Below are positions 1 through 64,000 of a DNA stretch of 64,000 nucleotides, piece by piece. How positions within the stretch are numbered: position 1 is the stretch's first letter; each line of letters begins with the position of its first letter. The stretch covers positions 295 through 64,294 of the forward strand of contig DATDVS010000028.1 in the NCBI GenBank assembly GCA_036517535.1, given 5' to 3'. A program made the position numbers and the translations under genes. Origin of the DNA: Minisyncoccota bacterium (GTDB lineage Bacteria; Patescibacteriota; Minisyncoccia; Phycocordibacterales; UBA9973). A model generated the notes under the pieces. That model searched no databases. It had not been told where the DNA came from and saw only the letters and a program-made list of their open reading frames with translations.

Positions 1-8677: not shown

Positions 8678-10516
8678 ATGTGCGGAATAGTGGGATACAT
8701 AGGAAAAAGAGAAGCCTGGCCGATACTTATCAAAGGACTTGAACGTCTGGAGTATCGAGGCTATGACTCGGCCGGAGTCGCACTCCTCCAGAAAGGAGAA
8801 CTTTCAGTTTATAAAAAAGTCGGCAAGGTCAAAGAGCTTAAAAACTTCGTAAAAAATAAAAGTTTACATGAAACACTCGGCATTGCCCATACCCGCTGGG
8901 CAACCCATGGAGAGCCTTCGGACCGCAATGCTCACCCCCAAGTGTCCAATTCCGGAGATATTGCAATAGTCCACAATGGCATCATTGAAAATTATCTTGC
9001 TATAAAAAATGTACTCCTTCAAAAGGGTTACCAATTCCAGAGTGATACGGATACTGAAGTTTTATGCAACCTGATCGAAGAGGTCAAAAAAAGCGCGAAA
9101 GTTCCTGTTGATGAAGCCGTGCGACTGGCCTTGGGCAAGGTGGTGGGAGCTTATGCCATTGCCGTCATTTCCAAAGACGAGCCGAGGACTCTCATCATCG
9201 CAAGGAAAGGGTCGCCAGCGGTGGTGGGTATCGGCAAGGGTGAATTTTTTGTAGGATCAGATGCCACCCCGATCATCGAATATACAAAAAAAGTCGTGTA
9301 TCTCGAGGATGGTGAGATAGCGAGAATAAAAAATGGCAAGCTTACGGTCAAAACAATAGATAACAAAATAAAAAATCCTAAAATTAAAATTCTCGATATC
9401 AAGGTCGACGAACTGGAAAAAGGCGGGTTCCCTCATTTTATGTTGAAGGAGATATTCGAACAGCCCAGATCTATCAAGGACAGCATGCGTGGCCGCATAA
9501 ACAAAACCGGCTCGAGTGTAAAGTTGGGAGGAATCGAGGACCAGGAAACAAAAATTCTCAAAGCCAAGCGCATCATCATCCTCGCCTGCGGCACAAGCTT
9601 CCACGCCGGCCTGGAAGCGAAGTATTTTTTTGAAGAATTGGCGAAAATTCCCACCGATGTAGAATATGCCTCCGAATGGAGATATCGGGAGCCCGTAGTT
9701 TACAAAGATGATCTGGTACTAGTCATCTCTCAGTCGGGGGAGACAGCGGACACCTTGGCGGCTCTGGAGCTTGCAAAAAAGGAAGGGGCCACAGTGCTCG
9801 GAGTGTGCAATGTAGTCGGATCTTCCATTTCTCGCGCGACTCATGCTGGCATTTATACTCATGCGGGCCCGGAGATAGGAGTGGCCTCAACGAAAGCTTT
9901 CACCGCGCAGATCACCGTGCTTTTCCTTCTGTGCCTGTGGGTGGCCGCAAAAAAAGAAATATTAAATCAAAAGGAAATTAAGAAATACTTAACCGAGATT
10001 CAGAATATTCCAAACAAAGTCGAACAAGCGCTTTCAGGAAGCGAGGCAATAAAGAAAATCGCAAAGAAATTAAAAGGCCATAAAAATTTTGTCTTCCTCG
10101 GCCGCGGCTATGGATTCCCCCTAGCACTCGAAGGAGCTCTCAAGCTCAAAGAAATTTCTTACATTCATGCCGAAGGTTATGCTGCCGGGGAAATGAAGCA
10201 TGGGCCGATCGCATTGGTAGATAAAGATATGCCCGTGTTATTTATTGCAACTAAGGGCAGATCATATGAGAAGGTCATCAGCAACATGATGGAGGTAAAA
10301 GCGAGAAAGGGAATAATCGTTGCCATTATAACTGCCGGGGATAATCATGCCCGCACGCTCGCGGACTATGCCATCGAAATCCCGGAAACTCCCGATATTC
10401 TGGTACCCCTGGTTGCCTCTGTGTCGCTCCAACTCCTCGCTTATCACATGGCCTTCATACTGGGCAAAGACGTCGATAAGCCCCGCAATTTAGCTAAAAG
10501 CGTAACGGTGGAGTAA
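8678..10516 (+). CDS. glmS: glutamine--fructose-6-phosphate aminotransferase
   Basis: 612 aa. N-terminal MCGIVGY amidotransferase nucleophile, two SIS domains, C-terminal KSVTVE. Confidence 0.95.
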   Translation: MCGIVGYIGKREAWPILIKGLERLEYRGYDSAGVALLQKGELSVYKKVGKVKELKNFVKNKSLHETLGIAHTRWATHGEPSDRNAHPQVSNSGDIAIVHNGIIENYLAIKNVLLQKGYQFQSDTDTEVLCNLIEEVKKSAKVPVDEAVRLALGKVVGAYAIAVISKDEPRTLIIARKGSPAVVGIGKGEFFVGSDATPIIEYTKKVVYLEDGEIARIKNGKLTVKTIDNKIKNPKIKILDIKVDELEKGGFPHFMLKEIFEQPRSIKDSMRGRINKTGSSVKLGGIEDQETKILKAKRIIILACGTSFHAGLEAKYFFEELAKIPTDVEYASEWRYREPVVYKDDLVLVISQSGETADTLAALELAKKEGATVLGVCNVVGSSISRATHAGIYTHAGPEIGVASTKAFTAQITVLFLLCLWVAAKKEILNQKEIKKYLTEIQNIPNKVEQALSGSEAIKKIAKKLKGHKNFVFLGRGYGFPLALEGALKLKEISYIHAEGYAAGEMKHGPIALVDKDMPVLFIATKGRSYEKVISNMMEVKARKGIIVAIITAGDNHARTLADYAIEIPETPDILVPLVASVSLQLLAYHMAFILGKDVDKPRNLAKSVTVE

Positions 10517-10527
10517 TTATTGTTTAA

Positions 10528-10536
10528 TGTTATAGT
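10528..10536 (+). promoter_or_regulatory. extended -10 element (TGtTATAGT)
   Basis: Lies 6 nt upstream of the ATG at 10543. Confidence 0.4.
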
Positions 10537-10542
10537 AAATCT

Positions 10543-11277
10543 ATGGAAGAATTTAAATCGCCCGAACAAGTTTCCATAACTACTAGAGCAGCCATACTCG
10601 AAGATTTACCAATTTTGGGGAAGTTTTTAGAAAGACCGGAGATAGATTCGCTTTTTGTGCCACCTTTATCAGACCCCACCCGCGGAATAACTATCAAGGA
10701 CCGAGTGGGTAAAAAGATGGAACACGGAATGTGGATTATTGCTTTGCGGGAAGGCAAGGTAGTGGGGTGTATGGCGGTAGTGCCGGCTAAAATGGAGAAA
10801 GAACCTCATGCGCCAAAAGAAGCCAAGCATATATCATTAGGAATTTTCCTGGAGGGTTGGGATAAAGCAAAGCTTTGGGAGCTCTCGACAGTGGTAGTGG
10901 ATAAAGAACTTACGAAGAGTCTTAGAGTTAAAGGTATAGGTAAATCCCTTTTCGAAATGGCAAAAAAATGGGTGCGTGACAAAGGAGGACAACAGGGCCT
11001 TATCACTGATTCCTGGATTGGAGGAGAGATGGGTGGCTTTGTTATGGCAATGAATCGAAAAGATTACCATTTGCATCATCCAGAAAAAAAAACTGCACCG
11101 GATACTTTAATGAGAATATTTTCCGATCCTGCCAAAAGAGGAGAGGATGGCCCGCCTTCTGTTATATATGGAATTCCTTTAGACGATATTGATTGGCAAT
11201 ATTTTGAGGCCCGTCAATCATCTATAAGTGATCTAAGGCATGAATACGAGCGTTTAGAAAATGAACATAGTAAGTAA
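10543..11277 (+). CDS. hypothetical protein, GNAT-like acetyltransferase fold suspected
   Basis: 244 aa. The segment VVDKELTKSLRVKGIGKSLFEMAKKW resembles GNAT motif A. AT-rich gene. Confidence 0.4.
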   Translation: MEEFKSPEQVSITTRAAILEDLPILGKFLERPEIDSLFVPPLSDPTRGITIKDRVGKKMEHGMWIIALREGKVVGCMAVVPAKMEKEPHAPKEAKHISLGIFLEGWDKAKLWELSTVVVDKELTKSLRVKGIGKSLFEMAKKWVRDKGGQQGLITDSWIGGEMGGFVMAMNRKDYHLHHPEKKTAPDTLMRIFSDPAKRGEDGPPSVIYGIPLDDIDWQYFEARQSSISDLRHEYERLENEHSK

Positions 11278-11821
11278 ACCAATTAGCGTATCTATACCGC
11301 TAAAATTATACAACTCTGTACATATTGCGGATGCCACATCGAGAGACGGGGAGGTTTTTTATATTTTTTTAGGCCTTAATAAGGAAATGGTTACACAACT
11401 CAAAGAATATTCTTTAGATAAAAGCGACACGGATCTACAGAATAATACTTCCGACCGTAAACGTTTTGGAGAAGGGAAGTATGAAGACTGGTATAGAAAA
11501 GAAAGAACACCCTTTGCTCTAGTCCACAAGGAAACTAATAAGCTTGCGGCTTTAGTCTGGTTCGGTCCGAAACCCCTACTTTCAGATGGAAACAACTGGC
11601 AAGCCACTGCATGGCGAGCATACCCGCTTTTTCGAGGAAAAGGAATAATGAAAAACTTTACCGCCTTTGCCATGGATTTTTATAGGGAAAAGATTTCGGG
11701 CGTGAAATTTTGGGCTGTCTTAAAAAAAGAAAATACGGGTAGCGCGGGACTTGCCTCTAGTCTCGGATTTCAAATTCTTCCCGAAAAATCCGACGATGCG
11801 TCTATTGTAATGATTAAATAG
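11261..11821 (+). CDS. hypothetical protein, GNAT-like fold suspected
   Basis: 186 aa. The segment YPLFRGKGIMKNFTAFAMDFY resembles GNAT motif A. Overlaps the previous ORF by 17 nt. Confidence 0.4.
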   Translation: MNIVSKPISVSIPLKLYNSVHIADATSRDGEVFYIFLGLNKEMVTQLKEYSLDKSDTDLQNNTSDRKRFGEGKYEDWYRKERTPFALVHKETNKLAALVWFGPKPLLSDGNNWQATAWRAYPLFRGKGIMKNFTAFAMDFYREKISGVKFWAVLKKENTGSAGLASSLGFQILPEKSDDASIVMIK

Positions 11822-11866
11822 CCGTTGCTTTAAACGTTTTTCTGTACTACCATCAAGGTAAATCCT

Positions 11867-12841
11867 ATGAAAAAAATCGTAACGATCGGGGGCGGGACAG
11901 GTAGCTTCACTATTTTGTCCGGATTAAAGACTCTAGGGGACGTATCTATTTCGGCGATCGTTTCCATGGCGGACGATGGTGGGTCGACGGGGGTATTACG
12001 CGATGAATTGGGCGTCCTTCCTTCCGGAGATGTCAGGCAGTGTCTTGTGGCGTTATCTTTTCACACAGACACCGTGCGTGAACTCATAAACTATCGGTTT
12101 GGGGCGGGTGGTTTGGCGGGGCATAGTTTTGGCAATTTATTTCTTGCGGCTCTAGAGAAGGTGACGGGGAATTTCGTCAAAGGTGTAGAGGTAGCTTCGG
12201 ATATCTTAAAAGTAAGCGGCAGGGTTATACCGGTTACTGAAAATTCCGCCAAGCTCATCATCGAGCTCAAGGACGGCTCCATAATAAAGGGGGAGAATAA
12301 AATCAATCATGCGGATTTTGCTCAACGTGGAATAAAGAAAATTTATTATAAACCCGATGTCCTGCTTAATGGAAGCGCCCGAAAAGCGATCCTGGAAGCC
12401 GACTACATTATTTTAGGTCCAGGAAATTACTACTGCTCGGTAATTCCTAATTTGATTGTTAATGGTTTTAAGAATACCCTCAAAAAAAGCAGGGCAAAAA
12501 TAATCTTTCCCGTCAACTTGACTAATAAGCATGGGCACAACAAAGGCTGGACGGTAAGTCGTTATGTGGAGAATATTGAAGGATATCTGGGCAGAAAGGT
12601 GGATATAATTTTAATTAATAGTAAAAAACCAAACAAAGAGCAGATGGAAGCCTATGAGCTGGAAGAAGGAGAGGGTGTAGTGATATCCGACGATACGAAG
12701 GACAAGAGAATAATCCGGGCGGATATAATTTCCAGTAAAGTCTACAAAAGAAAGAAAGCAGATAAATTTTCTGTCGTGAGGGGTTTTATCCGTCATGACC
12801 CAAAAAAACTAGCGGATCTAATAGCTAAAATCATTAAATAA
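11867..12841 (+). CDS. YvcK / CofD-family gluconeogenesis factor-like protein
   Basis: 324 aa. IGGGTGSFTILSGLK and MADDGGSTGVLRDE...GDVRQCLVAL are typical of the family. Confidence 0.85.
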   Translation: MKKIVTIGGGTGSFTILSGLKTLGDVSISAIVSMADDGGSTGVLRDELGVLPSGDVRQCLVALSFHTDTVRELINYRFGAGGLAGHSFGNLFLAALEKVTGNFVKGVEVASDILKVSGRVIPVTENSAKLIIELKDGSIIKGENKINHADFAQRGIKKIYYKPDVLLNGSARKAILEADYIILGPGNYYCSVIPNLIVNGFKNTLKKSRAKIIFPVNLTNKHGHNKGWTVSRYVENIEGYLGRKVDIILINSKKPNKEQMEAYELEEGEGVVISDDTKDKRIIRADIISSKVYKRKKADKFSVVRGFIRHDPKKLADLIAKIIK

Positions 12842-12944
12842 GGCGAAATTAGCCCAATTGGTATTTTTAGAAATATATGTTATTATGATAATGACATTTT
12901 AAAAGGCCGCAAGGGCTTTTTTCGTCTGTAAAGAAGAAATACAT

Positions 12945-14750
12945 ATGGAAATCAGAAACATAGCAATTATAGCGCACGTGGACCACGGCAAGACGACCTT
13001 GACCGATGCGCTCATGAAGCAAAATGGAGGACTCCAGGATGAGGGGCTATCCATGGACTCAAACGCTCTGGAGAAAGAGCGGGGTATTACCATTTACTCC
13101 AAAAACACGTCGATCACCTACAAGGGCACAAAGATAAACATCGTGGATACTCCAGGGCACGCGGACTTCGGCTCCGAGGTGGAGCGGGTGCTCCGAGCCA
13201 TCGATTCAGTGCTTCTACTTGTGGACGCAGTGGAGGGGCCGATGCCGCAGACGCGTTTCGTGCTGAAAAAGTCCCTCGAGCTGGGCCTGAAGCCCATCGT
13301 AGTGATAAACAAGATCGACAAGCCGGCGGCGGATCCAGAGCGGGTGCATGATGAGGTACTGACATTATTTTTTGAACTCGGGGCAAGCGAGGAACAGGCC
13401 AATTTCGATACAGTGTATGCCATCGGCCGCGAAGGGAAGGCCTTCAAGCATCTGGGCGACGACTCCAAGGATCTGTCCCCGCTCCTCGACCTGATTTTAG
13501 AAAAAGTAAAAAATGCCGACGTGGACGAAGGCGGCAAAATGTCCGCCCAAGTATTCAATTTAGCCTATGACAATTTCCTTGGCCGCATGGCTATAGCCCG
13601 TATTTACTCTGGGAAAGTAACAAGCGGTTCGCAAGTACTGGTGAAGGGCCGAGAGGGCAACCGTACCGGTAAAATTACTAAACTTTTTACCTTCGAAGGC
13701 ATTACTCGTAAAGAAGTCGCGGAGGCCACTTCCGGCGATATCGTGCTGCTCGCCGGAATTCCCGACATCTATATCGGCGAAACTCTCTGCGCGGATGAAT
13801 CCGTGCCGGCTCTGCCTGCCATCGCCATCGACGAGCCGACCCTTTCCCTCCATTTTCTGGTCAATGATTCTCCATATGCCGGCAAAGAAGGTAAATTTGT
13901 CACTTCACGACAAATTAAGGAACGATTGGAAAAGGAACTTGAAATAAATGTAGGCCTCAAAGTGGATTTTTCTCCCGACCAGGGTGTAAATAAGTCCGGC
14001 CCCAGCTTTTTTAAAGTTTACGGCCGGGGCGAGCTCCACGTCGCAATCCTACTTGAGAACATGCGGCGCGAGGGGTTCGAGATGCAGGTATCCCAGCCGG
14101 AAGTAATCATCAAGGAGGAAGGGGGAATCAAAGTAGAGCCGTATGAAGAGCTGGTGATCGACGTGCCGATGGAATCATCCGGGGCCGTGATCGAGAAGAT
14201 CGGCAAGCGCCGCGGCATCATGAAGGATATGCTGGAGAAGAAGGGGATCGCCCGAATCATTTTCGACATTCCCACCCGGGGACTCTTGGGTTACCGGGGA
14301 GAATTTATAGTGGATACAAAGGGTGAGGGCATCATGTCTTCCCGGGTTACCGGCTTTCGGGATTTTGCCGGTGAGATTAAAAAAAGGGAATACGGCTCAA
14401 TGACCTCAATGATCTCCGGCAAGGCAGTGGCTTTCGCCCTTGCAAATTTACAAGAACGTGGTATATTATATATAGGACACGGAACGGAAGTTTATGAGGG
14501 GATGGTCATCGGCAATGTGCTCAAGGGCGAGGATATGGTGGTGAACCCCACAAAAGGGAAACAGCTCACCAATATGCGCGCTTCCGGTACGGATGAAGCC
14601 ATTTATCTGAATCCTCCTTTCACCCTGTCCATCGAGCGAGGCCTCGAGGTCATGAATGGGGATGAATACCTGGAAATTACACCGCAATCGGTCCGGCTGC
14701 GCAAAAAATATCTGACAGAAGTTGATCGCTCAAGGGCGAAGAGGAGCTAG
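12945..14750 (+). CDS. typA: translational GTPase TypA/BipA
   Basis: 601 aa. [23 protein letters not shown] and GRGELH motifs, with BipA-type C-terminal domains. Confidence 0.95.
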
Positions 14751-14774
14751 AGATCAATTACCAGGGCCTTTAAT

Positions 14775-14802
14775 TTGACAACAGTTTCAAAAAATGTACA
14801 AT
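14775..14802 (+). promoter_or_regulatory. sigma70-type promoter
   Basis: TTGACA, 16 nt, TACAAT, then 13 nt to the ATG at 14816. Confidence 0.5.
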
Positions 14803-14815
14803 TAGAACTAATTTT

Positions 14816-15844
14816 ATGCCGACGATATCATTTAAACCAAAACAAGTCACAAAGAAAATAACTTCGCATCTCCATGAACGCGCAAGCGATGTTATCATGA
14901 GCCGTTTTGGATTGAATGCAGACGGAAAAAAGAAAACTCTGGAAGAGATAGGTAAAAAATACGGCATCACCCGCGAGCGAGTGCGCCAGGTGGAGGATGC
15001 GGCCATTCACTCGATCAAAAAGTCCGAGGCCTACAAGCGCGAACACGCGGTTTTCGAAGAGTTGAAGCAGTTGATACATTCTCTCGGTGCGATCGTGGCC
15101 GAGTACCAGCTTCTCGCGCATGTTTCCAAAGACAAGGCGACCCAGAATCACATTCATTTCTATCTTGAATTGGGTGATGCTTTTAAAAAGCACCGTGAAG
15201 ACGAGCATTTTCATGCGCGCTACAGCGTGGATGATGGGGTGGCGGATAAAATCCACGACTCGCTGCGCAAGCTCTATGCCAGCCTAAGCGACGAAGACTT
15301 GATACCGGAAACGGAAATGATCAAAAAGTTTTTTGACCAGATGAAGGACGTGGCCGAAAAGTATCGCAATGAGGAGATGGCCAAGCGCTGGCTCTCTATG
15401 TCGAAGATCATAGGCAAGAATGCTCTCGGTGAATGGGGCAAAGCCACTTCGCCGAATATACACACCCGCGGGGTGAAGGATTACGCGTTCCTGGTGATGA
15501 GGAAGCACGGATCCCCGATGCATTTCCGGGAAGTGGCCGACTCCATAACTAAAACTTTCAGCAAGAAGACTCACTATGCCACCTGCCACAATGAATTGAT
15601 TAAAGACCCGAGGTTCATCCTGGTCGGCCGCGGCATGTACGCGCTCGCTGAATGGGGCTACAAGGCGGGGATTGCCCGTTCCGTGATCAAAGATATTCTA
15701 AAAAAGGAAGGTCCGCTTTCAAAAGAGGATGTGGTCAACCGCGTCATGAAGGAGCGGTATTTCAAAAAGAATACTATTCTGGTAAACCTGGCTAATCCTA
15801 AATATTTCAAAAAGAACAAGAATGGCCTATATACCGCCGCCTAG
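14816..15844 (+). CDS. sigma-70 region-4-like HTH protein with a C-terminal HARE-HTH-like domain
   Basis: 342 aa. LEEIGKKYGITRERVRQVEDAAIHSIKK matches a sigma region 4.2 HTH. C-terminal HFREVADSI...FILVGRGMYALAEWG resembles the RpoE-delta/HARE-HTH domain. Confidence 0.55.
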   Translation: MPTISFKPKQVTKKITSHLHERASDVIMSRFGLNADGKKKTLEEIGKKYGITRERVRQVEDAAIHSIKKSEAYKREHAVFEELKQLIHSLGAIVAEYQLLAHVSKDKATQNHIHFYLELGDAFKKHREDEHFHARYSVDDGVADKIHDSLRKLYASLSDEDLIPETEMIKKFFDQMKDVAEKYRNEEMAKRWLSMSKIIGKNALGEWGKATSPNIHTRGVKDYAFLVMRKHGSPMHFREVADSITKTFSKKTHYATCHNELIKDPRFILVGRGMYALAEWGYKAGIARSVIKDILKKEGPLSKEDVVNRVMKERYFKKNTILVNLANPKYFKKNKNGLYTAA

Positions 15845-17323
15845 GTGGTGTATAATGTTTCCATGGAAGAAAGAGAAGGCATAACAGCGTTTGAAAAAAT
15901 ACTGGCGGTAATCCTCATTATTCTCGGCCTGACTGTCATTTTCCCCGGCCTTGTTAATGTCCGCAATTTCGATCCGATAATTTATTTTTTCTACAAGATC
16001 CTAATCGGCCTCTTGCCCATACTCGGCACCATCGTCCTGGGCCGCATCGCCTGGAAGATGTGGGTGCACTACATACGCCAGGATTTCATTTCCGGGATCG
16101 AATTCGTCCTACTTGAAATCATACCTCCGCGCGAGGTGGAACGCAGTCCAAAAGCGATGGAGCTTTTTATAACCAATGCACTTTTTCACTGGAGTATGAA
16201 AGGAGGCAGGGAGGAATACTGGCAGGGAGCGGTGTGGTTCTGGTTTTCGCTCGAGATAGCCTCGATCGAGGGCCAGGTTCATTTCTATATTCGTACCCCT
16301 TCGCGCATCAGGGGGCTCATCGAGACGCAAATGTACGCGCAGTACCCGCAGGCACAGGTCAGGCTGGTCGAGGATTACACCCTGGCGGTGGATGAGATAA
16401 CACCACAGGGCGCCTGGAATGGATGGGGCTGTGAATTCCGACTCAATAAACCGGAAGCATATCCGCTCAAAACTTATGTAGACTTCGGACTCGACGAAGA
16501 CCCGAAAGAAGAATACAAAGTTGATCCCATCTCGCCGGTGGTAGAATTTTTCGGCTCTTTAAGTAAGGGCGAGCAGGCCTGGATGCAGATCGTTGTTACG
16601 CCATCTAAAAAGACCTGGAAAACGAAAGGCACTTGGTTTGGTAAGCACGACTGGATAAAAGAATCAGAAGTGCAAATAAGAAGGATGCTCGAACCCTACA
16701 CTCGTCTGCACGTTCGCGCCCCAGACGGACCCAAGCTGGCTGGAGGTGCTTATTCGCTGGAAATCCGCGCACCAGACTTCCTCAAAAATGTGCAAGCCGC
16801 CATGAGCGCCAAGAGCGCCAAGCTCGGATTCGAAACGGGCATTCGCGTGATGTATGTCGCCAAAAAGGAGGTATTTCATGTGGGGCGCAGAACCAATAGT
16901 TCCCGTGATATACGCCTTATTTTCCGCCAATATGCCAAGCCTGATTGTAATGAGCTTATGCGTTTTAATTCTGCGCAGGGGGATGCACTGGGCAGCTCCA
17001 TATTGGGATTATCGAAAGAGCAGGTGATGATACTCGCAAATAGAATGCTCCATGAATACCGTGAGCGGGCTTTTTATCATTTACCCCTGCGCCATCATCT
17101 TTTCCATGAACACACTTTCCTCCTAGCTTCGCACTGGACCCGCGCCTGGTATATGTTCGTGGTGAAAAAGTTCTTTCTGCCTTACATCCATCATCAAACG
17201 TATGTGCTCAATGTCGAAGAGTTGGCGACTCTCTGGCACTTCCCGGGCCAGATACTCAAAGTTCCTACACTCGAGCGCATCGAGTCCAAGGAAGCTTCGC
17301 CGCCTACCAACTTGCCTACATAA
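15845..17323 (+). CDS. hypothetical membrane protein (two N-terminal TM helices plus a large soluble domain)
   Basis: 492 aa with a GTG start (an ATG lies 6 codons later). TM helices ILAVILIILGLTVIFPGLV and ILIGLLPILGTIVLGRIAW. No family recognised. Confidence 0.5.
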   Translation: MVYNVSMEEREGITAFEKILAVILIILGLTVIFPGLVNVRNFDPIIYFFYKILIGLLPILGTIVLGRIAWKMWVHYIRQDFISGIEFVLLEIIPPREVERSPKAMELFITNALFHWSMKGGREEYWQGAVWFWFSLEIASIEGQVHFYIRTPSRIRGLIETQMYAQYPQAQVRLVEDYTLAVDEITPQGAWNGWGCEFRLNKPEAYPLKTYVDFGLDEDPKEEYKVDPISPVVEFFGSLSKGEQAWMQIVVTPSKKTWKTKGTWFGKHDWIKESEVQIRRMLEPYTRLHVRAPDGPKLAGGAYSLEIRAPDFLKNVQAAMSAKSAKLGFETGIRVMYVAKKEVFHVGRRTNSSRDIRLIFRQYAKPDCNELMRFNSAQGDALGSSILGLSKEQVMILANRMLHEYRERAFYHLPLRHHLFHEHTFLLASHWTRAWYMFVVKKFFLPYIHHQTYVLNVEELATLWHFPGQILKVPTLERIESKEASPPTNLPT

Positions 17324-17328
17324 ATATT

Positions 17329-18228
17329 ATGGAAGATGTTCCACCGCTAAAAAAGAAAAAGGTTGTCTTTCGTATTGCGAGCATCGTAGTCTTTTTCCTC
17401 TTGGTGCACCTCCTATTCCTCGCCGCGCCTAAAACCTTTCCTCTAAACAAGATCATCAGTATTGATCAGGGGGCCGGCCTAAGAAGCGTTTCTCTGAAAT
17501 TAAAAAGCGAGCGGGTGATCCGGTCGCGGATCGCATTTGAAACGTTTGTGATGTTCTACGGAGGCGAGGGCCACATAATAGCGACCGATTATCTGTTCGA
17601 AAATAGGGAGCCGGTATACATCGTTGCCCGCCGCATTGCCAGGGGCGAGTCAAATTTGGCGCCGATGAAGATCACCATCCCGGAGGGTTTCAACACAGAG
17701 GATATCGCAAACATTTTTGCATCGCGCCTGATGAATTTCAACAAAGAAGAATTTTTATTTGAAGCGAGAAGCAAAGAGGGGTACCTCTTTCCGGACACTT
17801 ATTTTTTCCTCACCACCGCCACCGAGGGGGATGTAATAAGGGTGCTCAGTGAAAACTTTGAGAAGAAATTCGCTCCGCTTCGGCCTAAAATCGCAAGTCT
17901 CAAAAAAACGGAAAAAGATATCATCATTATGGCCTCACTTCTCGAGCGGGAGGCGGAGGGCGACACCGACCGCGAATTCATTTCCGGAATTTTATGGAAA
18001 AGAGTAATGCTCGGCATGCCGCTCCAGGTGGACGCGGCGCTGGAAACTTACAAAACGAAAGGACTGCCAAAAAATCCCATTTCCAATCCCGGCCTCAAAG
18101 CTATCAATGCCGCAATTTACCCGAAAAGTTCCAACTACCTTTATTATCTCCACGACAAGGACGGCGTGGTGCATTACGCGAAGAATTTCGCCGAACACCG
18201 GGCTAATGTGGAGAAATATTTAAAGTAA
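17329..18228 (+). CDS. mltG: endolytic murein transglycosylase MltG (YceG-like)
   Basis: 299 aa. N-terminal TM helix and the YceG motifs GYLFPDTYFF and ASLLEREA. Confidence 0.85.
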   Translation: MEDVPPLKKKKVVFRIASIVVFFLLVHLLFLAAPKTFPLNKIISIDQGAGLRSVSLKLKSERVIRSRIAFETFVMFYGGEGHIIATDYLFENREPVYIVARRIARGESNLAPMKITIPEGFNTEDIANIFASRLMNFNKEEFLFEARSKEGYLFPDTYFFLTTATEGDVIRVLSENFEKKFAPLRPKIASLKKTEKDIIIMASLLEREAEGDTDREFISGILWKRVMLGMPLQVDAALETYKTKGLPKNPISNPGLKAINAAIYPKSSNYLYYLHDKDGVVHYAKNFAEHRANVEKYLK

Positions 18229-18235
18229 AAATACC

Positions 18236-18763
18236 ATGCGCGACCACAATCTAGCCTTCATCGACATAGAAGCTACCGGACTCGATGTTATCCGGCATGA
18301 AATAATCGAGATAGGCTGCGTGATTACCACGCCCGGCTTTAAAGTCATCGAAGAATTTGAGATTAAAATAAAGCCGGAGCGCATCGAGGATGCCGACCCG
18401 ACCGCACTTAAGGTAAACGGCTATGATCCGGAGAATTGGACGAAAGCCGCTGTGCTGCCTAAAGCAATCAAAAAATTTTCCGAAAAAGTCAAAGGTTGCA
18501 TCATGGTCGGGCACAATGTCGCCTTCGACGCGGCCTTCCTGGAGCATGCTTTTGCTAAGCTTGGAATGAAAAACACCCTGCATTACCACCGGCTGGATAC
18601 CGTTTCCATAGCCTGGGCCAAGCTCCACCGGGCGCCGGACCTGGAGCATTTTTCGCTGCGCGAACTTTGCGTCCGCTTTGGGATAAGCAATCCGCGGGCG
18701 CATACCGCCCTTTCCGATGCGCGGGCGACCTTCGAGCTTTACAAAAAGTTGATGAGTCTGTAA
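18236..18763 (+). CDS. DEDDh 3'-5' exonuclease (DnaQ/epsilon-like)
   Basis: 175 aa. Exo motifs FIDIEATGLD, GHNVAFDAAFL and HTALSDARAT. Confidence 0.8.
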   Translation: MRDHNLAFIDIEATGLDVIRHEIIEIGCVITTPGFKVIEEFEIKIKPERIEDADPTALKVNGYDPENWTKAAVLPKAIKKFSEKVKGCIMVGHNVAFDAAFLEHAFAKLGMKNTLHYHRLDTVSIAWAKLHRAPDLEHFSLRELCVRFGISNPRAHTALSDARATFELYKKLMSL

Positions 18764-18772
18764 ATTGATTTC

Positions 18773-19876
18773 ATGAAGAAGACTGTGTTTGTGGGTATCT
18801 CGGGAGGGGTAGATAGTGCCGTATCTGCGGCACTGCTTCAAAAAGACGGCTATGATGTCGTCGGTGTTTTTATTCGAACCTGGCACCCGGAATTTTTAAA
18901 ATGCAATGAGGAAGAGGAGCGGCGGGATGCCATGCGCGTGGCGGCCCATTTGGACATCCCCTTTCTTACTTTTGATTTGGAAGATGTGTACAAGAGGGAA
19001 GTCGGAGACTATATGATAAGAGAATACAAGTCCGGCCGTACGCCAAATCCGGACGTAATGTGCAACAAAGAAGTGAAATTTGGTGCTTTTCTCAAAAAGG
19101 CTCTGGCCATGGGCGCGGACTACATAGCAACTGGTCATTATGCTCAGAATTTCGGGTGTTGGACACCCGCGATTCGGGTGTCCAACACCCGAAAAGAGGA
19201 TTTTCAATTAACTAGGGGCAAGGACTCTTCTAAAGACCAGAGTTATTTCTTGTGGACTTTAACTCAAAAACAATTAGCTAAAATTTTATTTCCCATCGGC
19301 CACTTGCGGAAGCAAGGCGTTCGCAAGTTAGCGAAGAAGTTCAAGTTGCCGGTGGCGGAAAAGAAGGACAGCCAGGGCATCTGCTTCCTGGGGCCGGTGG
19401 ATTTGAAGGAATTTTTGAGGCACTACATAAAAGAAAAAAAAGGCAAAGTGGTGAACGAGCGCGGTGAAGTAATCGGGCACCATAACGGAGTAGAGTTTAG
19501 TACGCTAGGGGAGCGAGGCGGGTTTACGATTACTAAAAAGACTCCGACGGATAAACCTTATTATGTAGTGGAAAAAGATATGAAGAAAAATATTTTAACA
19601 GTTTCTATTAGGCAAGACCTAGCTAAAAGTCATTCCAAAGTTCTAACGAACAGTAGAATAGAAAAAACAAATTGGATTTTTGAAATTCCAAAACTCAATA
19701 AAATTTATACGGCACAGATCCGTTACCATGGCGAACTACTCAAGTGTAAAGTGGAGGGGATAAAGTCTAAAACCGCGGAGATTATTTTCGAGAAGCCTGT
19801 CTTAGTCGCACCGGGGCAATCAATTGTTCTTTACGAAAGGGACGTTTGCGTGGGGGGAGGAGTGGTGTATAATTAA
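18773..19876 (+). CDS. mnmA: tRNA 2-thiouridine(34) synthase MnmA
   Basis: 367 aa. PP-loop GISGGVDSAV, NPDVMCN and KDQSYFL motifs. Confidence 0.95.
   Translation: MKKTVFVGISGGVDSAVSAALLQKDGYDVVGVFIRTWHPEFLKCNEEEERRDAMRVAAHLDIPFLTFDLEDVYKREVGDYMIREYKSGRTPNPDVMCNKEVKFGAFLKKALAMGADYIATGHYAQNFGCWTPAIRVSNTRKEDFQLTRGKDSSKDQSYFLWTLTQKQLAKILFPIGHLRKQGVRKLAKKFKLPVAEKKDSQGICFLGPVDLKEFLRHYIKEKKGKVVNERGEVIGHHNGVEFSTLGERGGFTITKKTPTDKPYYVVEKDMKKNILTVSIRQDLAKSHSKVLTNSRIEKTNWIFEIPKLNKIYTAQIRYHGELLKCKVEGIKSKTAEIIFEKPVLVAPGQSIVLYERDVCVGGGVVYN
19151..19193. repeat. in-frame 43-bp perfect hairpin inside mnmA
   Basis: TTCGGGTGTTGGACACCCG-CGATT-CGGGTGTCCAACACCCGAA (19-bp arms, 5-nt loop). Encodes FGCWTPAIRVSNTR. 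Confidence 0.8.
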
Positions 19877-19884
19877 TGTAATTT

Positions 19885-20613
19885 ATGCCTGAACCCAAAG
19901 GACCAGGATCAAAGACAGGGAAAAGTCCTCGGGATTTATTTGAACAGGCTAAAAAGGAATTTTCTCGACCTGTGCCACAGGCATATCGTCCACTGATTGC
20001 TATTGATAAAGGAGATGGAATTAAGATTGGCAAAGAACTTTTTACTCGAAGAATTTTTAAAAACATCTCAGGAGGAACAGGATTCTCTTATATGGATCTT
20101 TTTCATTATGTCTTACCAGACAATGCACCAGAACACGACCCCAAACAAGAAATTAGAAAACTAGTCGCTAGCTTAATCAAAGGAAGAGATTTTATAGATC
20201 TGGGTTCTGGATATGATGAGCGAGGCGATACTATAGGATTTGAAACCGCCAAAAAATTTGGTGCACGGCGCTATATAGGTGTAGATTTGCAAGTTCAGGA
20301 GACTTTTCGAAATGAAAGTATTCCCCAGGTATTTTTTAAAAGTGAAGTTTTAGAATTTATCTCCAAAGTTTCGGATCCTAGAAAAGATACACCAAGTAAA
20401 TTTATTGCGATTTCAGGACTAGATCCCGACTTCCCCAGCGCGCCTCAGGCAGACCAATATTTTAAAGCTTTTTCGGATGAATTAAGAAGGATTACTAAAA
20501 AGGGGGATGTGGTATATATTGGACCCTTCTCTGAAGTATTGGAGGATATTCTTGAGCTTAAAAAAATAGGCTTTGTACGTGGCAGGGAACATTTATGGAC
20601 CCAAAATTCTTAA
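19885..20613 (+). CDS. hypothetical protein, Rossmann/class I methyltransferase-like motif
   Basis: 242 aa. FIDLGSGYDERG resembles SAM-binding motif I. AT-rich gene. Confidence 0.35.
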   Translation: MPEPKGPGSKTGKSPRDLFEQAKKEFSRPVPQAYRPLIAIDKGDGIKIGKELFTRRIFKNISGGTGFSYMDLFHYVLPDNAPEHDPKQEIRKLVASLIKGRDFIDLGSGYDERGDTIGFETAKKFGARRYIGVDLQVQETFRNESIPQVFFKSEVLEFISKVSDPRKDTPSKFIAISGLDPDFPSAPQADQYFKAFSDELRRITKKGDVVYIGPFSEVLEDILELKKIGFVRGREHLWTQNS

Positions 20614-20639
20614 ATGTTTATTATTAATAAATAATAGTA

Positions 20640-20645
20640 TATAAT
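20640..20645 (+). promoter_or_regulatory. -10 element (TATAAT)
   Basis: Lies 6 nt upstream of the ATG at 20652. Confidence 0.4.
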
Positions 20646-20651
20646 TGTTCT

Positions 20652-21122
20652 ATGATTCACTTTTTTGCGCAAAACAGCGAAATCATTATTCGTCTTTTAG
20701 TAGCGGTGGGCCTCGGGATGGTGGTCGGCGTGGAGCGTGCGCTGGTGCGTAAGGAAGCCGGCATGAAGACGCACGCGCTGGTATCCTTGGGATCGGCGCT
20801 CTTTATAATCATCTCCGAATTGATTGCGATCAAATATTCGAGTATTGGCGGTTTTGACCCTACTCGTATCGCTTCCCAGGTCATCGTCGGCATCGGCTTC
20901 CTCGGTGCTGGCTCGATTATTCTCCAGGGCAACAGGCTCCTCGGCCTCACCACCGCCGGCGGACTGTGGGTCACGGCCGGCATCGGTATGGCTGCCGGAT
21001 TCGGTTTCTACGCACTGGCTGGGATTGTCACCACACTGACTGTCCTCATACTTGTAACGGTCAATATTTTCGAAAAGCCGATACGCAAAATCTCCGGCGA
21101 GATGGAACCACCCCAAAATTAG
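20652..21122 (+). CDS. MgtC/SapB family membrane protein
   Basis: 156 aa. GLGMVVGVERALVRKEAGMKTHALVSLGSALF is typical of the MgtC N-terminal domain. Confidence 0.8.
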   Translation: MIHFFAQNSEIIIRLLVAVGLGMVVGVERALVRKEAGMKTHALVSLGSALFIIISELIAIKYSSIGGFDPTRIASQVIVGIGFLGAGSIILQGNRLLGLTTAGGLWVTAGIGMAAGFGFYALAGIVTTLTVLILVTVNIFEKPIRKISGEMEPPQN

Positions 21123-21127
21123 ATGAT

Positions 21128-22930
21128 ATGGACTCAAATGAAATCCGGCAGAAATTTCTAAAATTTTTCGAGCAAGAGTCTCATGGAGGACACAAAATAC
21201 TCCCTTCTTCTTCACTGGTGCCGGAAAATGATCCTTCCGTACTTTTTACTTCTGCTGGCATGCAGCAGTTCAAGCCGTACTATACTGCTCCGGAAAATGC
21301 AGTAAAAGATTTTGAAAATAGGAATATTGTTACGGTGCAGAAATGTATTCGCACCGGTGACATTGACGAGGTGGGGGATGACACCCATCTGACATTCTTT
21401 GAAATGCTCGGCAATTTTTCCTTTGGCGGATACGGCAGGCGCGAAGCTATCACTTATGCGCATGAATTCATCACTAAAGAATTGGGACTCGAGATTTCTT
21501 ACGTGACTTTTTATAAAGGCGAGGGTGTAGTTGATCGAGACGAGGAGTCCAAAGACATCTGGGCGCTACTCGGCGTCAAAGACATCCGCGCCGAAGGCGC
21601 GGATGTCTTCTGGGGGCCGACCGGGGACTCGGGGCCTTGCGGGCCAACGACAGAAATATATTGTAAGAATGCCAACGGCGACGATGTGGAAATTTGGAAT
21701 ATAGTTTTCAACGAATATTTTTGCAACGGGTCCCGTGAACAGCTCGACCGTGGCGAAGCAAAATTAAAAAAGCTTGAGACACTAGGCGTAGATACGGGAA
21801 TGGGTTTCGAGAGATTACTCGCTACTGTACAAAAGAAGAAAAGTGTTTACGAGACGGATGTATTCTCTTTACTCATGGGGAATATTAAAGAACGGTCTCC
21901 AAATTTCAATGATAGAAATGCACGGGTAGTGGTAGATCATTTACGCGGCGCTATGTTTATAATGTTTGACGGTGTTACACCTTCAAACACGGGTCGAGGC
22001 TATATACTTCGCCGCTTGCTACGCAGAGCCTTCACTAGAGCATCTCTAATAGAATTGCAAAATGACTTTTACGAAGAACTTATAGGTCTTATATCAAAAA
22101 TTTATTCTGTAACCTATCCGGAAATACAGGGAAAATTAGATCAAATCTACTCAGTTATATCGGAAGAACAAAAAGCATTTGAAAAACCGCTGGATGGAAT
22201 TGAAACCTACCGCCTTGATTTAGAGGCAGCTAGGCTAGGTGTCAATAAAAAAATGGGCGATGAGTTTATTTTGAAAGATAAAAATACCGCATCAGGAAGA
22301 TATATTTACACCAGTTTTGAAACCTTCGGAAATCCTATTGACCTTAGTATCGCTGCTGCCAAACAATTAGGATACGAAGTAGATGAGGCCGCGATAGAAC
22401 AGGCCAAAAAAGAGCATCAAGAAAAATCTCGCACTGCTTCTGCCGGTATGTTTAAAGGCGGATTAGCCAATTACGATCCGAAAACGATCAAACTTCACAC
22501 CGCACACCATTTACTCTTGGCTGGTCTTCAAGCGATTTTAGGTAAAAGCGTAAAACAAAAAGGCAGCAATATAAATGAAGAGAGGTTGCGCATTGATTTT
22601 CTTTTTGACAGGAAAATGACCGATGAGGAAAGGAAAAAAGTGGAAGATTGGGTAAATAATAAAATAAAACAGGAATTAGAGGTGACAAAGAGAGAATTAC
22701 CGCTTCATTTGGCTGAAAAAATAGGCGCCGAAATGGAATTTGGCGCTAAATATCCCGAAACAGTATCAGTTTATTTTATTGGTCCCGGTAACGCTCCGTA
22801 CGAGGCTATATCCAAGGAATTCTGTGGGGGGCCGCATGCGTCCAACACCCGTGAACTCGGGGTGTTTAAGATTCAGAAAGAAGAAGCAGTAGCGCAAGGT
22901 ATTAGACGCATCAAGGCTTTACTTACATAA
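21128..22930 (+). CDS. alaS: alanine--tRNA ligase, short form
   Basis: Start taken at Met 55 of ORF 20966-22930 (MDSNEIRQKFLKFFE). Contains FTSAGMQQFKPYY, WGPTGDSGPCGPTTEIY, the editing-site HTAHHLL and CGGPHASNT. About 600 aa, with no C-Ala domain. Confidence 0.9.
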   Translation: MDSNEIRQKFLKFFEQESHGGHKILPSSSLVPENDPSVLFTSAGMQQFKPYYTAPENAVKDFENRNIVTVQKCIRTGDIDEVGDDTHLTFFEMLGNFSFGGYGRREAITYAHEFITKELGLEISYVTFYKGEGVVDRDEESKDIWALLGVKDIRAEGADVFWGPTGDSGPCGPTTEIYCKNANGDDVEIWNIVFNEYFCNGSREQLDRGEAKLKKLETLGVDTGMGFERLLATVQKKKSVYETDVFSLLMGNIKERSPNFNDRNARVVVDHLRGAMFIMFDGVTPSNTGRGYILRRLLRRAFTRASLIELQNDFYEELIGLISKIYSVTYPEIQGKLDQIYSVISEEQKAFEKPLDGIETYRLDLEAARLGVNKKMGDEFILKDKNTASGRYIYTSFETFGNPIDLSIAAAKQLGYEVDEAAIEQAKKEHQEKSRTASAGMFKGGLANYDPKTIKLHTAHHLLLAGLQAILGKSVKQKGSNINEERLRIDFLFDRKMTDEERKKVEDWVNNKIKQELEVTKRELPLHLAEKIGAEMEFGAKYPETVSVYFIGPGNAPYEAISKEFCGGPHASNTRELGVFKIQKEEAVAQGIRRIKALLT

Positions 22931-22931
22931 A

Positions 22932-24530
22932 ATGGAAAAAACCCCTGGAAAAGCATTAGACCCATTGGATTTAGATAAGGTTGCACAAGAAATCAAGACA
23001 ATTGATCCTAATGTGGAGGAATTAAAAAGCCTAGTTGACACTCCAGAATTTCAAGCCAATTTTTTAGTGGTCCAAACTAGGGCAGAAATTGCGAACAGAA
23101 ACAAGTTATTAAATACGCCGAAAAGAAGAGGTAGCACAGCAAAATTAACTGAGGCTGAAGAAGCCATTGCTCGAGCGACAGCGTTCCAAACGCAAAAATT
23201 AAACCAATTAAAAGAAGAATTAAAGCACCCTAATCCAAAACTAGTGGAAGCTTTAAATGCTTGGGGGAGGTCAAGAAACCTTAAAAAAGAATCAGGTCCG
23301 GAACGAAAAGGTTTTAACGCTGGGATAGTTCATTACTTTGAATATCGAACACATCTTCGTAAAAATAAAAAGCGTTATAAAACAGAACACACAGTAAGTA
23401 TAGACGGATTTATAATATACACTGAAAGATATAGTAGCTTTATCAAAAATCAGAACCCCATAACTAATCCTGAAATTGAAACAGCTAGGTTGTTTGAAGA
23501 TCCTAACGGAAATCGTCGTTTGTATGTGTTAACAAAAGAAAAAGAGTTCGTTGTGGGTTTCCAGAGAGCTGGACAAGAAATGAAAATTCTTTCGGTTTAT
23601 TTAGGGCAAAATGAAACTATGCTAAATAGAACCGCAGATGCAGAATTAAACTCTACAGAACAAGCAAGAGCTAGATTTAATCATTTAGAAAGTCCTGTAA
23701 AAGAAATTGCACTGAGTGGTGGTATCGAAGGACAAGCTTCATATGAATTGGTGTCAAATTCGGACTATTTAGGTTTTCAGAACGTTGAGGTGACAGAGGT
23801 TGACGAAACCAAGCCTTGGAAACTTGCAACCAAAGTTAAAGTAACCAAAAAAGATGGAAAAGTTGTAGAAATTGATGCTCAAACTCCGTTCTTTATCCTC
23901 CGAAATAGAGATGGAAAAGAACTGTCGGTGTCAGCTGTAGTAGCTGGGCATATCGATAGTTTACATATTAAAGGAACTGATGCGGGAAGTCTTTTTAATG
24001 AACCTTCACTTCAAGCCCTCATGGAAGATGCAGCCAGAAAAATTCCTAATGATGTGCCGTCAATACCTGGAATTTCTTTATTTGATATGGAAATGGGAAA
24101 GAATATGGGCAAAGAAGGTATAGCCAGCCTAAAAGAATTGCAAGAATCAGGAGTACTTTCAGCCGAAGACGTGCAAAAGGCATTATCTTTTAAAGAGGAG
24201 GCAGTAAAACTTAATCGATCTGGGACAAAACTCGAAAAAGAAGCCTTTATAAAAACTCACTCCGATGAAAAAGTTAACTTTAGACTAATACGAGGTGAGA
24301 TACTTGTTCCCGTCGTCGATACACCCAAAAGACCCACTACAAAATTGTTTATGGTTTTTGAACCGGTTGAGGGCGACACTAGAAAAACATTATATACAGC
24401 TGCACCTGGGCGCAAAATGCCCTTACACCCCAATCCTACATACCATATTAGAGATGGCATGGTTGATGAAATTGCTTTCAGGGAATCCGCAGAGGCTTGG
24501 TTCGATACTGTTATGCTGGCCGGGGCATAA
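22932..24530 (+). CDS. hypothetical protein (orphan)
   Basis: 532-aa uninterrupted ORF starting 1 nt after the alaS stop. No motif recognised, no TM helix or signal peptide. Confidence 0.5.
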   Translation: MEKTPGKALDPLDLDKVAQEIKTIDPNVEELKSLVDTPEFQANFLVVQTRAEIANRNKLLNTPKRRGSTAKLTEAEEAIARATAFQTQKLNQLKEELKHPNPKLVEALNAWGRSRNLKKESGPERKGFNAGIVHYFEYRTHLRKNKKRYKTEHTVSIDGFIIYTERYSSFIKNQNPITNPEIETARLFEDPNGNRRLYVLTKEKEFVVGFQRAGQEMKILSVYLGQNETMLNRTADAELNSTEQARARFNHLESPVKEIALSGGIEGQASYELVSNSDYLGFQNVEVTEVDETKPWKLATKVKVTKKDGKVVEIDAQTPFFILRNRDGKELSVSAVVAGHIDSLHIKGTDAGSLFNEPSLQALMEDAARKIPNDVPSIPGISLFDMEMGKNMGKEGIASLKELQESGVLSAEDVQKALSFKEEAVKLNRSGTKLEKEAFIKTHSDEKVNFRLIRGEILVPVVDTPKRPTTKLFMVFEPVEGDTRKTLYTAAPGRKMPLHPNPTYHIRDGMVDEIAFRESAEAWFDTVMLAGA

Positions 24531-24556
24531 ATTCTCTTGTATGTTATAATTCAAGC

Positions 24557-25735
24557 ATGGTATCGTTTTTTTCACGGCCAAAGCGTATAGACGAGCTAGC
24601 TCTGGTTTTCGACATAGGTTCTTCCTCGGTCGGTGGAGCCATTTTTCTAACTCGGCCGAAAGCCCCACCAAAGATAATCTGCTCTTTCCGCGAGCCGATC
24701 TTGGCGGAAAAAAAGCTCAGCTTCGATCGGTTCTTTGCCCTGACTTTGAAATCACTCGACACCGTGGCGCTCGAGATCCTCAAAATGGGCCGTGGAGCGC
24801 CTGCGCGCATTTTCTGTGTTCTGTCATCTCCATGGTATATATCCCAACCGCGGACCATACGGCTGGAGAAAAATACTCCTTTTGTATTTAATTCCAAACT
24901 TGCTGACGGCCTGATTCAGAAGGAGATCGCCCTCTTTAGGGAAGAGCACGCGCAAATGAATCAGGGTTCGGAAGAAAAATGGAAGCCGATCGAGTTTAAG
25001 AATTTGAAAACAGTGCTGAACGGATATCCGACTGCGAATCCGTATAATCAGAAAACCAAAGAGCTCGAAATGACGATGTTCATCTCCATGAGCCCGGAGG
25101 CTGTGTTGAAAAAAATAGAAGAGACCATCGCCAAGCATTTTCATTTCAAGGAAATAAGATTTTCTTCATTTGTGATCGCTTCCTTCGCGGTGGTGCGGGA
25201 TATGTTCGTCCACCAAGAAGAGTTCTTGTTGATCGACATAGGCGGAGAAGTGACCGACATATCTTTGGTAAAGGAGAATACTTTAGGCCAGTCGATTTCT
25301 TTCCCGTTGGGCCCGAATTTTTTGCTACGCTCTCTCGCGGAGGAAACGGGGTGCACGCTAAGCGAGGCCGCTTCGATAATATCTCTGTATAAAGACGGCC
25401 ACGCCGAAAGCGGAAGCTTAAAGAAACTCGACCCGATGATGAATAAATTAAAGACCCGCTGGCTTTCCAAGTTCCAGGAGTCGCTCGCCAACCTCTCCAG
25501 TGATATTTCTATCCCCTCCACCATTTTTATTGCGGTCGATAAAGAATTTGCGAGTTTTTTTAGGGAGATTATTCAGAGTGAACAGTTTAACCAGTACACC
25601 CTGACCCAGTCGAAGTTCCAGATAATTTTTCTAGACGCGGGGGTCTTTCATAACGCGGCGTTTTTTAACGAAGAGGCGGTACGCGATCCGTTCCTTATTA
25701 TCGAGGCGATTTATATTAATAGATTTTTATACTAA
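24557..25735 (+). CDS. actin-like ATPase (FtsA/PilM-like)
   Basis: Start taken at Met 21 of the ORF. Phosphate-binding-like motifs LVFDIGSSSVGGAIF and LLIDIGGEVTDISLV. Confidence 0.55.
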   Translation: MVSFFSRPKRIDELALVFDIGSSSVGGAIFLTRPKAPPKIICSFREPILAEKKLSFDRFFALTLKSLDTVALEILKMGRGAPARIFCVLSSPWYISQPRTIRLEKNTPFVFNSKLADGLIQKEIALFREEHAQMNQGSEEKWKPIEFKNLKTVLNGYPTANPYNQKTKELEMTMFISMSPEAVLKKIEETIAKHFHFKEIRFSSFVIASFAVVRDMFVHQEEFLLIDIGGEVTDISLVKENTLGQSISFPLGPNFLLRSLAEETGCTLSEAASIISLYKDGHAESGSLKKLDPMMNKLKTRWLSKFQESLANLSSDISIPSTIFIAVDKEFASFFREIIQSEQFNQYTLTQSKFQIIFLDAGVFHNAAFFNEEAVRDPFLIIEAIYINRFLY

Positions 25736-25737
25736 AT

Positions 25738-27015
25738 ATGCCCAAAATAGTACAAGATATGATAAAAACAAGGCCCACTCCGGAGGAGTTCTTCGAGCGC
25801 GCCCGCCAGCGGAAGGAAGAGCGGCTCGGTCCTAAAATTCCGCCGAATATAAAGAGACCAAAGGACCCGGCGGCAACAAAACGCCGTGGCCGCAGATGGG
25901 GGCTTTGGTTTATTGCGGTAGCCGCTATAATATTTTTCCTTTTTGCCCTGTCCTTTCTTTTTTCCAAGGCGGTCATCACTATAACGCCTAAATCAGTCGA
26001 GGTGGTTTTAAATGAAAATTTATCCGCAAACAAGGATACGAGTTCCGGACCCCTGTCTTTTGACCTGGCGGTGATTTCCGGAGAGGAAGTCAAAGAAATA
26101 GACGCGGCGCTCGAAAAAGAAGTTTCCACAAAAGCGACCGGCCGGGTGATAATTTATAATGCTTTCAGCGCCGCGTCGCAAATCCTCTCTATCGACACTC
26201 GGCTCGAAGGTTCAAACGGCAAAATTTACAAAACCGATAAGCGCATAATCGTGCCGGGCATGGCCAAAAATGGAACACCCGGGAAAATCGAGGTTGGAAT
26301 ATATGGCAGTGTGGGGGGGACGGAGTACAACAGCGCTCCCCTTGATTTTAAAATTTTAGGCTTCAAAGGCACAGCCAAATACGAGAAGATCTACGCCCGC
26401 TCCAAGGGGGAAATTACCGGGGGGTTTAAGGGCTTTGTCGCGGAAGTGTCGGAGGAAGAGAAGTCCGGCACAATAAGCGCCCTTAAAACCGCCCTAAAAG
26501 CCAAGCTCCTAAAAAAGATAACAGATCAGACGCCCGGCGGGTTCATTTTGTTCAAGGACGCCGTATTTCTGGAGAGCGATGAAGGGTCGGTCGGCGCTTC
26601 CAGTGGCGGCAAGGCCCCGATAACCGTGAAGGGAACGCTCTACGCGCTCCTCTTCGACGAAGCCAAGCTCGCCAAGAAAATTGCCACAATCAAAATCGCG
26701 GACTACGACGGTAGTGATGTATTCCTGCCCCACATGCAGGACCTCAAATTTATCCTGGCTAACAAGGAAAATATTTCCTTTGCCGAGGCCAAAAGCATAG
26801 ATTTCAATTTATCGGGAAAAGATAAAATAGTTTATAAATTCGACCGGGATAAATTCATCGCGGAGATAGCGGGTAAACAAAAGAAAGATTTTAACATGAC
26901 TTTATCAAAATATAAAAACGTGCAATCGGCAAGCTCGGTGATCCGGCCATTCTGGCGGGCGTCTTTCCCGAGCAAAATTGAAAATATCGAAGTTGTCGTT
27001 AATTACCCGCAGTAA
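25738..27015 (+). CDS. hypothetical single-pass membrane protein
   Basis: 425 aa. Basic N-terminus, one TM helix (WGLWFIAVAAIIFFLFALSFLF), and a beta-rich extracytoplasmic part. Starts 2 nt after the actin-like gene. Confidence 0.5.
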   Translation: MPKIVQDMIKTRPTPEEFFERARQRKEERLGPKIPPNIKRPKDPAATKRRGRRWGLWFIAVAAIIFFLFALSFLFSKAVITITPKSVEVVLNENLSANKDTSSGPLSFDLAVISGEEVKEIDAALEKEVSTKATGRVIIYNAFSAASQILSIDTRLEGSNGKIYKTDKRIIVPGMAKNGTPGKIEVGIYGSVGGTEYNSAPLDFKILGFKGTAKYEKIYARSKGEITGGFKGFVAEVSEEEKSGTISALKTALKAKLLKKITDQTPGGFILFKDAVFLESDEGSVGASSGGKAPITVKGTLYALLFDEAKLAKKIATIKIADYDGSDVFLPHMQDLKFILANKENISFAEAKSIDFNLSGKDKIVYKFDRDKFIAEIAGKQKKDFNMTLSKYKNVQSASSVIRPFWRASFPSKIENIEVVVNYPQ

Positions 27016-27028
27016 TATGATCCTTCCC

Positions 27029-27057
27029 TTGACGCACTCTCTCATGTTTGTTATATT
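27029..27057 (+). promoter_or_regulatory. infA promoter
   Basis: TTGACG followed by TGtTATATT, with 17 nt between the hexamers. 12 nt to the ATG at 27070. Confidence 0.55.
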
Positions 27058-27069
27058 TATTTCATACAA

Positions 27070-27303
27070 ATGAGCGGCTCCAACAAAGAAATATTACCGA
27101 TTGCCAGAGGTGTAGTGACCGAGGCGCTTCCGTCTACATTATTTAGAGTCAAACTCGAGGACCAAGGAGACGATCAGCCAGAAATACTCGCGTACCTGGG
27201 GGGCAAGATGCGGATGCACCGGATCAAAGTTTTAATAGGGGACAAGGTCGAAGTCGTACTCGATCCCTACGGAGGAAAGGGAAGGATAGTTAAAAGGTCG
27301 TAA
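27070..27303 (+). CDS. infA: translation initiation factor IF-1
   Basis: 77 aa, S1-like IF-1 sequence (GKMRMHRIKVLIGDKVEVVLDPY). Confidence 0.95.
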   Translation: MSGSNKEILPIARGVVTEALPSTLFRVKLEDQGDDQPEILAYLGGKMRMHRIKVLIGDKVEVVLDPYGGKGRIVKRS

Positions 27304-27371
27304 AAGGGTTGTAATTTTATTTGGAATAGTGTATCATTGTAAGTGCGGTTAGTAAAAGTGAAAAGACATTG

Positions 27372-27398
27372 AAAAATAAGGGTTTTTCCCTTGTTTTT
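27372..27398 (+). terminator. hairpin with T tract after infA
   Basis: AAAAATAAGGG-TTTTT-CCCTTGTTTTT. Confidence 0.45.
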
Positions 27399-27427
27399 GT
27401 CTTACTTTGGGCAACTTGTAAAATTTT

Positions 27428-27538
27428 ATGAAAATCAAAGCATCGGTGAAAAAAATTTGTGATAATTGCAAGCTAGTAAGGCGAGCTAGGCATCTGCGGG
27501 TGATTTGTTCCAATCCTAAGCACAAACAAAAACAATAA
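27428..27538 (+). CDS. rpmJ: 50S ribosomal protein L36
   Basis: 36-aa ORF absent from the ORF track: [36 protein letters not shown]. Ends 2 nt before rpsM. Confidence 0.9.
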
Positions 27539-27540
27539 TT

Positions 27541-27921
27541 ATGAGAATTCTTGGAATTACGGTCCCAAATGAAAAGCGGCTGGAGATTGGCTTGACCTGT
27601 TTTTATGGTATTGGCATCTCCAGTGCTCAGAGAATCTTAGACCAGGTAAGCATCGACAGGGGCAAAAAAGCCAAGGACCTGACAGCAGACGAAGAAAATA
27701 AAATCCGCGCTATTATCGAGGCGATGACCATCGAAGGAAACTTGAAAAGAGAGATCTCAGCCAACATCAAGAGGCTGAAGGATATCAAAACTTACCGGGG
27801 CATCCGCCACATCAAGAGGCTGCCAGTTCGTGGACAGCGTACAAAAACGAACTCGAGGACGGTACGCGGAAATGTCCGCAAGACCATGGCCTCCGGTAAA
27901 CGTAAGGAATCCAAGACCTAG
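27541..27921 (+). CDS. rpsM: 30S ribosomal protein S13
   Basis: 126 aa with a typical S13 sequence, in infA-rpmJ-rpsM-rpsK-rpsD-rpoA-rplQ order. Confidence 0.95.
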   Translation: MRILGITVPNEKRLEIGLTCFYGIGISSAQRILDQVSIDRGKKAKDLTADEENKIRAIIEAMTIEGNLKREISANIKRLKDIKTYRGIRHIKRLPVRGQRTKTNSRTVRGNVRKTMASGKRKESKT

Positions 27922-27931
27922 CAGAGTGAAA

Positions 27932-27956
27932 AGTAGAAAGTTATAAAGTTATAAAG
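27932..27956. repeat. intergenic AGTAGAAAGTTATAAAGT motif block
   Basis: AGTAGAAAGTTATAAAGTTATAAAG, between rpsM and rpsK. Confidence 0.7.
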
Positions 27957-27994
27957 AAAATACAAATACTTTAAAAACTTTATGAACTAAATTT

Positions 27995-28450
27995 ATGGTA
28001 AAATCAAAAATTACAACCGAAGAGAAAGTGGTCCCGACCGAAGTCGGGATCCCGACAGAGGTCGGGAAAGAAAAAGAAGCTGGCCCCAAAATTCCGAAAA
28101 AGAAAATTACTTCCGGCGTTGTCCACGTTGAGGCCACTTTCAACAACACAAAAGTTCTTTTCTCCGACAAGGCAGGCAACACGCTCTTCTGGTCCACAGC
28201 CGGAGCACTTGGTTTTCGCGGGGCGAAAAAAGGTACGCCGTTTGCGGCCTCGAAAGTGGGGGATATCATCGGCGGCAAGGCTTCCGCGCTCGGAGTAAAG
28301 GATTCGGATGTGGTCGTCTTAGGCGTGGGTTCAGGCCGCGAGCCGGCTATCCGGGCATTTATGGCACACGGCATAGAGATCACTTCGATCAAGGATGCTA
28401 CACCGGTACCGCACAACGGGCCGAAGGCGAAGAAGCCAAGACGAGTGTAA
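27995..28450 (+). CDS. rpsK: 30S ribosomal protein S11 with an N-terminal extension
   Basis: 151 aa with an S11 core (GVVHVEATFNNTKVLFSD...). Confidence 0.95.
   Translation: MVKSKITTEEKVVPTEVGIPTEVGKEKEAGPKIPKKKITSGVVHVEATFNNTKVLFSDKAGNTLFWSTAGALGFRGAKKGTPFAASKVGDIIGGKASALGVKDSDVVVLGVGSGREPAIRAFMAHGIEITSIKDATPVPHNGPKAKKPRRV
28032..28067. repeat. in-frame double-hairpin element, family B, in the rpsK 5' region
   Basis: TCCCGAC-CGAA-GTCGGGA followed directly by TCCCGAC-AGAG-GTCGGGA. Encodes PTEVGIPTEVG. Confidence 0.75.
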
Positions 28451-28477
28451 AGTAGAAAGTTATAAAGTTCATAAAGT
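28451..28477. repeat. intergenic AGTAGAAAGTTATAAAGT motif block
   Basis: AGTAGAAAGTTATAAAGTTCATAAAGT, immediately after the rpsK stop. Confidence 0.7.
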
Positions 28478-28486
28478 AAAAACAAA

Positions 28487-29089
28487 ATGCTTTCAAAACC
28501 AAAATTTAAAATTTGCCGAAGATTAGGATCAGGGGTCTATGACAAATGTCAGACCACCAAGTTTTCGACTTCCAGTAAAGGCGGCATGGCCTCTGGCAAG
28601 CGCCCAAAGGCTCCGAGCGAATACGGAGCCCAGCTTATCGAGAAGCAGAAAATCCGATTTTCATACGGTATCAGCGAGCGACAGCTTTCCAATTACGTGA
28701 AGAAAGCCTCACATATAAAGGGCGCGGGTACGGCGGAGAAATTTTATGAAGAGCTTGAATCCCGTCTCGATAACGCCGTTTACCGGATGGGCCTCGCTTC
28801 CAGCCGCCGCGGAGCTCGGCAGATGGTTTCCCACGGCCACTTCACAGTAAACGACCATAAAGTCACCATTCCATCCTATGAGCTCAAAGTCGGGGACATC
28901 ATCAAGATCCGCGAAGGGTCCAAGAGCAAGAAACTTTTCGACAATTTGGGGGAGCGGCTGAAAGATTACAATCCTCCCGCATGGCTGCGCTTCGATGCCG
29001 GCCGGATGGAAGGCAAAATGGAGGATAAGCCGAAAAACATCGAAACCTTCCTGGACCTGAACGCCGTGCTCGAATTTTATAGCCGTTAA
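28487..29089 (+). CDS. rpsD: 30S ribosomal protein S4
   Basis: 200 aa with an S4 domain (RLDNAVYRMGLASSRRGARQMVSHGHFTVN). Confidence 0.95.
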   Translation: MLSKPKFKICRRLGSGVYDKCQTTKFSTSSKGGMASGKRPKAPSEYGAQLIEKQKIRFSYGISERQLSNYVKKASHIKGAGTAEKFYEELESRLDNAVYRMGLASSRRGARQMVSHGHFTVNDHKVTIPSYELKVGDIIKIREGSKSKKLFDNLGERLKDYNPPAWLRFDAGRMEGKMEDKPKNIETFLDLNAVLEFYSR

Positions 29090-29090
29090 T

Positions 29091-29126
29091 TTTATAACTT
29101 TATAAACATTATTAACTTTATAACTT
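29091..29126. repeat. intergenic motif block, reverse orientation (ACTTTATAAC)
   Basis: TTTATAACTTTATAAAC...AACTTTATAACTT, between rpsD and rpoA. Confidence 0.7.
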
Positions 29127-29135
29127 AAATAAATT

Positions 29136-30119
29136 ATGCCCGAATATAAAATCATCATGCCTTCCAAGCCTCGCATCGTGCTAGAGGAAGGGAACAAAGG
29201 AGTATTTGAAATAGACGGCCTTTACCCCGGGTACGGCCATACTCTCGGCAACAGCCTCCGCCGAATTATCCTGTCATCCTTGCCGGGCGCCAGCATCACC
29301 TCTATCAAGATAGACGGCATTTCCCACGAGTTCTCCACTATGGAAGGTATAAAGGAAGACGTGATTGTGATAATCCTCAATTTAAAAAAGGTGCGCTTTA
29401 AAATGCTCTCTGATGAACCGCAGACAGTCACCCTTTCCGTCAAGGGCCCGAAAGAAGTTCTGGCATCGGAGATCAAGACTGGCGGCCAGGTAGAGATCCT
29501 AAACGGCGACCAGCATATAGTGGAAGTCACCGGCAAGGTCAATTTAAATATCGAAATGAATATTGAGAAGGGCCTGGGTTTTATTCCCAAGGAGATGCAC
29601 CAGAAGGAGAAAGTCGACATCGGCACTATCGCGGTCGACGCCATCTTCACCCCTATCCGCCGGGTCTCTTACGAAGTGGAGAACATGCGGGTCGGCGACA
29701 AGACCAACCACAACCGCCTACGCATTTCGATCGAAACCGACGGCACGCTCTCTCCCCGCGAAGCGCTCTCGCAATCTATCGAAATAATGATCAATCAGCT
29801 GAAAGCGATAATCGACTTCAAGGAGCCCGAGGAAGAGGTTCGACCAGAGTCGGACTCCGACACTGGGTCGGAGAAAAAGGCGGAAGATAAAGACATCAAG
29901 AGGGCCGATGATTTTACCGATGTGCTGAAGACCCGTACCGATAGCCTCGACCTTTCCACCCGGACCTTGAACGCTCTGACCGCGGCCAATATCCGAACCT
30001 TGGGCGGTCTGGCCCGCAAGAAAAGGGAAGATCTGCTCGAAGTAGAGGGCATCGGCGAGAAGGGAATTTCCGAGATCAAGAAAGTGCTCGGCAAGTTCGG
30101 ACTTAATCTTAAAGAATAA
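29136..30119 (+). CDS. rpoA: DNA-directed RNA polymerase subunit alpha
   Basis: 327 aa. Alpha NTD plus a C-terminal HhH domain (LDLSTRTLNALTAANIRTLGGL). Confidence 0.95.
   Translation: MPEYKIIMPSKPRIVLEEGNKGVFEIDGLYPGYGHTLGNSLRRIILSSLPGASITSIKIDGISHEFSTMEGIKEDVIVIILNLKKVRFKMLSDEPQTVTLSVKGPKEVLASEIKTGGQVEILNGDQHIVEVTGKVNLNIEMNIEKGLGFIPKEMHQKEKVDIGTIAVDAIFTPIRRVSYEVENMRVGDKTNHNRLRISIETDGTLSPREALSQSIEIMINQLKAIIDFKEPEEEVRPESDSDTGSEKKAEDKDIKRADDFTDVLKTRTDSLDLSTRTLNALTAANIRTLGGLARKKREDLLEVEGIGEKGISEIKKVLGKFGLNLKE
29838..29873. repeat. in-frame double-hairpin element, family B, in the rpoA NTD-CTD linker
   Basis: GTTCGAC-CAGA-GTCGGAC then (C)TCCGAC-ACTGG-GTCGGA(G). Encodes VRPESDSDTGSE. Confidence 0.75.
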
Positions 30120-30130
30120 CTTTATAACTT
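30118..30130. repeat. intergenic motif, reverse orientation
   Basis: AACTTTATAACTT, overlapping the rpoA stop and 2 nt before the rplQ ATG. Confidence 0.6.
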
Positions 30131-30132
30131 AA

Positions 30133-30489
30133 ATGCGCCACCACAATACAAAAAGAAAATTCGGCAGAACAAAAAATCAACGCAACGCGCTGATGAATTC
30201 CCTAGCGCTCAATTTGATCGTGCGTGAGAAGATCCAGACGACCGAACCCAAGGCTAAAGAACTCCGCCCTTTTATCGAAAAACTCGTGACAACTGCCAAG
30301 AAAAATAATGTCGCTACTCGTAAACTTATTACCGCCAGGCTTGTAAACAGAAGGAAAGAGGTTAAAAAGCTTTTTGACGTGATCGCTCCGAAATACGCCG
30401 ATCGTTCCGGAGGGTATACGCGAGTTTTGAAACTGGGTGCGCGAAAGTCGGATGGTGCTAAAATGGCCATAATCGAGTTTATAAAGTAG
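30133..30489 (+). CDS. rplQ: 50S ribosomal protein L17
   Basis: 118 aa with a typical L17 sequence (MRHHNTKRKFGRTKNQRNALM...). Confidence 0.95.
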   Translation: MRHHNTKRKFGRTKNQRNALMNSLALNLIVREKIQTTEPKAKELRPFIEKLVTTAKKNNVATRKLITARLVNRRKEVKKLFDVIAPKYADRSGGYTRVLKLGARKSDGAKMAIIEFIK

Positions 30490-30509
30490 AAAGTTGAAAG
30501 TTATAAAGT
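30485..30509. repeat. intergenic AGTAGAAAGTT...ATAAAGT motif block
   Basis: AGTAGAAAGTTGAAAGTTATAAAGT, spanning the rplQ stop up to the rplM ATG. Confidence 0.7.
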
Positions 30510-30510
30510 A

Positions 30511-30891
30511 ATGAAAAAATCACAGATTAAAAGAGAAGAGACCAGAGAAACTAAAATGGTGGATGCATCCGGCCGGACCTTGGGGCGGGTGGCAAGCGAG
30601 GTCGCGACGAAGCTCATGGGCAAGACCAGCGCTTCTTTTGAGCGCCACACCTACTCCGGATTCCCAGTCAAGGTGGTCAATGCTTCGAAGATCCGAATAA
30701 CGCCGAAGAAGCTCGCGGAGATCTATCATACCCGATACTCCGGTATCCCAGGAGGCTTGAGGATCATCCACGGTACGGAAACGAAGAAAAAGGAGGGCAT
30801 GAGTGAGCTGGTTCGCTTGGCGACGTACCAGATGCTCCCATCCAACAAACTGCGCCGAGAAATGATGAAGAATTTAACAGTAATAGAATAA
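30511..30891 (+). CDS. rplM: 50S ribosomal protein L13
   Basis: 126 aa with an L13-like sequence (VDASGRTLGRVASEVATKLMGK...). Confidence 0.9.
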   Translation: MKKSQIKREETRETKMVDASGRTLGRVASEVATKLMGKTSASFERHTYSGFPVKVVNASKIRITPKKLAEIYHTRYSGIPGGLRIIHGTETKKKEGMSELVRLATYQMLPSNKLRREMMKNLTVIE

Positions 30892-30910
30892 TCTGCGAAG
30901 AATAATACCA

Positions 30911-31318
30911 ATGACTGAAACAAAAACAAAAAAATATACTGAAGCAGTAGGGCGAAGGAAAACTTCAACCGCCCGGGTGCGCATACATGAAGCTGCCAAA
31001 GTGTCATTCATAGTGAACGGCAAGGATGCTCGCGAATATTTCCAAACAGAAGAATCCCGCCGGCTCGTCTTGGGACCCACCGTAAATTTAGGAACTACCA
31101 CCAAGTGGCACATTGAGGCTAAAGTTTCCGGCGGCGGCCCTCATTCGCAAGCGGAGGCCGTGCGTCACGGGCTCGCTCGTGCGCTCTCCGCGAACAACAT
31201 TGAATTCCGGCCAAAAATGAAATCCTTGGGTTACCTCAGGCGCGACCCTCGCGCCAAAGAGCGCCGCAAATTCGGACTCAAAAAAGCCCGCAAGGCACCG
31301 CAATGGAGTAAAAGATAA
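30911..31318 (+). CDS. rpsI: 30S ribosomal protein S9
   Basis: 135 aa with an S9 C-terminus (RDPRAKERRKFGLKKARKAPQWSKR). Confidence 0.95.
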   Translation: MTETKTKKYTEAVGRRKTSTARVRIHEAAKVSFIVNGKDAREYFQTEESRRLVLGPTVNLGTTTKWHIEAKVSGGGPHSQAEAVRHGLARALSANNIEFRPKMKSLGYLRRDPRAKERRKFGLKKARKAPQWSKR

Positions 31319-31425
31319 CTGCTTATCTTTTACTCCGGTTGCGTGCAAGAGCAAATTTCCGTTGCGAGCTTGCGAGCCGGAAATAGGAGGGGATACGTTC
31401 ACTGACCTAGACCAGACTTGGAAGA

Positions 31426-31451
31426 AAGAGCCCTTGAAAAAGGGGCTTTTT
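31426..31451 (+). terminator. rho-independent terminator after the rplM-rpsI unit
   Basis: AAGAGCCCT-TGAAAAA-GGGGCTTTTT. Confidence 0.6.
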
Positions 31452-31452
31452 A

Positions 31453-31461
31453 TGTTAAAAT
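31453..31461 (+). promoter_or_regulatory. extended -10 element (TGtTAAAAT)
   Basis: Lies 6 nt upstream of the grpE ATG at 31468. Confidence 0.45.
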
Positions 31462-31467
31462 CGGATT

Positions 31468-32070
31468 ATGTCTGACGAGGAAGCTAAAAAAGAAGTCCGA
31501 CCAGAGTCGGACCCCGACACGGAGGTCGGGGACGACGTTGTCGAGTTCGAATTCAATGAAGACGGCGAGGAGGACCTAAAAAAGACCTTAAAGAAGCTAC
31601 GGGCTGACCTAAAGGCTGCAAAAGCGGAAAAGGAGGAATACCTGACCGGCTGGCAGAAGGAGCGAGCGGATTTCGCCAATTATAAAAAAGAGGAAGAAAA
31701 TCGAAAGGCAATGTTTTCCGAGGCCGTGCGGGAGCGGATCTTGACCCGCTTTTTAACCGTGCTTGATAGTTTCAACTTGGCTTTTGCGAACAGGGAAGCC
31801 TGGGAGAAGGTGGATCCGAACTGGCGCAAGGGCGTGGAATACATCTATTCGCAGATGAACGATATTTTCAAGGAATATGGTGTTATGCCAGTGGGCGAAG
31901 TAGGGGAGAGTTTTGATCCGAACATTCATCAATCCATAGACATGGTGGCCACAAACAAGAGGGAGCAAGATCACAAAATTGCCGTTGTGGTGCAGAGGGG
32001 CTACAAGCTGGGCGGGCGCATCATCCGCCCGGCACGAGTGAATGTTTGGGAGTATAAGACCTTTCCCTAA
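31468..32070 (+). CDS. grpE: nucleotide exchange factor GrpE
   Basis: 200 aa. Long helix followed by a GrpE C-terminal beta domain (FDPNIHQSI...GYKLGGRIIRPARV). Confidence 0.9.
   Translation: MSDEEAKKEVRPESDPDTEVGDDVVEFEFNEDGEEDLKKTLKKLRADLKAAKAEKEEYLTGWQKERADFANYKKEEENRKAMFSEAVRERILTRFLTVLDSFNLAFANREAWEKVDPNWRKGVEYIYSQMNDIFKEYGVMPVGEVGESFDPNIHQSIDMVATNKREQDHKIAVVVQRGYKLGGRIIRPARVNVWEYKTFP
31495..31531. repeat. in-frame double-hairpin element, family B, in the grpE 5' region
   Basis: GTCCGAC-CAGA-GTCGGAC then (C)CCCGAC-ACGGAG-GTCGGGG. Encodes VRPESDPDTEVG. Near-identical to the rpoA copy. Confidence 0.75.
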
Positions 32071-32119
32071 CCCTCTCCTTGCCAAGGAGAGGGGAAAAGC
32101 AAAGGGGTGAGGTGAATTT
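32058..32119 (+). repeat. hairpin-plus-RBS repeat, copy A
   Basis: GACCTTTCCCTAA-CCCTCTCCTT-GCC-AAGGAGAGGG-GAAAAGCAAAGGGGTGAGGTGAATTT, followed by the ATG at 32120. Confidence 0.8.
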
Positions 32120-33778
32120 ATGAATTCTATCACTAAAATCTGTGCTGATTGCAGACAAGAATTCATAATAGATGAGGGGGATTTAAAGTTATACGAAAAA
32201 ATCGGACTCAAGCTTCCGACTAAATGTTTTGACTGCCGAATGAAGCAGTATTTTATATTTTCTATTTTTGGAAAGTTCCGCAAAGGGGTGTCTGACTTAT
32301 CAGGAGAGAGTTTGATTACTGTGCTGCCAAACAAGCCCAGATTCCCGATTTATCATTCTCATGAGTGGTGGGGTGATAGCTGGGATTCCATGTCCTACGG
32401 CCAAGATTATGATCCTGGGCGCTCATTTTTTGACCAGCTGAAAGAACTTCAAGAGAAAGTGCCTCGCCCGCACCAGATAGGACAAAATAATTTAAATTGT
32501 GATTGGTGTGATGATGCCTGGAACTGTAAAAATTGCTACCTTTCTCGCTCAATGGATAAATGTGAGAATTTGAGCTATGCCTACCGGGCAATTGATAGCA
32601 AGGACTCATTTGACATATTTTATAGCTTTAACCTCCAGAATTCTTATGACTGCTTGTTTTGTCACGACTCTTTCAATCTAAATTTTTCAGAAAATTCTCG
32701 GGATTGTATAGATTCATATTTCCTCTTTGACTGCCGTAACTGTCAGAATTGCTTTATGAGCTGGAATTTAAGGAATAAACATTATTGCATAAGGAATAAA
32801 CAATACACAAAAGAAGAATATGAAAAAGAATTAAATAAAATCAAACTTGACTCGTACGAGAATATAAAAAAATTAAGAACTGAATTTGAAGAAATATTGA
32901 GAAAAGAGGGAGTGCATAGGGAGAATTTCAACATCCGGTCGACTGGTTCCGTGGGGAACTATATGACTGATTGCGATAAATGCGTAAATGTTTTCTCATG
33001 GGAGGAATCACAAAATTGTCGCAACTGTATGCGCGGACTACGCTCGAAAGATTGCATTGATATGGGATTTTCCTGGAACCTGGAACTCTCCGGCAACAAC
33101 GGTGTGGTGGATGGCGGCTATCAGATCAAGCATTCGGGCGGGTCTTCTACTGGCAGATTCTCTGAATATGTGGATTTGTGTAAAGAAGTCGAGTATTGCT
33201 TTGGCTGTATCGGCCTTCGCAAAAAGAAATATTGTATTTTAAATAAAGAATACACGAAAGAAGAATATGAGAAACTAAAAGTACAAATCATAGCTGATAT
33301 GGAGAAGCGAGGAGAGTATGGCGAGTATCTCCCGTATTCGATGGGCACAGGGGATTATAATTTATCAAATGGGATAGTTTATTTCCCCAATATGACCAGA
33401 GAGGAAGTTTTAAGAAATGGTGGATACTGGTCTGACGAGGATTTGTCGCAGACAGACGGCGTTCCGTCTTCAGAATTACCTGATAGTATTTTAGATACCA
33501 CCCCCGAAGTTTCTTCCAAGGCACTTATTTGTCCGGAAAGTCATTATAGATTCAACATTGCTCAGACAGAATACGAATTTCATAAAAGGAAAAATTTTGC
33601 TTTACCACGGATTCACTTCGATAAAAGAATTATGGATAGAATGCGCAAAATGTCCATTATGAAAAACTACCCCTACCAATGTTTTTACTGTAAAGCTGAT
33701 ATAATGGCTTATTATCCGCCGGAATGGGGATACCAGAAGATTGCCTGCGAGGAATGTTATAAGCAGAACATAGCATGA
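32120..33778 (+). CDS. Cys-rich multi-zinc-ribbon protein, family member 1 (most divergent)
   Basis: 552 aa, paralog of members 2-6. Keeps the N-terminal CxxC...CxxC and both YC(I)xNKxYTKEEYEK caps. Several C-terminal module cysteines are replaced. Confidence 0.8.
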   Translation: MNSITKICADCRQEFIIDEGDLKLYEKIGLKLPTKCFDCRMKQYFIFSIFGKFRKGVSDLSGESLITVLPNKPRFPIYHSHEWWGDSWDSMSYGQDYDPGRSFFDQLKELQEKVPRPHQIGQNNLNCDWCDDAWNCKNCYLSRSMDKCENLSYAYRAIDSKDSFDIFYSFNLQNSYDCLFCHDSFNLNFSENSRDCIDSYFLFDCRNCQNCFMSWNLRNKHYCIRNKQYTKEEYEKELNKIKLDSYENIKKLRTEFEEILRKEGVHRENFNIRSTGSVGNYMTDCDKCVNVFSWEESQNCRNCMRGLRSKDCIDMGFSWNLELSGNNGVVDGGYQIKHSGGSSTGRFSEYVDLCKEVEYCFGCIGLRKKKYCILNKEYTKEEYEKLKVQIIADMEKRGEYGEYLPYSMGTGDYNLSNGIVYFPNMTREEVLRNGGYWSDEDLSQTDGVPSSELPDSILDTTPEVSSKALICPESHYRFNIAQTEYEFHKRKNFALPRIHFDKRIMDRMRKMSIMKNYPYQCFYCKADIMAYYPPEWGYQKIACEECYKQNIA

Positions 33779-33838
33779 CCTCTCCCTAGCCCTCTCCTTG
33801 GCAAGGAGAGGGGAAAAGCAAGGGGTGAGGTGAATTTT
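33777..33838 (+). repeat. hairpin-plus-RBS repeat, copy B
   Basis: GACCTCTCCCTAG-CCCTCTCCTT-GGC-AAGGAGAGGG-GAAAAGCAAGGGGTGAGGTGAATTTT, followed by the ATG at 33839. Confidence 0.8.
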
Positions 33839-35536
33839 ATGAATCCACAAACCAAAAATTGTCCGAATTGTAAAAAGGACTTTACTATAGAAAGTGAAGA
33901 TTTTAATTTCTATGAGAAAGTAAAAGTCCCTCCGCCGACTTGGTGCCCGCTGTGCCGCCAGCAAAGGCGCTATGCCTGGCGCAACGAGCGCACGCTGTAC
34001 CGCAGAAATTGCGATCTATGCGGCAAATCGACGGTGACCATTTACTCTCCGAATAAACCACACAAGATGTATTGCCAATCCTGCTGGTGGGGTGACGGCT
34101 GGGATCCGGCTTCTTTCGGAGTTGATTTTGACTTTTCCCGCCCATTTTTTGACCAATTTCATGAACTCCAGCTCCGGGTGCCGCGCATGGCCCTTTTGAG
34201 TAAAAACAGCGTAAATTCTGAATACACCAATCACTCCGGAGACGACAAAAATGTTTATCTTTCCTTCGCGGCCTGGTCGGCGGAAGATGTCCTATACAGC
34301 ACCTGGGTTATGAAGTCTCGGGATTGCATGGATTGCAGTTTCATATACGACAAGGGCGAACGCTTGTATGAAGTAATCGACTCCCGCACTTCTTACGAAT
34401 GCCAATACAGTATTTTCCTGAAGGACTGCTCTTCTTGTTATTACTGCTATGATTGCCACGGCTGCAATGAATGCTTTATGTCCTACAATTTACGCAATAA
34501 AAGTTATGTCTGGCGAGGTCAGCAACTAAGCCGGGAAGAATATATGAAAAAGAAGAAAGAGCTTGAGATGACTTCTTTTACAGAACGCCAAGGGCTTTTA
34601 CAAGAGTTCCAAGATACGATAGAGCAAAGTGCCATTCATCGATATGTGGTCTCCGAGCGCAATGTAAACTCTGTCGGCTCTCTTATTTTTGATTGCAAAA
34701 ATGTCAAACAATCCTTTGAGGTGAACGGTGCCGAGGATTGTAAATATATTTACGGGGGCCTGGATATGAAAGATTGCATGGATATATACCATGTCGGCTG
34801 GCATACTACCGAGCTTTGCTATGAACTGCATGGCTGTACACGGGTAGCCAATTGTAAATTCTGCCATCTTTGTTATGACAACAACAGTGTGTCCTACTCT
34901 GACAGTTGCCAGAACAGCCAGAATCTTTTCGGTTGCGTGAGCATTAAAAAAGGCGAATATATGATTTTCAATAAAAAATACAGCAAGGAAGATTACCTGG
35001 CGCTCAAGGAGAAAATTATCGAGCATATGAAGAAAACCGGGGAATACGGGGAATTCTTCCCGCCTGCCATTGCGCCGGTATACTACAACGAAACGCAGGG
35101 TATTCTGTATGATCCATTGACTAAAGAGGAAGTTCTGTCCAAAGGCTGGCATTGGGAGGATAATGTGCCGGGGACAAAAGGCAAAGAAACGATCAGCAAT
35201 AAAGACATCCCGGATAAGATTGAAGATGTGCCCGATACATTCTTGAAAGAAGTTTTTGCCTGCGATGCTTGCTCGAAGAATTACAACATCACCCAAAACG
35301 AGCTTCTGTTTTACCAAAAAGAAAAAATTCCTTTGCCGCGCAAATGCCCGAACTGCAGATACAAAAGGCGTTTTGATCTGCGCCCGCTCCGCAAGCTCTG
35401 GCACAGGGGGTGTATGTGTGACAAATCCGGCCATGACCACGCGGGAATCTGTAAAAATGAATTTGAGACTTCCTACGCTCCGGAGAGGAAAGAGAAAGTC
35501 TACTGCGAGTCCTGCTATAACAAAGAAGTGTATTAA
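33839..35536 (+). CDS. Cys-rich multi-zinc-ribbon protein, family member 2
   Basis: 565 aa from the ATG that follows the shared GGTGAGGTGA RBS; the ORF track begins 9 nt earlier at a GTG. Full complement of N- and C-terminal ribbons. Confidence 0.85.
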   Translation: MNPQTKNCPNCKKDFTIESEDFNFYEKVKVPPPTWCPLCRQQRRYAWRNERTLYRRNCDLCGKSTVTIYSPNKPHKMYCQSCWWGDGWDPASFGVDFDFSRPFFDQFHELQLRVPRMALLSKNSVNSEYTNHSGDDKNVYLSFAAWSAEDVLYSTWVMKSRDCMDCSFIYDKGERLYEVIDSRTSYECQYSIFLKDCSSCYYCYDCHGCNECFMSYNLRNKSYVWRGQQLSREEYMKKKKELEMTSFTERQGLLQEFQDTIEQSAIHRYVVSERNVNSVGSLIFDCKNVKQSFEVNGAEDCKYIYGGLDMKDCMDIYHVGWHTTELCYELHGCTRVANCKFCHLCYDNNSVSYSDSCQNSQNLFGCVSIKKGEYMIFNKKYSKEDYLALKEKIIEHMKKTGEYGEFFPPAIAPVYYNETQGILYDPLTKEEVLSKGWHWEDNVPGTKGKETISNKDIPDKIEDVPDTFLKEVFACDACSKNYNITQNELLFYQKEKIPLPRKCPNCRYKRRFDLRPLRKLWHRGCMCDKSGHDHAGICKNEFETSYAPERKEKVYCESCYNKEVY

Positions 35537-35538
35537 TA

Positions 35539-35599
35539 AGTTATAAAGTAGAAAGTTCATAAAGTTATAAAGTAAATAAAATGAACTCTGAAACTAAAA
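35539..35599 (+). repeat. 61-bp perfect direct repeat, copy 1 (intergenic motif block plus first 6 codons of member 3)
   Basis: Identical to 37326-37386: AGTTATAAAGTAGAAAGTTCATAAAGTTATAAAGTAAATAAAATGAACTCTGAAACTAAAA. Confidence 0.9.
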
Positions 35600-37323
35600 C
35601 ACATTCGAATATCTCAGTGTCTACGACTTGCCAGAATTGTAAAAAAGATTTCACCATCGAGCCAGATGATTTCTCTTTTTACGAGAAAATAAAGGTCCCG
35701 CCACCGACCTTCTGTCCGGAATGCCGAAGGCAGAGACGGCTTGTTTGGCGGAACGAGCGAACGCTCTATAAAAGGAAGTGCGATTTATGCCAGAAAAACG
35801 TCATTGCGATGTACCATGAATCTGTACCATTTCCGGTGTATTGCCGGGAATGCTGGTATGGCGACGGCTGGGATCCAAAATCATACGCCCGGGAGTACAA
35901 CATGAATAAATCGTTTTTCGAACAATATCACGAATTATCTAATGTTGTCCCTAAACTCGCCCTTTGGCAGAGAAACTCCATAAACTCCGATTACTCGAAC
36001 TATGTTGGTGAGTCCAAAAATGTTTATCTCTCGGCTTCGGTGGTAAAAAATTCGGAAAACATTTTTTATTCAAAATCCATAGATGGATGCAGAGATATTG
36101 TAGATTGCTTTAATATTATCAATGGTTCAGAAAGTTTGTATGAAAATGTTGAAGCGCAAGGGAATTATGATTCGCAATATCTCCTGCTTTGCCGAAGTTG
36201 CCTAGATTCTTATTATTCGGTTGATTGTATAAATTGCAGCAATTGTTTTCTATCTCATAATTTACGCAATAAGAAATTTTGTATCCGCAATAAACAATAC
36301 ACCAAAGAAGATTATTTTAAAGAACTGGAAAAATTTAATTTAAAGAGTCGGACTTCGCGTCAAATTTTACTAAAAGAATTTGAAAAAATAAAAAAGCAGG
36401 CCATTTATCGTTTCGGTAACATAACCAAATGCGTGAATGTTACCGGAAATAATTTGTTAAATGTAAAGAATTCAAAAGATTGTTTTGAAATATACGATAC
36501 TGAAAATTCTAAGTATGGCTACAGAGCCTTTTCACTGAAGGATTGTATGGATTTTGATTACGGGGGTTGGTCCGAGCTTCTTTATGAATACACGACAGGC
36601 GCGCTCAATCACTACAATGTTCATTTTACTTATTCTGCTATGGAGTCGGTCAGAAATGCCGACTATACGGAGTGGTGCAGAAATTGTAGCAATATTTTCG
36701 GTTGCATTTCGCTTAACAATGCCAAGTATATGATTTTAAACAAAGTTTATCCGAAAGAAGAATACATGAAATTAAGAGAACAAATTATCAAACAAATGAG
36801 CGCCACTCTTTTTAAGGATAAAAAAGGGAGGGTTTATAAGTATGGTGAATTTTTCCCGATTGAGCTCTCTCCCTGGGCATACAATGAAACCTTGGCGCAG
36901 GAATTTCACCCCACAACGAAACAGAAGGCGGAAGAAAACGGTTATTCATGGCGAGAGCCAAGTAAAAAAAATTTTGAAATCACAACCCCAGCGGATAAAA
37001 TCCCAGACGACATAGATGATGTAGCTGAAGAAATTATGAGCAAAGTGCTGGGCTGCGCTCACTCGGGAAATTGCAATCATCAATGCACTTCCGCTTTCCG
37101 TATCACGGATTATGAATTGAAATTCTACAAGAAACATGATATTCCCTTGCCGGATAAATGCCCAAATTGCAGATACTATGAAAGAGTGGCAGTTATGCCT
37201 GGATTAAAGTTGTACAAAAGGGTTTGCATGAAATGCAAAGTAGTAGAATTTGAAACTGCGTATGCTCCAGACCGGCCAGAAAAGATTTACTGTGAATCTT
37301 GTTATAATAAAGAAATATACTGA
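35581..37323 (+). CDS. Cys-rich multi-zinc-ribbon protein, family member 3
   Basis: 580 aa paralog with intact second N-terminal ribbon (CDLCQK...VYCRECWYGDGWDP). Confidence 0.85.
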   Translation: MNSETKTHSNISVSTTCQNCKKDFTIEPDDFSFYEKIKVPPPTFCPECRRQRRLVWRNERTLYKRKCDLCQKNVIAMYHESVPFPVYCRECWYGDGWDPKSYAREYNMNKSFFEQYHELSNVVPKLALWQRNSINSDYSNYVGESKNVYLSASVVKNSENIFYSKSIDGCRDIVDCFNIINGSESLYENVEAQGNYDSQYLLLCRSCLDSYYSVDCINCSNCFLSHNLRNKKFCIRNKQYTKEDYFKELEKFNLKSRTSRQILLKEFEKIKKQAIYRFGNITKCVNVTGNNLLNVKNSKDCFEIYDTENSKYGYRAFSLKDCMDFDYGGWSELLYEYTTGALNHYNVHFTYSAMESVRNADYTEWCRNCSNIFGCISLNNAKYMILNKVYPKEEYMKLREQIIKQMSATLFKDKKGRVYKYGEFFPIELSPWAYNETLAQEFHPTTKQKAEENGYSWREPSKKNFEITTPADKIPDDIDDVAEEIMSKVLGCAHSGNCNHQCTSAFRITDYELKFYKKHDIPLPDKCPNCRYYERVAVMPGLKLYKRVCMKCKVVEFETAYAPDRPEKIYCESCYNKEIY

Positions 37324-37325
37324 TT

Positions 37326-37386
37326 AGTTATAAAGTAGAAAGTTCATAAAGTTATAAAGTAAATAAAATGAACTCTGAAACTAAAA
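37326..37386 (+). repeat. 61-bp perfect direct repeat, copy 2
   Basis: Identical to 35539-35599. Confidence 0.9.
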
Positions 37387-39059
37387 AATGTGAAAGCTGC
37401 AGTAAAGATTTCGTCATCGAACCAGACGATTTTGGGTTCTATGAGCAGATGAAGGTTCCGCCGCCAGTATGGTGTCCAGACTGTCGGAGACTGCGCCGCA
37501 TGGCTTGGTACGGTTATAGAATTTTATACAAGCGCAAGTGCGATTTTACCGGAGAAAATATAATCACATTTTATCATCCGGATTTGCCTTATAAAGTTTA
37601 CAAGCAGGACGTCTGGTGGAGTGATAAATGGGACCCAAAAAGCTATGGGAGGGAGTATGATTTTTCTCGGCCATTTTTCGAGCAATATAAAGAATTAATG
37701 GATGAAGTGCCCAAAGCATCACTCCACACGGAATATACCACTATGATCAATAGTGAATATTGCAATGCGGCCAGCTTTCAGAAAAACGGGTATCTTTGCT
37801 TTAAACATATTAAAGGCGAAGACGCTGCATATACCAATGTTGTTTTGAATATAACAAATTGTTTAGACGTGGCGTACTCGGTTGATCTAGATCTTTGTTA
37901 TGAAACGGTTGATGTAGGACATTGTTTCCAATCTTTTTTCGTGCAAGATTGTCATACCTCTCAAAATCTTTATTTTTGCCGAGATTTGGTGAATTGTAGT
38001 AATTGTATAGGTTGTACTTCTTTGCGTAATAAAAGTTATTGTATTTTTAATGAGCAGTTCACTAAAGAAGAATATGAAAAGAAAATGAAGGAATTCGATT
38101 TTGGGTCCATGGCAAATTTACAGAAATTCAAAACAAAAGCATACGAGTTTTCTTTAAAATTTCCGCGGCGAGCGTTAAGGGGCGTAAATAATGTAAATAC
38201 TTCCGGTGAATATGTATATAATTCAAAAAATACGCGTGATGTATACTATGTTTCCGATTCCGAGAATGTGCGGTATGCCCAATTGTTTATTAAAGGCGGG
38301 GCTCATAATTGCCATGATTTTACCGCCTTTGGAACGAGCTCAGAGTGGGTGTATGAAGCAACATGGACTGGATACAATACTTCAAATGTGAAATTTAGCG
38401 TCTGGAATTATCGCAACCACGACACCGAATATACTTTTGGCTGCCACGGTTCTGAATACTTATTTGGCTGCGTCGGATTAAACAAGGGTTCCTATTGTAT
38501 TTTCAATAAGCAATACACCAAGGAGGAATATTTCCCTATGGTAGAAAAAATAAAAAAACAAATGGCTGAAATGCCGTTCGTAGACAGGAGGGGACTGAAG
38601 CACGGCTACGGCAGTCAAATCCCCATTGACTTATGCCCTTGGGCTTATAATGAAACTACCGCTTATGAATTTTTCCCGATAACTAAGGCAGAAGCCCTCT
38701 CCAAAGGCTTTACTTGGCGCGATGCAGACGAAAAAGAATATCTGCCTGCTAGTATGCTAGTACCAGATCATATCAAAGACGTGACGGACGAGGTACTGAA
38801 AGCCGTTTTGAAATGCGAGGCTTGCGGCAAAAATTATCAGATTATCCAAAAAGAACTACAATTCTTACGCCGGTCTAATCTGCCTATCCCGCGACATTGC
38901 CCGCTCTGCCGCGACCGTGCCCGCATCAAGCAAATGAATCCGATGGAGATGTATGACCGCAATTGTGATAAATGCAAAGCCAAAATTCAAACTTCTTACG
39001 CCCCGGACCGCCCGGAGATTGTGTATTGCGAAGATTGCTATAAACAGGAAGTGTACTAG
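37368..39059 (+). CDS. Cys-rich multi-zinc-ribbon protein, family member 4
   Basis: 563 aa paralog. Ends ...RPEIVYCEDCYKQEVY. Confidence 0.85.
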   Translation: MNSETKKCESCSKDFVIEPDDFGFYEQMKVPPPVWCPDCRRLRRMAWYGYRILYKRKCDFTGENIITFYHPDLPYKVYKQDVWWSDKWDPKSYGREYDFSRPFFEQYKELMDEVPKASLHTEYTTMINSEYCNAASFQKNGYLCFKHIKGEDAAYTNVVLNITNCLDVAYSVDLDLCYETVDVGHCFQSFFVQDCHTSQNLYFCRDLVNCSNCIGCTSLRNKSYCIFNEQFTKEEYEKKMKEFDFGSMANLQKFKTKAYEFSLKFPRRALRGVNNVNTSGEYVYNSKNTRDVYYVSDSENVRYAQLFIKGGAHNCHDFTAFGTSSEWVYEATWTGYNTSNVKFSVWNYRNHDTEYTFGCHGSEYLFGCVGLNKGSYCIFNKQYTKEEYFPMVEKIKKQMAEMPFVDRRGLKHGYGSQIPIDLCPWAYNETTAYEFFPITKAEALSKGFTWRDADEKEYLPASMLVPDHIKDVTDEVLKAVLKCEACGKNYQIIQKELQFLRRSNLPIPRHCPLCRDRARIKQMNPMEMYDRNCDKCKAKIQTSYAPDRPEIVYCEDCYKQEVY

Positions 39060-39103
39060 ATCAAGGTGTATAACTTTCTAGCATATGCTGAAATCTTATA
39101 CAC

Positions 39104-39628
39104 CTAGACCTTCATCGCTTTCAGAAACGAAAATTTTGTCTCTTCGTCGAGTTTGTCGGTAACGATGATCATGAGCTCGGTGGCGAGGCCGAGGTCTTTT
39201 TTGATATTAATGAAAAGGTTCTCATAAGGGAGAGGGGAGATCCAGACGGTATTTTTTATACAGACAAAATTTGCTTTCTTCAGGAGGTAGCGCAGGCTCT
39301 CACGCTCGGCTTTGCGCTCTTCCGGCAGATCCAAAATAATTATTCGCCACTGGCCGTCCCAAGAAGTATTTACGAGAGTGGTGTCGTTATCTAACTGCAA
39401 ACTATGCACTTTTTTCCTACCTTCTTTCGTCAGTCGAGCATACTGATTTTGTGTCGTGGAAATTTGTTCAATGAGCCCTGCTTCCCGCAGGCCTTTTAGA
39501 GAGCGAGTTACTGCGTATTTGTCATTCAATACAGAGGCAACGCCTCCGTATAGCTCCGGCAGGGAAATAGCTTTTTTTTGGTCTAGAATCTTTAATATTT
39601 TTCTAGAATAGTCCTTTTTGCTTGACAT
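39104..39628 (-). CDS. winged-helix regulator with a PaaX-C/Cas2-like C-terminal domain
   Basis: 174 aa. N-terminal wHTH-like region. C-terminal WDGQWRIIILDLPEERKAERESLRYLLKKANFVCIKNTVWISP matches the PaaX C-terminal / Cas2-fold pattern. Confidence 0.55.
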   Translation of the reverse strand: MSSKKDYSRKILKILDQKKAISLPELYGGVASVLNDKYAVTRSLKGLREAGLIEQISTTQNQYARLTKEGRKKVHSLQLDNDTTLVNTSWDGQWRIIILDLPEERKAERESLRYLLKKANFVCIKNTVWISPLPYENLFINIKKDLGLATELMIIVTDKLDEETKFSFLKAMKV

Positions 39629-39665
39629 ACTTATAGCCTATCATATATACTGATTTATACAAGTT

Positions 39666-39681
39666 TTTCGCGACCGCGAAA
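39666..39681. promoter_or_regulatory. inverted repeat in the regulator/dnaK divergent intergenic region
   Basis: TTTCGCG-AC-CGCGAAA, followed by ATGCAT. Confidence 0.35.
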
Positions 39682-39699
39682 TGCATGTAAAACAGGTCT

Positions 39700-39734
39700 A
39701 ACTTTATAAACTTTATAACTTTTAACTTTATAAC
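39700..39734. repeat. intergenic motif block, reverse orientation, directly upstream of dnaK
   Basis: AACTTTATAAACTTTATAACTTTTAACTTTATAAC, then the ATG. Confidence 0.7.
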
Positions 39735-41642
39735 ATGAGTAAGATAATTGGTATAGATTTGGGGACAACAAACTCGGCAATAGCTGTCATTGAAGGTGGT
39801 GCACCGAAGATTATTGAAAATTCAGAAGGTGCCCGCACCACGCCTTCAGTCGTGGCTGTGGCGAAAAATGGCGACCGCCTGGTGGGCTTGCTCGCCAAGA
39901 GGCAGGCAGTCACTAATCCGGAGAATACTATTTACGGCATCAAGCGCTTCATGGGTCACAATTTTGACGATCCGGAAGTGCAGAAGGATTTAAAGACTGC
40001 ATCTTTCAAGGTGCAAAAAGCAGCGAATGGCGGAGTAGAAGTAAAGATTGGCGATAAATGGATGCGCCCGGAAGAAATTTCCGCGATGATCCTGTCTAAA
40101 ATAAAAGCAGATGTGGAAGCCAAGCTGGGAGAAAAGATTACCGAAGCGGTCATCACCGTGCCGGCATATTTCAACGATGCGCAAAGAAAAGCGACAAAGG
40201 ACGCGGGGCAGATCGCGGGCCTGGATGTAAAGCGAATTATCAACGAGCCGACAGCTGCCGCTTTGGCATACGGATTTAATAAAAAGAAAAATGAAAAGAT
40301 TGTGGTCTACGATTTCGGTGGTGGAACTTTCGATGTGTCCGTGCTCGAGATAGGGGATGATGTCATCGAGGTGAAGTCTACAGATGGCGACAGCCACTTG
40401 GGCGGACGCGATATCGACCAGAAGATCATGAACTGGATCGCCGAGGAATACAAGAAGACTTCCGGGGTGGATGTGCGTTCCGATAAATTGGCCCTCCAGC
40501 GCTTGGATGAGGCGGCTGAGAAAGCCAAAATAGAGCTCTCTACCGCGGTAGAGACAGAGATCAATATTCCATTTATTACCTCTACAGCCGAGGGCCCTCA
40601 GCACCTCCTGCTAAAAATGACCCGCGCTCAATTGGAATCACTGGCAGATGAGTACATTACTCGCTCCATAGACATCGCCAAGCGCGCGATGGCGGCCTCC
40701 GGTTTCAAAATCGAAGATATGCATGAGGTTGTGATGGTGGGCGGACAGACGCGCATGCCGAAGATTGTGGAGGAAGTGAAGAAGTTTTTTGGCAAGACTC
40801 CGAACTTGAGTATTAATCCAGATGAAGTGGTAGCTCTCGGCGCTGCGGTGCAGGCCGGAGTATTGCAGGGGGACGTACGCGACGTATTACTCCTCGACGT
40901 TATCCCGCTTTCGCTCGGTATCGAGACCTTGGGCGGGGTGGCTACTAAATTGATCGAGAGAAACACGACTATCCCTTCTAACAAATCCCAAGTATTCTCT
41001 ACTGCGGCGGACAATCAAACCTCGGTGGAAATTCATATCGTCCAGGGTGAGCGCCCGATGGCCTCCGACAATAAGTCTCTGGGCCGATTTATCCTCGACG
41101 GCATCCCACCATCACCGCGTGGTATGCCCCAGGTGGAAGTGTCCTTCGATGTGGATGCCAATGGGATACTCAACGTGACAGCGAAAGATAAAGCTTCCGG
41201 CAAGACTCAATCCATCAAGATTGAAGCAAGCTCGGGCCTCAAAGAAGATGAAATAAAGAAAATGCAGCAAGATGCGGAAATTCACGCGGAGGAAGATAAA
41301 AAAAAGAAGGATACAGTTGAAGTTAGAAATACTGCTGAAATGATAATTTATACGGCTGAAAAGGGGCTCAAAGACGCGGGTGATAAAGTCCCGGCCGAGG
41401 TGAAGAGCGGAGTGGAAGCGAAAATTTCCGCCCTTAGAGCTCTAAAGGACGGCACGGATGTGGACGCGATCAAAAAAGCAACCGAGGAACTCTCAAACGA
41501 AATGTCGAAAATTGGGGAGGCGATGAGTAAGGCCGGTCCTTCGTCGAGCTCAGGATCTACGACGCCCGAAGAGCAGCCTGCGGAAGTTACAGACGTAGAA
41601 CACGAAGAAAAGCCAAAAGAGAAAGGAGAGGAGGAGAAATAA
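39735..41642 (+). CDS. dnaK: molecular chaperone DnaK (Hsp70)
   Basis: 635 aa. [18 protein letters not shown] and the canonical substrate-binding domain. Confidence 0.97.
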
Positions 41643-41728
41643 TTTTCCACAGGTTTGCTTGTGAGCGAATTAAAATAATATTAAGATTGATAGATGGCCG
41701 ATATTAGTAATTAATAATTATTATAATT

Positions 41729-41908
41729 ATGGATAACAATAATTCTTCAGGTACAAACACCATCCTTATCGTAGTTGTTCTCGTCATCATTGTTGGTTTG
41801 GCAGTCTGGTGGTTTACTGCTAGAAACAATACTAATGACACATCAGGCGTCGATGTAAATGTTACCCTGCCAACAGGAGATGATTCTTCTGGAGGCGCAA
41901 CTCAGTAG
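41729..41908 (+). CDS. small membrane protein (59 aa)
   Basis: Not in the ORF track. MDNNNSSGTNTILIVVVLVIIVGLAVWWFTARNN... has one TM helix. A strong terminator follows. Confidence 0.45.
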   Translation: MDNNNSSGTNTILIVVVLVIIVGLAVWWFTARNNTNDTSGVDVNVTLPTGDDSSGGATQ

Positions 41909-41930
41909 AATTTGAATTAAATAGAAAATA

Positions 41931-41966
41931 AGCAAAAAAGCCCTTGCAATATAGGGCTTTTTTGCT
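41931..41966. terminator. bidirectional rho-independent terminator
   Basis: AGCAAAAAAGCCCT-TGCAATAT-AGGGCTTTTTTGCT, a perfect 14-bp stem. Confidence 0.75.
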
Positions 41967-41994
41967 TGACTTTTACATAAAAATGTGATACACT
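41966..41994 (+). promoter_or_regulatory. sigma70-type promoter with an extended -10
   Basis: TTGACT, 17 nt between hexamers, TGaTACACT. Confidence 0.55.
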
Positions 41995-42070
41995 TGCATT
42001 GTTATCAGGATTGAACCCCTGGTAATCTCTACGAAAAGTTTCGTGGAGTTTGTACATCGAAGGAAGCCAC

Positions 42071-42274
42071 ATGGAAGTCAAGCGACAGGGTGAAATCGCC
42101 TTCTTGCTTTTGAAACATCGCATTCGAAGGGAAGGAGCGACGATCTCGCAGAACGACGCGCGAGAGCTGGGAGACACCGCAAAAGCAATTGGTGTTCCAT
42201 TAGAGGAGCTCAAAGAGTTCGTCAGGCCCCTGCTGCACGACCTCGTCGATGAGTTCCTGTCCACCAAGAAGTAA
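42071..42274 (+). CDS. small hypothetical protein (67 aa)
   Basis: Start taken at Met 8 of ORF 42050-42274, preceded by AAGGAAG 5 nt upstream. Helical-looking sequence with no motif recognised. Confidence 0.45.
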   Translation: MEVKRQGEIAFLLLKHRIRREGATISQNDARELGDTAKAIGVPLEELKEFVRPLLHDLVDEFLSTKK

Positions 42275-42276
42275 TC

Positions 42277-42374
42277 TTGGAAAACTAGGGTGGAGCTTCG
42301 GCTCCCTAAAAGGGTAATTGCATCCCTCGCTTCGGCGAACAGATGCAGAACAAGAACCTAACCCCGTTTTCCAA
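42277..42374 (+). ncRNA. candidate structured RNA (three-way junction), class unknown
   Basis: Closing helix TTGGAAAAC/GTTTTCCAA plus GGGT/ACCC. Hairpin GGAGC-UUCG-GCUCC. Hairpin TGCATC..TCGC-UUCG-GCGA..GATGCA. Confidence 0.4.
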
Positions 42375-42381
42375 AACACAC

Positions 42382-42424
42382 CGGACTGGTTCAGCGCTTG
42401 CGCTGGGCCGGTCCGTTTCTACTT
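42382..42424 (+). terminator. GC-rich hairpin plus T-rich tail
   Basis: CGGACTGG-tt-CAGCG-CTTG-CGCTG-gg-CCGGTCCG, followed by TTTCTACTTTT. Confidence 0.6.
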
Positions 42425-42448
42425 TTACTTCAAAAATTTATAAATAAA

Positions 42449-42457
42449 TGATACAAT
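42449..42457 (+). promoter_or_regulatory. extended -10 element (TGaTACAAT)
   Basis: Lies 9 nt upstream of the ATG at 42467. Confidence 0.45.
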
Positions 42458-42466
42458 ACTACAAAT

Positions 42467-44491
42467 ATGGAGCTCCCGGCATTGCCTATAAATAGGGATA
42501 TTACTTACCTCGGTTTTACCACTTACCGCGACAAGAACCAGCTTTTCGGCATAAAGCGCAAGGATAGGCGCCAGCATGTTTATATTCTCGGAAAGTCCGG
42601 TACCGGTAAATCCGTCCTGATGTTCAACATGATTATCCAGAATATCCTGAACGGCGAGGGCGTGTGCGTGGTGGACCCGCACGGCGAGCTCGTCGAGGGC
42701 GTGCTCTCTGCTATCCCGCCGCATCGCATGAAGGACGTGATTTATTTCAATCCAGCCGATACGGAATACCACATCGGCTTTAACGTCCTCGAATTGATCG
42801 ACCCGAAGTACAAGCACCTGGTGGCCTCGGGGCTCATGGGCATATTTACGAAAATTTGGGCCAACGCCTGGTCGGCCCGTATGGAATATATTTTAAATAA
42901 CTGCATTCTCGCCCTCCTCGACACCCCAGGCACCACGCTCCTCGGCATCCCCCGCATGCTGGTGGACAAGGATTACCGCCAGAAAATAATTTCTAATTTA
43001 AAAGACCCGGTGATCAAGGCTTTCTGGGTCCACGAGTACGAGGCCTGGCAGGATAAATTCAGAAACGAAGCCATCGCGCCGATTCAAAACAAGGTCGGGC
43101 AATTCCTTTCTACCTCAATCATCCGCAACGTCGTTGGCCAGTCGAAAAGCACCATCAACATTTTTGACATAATGAACGAGGGCAAGATTTTCCTCATAAA
43201 CGTTTCCAAAGGACGCATCGGCGAGGACAACTCGGCCCTACTCGGAGGCATGATCATTACCAAGATCCAGCTTGCCGCCATGGAGCGCGTGCGCATACCG
43301 GAGGAGGACCGTCGGGACTTTTATTTATACGTCGACGAATTCCAAAACTTCGTTACCGATGCCTTCGCTGGCATCCTCTCGGAGGCCCGAAAATATCGCC
43401 TGAACCTCACCGTGGCGCACCAGTATACTGCTCAGCTTGTCTCGGACAAGAGCTCGGCCGTGCGCGATGCCGTATTCGGCAACGTGGGTACGATGATCGT
43501 TTTTCGCGTAGGCGCGGACGACGCTGATTTCCTAGAAAAAGAATTTGAACCGGAGTTTACTCCGCAGGACATCGTGAACCTGCCGAACTACAAGATATAC
43601 CTGAAGCTCATGATCGACGGAGTGACCTCGCGGCCTTTTTCCGCCAAGACTTTGCCGCCGATACTAAAGCCGAACGAAAAACACATCGAAGAAGAAGTCA
43701 TCCGTTCTTCTCGGGCGCTCTACTGTAAATCCAAAGAAGTAGCCGAGCGGGAGATCAACGACTGGAGCGGGATGTCGCTCGGCGAGGATAATGCCGTCGG
43801 CAATATTGAGAGATTCGATGCGATATGTTCGGTTTGCCGCAAGCCGACCACGGTGCCTTTCAAGCCCGAGCCCGGCCGGCCGGTGTATTGCAAGGACTGC
43901 ATAGCCAAGATGAAGTCCGGCGAGATAAAGCCGATAGAAGGCTCCATGAATCAAATCAAGCGCGATGAAACTAAATTTTACAAGCCGCTTGCCGATCTGG
44001 GCATCGAATTTCAGCAAAAAGCGCCGGAGAGGGAAGGCGAGAATAGAAAGGCTTTCAAGCCCAGAGAAAACAGAGAGAATTTCGCCTTAAAAGAAGTTCT
44101 CAAAAAAACTCTCGGCACGGCCTCTGTTCCCGTGGAGCCAGTTGCCCCCACCCCGCCTCCCGCAATTTCACTTGATTCGCTTAAATCTAAAATGAATCCT
44201 TCGCAAAGCTCAGGACCAAAGGACCGCGGAGCCAGCCATGCGGACATGGATAAGCTGAAGAATTTTATTGAAGAGAAAGTTATCGAACCCGAGAAAGCTA
44301 CGCCGGAGCAGCAAAATTCCTCGCGCTTTACCCGTCAAAATCCGCCGGGCTCCGACGCGACTCAGAATTCTGCTGCTCCGGCTCCGCGACCCGATTCACC
44401 ACCCAAGCCTAACCCTTCGACAGACTCAGGGTCTTCGGCTAATAAGCCTCGGGAAGTTCCGGAGGACGTGCTAAGAAAAATTCTAGAATAA
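42467..44491 (+). CDS. TraD/TrwB/VirD4-like (type IV coupling-protein-type) P-loop NTPase, no TM segment, C-terminal zinc ribbon and Pro-rich tail
   Basis: 674 aa. Walker A ILGKSGTGKS, VVDPHGE, Walker [12 protein letters not shown], and AHQY. Ribbon CSVCRKPTTVPFKPEPGRPVYCKDC at nt 43826-43900. Confidence 0.75.
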   Translation: MELPALPINRDITYLGFTTYRDKNQLFGIKRKDRRQHVYILGKSGTGKSVLMFNMIIQNILNGEGVCVVDPHGELVEGVLSAIPPHRMKDVIYFNPADTEYHIGFNVLELIDPKYKHLVASGLMGIFTKIWANAWSARMEYILNNCILALLDTPGTTLLGIPRMLVDKDYRQKIISNLKDPVIKAFWVHEYEAWQDKFRNEAIAPIQNKVGQFLSTSIIRNVVGQSKSTINIFDIMNEGKIFLINVSKGRIGEDNSALLGGMIITKIQLAAMERVRIPEEDRRDFYLYVDEFQNFVTDAFAGILSEARKYRLNLTVAHQYTAQLVSDKSSAVRDAVFGNVGTMIVFRVGADDADFLEKEFEPEFTPQDIVNLPNYKIYLKLMIDGVTSRPFSAKTLPPILKPNEKHIEEEVIRSSRALYCKSKEVAEREINDWSGMSLGEDNAVGNIERFDAICSVCRKPTTVPFKPEPGRPVYCKDCIAKMKSGEIKPIEGSMNQIKRDETKFYKPLADLGIEFQQKAPEREGENRKAFKPRENRENFALKEVLKKTLGTASVPVEPVAPTPPPAISLDSLKSKMNPSQSSGPKDRGASHADMDKLKNFIEEKVIEPEKATPEQQNSSRFTRQNPPGSDATQNSAAPAPRPDSPPKPNPSTDSGSSANKPREVPEDVLRKILE

Positions 44492-44492
44492 A

Positions 44493-46253
44493 ATGCAGTC
44501 CGAAACTAAAATCTGCCAAAATTGCAAGAAAGATTTTACGATAGACTCGGAGGATTTTAATTTCTATGAAAAGATCAAGGTCCCTCCACCGACTTTTTGT
44601 AATCTTTGCCGAGCGCAGAGGCGGCTATCATTCAGAAATGAAAGAAAACTTTTCAAAATAAAGGACGCCTTAACAGGCAAGGAAATTTTTTCTACCTATC
44701 CAGCTGAAAGCGGCAGGAAGATAATTACTCGCGATGCGTGGCTCAGTGACAATTGGGATCCCATGGATTATGAACAGGATTATGATTTCTCTCGCTCGTT
44801 TTGGGAGCAACAGCAAGAGCTCGAGAAGAAAGTTTACATGTACAACTTTAATGTCATAAGGATGGTAAATAGTCCTTATGCATTTAATGCCACAGCGCTT
44901 AAAAACAGCTACCTAGTCGTTAATTCAAGCTATTCCGAGGATTGTATGTACGGCAATGCGATTGATCGCTCTAAGGACTGCGTAGACAATTCGCATATCA
45001 ATGAATCTGAACGCTGCTATGAATGCTTCTGGTTGCGTAAATGCTACCAATGCTATTTCACTATAATGTCAGCTGATTGTCGCAATATGTGGTTTTCTAG
45101 GGATTGCCTGGGTTGCAATGACTGCTTTGGTTGTGTCAATTTGCGTAAAAAATCATATTGTATTTTCAATAAGCAATACACTAAAGGTGAGTATGAAAAG
45201 GAAATTTATAGAATGAAGCTCCATACAAATTCTGGGTTAAAAGAAGCCAGGGAAAAAGCCAGAGAATTTTGGGCGACGCAAATCACCCGGCACCAACAAG
45301 GCGTAAGAAATTTAAATTCAACTGGGTCTTATGTTACTGACTGCAAAAATGTGAATGATAGTTATTTAATTAGGGAAAGTGAGAACATGCGCTACTGTCA
45401 GTATTTGCAGGTGCCCGGGAACAAAGACAATTATGATGTCAGTAATTGGGGTGAAGATACGGAGCTGTGTTATGAATGCATAGAATGCGGTCAGAGTTCG
45501 TATAACAATAAATTTTCTAGGAACTGCTGGCCAGCGTGCCGGAATCTAGAATATTGCGTGCATCTTTTTAGCTCCTCTGACTGCTTTGGTTGTGTTGGGC
45601 TCAAAAAAGCCCAATATTGCATTTTTAACAAGCAATACACAAAAGAAGAATATAAGAAGTTGGTAGAAAAAATTAAAAAACACATGGATGAGATGCCCCA
45701 TATAGATTCCCAAGGATTAGTCTATAAATACGGAGAGCTTTTCCCCATGGAATTTTCACCATTCGGATACAATAATACTTTAGCCGCACAGCATTTTCTT
45801 TTGTCCAAAGCAGAAGCGGAAGCAAAAAATTACCAGTGGATAGAAACCGAGAGAGGGGAGTATAAAACCACCATAAAGGCCGGAGAGTTGCCCGAAGAAA
45901 TAGAAAATACCGCCAATAATATTTTGAAAGAAGTGATAGAGTGCGAATCCTGCAATAACCCTTACCGGATCTTAGAAAACGAGTTAATTTTCTTAAAACG
46001 GGAAAAGATCCCTGTTCCCCGTATCTGCAGTGAATGCAGGCATGAACGCAGAATAAATGATCGACTGAAACTATTTCTATATGAACGTACATGTAAATGT
46101 GCCGGGGTTTCCGACGAAACAGGGAAATATAAAAATACGGTAGCTCATCATCACAAAGATGCTCCATGTGGAGAGGTTTTTAAAACCGGCTACTCACCCG
46201 ACTCACCGCAGATAGTCTATTGCGAAAAGTGTTATCAGGCGGAAGTATACTAG
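44493..46253 (+). CDS. Cys-rich multi-zinc-ribbon protein, family member 5
   Basis: 586 aa paralog. The ATG lies 1 nt after the ATPase stop. Confidence 0.85.
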   Translation: MQSETKICQNCKKDFTIDSEDFNFYEKIKVPPPTFCNLCRAQRRLSFRNERKLFKIKDALTGKEIFSTYPAESGRKIITRDAWLSDNWDPMDYEQDYDFSRSFWEQQQELEKKVYMYNFNVIRMVNSPYAFNATALKNSYLVVNSSYSEDCMYGNAIDRSKDCVDNSHINESERCYECFWLRKCYQCYFTIMSADCRNMWFSRDCLGCNDCFGCVNLRKKSYCIFNKQYTKGEYEKEIYRMKLHTNSGLKEAREKAREFWATQITRHQQGVRNLNSTGSYVTDCKNVNDSYLIRESENMRYCQYLQVPGNKDNYDVSNWGEDTELCYECIECGQSSYNNKFSRNCWPACRNLEYCVHLFSSSDCFGCVGLKKAQYCIFNKQYTKEEYKKLVEKIKKHMDEMPHIDSQGLVYKYGELFPMEFSPFGYNNTLAAQHFLLSKAEAEAKNYQWIETERGEYKTTIKAGELPEEIENTANNILKEVIECESCNNPYRILENELIFLKREKIPVPRICSECRHERRINDRLKLFLYERTCKCAGVSDETGKYKNTVAHHHKDAPCGEVFKTGYSPDSPQIVYCEKCYQAEVY

Positions 46254-46287
46254 GTATAACAGATTTGAACGGCCGTCTAAAAGTGTT

Positions 46288-48033
46288 ATGAATCAAGAAA
46301 CTAAAAACTGCCAGAATTGCAAAAAGGATTTCACGATCGAGCCGGAGGATTTTAATTTCTATGAAAAGATCAAAGTTCCACCGCCGACGTTTTGTCCGGA
46401 ATGTCGGGCGATTCGGCGATTGATTTGGCGTAATGAAAGATCGTTATATCATAATATCTGTGCTTTTTCGGGTAAGAAAATAATCTCAATGTTCTCTCCG
46501 GAAACAAATCTAGTAGTATACGACCGTGATATCTGGTGGAGCGATAAATGGGACCCCACATCCTATGGCCAGGAGTATGATTTTTCCAAACCATTTTTCA
46601 CGCAATTTCAAGAATTGATGTCGAAAGTCCCTCTTGCTAATTTAGGTAATACCAACAGCCCAAAAAGTGAATATGGCAACCATAATGCAGACTGCAAAAA
46701 TTGTTATTTGGTATATGCATCGTTTAGCAACGAAAACTGCTCTTATTCGAATGGCTTGGTCAATACAAAAGATTCATTAGACTTATACAAAGTTACTAAA
46801 TCCGAGCAATGCTACAACAGCACTCTGTGTGCAAGCTGCTACAACACTCATTTTTCCTATGACAGCGATGAATGCATCGATTCGATGTTTTTGACGTCGT
46901 GTCTAGGATTGCATAATTGCCTAGGATGCATTAATTTACGCCATAAACGCTATTGTATTTTCAATGAGCAATATACCCAAGAAGAATACGAAAGAAGGGC
47001 GGCCAGCTATAATCTGGGTAGTTATGAAGGCCTAAAAAGATTTGAGGAAGAATATAAGAATTTCATAAAAGATCAGTTCCGGCGCTTTGCATTTATTTTT
47101 AAATCTATAAATGTCACAGGGGATAATATTATGTTCGCTAAAAATAGTAGAATGCTTTTCGACAGCTATGGAGATGTGGAAAACTGCAGTTATATTACCC
47201 ACGCAGTCAATATTAAAGACAGCCAGGATGCTTATGGTACCGGCGCTAAAATGGAATTGTTGTACGAAGGCGTGGATTGCGGGATTAATGCTTACAATAT
47301 GCATTTCTGCGTTTTAGCTCATAGTTGTGTCGATGTGGATTATACATATATGTGTTTTGGTTCAAGCAAGCTATTTGGCTGTATCGGCTTGCGCAATCAG
47401 GAATATTGTATTTTAAACAAGAAATATTCAAAAGAAGAGTATGAAAAATTACGAGCAAAGATCATCAAACACATGAATACTATGCCGTATGTAGACAAAC
47501 AGAGCAGAGTATATAAATACGGAGAATTCTTTCCGGCCGAACTCTCGCCCTTTGCATACAGTGAAACTATCGTGGAAGAGTATTATCCTCTCAATAAGAA
47601 AAAAGCTTTAGATTATGGGCTCAAAATAAAAGAAAAAGTGTCCAGAGACTATAAAATAGATTTAGCAACAGAAGAATTACCCGACCATATAAAAGATACC
47701 AATGAGAGCATAGCAGGAAAGGTAGTTGAATGCATGCATAAAGGTACTTGCAAGGAACAATGCACTGAGGCATTTAAGATTACTGCCGAAGAATTACAAT
47801 TTTATAAAAAAATAAATATAGCCCTACCTCGGCTATGCCCGAACTGCCGGCACTTCCAGAGGCTTGCGAAACGCAATCCCCTGAAGCTCTGGCACAGGGC
47901 GTGTATGTGTGAGAAGGAAGGCCATGACCATGACAAGGTTAAACCTTGTCCAAATGAATTTGAAACCAGCTATGCGCCGGAGAGGCCGGAGATAATTTAC
48001 TGTGAGAAATGCTATCAGAAGGAAGTTTACTGA
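46288..48033 (+). CDS. Cys-rich multi-zinc-ribbon protein, family member 6
   Basis: 581 aa paralog. Ends ...RPEIIYCEKCYQKEVY. Confidence 0.85.
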   Translation: MNQETKNCQNCKKDFTIEPEDFNFYEKIKVPPPTFCPECRAIRRLIWRNERSLYHNICAFSGKKIISMFSPETNLVVYDRDIWWSDKWDPTSYGQEYDFSKPFFTQFQELMSKVPLANLGNTNSPKSEYGNHNADCKNCYLVYASFSNENCSYSNGLVNTKDSLDLYKVTKSEQCYNSTLCASCYNTHFSYDSDECIDSMFLTSCLGLHNCLGCINLRHKRYCIFNEQYTQEEYERRAASYNLGSYEGLKRFEEEYKNFIKDQFRRFAFIFKSINVTGDNIMFAKNSRMLFDSYGDVENCSYITHAVNIKDSQDAYGTGAKMELLYEGVDCGINAYNMHFCVLAHSCVDVDYTYMCFGSSKLFGCIGLRNQEYCILNKKYSKEEYEKLRAKIIKHMNTMPYVDKQSRVYKYGEFFPAELSPFAYSETIVEEYYPLNKKKALDYGLKIKEKVSRDYKIDLATEELPDHIKDTNESIAGKVVECMHKGTCKEQCTEAFKITAEELQFYKKINIALPRLCPNCRHFQRLAKRNPLKLWHRACMCEKEGHDHDKVKPCPNEFETSYAPERPEIIYCEKCYQKEVY

Positions 48034-48090
48034 CCTCTCCCTAACCCTCTCCTTGGCAAGGAGAGGGGAAAGAAAGGGGTGAGGTGAATT
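48032..48090 (+). repeat. hairpin repeat, copy C (no downstream + strand gene)
   Basis: GACCTCTCCCTAA-CCCTCTCCTT-GGC-AAGGAGAGGG-GAAAGAAAGGGGTGAGGTGAATT. Lies between convergent member 6 and rsmE. Confidence 0.8.
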
Positions 48091-48742
48091 AAAGAGAATT
48101 TACGGCTAGATAAGTCCCCACAATGGCGGCGGTTTCACCGCGGAGAGTAAGGTCGCCGAGCGAGGCACCTACGTAAAGGCCGGTGCGAGCTTCGTCGATT
48201 TCTCGCTCGGTGAAACCGCCTTCGGGGCCGACAAAAATGCTTACTGACTTTGCAGTTTTCTTAGGAGAATAAATAATATGACCGGGGTGAAAAATAATTT
48301 TTTCTTCTGCGGCGGAGCCGAAGGCGAGGGCGGGAGAGAAGTTTAAAATAGGGGAGAGTACAGGCAGAAAGCTCCGGCCGGATTGCTCAGTGGCCTCTTT
48401 AATGATTTTATTCAAACGCGCTACGTTAAGCCCGGTTTTAATTGTTCTCTCTGTTATAACCGGTGTAATGCTGGTCACCCCGCATTCGACTGCTTTCTGT
48501 ACGGCTAGCTCGAAATTTTCTTTCTTTAGGATCGCAAGGTATAGATGCACTTTGCGATCTGCACCCACAGGCTCCAGAGTTTTGATGGCCTCAAAACCTC
48601 CATCAGTGATTTCATAGAGAGTATCGTGGCCGTTGCCGTCTCCAAAAATTACCTGTTCCCCAGGGATTAATTTGAGTACTTTATGGATCTGTTTAGTTAT
48701 TTCCGGGTCCTCCGGGCGCCCGATAAAACGATGAATTTTCAT
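48089..48742 (-). CDS. rsmE: 16S rRNA (uracil1498-N3)-methyltransferase RsmE
   Basis: Start taken at Met 107 of ORF 48089-49060 (MKIHRFIG...). C-terminal FVGPEGGFTEREI and LGDLTLRGETAA are typical of RsmE. Confidence 0.8.
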   Translation of the reverse strand: MKIHRFIGRPEDPEITKQIHKVLKLIPGEQVIFGDGNGHDTLYEITDGGFEAIKTLEPVGADRKVHLYLAILKKENFELAVQKAVECGVTSITPVITERTIKTGLNVARLNKIIKEATEQSGRSFLPVLSPILNFSPALAFGSAAEEKIIFHPGHIIYSPKKTAKSVSIFVGPEGGFTEREIDEARTGLYVGASLGDLTLRGETAAIVGTYLAVNSL

Positions 48743-48750
48743 GGTATCTA

Positions 48751-48759
48751 TGATATAAT
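48751..48759 (+). promoter_or_regulatory. extended -10 element (TGaTATAAT)
   Basis: Lies 19 nt upstream of the ATG at 48779. Confidence 0.4.
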
Positions 48760-48778
48760 CAAACCATAAATATTCCAA

Positions 48779-50254
48779 ATGCCCAAGCCTAATCGAGTGC
48801 AGATAATCAAATACGGGCCGCCGCCGCCGGAACTGCCTGTCTTCGGTAAGGTAAAGCCGGAAGACGCGTCTTTCATTGGGCGTACCAACTATGTGGCCGC
48901 TCTTGAAGAGAAGAAATTTATTTTCGGCATCAAGCGCGTCGATCGTCGCCGGCACCTGTACATCATCGGCAAGTCGGGGGTAGGGAAGTCCAAGCTGCTC
49001 GAGCTCCTCATCCGGCAGGATATCCAGTATGGGCATGGGCTGTGCCTGATCGACCCGCACGGCGATGAATTCAAAAATATTCTGGATTTTGTACCCAAGG
49101 AGCGTATTGAGGATGTCTGTGTTATTGATCCGACCGATGTGGACTTTCCGGCCTCTTTTAATCCTCTGGCCAATGTGGACCCGGCATTTAAATTTATCTT
49201 GACCCAGGGGCTAATCGAAGTTTTCCAGAAACAGTTCGGAGCAAATTGGACGCCGCGCCTCGAGCACGTTTTCAGATTTACCTGTTTGGCGCTCCTGGAC
49301 TATCCGCATGCCACCATGCGCGGGATGATCTCGATGCTGACCGACCGAAATTACAGGCAGAAAGTGGTGGAGTATATTACCGACGACATGGTCAAACGCT
49401 TCTTCGCTATCGAATTCGCCGACTGGTCGGAGAAATTTGACACTGATGCCATCATCCCGCTGGTCAACAAGCTCGGCCAGTTTCTCTCCGATCCGCTTCT
49501 GCGCAATATCTTCGGCCAGAAAGAAAACAAAATAGATGTCAGTAAACTCATGAATGAGAAGAAGATAATTCTCATCAATATCTCCAAGGGGCGACTCGGT
49601 GAAGAAAACTCCTCATTTCTAGGATCCATCTTTCTGACTAAAATCAAACAGGCGGGGATGGAGCGCGCTGGCATGCCGGAGAGCGCCCGGACCGACTTTT
49701 ACCTATACGTGGACGAGTTCCAGAACGTGGTGACCCAAACATTTGAAAATATTTTATCGGAAGCGAGAAAGTATGCCCTTAACTTAACCATAGCTCATCA
49801 ATATGTGGGCCAGATCATCACTAAAGTACATCAGGCTGTGCTCGGTAACTGCGGATCGATTATTACCTTCCGTATCGGCGGCGAGGATGCGGTGAAAATG
49901 AAGCCGGAATTCGCTCCACTTTTCGATGTGAAAGATATGATCAACCTGGCGATGACGGAGTTTTATATCAAGATGACCATCGACGGGGAGTCCTACGATC
50001 CGTTTTCCGCCGAGACTCTGAGAGTTCTGCCGCCTACCCACCCTTCCTATCAAGAGGAAATAATCGCCGCTTCGCACCGGAAATATACGATACCGAAAGA
50101 TGCCGCGGCAAAACTTATCGCCGAAGAGGAGGCGACCATCATTCGCAGTGCGGAAGAAAAAGCCATAATAGAGGGTCGGGCAAAACGCCTATCTAAAGGG
50201 CGGGGCGAAGGCGAAGAGGCAAAATCTTCACAAGAAGCGGAACCTATGATATAG
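48779..50254 (+). CDS. TraD/TrwB/VirD4-like P-loop NTPase, second paralog, no TM segment and no zinc ribbon
   Basis: 491 aa. Walker [18 protein letters not shown], Walker [12 protein letters not shown], and AHQY. Collinear with 42467-44491 over the ATPase core. Confidence 0.75.
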
Positions 50255-50294
50255 TGCAGAAAAATTATCAATTTTCAATTTAAAATTTAAAAAA

Positions 50295-51389
50295 ATGTCA
50301 AAAGACTACTACAATATATTGGGCGTAGATAAAAAGGCCTCCAAAGACGAAATAAAAAAGGCGTTCTATAAAATGGCGCACAAGTATCACCCTGATAAAA
50401 AAGAAGGGGACGAGGCTAAGTTCAAGGAGGTGAACGAAGCTTATCAGGTGCTCTCAGATGACTCAAAGAGAAACCAGTATGATCAATTTGGCAGCGCCTA
50501 TGCCGGGGGCAACGGCTATTCGCAGCAGGGCGGATTCGAAGGCTTCGACTTCAGTAATATGGGAGGTTTTCAGAACGGCGCAGAATTCGACTTCGGAAAC
50601 CTTAATGATATTTTCAGCGACTTTTTCGGTGGAGGTATGGGGGGCAGAGCCCAGGCTCGCCGCGGGCGCGATATCTCGACCGAAATTCAGATTTCCTTCG
50701 CCGATGCCGTTTTCGGCGTAAGCAGAAAAATTTTAATTACTAAAACTTCAAACTGCCTCACTTGCAAAGGCAGTGGCGCCAAAGCGGGCACTAAAATGGA
50801 AACTTGCAAGAAATGCAACGGGCAGGGCAAGATCAGAGAGGCTAAGAGAACAATACTGGGGACAATTTCAAGCACAAAAATATGCGAGACCTGCCTAGGC
50901 GCAGGCGAAGTGCCAAAAGAAGTTTGCGAGACCTGTAAAGGCAAAGGCGTACTTCGCCGCGAGGAAGAAATATCCATTGCAGTGCCGGCCGGCATTCGTG
51001 ACGGCGAGATGATCCGCATGACTAGCATGGGCGAAGCTGCCGCCCGCGGCACTCCGGGCGATCTGTATATAAAAATAAACGTGACCTCGCATCCGGTCTT
51101 TAAGCGCGACGGCAACGACCTGGTGATGACGCTTAATCTCAAACTCTCCGACGCGCTCCTCGGCCTGAAGCACCCGATCGAAACCCTTGATGGAGAGATA
51201 GAGGTTACCATTCCGGAAGGCGTATCCGTAAATGAAATTCTTAGAGTCAAAGGCAAGGGCGTGCCCCTAGGAAGTCAGACCAAAGGCAAGCGGGGCGATC
51301 TATTGATCAAGCTCAACATTAAGCTCCCGCACAAACTCTCGCGCAAATCCCGCGAGCTCATTGAAAAGCTCAAAGAAGAGGGAATATAA
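50295..51389 (+). CDS. dnaJ: molecular chaperone DnaJ
   Basis: 364 aa. J domain (HPD), G/F region, and four CxxCxGxG repeats. Confidence 0.95.
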
Positions 51390-52058
51390 ATGAAAATAAT
51401 TGATCTCACTCATAGATTGTTGCCTGAAATCCCTACTTGGGATGGAAATGTTGGATTTGAATTATCCACTGAAGTGGATTATAAAGATTGTACTCCTCCT
51501 GATTTATTTCGTATCCAAAAAATAAAATGCGGTCTAAGTATGGGTACTCACATAGATGCACCGTCTCATGTTATACCAGAAGGAAGAACGATAGATAAAT
51601 TAAGTCTGGAGGAATTAATGACTGACTGTGTTGTGATAGATGTTAGTGCTGAAGCGGATGCAAAATACATAATTATGCCATCGGTCATAGAAAATTTTGA
51701 AAAAGTATACGGAGAAATACAATCTCATAGTTTTATTATTTTTTATACCGGGTGGGATAAGCGCTGGGGAAACAGGGATAAATATCATAATAACCATAAG
51801 TTTCCAAGTGTGCATGAAAATACAGCTAAACTTTTATTACAACGAAACATAACTGGTATAGGAATAGATACGTTTTCTGCAGACACTGGGGCTGAAGGCT
51901 ATCCAGTGCACAAGGCTATTCTTGGTGCAGACAAGTATTTAGTTGAAAATATTGTAAATGCAAAAAAGCTTCCAGCTAAAGGAGCAAAAGTTTTTATCTT
52001 GCCTATAAAAATAAAAAATGGAACCGAGGCCCCAGTAAGAATGGTGGCGCTAGTTTAA
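51390..52058 (+). CDS. cyclase-family protein (kynurenine formamidase-like)
   Basis: 222 aa with an MGTHIDAPSH motif. AT-rich gene. Confidence 0.65.
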   Translation: MKIIDLTHRLLPEIPTWDGNVGFELSTEVDYKDCTPPDLFRIQKIKCGLSMGTHIDAPSHVIPEGRTIDKLSLEELMTDCVVIDVSAEADAKYIIMPSVIENFEKVYGEIQSHSFIIFYTGWDKRWGNRDKYHNNHKFPSVHENTAKLLLQRNITGIGIDTFSADTGAEGYPVHKAILGADKYLVENIVNAKKLPAKGAKVFILPIKIKNGTEAPVRMVALV

Positions 52059-52931
52059 TTTTTTAGAAAACTTATTCGCAATGATAGTGTAGGCTAGCTG
52101 GGCGGCGCTGTATTCAGTGATGACTGTTTCTTTTTGCGGGGAGACTTCCACGATGTCCGCGGAAATTAGCTCGCTTTTGGCTATCGCTCGCTCGATGAGG
52201 TCTACTCCGTAATACCAGGAGAGCCCGCCCGGCACCGGCGTGCCGGTGCCGGGCATGTATGCGGGATCAAAACCATCTACATCGATGGTGATGTAGAGGT
52301 ATTTGGTTTTAATCGATTCTATTATTTTCTCTACCGGTACTGCATCTTTATTCCATTCGAAAACTGTCACGTTATTTTTCGGGTCGTTAAAGTAATTATA
52401 TTCGTCGGTAGAGAAGCTTCTGATCCCTACTTGCGCCAGGTTATATCCGAGCTCGCTTGCATGGCGCATCACCGTAGAATGGGCGAGGTTTGAAGGCTTC
52501 TCGTTGTAATCGCTGTCATCGCGTCGTAGGTCGCAATGCGCGTCGATTTGGAGGATTGTGACATCTTTAGGGCTATATTTTTTAGCCAGTGCCTGGAACA
52601 GGCCGATAGAAACAGAGTGTTCACCGCCCAAAAGGAATACAAATTTATTCTGGGCCACCAACTTCTCGCAGTTTTCGCGTATTGTTTTCAAATTATCTTC
52701 CGGGGGAAGGTTTTGCACGTCGAGTTGCACATGCGCTGTCTTTACAAAATCAATCACTTCCTTTTTAAATTTACGATCAAAAAACTCAATTTGATTCTCG
52801 AGCATGTCGACTACCTTCGCGGGTCCCGCGGCGGTGCCTTTGTGGGAAGAGGCTGTTTTCTCATATGGCGCAGAAACTATTACCACATCCGCTTCTGCAG
52901 TATTTTCGGCATTAATGATACTTTTTATCAT
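52050..52931 (-). CDS. speB: agmatinase / ureohydrolase family
   Basis: 293 aa. GGEHS, IDAHCDLR and DVDGFDPAYMPGTGTP Mn-binding motifs. Confidence 0.8.
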   Translation of the reverse strand: MIKSIINAENTAEADVVIVSAPYEKTASSHKGTAAGPAKVVDMLENQIEFFDRKFKKEVIDFVKTAHVQLDVQNLPPEDNLKTIRENCEKLVAQNKFVFLLGGEHSVSIGLFQALAKKYSPKDVTILQIDAHCDLRRDDSDYNEKPSNLAHSTVMRHASELGYNLAQVGIRSFSTDEYNYFNDPKNNVTVFEWNKDAVPVEKIIESIKTKYLYITIDVDGFDPAYMPGTGTPVPGGLSWYYGVDLIERAIAKSELISADIVEVSPQKETVITEYSAAQLAYTIIANKFSKKLN

Positions 52932-52961
52932 ATATAACAGAGTATCATTTTAAATAAAAAA

Positions 52962-52970
52962 TGCTATACT
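52962..52970 (+). promoter_or_regulatory. extended -10 element (TGcTATACT)
   Basis: Lies 11 nt upstream of the metK ATG at 52982. Confidence 0.45.
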
Positions 52971-52981
52971 GGCTTTAATTT

Positions 52982-53935
52982 ATGATTAAGACATGTGAAT
53001 TTGTAAGTCCCGGGCATCCAGACAAAGTGTGCGACTTCATAGCTGACTCAATTTTAGATGCTTACCTCGCAGGAGATAAAGCGAGCCGAGTGGCAGTAGA
53101 GGTTATGGGGGGACACAATTTAATTAGCATCAATGGCGAGGTTACAAGCAAGAGTCATCCGGACATTGAATCTATTGTCAAAAAAATCGTGGGACAGGAT
53201 TTCAATGTGGCAGTGAATTTAAGTAAGCAAAGTCCGAGCATTGCCGCCGGGGTAGACACTGGCGGGGCGGGGGATCAAGGCATAATGAAGGGCTACGCCA
53301 CGGCGGATACCGCAAGCCTGATGCCGCGGGAATATGAATTGGCTCGAGATTTATGTAAAAAAGTTTACGAGAAATACCCATACGACGGGAAAGTACAGGT
53401 GACCACAGAAGTTGAAAGTGGAAAGTTAAAAGTGAAAAGTGTGGTTGCTAGCTTTCAGAATTCTAAAAACTCAGACCTTCTGCCACTTGTAAAAAGTATT
53501 ATCGAGGCAGAAGAATATTTAATCAATCCTGCAGGCGAGTGGACTCTTGGTGGGTTTGATGCGGACACAGGCCTCTCGGGCCGCAAACTTGTGATAGATA
53601 ACTACGGTCCTGAAATACCGATAGGTGGAGGATCTTTCTCTGGGAAGGACTACACAAAAGTGGATCGGAGTGGTGCATATATCGCGCGTAAGATTGCCGT
53701 GGATTTTGTGAAATCCAGCAAGGCCAAAGAAGTTTTTGTGAAGCTTGCGTATGCCATAGGCAAGCCCGAGCCGGTGATGGCGGTGGCCGCACTAGATGGC
53801 AAAGAGGTAAAAATAGAAGGGTATGATTTAACTCCAGCTGGAATAAAAAAGCTGCTTAATCTAGAAAATGTAAAATTCGCCGACACCGCCCAATGGGGCC
53901 ACTTCGGCCGAGCAGAGTTTCCCTGGGAGAATTAA
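52982..53935 (+). CDS. metK: S-adenosylmethionine synthetase, short form
   Basis: 317 aa. GHPDKVCDFIADSILDA, GAGDQGIMKGYA and GGGSFSGKDYTKVDRSGAY motifs. Confidence 0.85.
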   Translation: MIKTCEFVSPGHPDKVCDFIADSILDAYLAGDKASRVAVEVMGGHNLISINGEVTSKSHPDIESIVKKIVGQDFNVAVNLSKQSPSIAAGVDTGGAGDQGIMKGYATADTASLMPREYELARDLCKKVYEKYPYDGKVQVTTEVESGKLKVKSVVASFQNSKNSDLLPLVKSIIEAEEYLINPAGEWTLGGFDADTGLSGRKLVIDNYGPEIPIGGGSFSGKDYTKVDRSGAYIARKIAVDFVKSSKAKEVFVKLAYAIGKPEPVMAVAALDGKEVKIEGYDLTPAGIKKLLNLENVKFADTAQWGHFGRAEFPWEN

Positions 53936-53951
53936 ATGGTAATATAATTAT

Positions 53952-54683
53952 ATGGATGAAGGAAGATTAGGAAGAATGCCTCAAATTCCAGAGTTTCCAC
54001 CTCTAAAACAAGAGGACATGAAAGAAATTTTTAATTTATATATTTCATTAATGGGAAAATTTTCTGTGGAAACAATAAAAGCTACCGCTCCAGGGTTTAA
54101 AGCATACACAGGAATAGACGAAGATGTGGGTAATGATTGGAATAAAGAAGTGCCATTTTATAACACTGGCATAACTTTTTCACAACTTTTATACACTTTA
54201 GCTATGACTAGGCATCCTTTAGTTAAAGGAATTACTGATTCCGAGTTTGATGATTCGAAGTTTGACGCAAAGGAATTAATCGAACAGAAAATTATGAAGG
54301 GAATGAAAATTTTAGATTTAGGATCTGGCCCAAGACCAGTTTTTGCCAGATGTTGTCGCGCTATGGGAGCTGACGTCTGGACTGTTGATAAGCCACCAAG
54401 ATTATTCGGTACTTATGAGTTTAGGACAAACAGAAAACTTCTTAGTAAGGAGCAATGTGAATTAGAAGATAAGAGGCACATAGAAATTGACTTAACAAGT
54501 AAAAAAGCCACAGATGTTATTAAAGAAAAATCTCGTGGGGAATTTAACCTAGTGACTGAAGCTAATCTTATAGGTCCTGGATTGCATACAGATGAACAAA
54601 AGAGGAGTGTTGCTATGCCTCTACTAAAGAAAGGAGGAGTTTATTATAGTGTAAGTAATTTCAGACCAGAATTAAAAGAATAA
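53952..54683 (+). CDS. hypothetical protein, class I methyltransferase-like motif
   Basis: 243 aa. ILDLGSGPRP resembles SAM-binding motif I. AT-rich gene. Confidence 0.35.
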   Translation: MDEGRLGRMPQIPEFPPLKQEDMKEIFNLYISLMGKFSVETIKATAPGFKAYTGIDEDVGNDWNKEVPFYNTGITFSQLLYTLAMTRHPLVKGITDSEFDDSKFDAKELIEQKIMKGMKILDLGSGPRPVFARCCRAMGADVWTVDKPPRLFGTYEFRTNRKLLSKEQCELEDKRHIEIDLTSKKATDVIKEKSRGEFNLVTEANLIGPGLHTDEQKRSVAMPLLKKGGVYYSVSNFRPELKE

Positions 54684-54684
54684 A

Positions 54685-56079
54685 CTAAAGCCTTGAAACC
54701 TTTTGGCCTTCGGGGACGTCTTTGACTTCGTAGCCGAGAGTGTTTATTTTCTCTCGTAGCTCGTCTGACTTTTCAAAATTTTTATCTTTACGGGCGCGCT
54801 CGCGCTCTTTCAAAAGCTCGATAATTTCTTCCGGTAGTATTTCCTCCTTTATATGTTCGAAACCAAGGCCAAGGACTTTGTCGAAGTCGAGCAGGGTGGC
54901 TTTCTTGTCTGCGTTACTCATATTCTCGTCCTTAATCATGTCCCAAACCAAGGAGAGCGCCCGCGGGGTGTCCAGGTCGTCATTTAAGTACTGCTGGAAC
55001 TTATTTCTGTATTCTTCGTGTACTTCACCCACCTCCTCGCCAAGGTCCAAATAGAGCCTATATAGGCGTTTTAGGGCCGTTTCCGAGCCCTCCAGGGCTT
55101 CCCAGACGAAGTTTACTCTGGTACGGTAGTTGGCCATCAGGAGCCAGAATCGGTAGGAGAGGGGGTTGATGCCTTTGGCAATTATATCCCGCAAGGTATA
55201 AAAATTATTGAAAGACTTTGACATCTTTTTCTGATCCACGAGCACCCATTCATTGTGTAGCCAGTATTTCACAAAGTGCTTACCAGTAGCACCTTCGGAT
55301 TGCGCTATTTCGTTTTCGTGGTGAGGGAAGATGTTGTCTACTCCGCCTGTATGTATATCGAGCTCTTCACCGAGGCTCTTCATTGACATGGCTGAGCATT
55401 CTATGTGCCAGCCGGGACGGCCTTTGCCCAAGGAGGTATCCCAGAATACATCCCCATCCTTTTCATCCCAAGCCTTCCAAAGAGCGAAGTCCTGTGCGTT
55501 GTCTTTGTCATATTCATCCGTCTTGATTCGCCCCGAAGCATTTTCTTTCTGATTTTCTATTATTAAATGTGAGAGCTTGCCGTAATTTTTAAATTTTCTA
55601 ATATCATAGTATACGCTCCCATCCGGGCTCTTGTAAGCGAGCCCCTTTTCGAGAAGCTTCTCGATTATTTTTACCATCTCATCTATATAATCCGTGGCCT
55701 TGATGAATTTAGCGGGGGGTAGAATATTTAAAGACTTTATATCTTTATAAAATTCTTCCGTATAAAATTCGGTGAAGTCTTTTAGAGTTTTGCTTTTTTT
55801 TTGTGATTCGCGAATAGTTTTATCGTCAATATCGGTGAGGTTCATGATGTGCTTGACCTTGTAGCCGTTGTAGAGGAGTACTCGCTTCAAAACATCGGCG
55901 AAAACATATGCACGGTAATTGCCAATGTGTGCGTAGTTGTATACCGTCGGCCCACAGGAATACATGCGCACCTCCTTCGGGTTTATGGGTATGAATTCTT
56001 CTTTCTCCCGCGAGAGGGTATTATGCAGTAATATTTTTTTGTGAGTTTTCACTGAATTCATTTCTATAAATCGAGACAA
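54685..56079 (-). CDS. cysS: cysteine--tRNA ligase
   Basis: 464 aa. CGPTVYNYAHIGNYR (HIGH) and KMSKS motifs. The true start may be Met 7 or Val 10, because the ORF 5' end overlaps the upstream transporter gene. Confidence 0.9.
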   Translation of the reverse strand: MSRFIEMNSVKTHKKILLHNTLSREKEEFIPINPKEVRMYSCGPTVYNYAHIGNYRAYVFADVLKRVLLYNGYKVKHIMNLTDIDDKTIRESQKKSKTLKDFTEFYTEEFYKDIKSLNILPPAKFIKATDYIDEMVKIIEKLLEKGLAYKSPDGSVYYDIRKFKNYGKLSHLIIENQKENASGRIKTDEYDKDNAQDFALWKAWDEKDGDVFWDTSLGKGRPGWHIECSAMSMKSLGEELDIHTGGVDNIFPHHENEIAQSEGATGKHFVKYWLHNEWVLVDQKKMSKSFNNFYTLRDIIAKGINPLSYRFWLLMANYRTRVNFVWEALEGSETALKRLYRLYLDLGEEVGEVHEEYRNKFQQYLNDDLDTPRALSLVWDMIKDENMSNADKKATLLDFDKVLGLGFEHIKEEILPEEIIELLKERERARKDKNFEKSDELREKINTLGYEVKDVPEGQKVSRL

Positions 56080-57082
56080 GAGTATAAAGGAGGCTGACGC
56101 ACAAGGGTCCGATCAGGAGCCCCACCGGACCCAGGAATGATATTCCGCCGAGTACCGCAAAGAGAATGAGTAGAGGGGGAATTTTAATCGAACGGCCTAT
56201 CACCATCGGACTCAAGAAATTATCGATCATGCCTACCGCTACCACTGACCAAACGAGAAGCCCGATCGAGGCCGGTATGTGGCCTGTCGCGTAGAGGAAT
56301 ATGATCGCCGGTACGGACACTAGCGCTGTGCCGATGGTGGGCAGGAGGGAGGCTACTGCCGCTACCACTCCCCAGAGCGCCGGGTTGGGAACATGAAAGA
56401 TCCAAAGCCCGACACCCATCAATATTCCCTGGATTAAGGCTATCAGGAGCGATCCTTTTATCACGGTGTTTACGGATTGGGCCAGCCGGCCTATTATTTT
56501 CTCATCGTGAATATCTGAAAGCGGGGAAAGCACGACGACGGCATTCCGCCACCGCTCCCCGTCCTTAAGGAAGTAAAAAATAATTAAAAGCATTAACAGG
56601 AATGAAAAGAAGGCGGAGATGACAGAGGTAAATATATTAGCAACATGAGAAGATAAGAAGGACACGAATTCCCGAGTCTTTTCTTTAACGTTGATCTGAA
56701 TGCCTTCCGGCAGGACCCGGTTTACTGTTTCATCCAGGGATTCCAGGAAGGGCTCGATACTATTGCCATCCACCACTTCGCGATAGAGGTCCTGGCTTTG
56801 ATTGAAAACCATCGTCCCCACAATCAAAAGCGGACCGCAAAGCACTATCGTGAACATAAGGACGGTCATAAGTGCCGCCAGCCAGTTGGAGAACCTTATC
56901 GTCTTCCAGCCTTGGTAGATGGGATAAAGCACAATTGAAAAAGATATGCCTAAAACCAAAACTACCCAAAATGGGCGAAAGATCAAAAAAGTGAAAATAA
57001 GAGTGGCAAGGAGAAGTCCAAAAAAGAAATATCTTTCTATCGATTTTGAATGCATAAGATAAAGTATAGCAAAATCTTGCAT
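56021..57082 (-). CDS. AI-2E family transporter (PerM/UPF0118)
   Basis: 353 aa polytopic membrane protein with a PerM-like sequence. Confidence 0.75.
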   Translation of the reverse strand: MQDFAILYLMHSKSIERYFFFGLLLATLIFTFLIFRPFWVVLVLGISFSIVLYPIYQGWKTIRFSNWLAALMTVLMFTIVLCGPLLIVGTMVFNQSQDLYREVVDGNSIEPFLESLDETVNRVLPEGIQINVKEKTREFVSFLSSHVANIFTSVISAFFSFLLMLLIIFYFLKDGERWRNAVVVLSPLSDIHDEKIIGRLAQSVNTVIKGSLLIALIQGILMGVGLWIFHVPNPALWGVVAAVASLLPTIGTALVSVPAIIFLYATGHIPASIGLLVWSVVAVGMIDNFLSPMVIGRSIKIPPLLILFAVLGGISFLGPVGLLIGPLCVSLLYTLVSIYRNEFSENSQKNITA

Positions 57083-57105
57083 ATTTCCACAATATCGGCT
57101 AATAT
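57077..57105 (+). promoter_or_regulatory. rplU promoter
   Basis: TTGCAT, 17 nt, TAATAT, then 8 nt to the ATG at 57114. Confidence 0.45.
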
Positions 57106-57113
57106 AGGCCCAT

Positions 57114-57440
57114 ATGAAAAAGGAGGAATTTGCGGTTATTCATACCGGTGGCAAGCAATACAAGGTCTCGGAAGGAGGCATTGTTTCTATTGAAAAAATA
57201 AAAGGAGAATACGCCAAAGGGGACAAATTGTCCTTCGACAAAGTGCTCCTGGTGGACGACGGCAAGGACACGACCATCGGCACGCCCTACATCTCTGGCG
57301 CGAAAGTAGACGCGGAAATCGTAGAAATCGGCCGGGCCCGCAAGGTGATGGTAGTGAAATACAAGCAAAAATCCCGCTATCTAAAGCGCAACGGCCACCG
57401 CCAGCCGTTTTTCAAAGTGAAGATTGTTTCAATAAAATAA
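57114..57440 (+). CDS. rplU: 50S ribosomal protein L21
   Basis: 108 aa with a typical L21 sequence (FAVIHTGGKQYKV...). Confidence 0.9.
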   Translation: MKKEEFAVIHTGGKQYKVSEGGIVSIEKIKGEYAKGDKLSFDKVLLVDDGKDTTIGTPYISGAKVDAEIVEIGRARKVMVVKYKQKSRYLKRNGHRQPFFKVKIVSIK

Positions 57441-57448
57441 AGTTTATT

Positions 57449-58051
57449 TTATTGCCGATTTTTTAATGCGTTTTTGAGCGTGTCGTTGTCGGAGTATTCC
57501 AGCTCGGTGCCGGTGGAGAGACCTTTGCCAAGAGAAGAAATTTTTATATTTGGAAAAGATTGTAGCTCTGTACGCACATAGGCATCGGTGTGGTCGCCTT
57601 GAGGGGATATGGCGAAGGCTATAATTACCTCTTTCAGATCCGTATCTTTTTTTATTTTATTTTTTAATTCTTCGATCCGCACTCGGCTTTTGGTACTTTT
57701 CTCCACTATCGGCACCAGGCCGCCCAGGACAAAATATTTTCCCTGGTAAGTCCGGCTTTTACGGACACTTTCCAAATCTGAATCTTTCTCCACCACCATA
57801 AGGAGCGAGGCATCCGTATTGGGGCTGGCGCAAATATCACAGGCACCTTTCTTGTTTTTAGAAGCGAGGAAGAACCTGAAACATTCCCGGCATTGCGCGA
57901 TGTCTTTTTTTAATTCCAAAACCAAGGAGGATAGGTTGGCGGAGTATGCCGGTGTCCTGCCCATCAGGAAATACACAAATCTTTTTGCCTGCCTTTCACC
58001 TATGCCGGGAAATTCCTTGAATATTTCAGTCAATTTGTCGACAGTATCCAT
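57449..58051 (-). CDS. recR: recombination protein RecR
   Basis: 200 aa. HhH (FPGIGERQAKRF), a C4 zinc finger and a Toprim domain. Confidence 0.9.
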   Translation of the reverse strand: MDTVDKLTEIFKEFPGIGERQAKRFVYFLMGRTPAYSANLSSLVLELKKDIAQCRECFRFFLASKNKKGACDICASPNTDASLLMVVEKDSDLESVRKSRTYQGKYFVLGGLVPIVEKSTKSRVRIEELKNKIKKDTDLKEVIIAFAISPQGDHTDAYVRTELQSFPNIKISSLGKGLSTGTELEYSDNDTLKNALKNRQ

Positions 58052-58081
58052 AAGATATAGTATATCTTATTCCATCAAACT

Positions 58082-59470
58082 CTAGAACTCATCCAAATCA
58101 CTTGCAGCTTTTGCCGATGTGAACTCGCTCAAGTTGCTTTTTTCCAGGTTCAGGAAGGTGGTGGTTTTCTCGTCGAAGTAAAGGTCCACTTTGCCGGTCG
58201 GACCATTGCGGTGTTTTTCGATCAAGATCTCGGCAATGTTCGTTTTCTCGGATTCATCCTTGCCTTTATCCTCGCGATGAATGAACATCACGACGTCCGC
58301 ATCCTGCTCGATGGATCCGGAATCTCGGAGGTCGGAGAGTCGGGGCTTGCCCCCGCGGGATTCTACCGCGCGAGAGAGCTGGGAAAGGGCGAGTACCGGC
58401 ACATCGAGCTCCTTGGCGAGCGATTTGAGCGAGCGGGAAATTTCCGTGACCTGGTTGACCATCGAGTCGTAATTCTTGGAAGTGGTCATGAGCTGGAGAT
58501 AGTCGACGACGATGAGGTCCACGCCTTTTTCGACTTTCAGCCGGCGAGCCAGAGCTTTCATCCGCACGATGGAGTTGCCGGGCTGGTCGTCGATGTAAAT
58601 TTTTGCCTTGGCGAGCTTGTCCAGGGAATCGCGAAGTAGGGAGAATTCACGATCCGAGGAAAGGCGGCCGGTACGCAGGTTCCAGGCATTCACGCGGGAC
58701 TGCGCTGAGAGCATGCGGTCCACCAGCTGCTGGGAGGACATTTCCAGGGAAAATATCACCACTGATTTGTCGTGGTTGATGGCCGTCATCCGGGCGATGT
58801 CGAGGGCGAGCGTGGTCTTACCCATAGAAGGCCGGGCGGCCAGGATCACCAGGTCGGACTTCTGAAAGCCGGAGAGCATGGTATCGAGGTCCTTGAATCC
58901 GGTCGGCAGTCCGCGTAGCATGCCCTTGTTCTCATGAAGTCTTTCCAATCTCTCATAAGCTTCCGGCAGAGCGTCCTTCAGAGCAACGTATTTTTGATTC
59001 TTCGGGGAAGAGATAACATGAAAAACTTTTTTCTCCGCCATATCGAGGATGTCATCCATGTGGTCATCACCTTCTTCAAAAGCAAGCTCGGACACATAGT
59101 CGGCCGCTTCGATCAGGCTGCGCAGAACGTATTTTTTTTGCACGATTTCTGCATAATGCTTTACATTAGTGGAGGAGGGGACAGTATTTATTATTTCCGC
59201 CAGGTAGGAACTTCCTCCCATTCGGTCGAGGAGTTTCTGCTCGGTGAGCTTGGTCGAGAGTGAAAGCATGTCGATCGGCTCGTTTCTGAGCGAAAGGTCG
59301 AGCATTGCCTTGTAGATCATTTTGTGTTTCTCGGAATAAAAAGAATCAGGGCTCAGTATGTCTTCCACTTCGTGGATGGCGTCTTTGCGGAGCATGATAG
59401 AGCCCAAGACCGCCTGCTCGGATTCAAGGCTTTGCGGAGGGATGCGCACACTGGAGGGCTTTTTTACCAT
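58082..59470 (-). CDS. dnaB: replicative DNA helicase DnaB
   Basis: 462 aa. IPPQSLESEQAVLGSIM at the N-terminus and Walker A ARPSMGKT. Confidence 0.95.
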   Translation of the reverse strand: MVKKPSSVRIPPQSLESEQAVLGSIMLRKDAIHEVEDILSPDSFYSEKHKMIYKAMLDLSLRNEPIDMLSLSTKLTEQKLLDRMGGSSYLAEIINTVPSSTNVKHYAEIVQKKYVLRSLIEAADYVSELAFEEGDDHMDDILDMAEKKVFHVISSPKNQKYVALKDALPEAYERLERLHENKGMLRGLPTGFKDLDTMLSGFQKSDLVILAARPSMGKTTLALDIARMTAINHDKSVVIFSLEMSSQQLVDRMLSAQSRVNAWNLRTGRLSSDREFSLLRDSLDKLAKAKIYIDDQPGNSIVRMKALARRLKVEKGVDLIVVDYLQLMTTSKNYDSMVNQVTEISRSLKSLAKELDVPVLALSQLSRAVESRGGKPRLSDLRDSGSIEQDADVVMFIHREDKGKDESEKTNIAEILIEKHRNGPTGKVDLYFDEKTTTFLNLEKSNLSEFTSAKAASDLDEF

Positions 59471-59581
59471 TTCCGAATTCTAGCATGAAAGGATTTTTGT
59501 CAAAGCTTTAAAGTGAGCAAAGGTGTTATTAAAATGGGGACATCCTCCAAAGGCGGACAAGAATATGCTAATATATTGGAT

Positions 59582-60535
59582 ATGTCTAAAAAGGTAGCAT
59601 TGTCAGGCATCCAGCCTTCCGGTAAGCCTCATATAGGCAATTATTTTGCCATGATGAAGCAGATGGTGGACCTCCAGGATGAGTATCAGGTTTACGCTTT
59701 TATTGTGGATTATCATGCTCTCAAATCCGTACAAAATCCGAAGGAAATGCGTGAGAATATCATAAGTGTACTTCTCGACTTTCTGGCTATCGGCCTCGAT
59801 CCCAAGAAAGCCTTAATTTATAAACAATCCGATATTTCAGAACACACCGAGCTTGCTTGGATTTTTGATACGATTACCACTATGCCGTATTTAATGCGCG
59901 CACACGCCTTCAAGGACGCGGAGGCGAAGAATAAGGAAATAGACGTGGGTACTTTCAACTACCCGATACTGATGGCGGCGGACATCCTGCTTTATGATGC
60001 CGATGTCATCCCCGTTGGTGCCGACCAGAAACAACATGTCGAAATTGCGCGCGATGTCGCGGAAAAGTTTAATCGTATTTATGGCGAAACTTTTAAATTA
60101 CCCGAAGCAAAAATTTTGAAAGAAGTGGCAGTAATACCTGGTACTGATGGCCGGAAAATGAGCAAGAGTTATGGCAACACTATTCCGCTTTTCGCCGAGT
60201 ACGAGGAGATAAAAAAAGCTGTGATGAGTATTGTCACAGATTCAAGCGAGGGGATTCCGAAGAATGTGTACGCAATACACAATCTCTTCCGTCCGGCTTC
60301 CGAGCTCCTGCCACTGTATGAGTCAAAAGTCGGCAAATACAAGGAACTCAAAGAAATCTTGATCGAAGACATCGAAAAGTTCATCGCCCCGATGCGGGAG
60401 AAAAGGAAAAAATTGGAAAAAGACATAAAGGGCGCACTAAAAATCCTGAAAGAAGGCGGACAGCGAGCCAAGAAGATTGCGGCTAAGAAAATGGAAGAAG
60501 TGCGAGAGAAAATAGGCGTGGACGTGTATAATTAG
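59582..60535 (+). CDS. trpS: tryptophan--tRNA ligase
   Basis: Start taken at Met 24 of ORF 59513-60535 (MSKKVALSGIQPSGKPHIGNY). KMSKS is present. A TGcTAATAT element lies 7 nt upstream. Confidence 0.9.
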   Translation: MSKKVALSGIQPSGKPHIGNYFAMMKQMVDLQDEYQVYAFIVDYHALKSVQNPKEMRENIISVLLDFLAIGLDPKKALIYKQSDISEHTELAWIFDTITTMPYLMRAHAFKDAEAKNKEIDVGTFNYPILMAADILLYDADVIPVGADQKQHVEIARDVAEKFNRIYGETFKLPEAKILKEVAVIPGTDGRKMSKSYGNTIPLFAEYEEIKKAVMSIVTDSSEGIPKNVYAIHNLFRPASELLPLYESKVGKYKELKEILIEDIEKFIAPMREKRKKLEKDIKGALKILKEGGQRAKKIAAKKMEEVREKIGVDVYN

Positions 60536-60550
60536 TATATAATTAAGCAA

Positions 60551-62860
60551 ATGCCCAAGATCAAACTTTTTGTTGCACTGGCTCTCGCACTTGCCGTGTT
60601 TATTTCTCCAGATTCGGTTCGGGCGGCCATCATCGATCTTGACGTTTCTATTTCCGGTAATACTTTGCTTATCAATTCCTGCGGGTCCCAACTCCGGCCT
60701 TATATAGGGTATAAAGGATATGTAAATGATGTGGAGGTAATGACCACAGGCTTTTATGGCGGTCTGCCCTGCTACAACGGCGACGTCTTTATTCAGGACC
60801 TGACTCAATTCTTGCGGTCTTACGGGGACGTTAAAACCATTCGATATGACTTTTATATCGCAACCGATTTCTCCTCTCCGCTCTATGCGACCTTTACTGT
60901 TTATTATTATGGCTCCAGTTTTACTCTCACCCCGCCGCCACCCGCGCCAGAATGCACGGTGAATTGCTTTTCAAACGTTTTGTTTCTTCCTGGGATAAAA
61001 GGCAGCGTGCTACAGACATCAAATGACGTTCTCTGGCCACCAACCACTTCCTGGAGTAATGATATCCCCCAACTTGCCCTCAATGATGCCGGGGAGAGTG
61101 TGAATGCTGTTTATGTGAACGGTGTGCTAAACGAATTTTACGGTACAGATGTTTATCTGCCGTTTTCGGAATTCATGGATGGTCTAGTGTCCGAGGGTCT
61201 GATCCAGGAATGGCTGCCGCTGGCTTACGACTGGCGCTATTCGCCGGAGAAAATATTGGCGGATGGAATCAAAACAGAGCACTCGACTCTCGACGTGCTC
61301 GACGAAATACAGAAACTTGCGGAGCATTCCCGCACTGGCAAAGTGAGCATCGTTGCACACTCCATGGGCGGCTTACTGGGGAAAACGATTATCAAGAAGC
61401 TCGAAGAGGAAGGTAAAAGTAATTTGATTGAATCTTTTATAATGGTCGGTACGCCCCAGCTGGGTACCCCGCAAGCTGCGGCCGTGTTTCTACACGGTGA
61501 CCACGAAGGAATTCTCGGCGGCTTTATTGTGGATGCGTCCGAGATGCGTGCTATCGGCAGAAATATGCCTGGAGCCTATAATCTTTTGCCTTCGCCTCGG
61601 TATTTCAACGAAGTTGCCGACAAGGTAATTGAGTTTGACCCGACTGCTTCCTTTACCGATACCTGGCGCGTGCTCTGGGGCGAGACCATCGACAACTTTA
61701 CCGAATTTACGTCCTTTCTCGCCGCCGAGGGTGCACCTCGCGATAGGCCGGCTGAAAATATTCTGACTAGTCCTGAAGTTCTTCGCCGCGACCTCCTTGA
61801 CGGCGCCTATGCTTTTCACAATACCTATGACCACTACCAAATTCCAGTCGATATTCGCGTTGTCCAAATCGCTGGTTGGGGGATGCCGACCGTAAAGGGA
61901 GTTAAATATAAACTAATGCACCAGACACCGAGCTATGAGGTGGAATATACAGTTGAGGGAGATAAGACAGTTGTGTACCCATCCGCCGTTTCATCGATGA
62001 CAGACGAGACGTATTATTTTGATCTTGCTGTGTATAATGCACTTGAAAATTTCCCCGATTCTCAACATAGGAGTTTGCTTAATACTTTTCCTATGCAAAG
62101 TGTAGTTAAAAAAATTATAGAACAAGGCGAGATTTCTAACAATTCAATAATAAACGATACAAAGCCAGATCCAGGGAGCATTTATGATAAATTAATTATT
62201 AGCATCCACTCCCCAGTTATTCTTGGTGCCTATGACCAACTTGGTAATTTCACCGGTGTTGAACAAAACCAGGATTTATCAGCCGATATATGGTCAGTTA
62301 AAGAAAACATACCCGGCAGTTCTTTCTTGCAAACAGCCGAAGGTCAATATATCTTTGTTCCAAAGGAGGGGACATACAATTTCGTATATCGAGGCATTGG
62401 CGACGGGCCCACAACCGTCAGAATCGATAATTTTTCCATAGATGTGATGACTACGCTTGCCGAGTATTCGGATATTTCGACCACCATAGATACCAGAACC
62501 GCCTTTTCAGTATCAGCTACCCAACCCGAAGAAACAATTCTTCAAATTGACTACAATACTGACGGGAAAATAGATGATTCCCTGTATGCCGATGACTACC
62601 AATTTACTCTCGCTCAGCTTCTTGAAATTCTTAAGAATAAAGTAAGTTCATTAGACGCTAAAGATCAGGTCAAAAAGCAACTACTTAAGAAAGTTGAAAA
62701 TCTGGAAAAGAAAATTAACTCAAATAAGACAAAAAAGCTTGATAAAAAATTATCTAAACTTATTAAAGATATCATCAAAAAAGGCAAAAAGGGCAAGCTC
62801 GATAGCCAATCCACCGAAAAGCTTATCAATCTCATTGAGCAAATTGAGGGTGTGATATAA
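60551..62860 (+). CDS. secreted alpha/beta-hydrolase, LCAT/PGAP1-like lipase or acyltransferase, with large extra domains and a Lys-rich C-terminal coiled coil
   Basis: 769 aa. Signal peptide MPKIKLFVALALALAVFISPDSVRA. Nucleophile elbow VSIVAHSMGG. Confidence 0.6.
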   Translation: MPKIKLFVALALALAVFISPDSVRAAIIDLDVSISGNTLLINSCGSQLRPYIGYKGYVNDVEVMTTGFYGGLPCYNGDVFIQDLTQFLRSYGDVKTIRYDFYIATDFSSPLYATFTVYYYGSSFTLTPPPPAPECTVNCFSNVLFLPGIKGSVLQTSNDVLWPPTTSWSNDIPQLALNDAGESVNAVYVNGVLNEFYGTDVYLPFSEFMDGLVSEGLIQEWLPLAYDWRYSPEKILADGIKTEHSTLDVLDEIQKLAEHSRTGKVSIVAHSMGGLLGKTIIKKLEEEGKSNLIESFIMVGTPQLGTPQAAAVFLHGDHEGILGGFIVDASEMRAIGRNMPGAYNLLPSPRYFNEVADKVIEFDPTASFTDTWRVLWGETIDNFTEFTSFLAAEGAPRDRPAENILTSPEVLRRDLLDGAYAFHNTYDHYQIPVDIRVVQIAGWGMPTVKGVKYKLMHQTPSYEVEYTVEGDKTVVYPSAVSSMTDETYYFDLAVYNALENFPDSQHRSLLNTFPMQSVVKKIIEQGEISNNSIINDTKPDPGSIYDKLIISIHSPVILGAYDQLGNFTGVEQNQDLSADIWSVKENIPGSSFLQTAEGQYIFVPKEGTYNFVYRGIGDGPTTVRIDNFSIDVMTTLAEYSDISTTIDTRTAFSVSATQPEETILQIDYNTDGKIDDSLYADDYQFTLAQLLEILKNKVSSLDAKDQVKKQLLKKVENLEKKINSNKTKKLDKKLSKLIKDIIKKGKKGKLDSQSTEKLINLIEQIEGVI

Positions 62861-62867
62861 TCTAAAC

Positions 62868-64000: not shown

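What the first reader, a model, noticed from the sequence alone, without database searches (positions are those of the whole stretch)
42467..46253. VirD4/TraD-like ATPase ends 1 nt before a family member and carries the same type of zinc ribbon
ATPase 1 (42467-44491) stops 1 nt before the ATG of member 5 (44493), so the two are probably co-transcribed and translationally coupled. After the P-loop core, the ATPase has the ribbon CSVCRKPTTVPFKPEPGRPVYCKDC (nt 43826-43900) and then a Pro/Ser-rich tail. The CxxC-x(12-14)-P-x-(V/I)YC-xx-C pattern matches the second ribbon in the terminal modules of the family. Examples are CDLCQKNVIAMYHESVPFPVYCRECW in member 3 and ...YAPERPEIIYCEKCY at the C-termini. 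A shared terminal domain between a motor ATPase and its neighbouring paralogs suggests a common binding partner or direct recognition.
Basis: partly seen in the sequence, partly recalled or inferred. Interest (0 to 1): 0.75.

Follow-up and report, generated by a model that had tools for sequence, protein, structure and literature searches.

The report
Split coupling ATPase with zinc-ribbon partners
In this ultra-small (CPR/Paceibacteria) bacterium, a membrane-less VirD4/TraD-type motor ATPase carries a widespread zinc-ribbon module that also caps both ends of a neighbouring six-copy protein family, which offers testable partners for the "orphan" coupling ATPases of these bacteria, although nothing shows that the ribbon itself links the two.

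Summary
ORF 42467-44491 is a TrwB/VirD4-like ATPase ("ATP1"). It stops 1 nt before the ATG of a 586-aa gene and carries CSVCRKPTTVPFKPEPGRPVYCKDC (nt 43826-43900).

The ribbon is a curated domain (PF23477/TIGR04272, "CxxC-x17-CxxC"). Profile comparison shows it is the same class as ribbons 2 and 4 of the six-copy family ("FAM"), and not the class of ribbons 1 and 3.

The ribbon is generic, however. Each FAM end is a copy of an abundant standalone two-ribbon mini-protein (PF13451+PF23477). The ATPase ribbon resembles that mini-protein more than it resembles the FAM ribbons.

Across 160 related loci:
- FAM genes are strongly enriched beside the ATPase or embedded between it and its ribbon-less paralog ATP2, in several different gene orders.
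- Most ribbon-bearing ATPases nevertheless have no FAM neighbour.
- FAM neighbours persist where the ATPase has lost its ribbon.

New findings: the ATPase is the motor half of a split coupling protein. The membrane half ("TM499", window 15845-17323) is adjacent in other lineages and fused in one. Here both ATPases and all six FAM genes sit inside the grpE-dnaK-dnaJ operon.

Verdict: a real, conserved, undescribed association. The ribbon-mediated recognition idea is unproven.

The parts
42467..44491 (+). ATP1: the motor half (nucleotide-binding plus all-alpha domains) of a split type-IV coupling protein (T4CP). It has no TM segment and a C-terminal extension.
   Evidence: Pfam TrwB_AAD_bind 5e-11, T4SS-DNA_transf 7e-9, DUF87 and TraG-D_C. 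PDB TrwB E 6e-7. 33% identity to a bona fide actinobacterial T4CP. Foldseek top hits are DotL and TrwB, from a low-confidence model. More than 8000 CPR orthologs, and all of the top 120 carry PF23477.
43826..43900 (+). Class-B treble-clef zinc ribbon, CxxC-x17-CxxC (aa 454-478).
   Evidence: PF23477 1.7e-12 and TIGR04272 9.1e-13. hhalign to the standalone module 99.2%, E 1.1e-19. hhalign to FAM ribbon 2 97.1% and ribbon 4 94.0%.
43973..44011 (+). Conserved post-ribbon motif KFYKPLADLGIEF (aa 503-515).
   Evidence: Nearly invariant in orthologs. An 'IGIEF' core is kept even in lineages that have lost the ribbon.
44450..44488 (+). Conserved extreme C-terminus REVPEDVLRKILE, a predicted amphipathic helix.
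   Evidence: Nearly invariant across orthologs. AF2 helix at 666-673.
42429..42457 (+). Promoter-like site (TTCAAA-17-TACAAT, TG-extended) ending 10 nt before the ATP1 ATG.
   Evidence: Consensus scan only.
42382..42415 (+). Terminator-like 15-bp hairpin plus T-run that separates the dnaK side from ATP1.
44493..46253 (+). FAM member 5. Ribbons 1, 3 and 4 are present and ribbon 2 is degenerate. It starts 1 nt after the ATP1 stop.
   Evidence: AF2 pLDDT 83.8, pTM 0.86. No PDB fold match. No Pfam or NCBIfam match.
46288..48033 (+). FAM member 6.
32120..33778 (+). FAM member 1, directly after grpE.
33830..35536 (+). FAM member 2, with ribbon 2 intact.
35581..37323 (+). FAM member 3, with all four ribbons intact.
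37368..39059 (+). FAM member 4, with a canonical CxxC-x17-CxxC ribbon 4.
48779..50254 (+). ATP2: a ribbon-less, tail-less paralog of ATP1 (42-43% identity, Walker A and B intact), followed by dnaJ.
   Evidence: Paired with ATP1 in about 40 of 81 loci.
15845..17323 (+). TM499: inferred membrane/N-terminal half of the split coupling protein (two N-terminal TM helices plus a domain of about 400 aa).
   Evidence: A homolog lies directly upstream of the ATPase in 33 of the 80 other ATPase-centred loci, with a gap of 100 nt or less in 24 of 42 TM499-ATPase pairs across both locus sets. Colinear match to the N-terminal ~395 aa of an 812-aa T4CP, E 3.3e-9. Natural fusion in L059. No Pfam, NCBIfam or PDB match.

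Best explanation
ATP1 is the cytoplasmic motor half of a split type-IV coupling protein (T4CP, VirD4/TraD/TrwB family) that is near-universal in Paceibacteria-like CPR bacteria.

Proposed parts of the machine:
- The membrane/N-terminal half is a separate gene, TM399-490 aa in size and here called TM499 (window 15845-17323).
- A ribbon-less paralog, ATP2 (48779-50254), is its usual partner.
- ATP1 alone carries a flexible C-terminal extension made of a Zn ribbon (PF23477/TIGR04272), an 'ADLGIEF' motif, a disordered linker and a conserved amphipathic C-terminus. I read this extension as a recruitment tail. It would work like the C-terminal tails of TraD (which binds TraM) and DotL (which binds DotN, IcmSW and LvgA).

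FAM proteins are cytoplasmic, with no signal peptide. Each is built as a two-ribbon module, then a duplicated Cys-rich beta-rich core, then a second two-ribbon module. Each module is a copy of a widespread standalone PF13451+PF23477 mini-protein.

The most likely role of FAM proteins is as accessory clients or adaptors of this ATPase machine. They are co-expressed from the same operons; here ATP1-FAM5-FAM6 form one unit with its own promoter-like site. The shared class-B ribbon is a general Zn-dependent docking module that both partners inherited independently. It may bind a common ligand, but it is not a private recognition code.

Shown: T4CP homology, absence of a TM segment, ribbon homology, conserved linkage and embedding of FAM genes, and the split and fusion evidence for TM499. 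Inferred: physical interaction, the role of the tail, the ligand, and the direction of any transport.
For: T4CP identity:
- Pfam and NCBIfam hits and TrwB in the PDB.
- 33% identity to an Embleya plasmid T4CP flanked by PrgI, VirB4-like, relaxase-like and NlpC/P60 genes.
- Foldseek top hits DotL, TrwB and HerA.
- A 2025 preprint counts 5,713 VirD4-type T4CPs in 2,918 CPR genomes, only 148 of them near virB4, and suggests exaptation.

Split protein:
- The ATP1 P-loop is at aa 42 and there is no hydrophobic segment.
- TM499 abuts the ATPase in 24 of 42 pairs and lies nearby in 33 of the 80 other ATPase-centred loci.
- TM499 aligns colinearly to the N-terminal half of an 812-aa T4CP.
- L059 encodes an 866-aa fusion: TM499 profile aa 33-425 (E 6e-48) plus ATPase profile aa 421-852 (E 1e-143).

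Tail: conserved motifs in orthologs. The ribbon is present in 70 of 81 loci.

FAM linkage:
- FAM lies within 10 kb in 30 of 81 ATPase-centred loci. An ATPase lies within 10 kb in 7 of 24 FAM-centred loci of 15 kb or more. The binomial P is 1e-4 or lower if the chance rate is 5%.
- FAM is embedded between ATPase or TM499 genes in 27 loci.
- At least four different gene orders occur: ATP1-F-ATP2, ATP2-F-ATP1, several F then ATP1, and TM180-F-F-ATP2-F-F.
- ATP1-to-FAM gaps of -1 to +6 nt occur in 8 other species.
- A FAM relic lies between ATP1 and ATP2 in L004.

Ribbon:
- hhalign results.
- This ribbon class is exclusive to ATP1 and FAM among 30,311 ORFs in 1.42 Mb.
- Zn binding by CxxC-x17-CxxC proteins has been shown in M. 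mazei (PMC12704099).
Against: - There is no direct evidence of any physical interaction.
- 43 of 70 ribbon-bearing ATPase loci have no FAM within 10 kb, and 17 of 24 long FAM loci have no ATPase within 10 kb. FAM is therefore neither necessary for the ATPases nor confined to them.
- The paralog type that follows ATP1 is not fixed.
- The ATP1 ribbon is closer to the generic module than to FAM ribbons.
- FAM adjacency survives loss of the ATPase ribbon.
- FAM orthologs are well conserved (65-83% identity), which is unlike typical secreted effectors.
- The AF2 model of ATP1 is poor (pLDDT 57).
- The TM499-T4CP homology rests on two short blocks plus one fusion.
- Part of the linkage signal comes from closely related genomes that share synteny.
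Confidence: 0.55

Rival explanations
1. Coincidental sharing. The ribbon is a generic zinc-binding module picked up independently. FAM is functionally unrelated to the ATPases and accumulates near them only through inherited synteny or a permissive insertion hot-spot for tandem paralogs.
For: - The module is widespread and standalone elsewhere (PMC12704099).
- The ATP1 ribbon is nearer to the generic form than to FAM ribbons.
- Most ribbon-bearing ATPases lack FAM neighbours, and most FAM loci lack ATPases.
- FAM copy number varies from 0 to 4 at each of two fixed sites in an otherwise constant backbone.
Against: - FAM is embedded between ATPase or TM499 genes in at least four different gene orders across deep lineages.
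- Enrichment holds in both the ATPase-centred and the FAM-centred surveys.
- Gaps of 0-6 nt are conserved.
- Both ribbon classes are absent from all other ORFs in 1.42 Mb.
Confidence: 0.22
2. Effector reading. ATP1, ATP2 and TM499 still act as the coupling protein of the Patescibacteria monoderm-type T4SS. FAM proteins are its translocated substrates, delivered to host cells, and are recognised through the ATP1 tail.
For: - T4CP ancestry and a membrane partner.
- CPR T4SS genes are usually encoded far from t4cp.
- FAM is a multi-copy, variable-number family beside the receptor ATPase.
- T4CP tails recruit substrates in the TraD and DotL systems (established knowledge).
Against: - There are no T4SS channel genes within the 64 kb window.
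- FAM orthologs are highly conserved and are tightly folded Zn proteins.
- The preprint reports that t4cp was non-essential for epibiotic growth in Southlakia whereas other T4SS genes were essential.
- FAM is absent near many ATPases.
Confidence: 0.12
3. Nucleic-acid handling. The ribbons bind DNA or RNA. ATP1 and ATP2 are DNA or RNA translocases, as FtsK, HerA and TrwB are. FAM proteins would be nucleic-acid-binding accessory factors that load or present the substrate.
For: - The T4CP/FtsK-HerA fold.
- A conserved basic linker (CR-x-x-RR ... KRK) lies between ribbons A and B.
- The ATP1 ribbon-plus-tail segment is basic, pI 8.9.
- Standalone modules sit beside ECF sigma factors.
- The M. mazei authors suggest a transcription role.
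Against: - FAM as a whole is near-neutral, pI 5.8-8.2.
- No nuclease, relaxase or recombinase genes are linked.
- The position next to a sigma factor fits a protein-binding (anti-sigma-like) role equally well.
- There is no experimental nucleic-acid binding for this domain.
Confidence: 0.12
4. Proteostasis reading. The ATPases and FAM act together with DnaK, DnaJ and GrpE, for example in client delivery, unfolding or zinc-protein handling. This would explain their insertion into the chaperone operon.
For: - The backbone is grpE-FAM(x0-4)-regulator-dnaK-ATP1-FAM(x0-4)-ATP2-dnaJ in about 22 loci.
- Other ATPase-chaperone arrangements occur in L045, L054, L064 and L076.
- CutA1 (a divalent-ion tolerance protein) recurs next to FAM or the ATPases in 16 loci.
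Against: - 56 of 81 ATPase loci have no DnaK within 10 kb, and in those TM499 is the usual neighbour.
- ATP1 has its own promoter-like site and an upstream terminator-like hairpin.
- There is no CIRCE element or other shared operator.
- ClpB is present separately.
- The chaperone-operon context is largely confined to one clade.
Confidence: 0.07
5. Anti-phage defence. The locus is a defence system built on a HerA/mad8-like ATPase with variable accessory genes.
For: PADLOC hits to mad8 (E 2e-14 for ATP1, 8e-12 for ATP2) and weak HerA hits. The accessory family varies in copy number.
Against: - FAM has no PADLOC hit.
- The ATPases are near-universal, about 80% identical between species, and lie among housekeeping genes.
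- FAM is practically absent from viral contigs.
- No other MADS components were seen.
Confidence: 0.03

Closest known systems
Type IV coupling proteins (VirD4/TraD/TrwB), especially monoderm MPF_FATA-type T4CPs
   Same: ATP1 has the P-loop nucleotide-binding domain with an inserted all-alpha domain and a TraG-D_C region. It is 33% identical to an actinobacterial plasmid T4CP that lies in a PrgI/VirB4/relaxase cluster. The best structural matches are DotL and TrwB.
   Different: - There is no N-terminal TM domain in cis. It appears to be supplied by a separate gene, TM499.
- The ATPase is duplicated into a ribbon-bearing and a ribbon-less paralog.
- It is not encoded with T4SS channel or relaxase genes.
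- It carries a PF23477 zinc ribbon.
- Its scores are far below the NCBIfam TraD and VirD4 equivalog cut-offs.
C-terminal recruitment tails of T4CPs: F-plasmid TraD binding TraM; Legionella DotL binding DotN (a zinc protein), IcmS/W and LvgA
   Same: ATP1 has a long, flexible C-terminal extension beyond the motor, with short conserved motifs and a conserved extreme C-terminus. DotL is the top Foldseek hit. The analogy itself rests on established knowledge and is not a test.
   Different: There is no sequence similarity between the tails. Here a zinc ribbon is fused into the tail itself. The binding partners are unknown.
Standalone PF13451+PF23477 two-ribbon mini-proteins (e.g. Pusillibacter WP_187028406) and CxxC-x17-CxxC small proteins of Methanosarcina mazei
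   Same: The ATP1 ribbon aligns to the second half of the mini-protein (99.2%, E 1.1e-19). Each FAM end aligns to the whole protein (97.7% and 97.6%, E about 2e-12). Zn binding has been shown for the archaeal members (PMC12704099).
   Different: Those are free proteins of about 60-95 aa of unknown function, in Oscillospiraceae often directly downstream of an ECF sigma factor. Here the module is fused to a motor ATPase (second half only) or duplicated at both ends of a ~580-aa protein.
HerA/FtsK-type hexameric translocases, including defence-associated HerA and MADS mad8
   Same: Same ASCE P-loop superfamily, with weak HMM and fold matches.
   Different: The matches are weaker than those to T4CPs. 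There are no HAS-barrel, NurA or Sir2 partners. The genomic context is housekeeping.

Membership tests
T4CP (VirD4/TraD/TrwB) | P-loop NBD homologous to TrwB/VirD4, with Walker A and B | tested here: met
   PF10412 5e-11, PF02534 7e-9, PF12696 8e-6. TrwB 1e9r E 6e-7. 33% identity over about 390 aa to a plasmid T4CP. GKSGTGKS and [11 protein letters not shown] are present.
T4CP (VirD4/TraD/TrwB) | All-alpha domain inserted in the NBD | tested here: met
   The TrwB_AAD_bind match spans aa 32-349. AF2 predicts an all-helical block at about 113-237 with pLDDT about 65-84. Foldseek matches to DotL and TrwB cover 265-313 columns. The model as a whole is low-confidence.
T4CP (VirD4/TraD/TrwB) | N-terminal transmembrane anchor in the same polypeptide | tested here: not met
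   Walker A starts at aa 42 and there is no hydrophobic segment. The anchor is inferred to be supplied in trans by TM499.
T4CP (VirD4/TraD/TrwB) | Encoded with T4SS channel (VirB4/VirB6) and/or relaxase genes | tested here: not met
   Every annotated neighbour in the 64-kb window is a housekeeping gene. Published count: only 148 of 5,713 CPR T4CPs lie near virB4.
T4CP (VirD4/TraD/TrwB) | Score above the curated NCBIfam TraD/VirD4 cut-offs | tested here: not met
   TIGR03743 47 bits against 366; NF045973 43 bits against 250.
T4CP (VirD4/TraD/TrwB) | Hexameric, substrate-coupling ATPase activity at a secretion channel | not testable with these tools
   Needs biochemistry or cryo-EM.
PF23477 zf_Tbcl_2 / TIGR04272 CxxC-x17-CxxC domain | Two CxxC knuckles 17 residues apart, with an HMM score above the curated cut-off | tested here: met
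   ATP1: C454-x2-C457-x17-C475-x2-C478, 47.2 bits against 27 and 47.7 bits against 36.
PF23477 zf_Tbcl_2 / TIGR04272 CxxC-x17-CxxC domain | The same criterion applied to FAM ribbons 2 and 4 | tested here: inconclusive
   By single-sequence score they fall below cut-off: 23.1-23.6 bits against 27, and 18.5 bits against 36. By profile comparison they are related: hhalign 94-98% to the ATP1 ribbon and 93% (ribbon 2) or 53% (ribbon 4) to the standalone family. Ribbon 2 has lost its Cys residues in 4 of the 6 window paralogs.
PF23477 zf_Tbcl_2 / TIGR04272 CxxC-x17-CxxC domain | Binds zinc | not testable with these tools
   Shown by ICP-MS for two M. mazei members (PMC12704099). Not shown for these proteins.
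Two-ribbon module PF13451 (zf_Tbcl) + PF23477 | Class-A ribbon immediately followed by a class-B ribbon, alignable end to end with the standalone protein | tested here: met
   FAM N-module 97.7% (78 columns, E 2.1e-12). FAM C-module 97.6% (83 columns, E 2.6e-12). Ribbon 1 against ribbon 3 gives 99.0%, and ribbon 2 against ribbon 4 gives 97.9%. ATP1 has only the class-B half.
Anti-phage defence (MADS mad8 / HerA systems) | ATPase matches a defence model and lies with the system's other components in a variable island | tested here: inconclusive
   ATP1 and ATP2 match mad8 at 2e-14 and 8e-12, while FAM has no hit. No other components were found among the proteins scanned. The context is a core chaperone and ribosomal region. 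The neighbours were not scanned exhaustively against PADLOC.

The most novel reading that the evidence does not exclude
Paceibacteria-like CPR bacteria possess a previously undescribed, membrane-anchored machine derived from a split coupling protein: TM499, sometimes TM180, ATP2 and ATP1. Its dedicated clients or adaptors are the four-ribbon FAM proteins. Recognition would go through the shared two-ribbon/class-B zinc module and the ATP1 tail. This would make the machine an exapted T4CP that handles zinc-ribbon proteins, for export to host cells or for a proteostasis or nucleic-acid task. It would also explain the roughly two 'orphan' T4CPs per CPR genome.
Probability: 0.25. Interest if true: 0.8.

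Novelty: new variant of a known kind. Interest (0 to 1): 0.58.

Why it matters
CPR/Patescibacteria genomes encode about two VirD4-type coupling ATPases each. These almost never lie next to a type IV secretion system, and their role is an open question (bioRxiv 10.1101/2025.01.22.634366).

This locus gives that question concrete, testable handles:
- The ATPases are motor-only halves, with a separately encoded membrane half (TM499).
- One paralog carries a zinc-ribbon recruitment-type tail.
- A large family with no Pfam or NCBIfam match and only "hypothetical protein" annotation is repeatedly embedded in the same operons. It has four ribbons and a core with no match among solved structures.

The locus also gives the widespread but function-less PF13451+PF23477 mini-protein a first fused context, on a motor ATPase and at both ends of a scaffold.

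If the association is functional, it defines a new accessory module for T4CP-derived motors in reduced-genome symbionts. If it is not, the ribbon sharing is only domain shuffling of a common zinc module.

Tried and rejected
- **FAM by sequence and structure.** FAM has no match in Pfam, NCBIfam or PADLOC. The FAM profile against PDB sequences gave only marginal LIM-domain hits to ribbon 4 (E 0.02), which I treat as a generic treble-clef resemblance. Foldseek of a confident FAM model found nothing in the PDB (best E 8.7) and only ribbon-sized hits in BFVD.
- **Fe-S idea for the FAM core.** The CxxCxxC strings in the core are not conserved between paralogs; only C211 and C367 are invariant. I rejected an Fe-S cluster.
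- **AF2 of ATP1.** The model was poor (pLDDT 57), so nothing about ribbon docking is claimed. No multimer prediction was available.
- **Mobile-element or phage origin.** FAM is practically absent from 2.9 M viral contigs. Plasmid relatives of ATP1 are at most 39% identical and sit in unrelated contexts.
- **Shared heat-shock operator.** No CIRCE element is present.
- **RNA upstream of ATP1.** The stretch is very stable (z -6.1) but has no Rfam hit and is not conserved in 80 loci.
- **Fixed paralog pairing.** The FAM copy that follows ATP1 is member-5 type only in the closest relatives.
- **TM499.** No match in Pfam, NCBIfam or the PDB.
- **Unused search.** I did not run the 1.84-billion-protein representative search. 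ATP1 and FAM orthologs would have filled its 150-row output, and it carries no annotation.
- **Literature.** Searches for PF13451, zf-trcl, or Patescibacteria+VirD4+DnaK found nothing relevant.

Full report
**1.

ORF 42467-44491 (+, 674 aa) ends with TAA at 44489-44491. One base follows, and the ATG at 44493 opens a 586-aa ORF that runs to 46253. The ribbon CSVCRKPTTVPFKPEPGRPVYCKDC is aa 454-478, which is nt 43826-43900. It lies after a P-loop core (Walker A GKSGTGKS at aa 42-49, Walker [12 protein letters not shown]) and before a Pro/Ser-rich tail.

The ORF's N-terminus matches its orthologs, so the start codon is sound. The organism is a Candidatus Paceibacterota (CPR/Patescibacteria) MAG: identical and near-identical proteins carry that name.

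**2. What the ATPase is**

Pfam gives TrwB_AAD_bind (5e-11), T4SS-DNA_transf (7e-9), DUF87 and TraG-D_C. NCBIfam gives only sub-threshold TraD, VirD4 and CedD matches. TrwB is the only PDB sequence hit.

The core is 33% identical to an 812-aa T4CP on an Embleya plasmid. That gene lies between PrgI/VirB3-like and VirB4-like genes on one side and relaxase-like and NlpC/P60 genes on the other. A low-confidence AF2 model (pLDDT 57) still retrieves DotL, TrwB, HerA and Cag-beta as its best folds.

The protein is therefore a coupling-protein (T4CP) homolog, but it lacks the N-terminal membrane anchor. A second copy, ATP2 (48779-50254, 42-43% identical, Walker motifs intact), lacks both the ribbon and the tail.

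A 2025 preprint counted 5,713 VirD4-type T4CPs in 2,918 CPR genomes. Only 148 were near virB4, and the authors raised exaptation as a possibility. ATP1 and ATP2 fit that description.

**3. The ribbon is a curated, generic domain**

It matches PF23477 (zf_Tbcl_2, 47.2 bits against a cut-off of 27) and TIGR04272 ("CxxC-x17-CxxC", 47.7 bits against 36). All 120 best ATP1 orthologs carry it, and sources already name them "CxxC-x17-CxxC domain-containing protein". Members of this domain family in Methanosarcina mazei are small proteins shown to bind zinc (PMC12704099).

A tblastn search with the ribbon found a 92-aa Pusillibacter protein that is PF13451 (3e-25) followed by PF23477 (4e-19). That mini-protein has more than 7,700 clusters in the large protein database, all with the same two-domain architecture. 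In Oscillospiraceae it lies 30-60 nt downstream of an ECF-type sigma factor, in several different wider contexts.

**4. The family (FAM)**

Six paralogs are present: 32120-33778, 33830-35536, 35581-37323, 37368-39059, 44493-46253 and 46288-48033. They are 32-43% identical to each other. They have no Pfam or NCBIfam match and are annotated only as "hypothetical protein", and there are more than 7,900 relatives.

The architecture is ribbon 1 plus ribbon 2, then a duplicated Cys-rich beta-rich core (each half ends ...FGC..L....YCI.NKQYTKEEY plus a helix), then ribbon 3 plus ribbon 4.

| hhalign comparison | Probability | E-value |
|---|---|---|
| Ribbon 1 vs ribbon 3 | 99.0% | 3.7e-18 |
| Ribbon 2 vs ribbon 4 | 97.9% | 3.8e-13 |
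| ATP1 ribbon vs ribbon 2 | 97.1% | 5.9e-11 |
| ATP1 ribbon vs ribbon 4 | 94.0% | 1.4e-7 |
| ATP1 ribbon vs ribbon 1 | 16% | 0.0016 |
| ATP1 ribbon vs ribbon 3 | 2.6% | 0.018 |
| FAM N-terminal module vs standalone mini-protein | 97.7% | 2.1e-12 |
| FAM C-terminal module vs standalone mini-protein | 97.6% | 2.6e-12 |
| ATP1 ribbon vs second half of the mini-protein | 99.2% | 1.1e-19 |

However, the ATP1 ribbon matches the generic mini-protein better than it matches any FAM ribbon. ATP1 and FAM independently carry pieces of one common module; they do not share a private domain.

Ribbon 2 is degenerate in 4 of the 6 window paralogs and intact in only 36 of 88 surveyed members. AF2 gives a confident FAM model (pLDDT 83.8, pTM 0.86). 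It has no PDB fold match, and in the viral library only ribbon-sized matches.

**5. Is the adjacency conserved?**

The ATPase-centred survey covers 80 GTDB species loci plus the window:
- 70 of 81 loci have a ribbon-bearing ATPase.
- About 40 have both ATPase paralogs.
- 30 have FAM within 10 kb.
- 21 have a FAM gene abutting an ATPase (gap under 150 nt).
- The ATP1-to-FAM gap is -1 to +6 nt in 8 other species.

Several gene orders occur:
- ATP1-F(1-4)-ATP2 in close relatives.
- ATP1-ATP2 with no FAM (L004, L012, L014, L016, L018, L019). L004 keeps a 53-aa FAM relic between the two.
- ATP2-F(0-2)-ATP1 in deeper lineages.
- Five or six FAM genes followed by ATP1 (L031, L035).
- TM180-F-F-ATP2-F-F in L055.

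FAM is embedded between ATPase or TM499 genes in 27 loci.

The reciprocal FAM-centred survey used 79 metagenome loci seeded with distant FAMs. Of 24 loci that are 15 kb or longer, 7 have an ATPase within 10 kb. The binomial P is about 1e-4 at a 5% chance rate. The other 17 do not, so FAM also lives elsewhere in the genome.

Among 30,311 ORFs in 1.42 Mb, both ribbon classes occur only on ATP1, on FAM, or on FAM fragments.

Against ribbon-specific coupling:
- 43 of 70 ribbon-bearing ATPase loci lack FAM nearby.
- FAM abuts the ribbon-less ATP2 in both orders.
- ATP1-type proteins have lost the ribbon (L055) or carry a degenerate one (L057) and still sit among FAM genes.
- The paralog type that follows ATP1 is not fixed.

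**6. New context found**

(a) Chaperone operon. In this window and about 22 related loci, the genes lie inside the chaperone operon. The order is RpoA ... GrpE (31468), FAM x4, a PaaX-like regulator (39104-39628, minus strand), DnaK (39735), ATP1, FAM x2, RsmE (minus strand), ATP2, DnaJ (50295). Other ATPase-chaperone arrangements occur in L045, L054, L064 and L076. There is no CIRCE element. ATP1 has its own promoter-like site and an upstream terminator-like hairpin.

(b) TM499. In 33 of the 80 other ATPase-centred loci, mostly ones without the DnaK context, a 440-490-aa protein lies just upstream of the ATPase. I call it TM499. It has two N-terminal TM helices. The gap to the ATPase is 100 nt or less in 24 of 42 TM499-ATPase pairs across both locus sets. 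The window copy is at 15845-17323.

The TM499 profile aligns colinearly with the N-terminal ~395 aa of the Embleya T4CP and ends exactly where the ATP1 homology begins (E 3.3e-9). L059 encodes an 866-aa natural fusion: TM499 profile aa 33-425 (E 6e-48) plus ATPase profile aa 421-852 (E 1e-143). The CPR coupling protein therefore appears to be split.

(c) TM180. A further small membrane protein, TM180, lies between TM499 and ATP2 in about 11 loci.

(d) CutA1. CutA1 recurs beside FAM or the ATPases in 16 loci.

**7. Mechanism**

The best-supported reading (confidence about 0.55) is a TM499-anchored, T4CP-derived motor made of ATP1 and ATP2.

Only ATP1 carries a flexible tail, made of the ribbon, KFYKPLADLGIEF, a linker and REVPEDVLRKILE. 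I infer that this tail recruits partners. The analogy is with the tails of TraD and DotL, which is established knowledge and was not tested here.

FAM proteins are co-expressed clients or adaptors. The shared ribbon is a general zinc-dependent docking module that may bind a common ligand.

What is shown: homology, domain architecture, linkage statistics, and the split and fusion evidence. What is inferred: any physical contact, the ligand, and the direction of transport.

The rivals are coincidental sharing of a generic ribbon, a secreted-effector model, nucleic-acid handling, a DnaK-linked proteostasis role, and phage defence. They are weighed separately in this report.

**8. Novelty and verdict**

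The ATPase-ribbon fusion is already auto-annotated, and CPR "orphan" T4CPs have been noted in the literature. I did not find the following in the searchable literature:
- the split architecture with TM499;
- the ATP1/ATP2 pairing;
- the four-ribbon FAM family and its repeated embedding in these operons;
- the insertion into the chaperone operon.

This is a new variant of a known kind.

Noticed in passing
window 31468-51389: Both T4CP-like ATPases and all six FAM genes are inserted into the heat-shock operon. The order is GrpE (31468-32070), FAM x4, a PaaX_M-like regulator (39104-39628, minus strand), DnaK (39735-41642), ATP1, FAM x2, RsmE (48089-49060, minus strand), ATP2, DnaJ (50295-51389). 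About 22 other species share this backbone, with 0-4 FAM copies at each of two sites. No HrcA gene or CIRCE element was found.
   Followed up: partly
window 15845-17323 (+); L027-L080 upstream of the ATPases: TM499 is a ~490-aa protein with two N-terminal TM helices and no Pfam, NCBIfam or PDB match. It lies directly upstream of the ATPase in 33 of 80 other loci. It is colinear with the N-terminal half of a full-length T4CP and is fused to the ATPase in L059:111-2708 (866 aa). This points to a split coupling protein.
   Followed up: yes
L027, L032, L034, L036, L045, L050, L052, L055, L057, L098, L151 (between TM499 and ATP2): A conserved small membrane protein of about 175-215 aa (TM180) has the C-terminal motif ...AIxEADxLVDxxLKxxGxxGExMADRL...WxAHRxRNxLVHTPG... 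No homolog was found in this window.
   Followed up: partly
L005, L011, L012, L014, L016, L022-L024, L035, L040, L043, L057, L098, L106, L138, L145: A CutA1 divalent-ion-tolerance protein (PF03091, E 3.7e-17) recurs immediately beside FAM genes or between the two ATPases. This is suggestive, given that FAM proteins are zinc- and cysteine-rich (29-36 Cys each).
   Followed up: partly
window 42275-42425 (+): A 151-nt GC-rich stretch just upstream of the ATP1 promoter-like site folds very stably (-65.2 kcal/mol, z -6.1). It has two UUCG-loop hairpins and a 15-bp terminator-like stem. It has no Rfam match and no similarity in the 80 related loci.
   Followed up: partly
L083:2842-3120; L084-L093 and L095 (gene at about 4001-4282); not L094: The standalone PF13451+PF23477 mini-protein of Oscillospiraceae lies 30-60 nt downstream of an ECF-type sigma factor (Sigma70_r2 plus r4_2) in several wider contexts. 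This is the classical position of an anti-sigma partner and hints that the module binds protein.
   Followed up: partly
L004:11392-11550: A 53-aa ORF encodes only a FAM C-terminal ribbon 4 (KLWHRSCMCDKENHFHGEGKCEVEFETSYAPERPEIVYCEKCYQQEVY). It lies between ATP1 and ATP2 in a genome that otherwise has no FAM nearby, so it is either a relic of gene loss or a mini-gene.
   Followed up: no
window 48089-49060 (-) and 48779-50254 (+): The longest ORFs of rsmE and ATP2 overlap by about 280 nt. The RsmE Pfam match starts near ORF residue 124, so rsmE probably starts at an internal Met (MKIHRF..., about nt 48742). That would leave a very short divergent spacer before ATP2.
   Followed up: no
window 22932-27015 (+): Three consecutive large ORFs (532, 412 and 425 aa) have no Pfam match. 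The middle one has a weak FtsA/actin-like NCBIfam hit (E 1e-3). They were not examined further.
   Followed up: no
ATP1 orthologs in L042, L044, L053, L056, L059, L064, L068, L072, L074, L075, L080: A second type of ATP1 C-terminus ends in a conserved ...(V/I)I(K/N/Q)PGE(T/A/S)(V/I)(K/T)F-COOH motif in place of the amphipathic EDVLRKILE helix. The ribbon is retained in both tail types.
   Followed up: no
window 41731-41968: A small TM ORF of about 59 aa lies right after dnaK. It is followed by a perfect bidirectional terminator-like hairpin (41929-41968).
   Followed up: no
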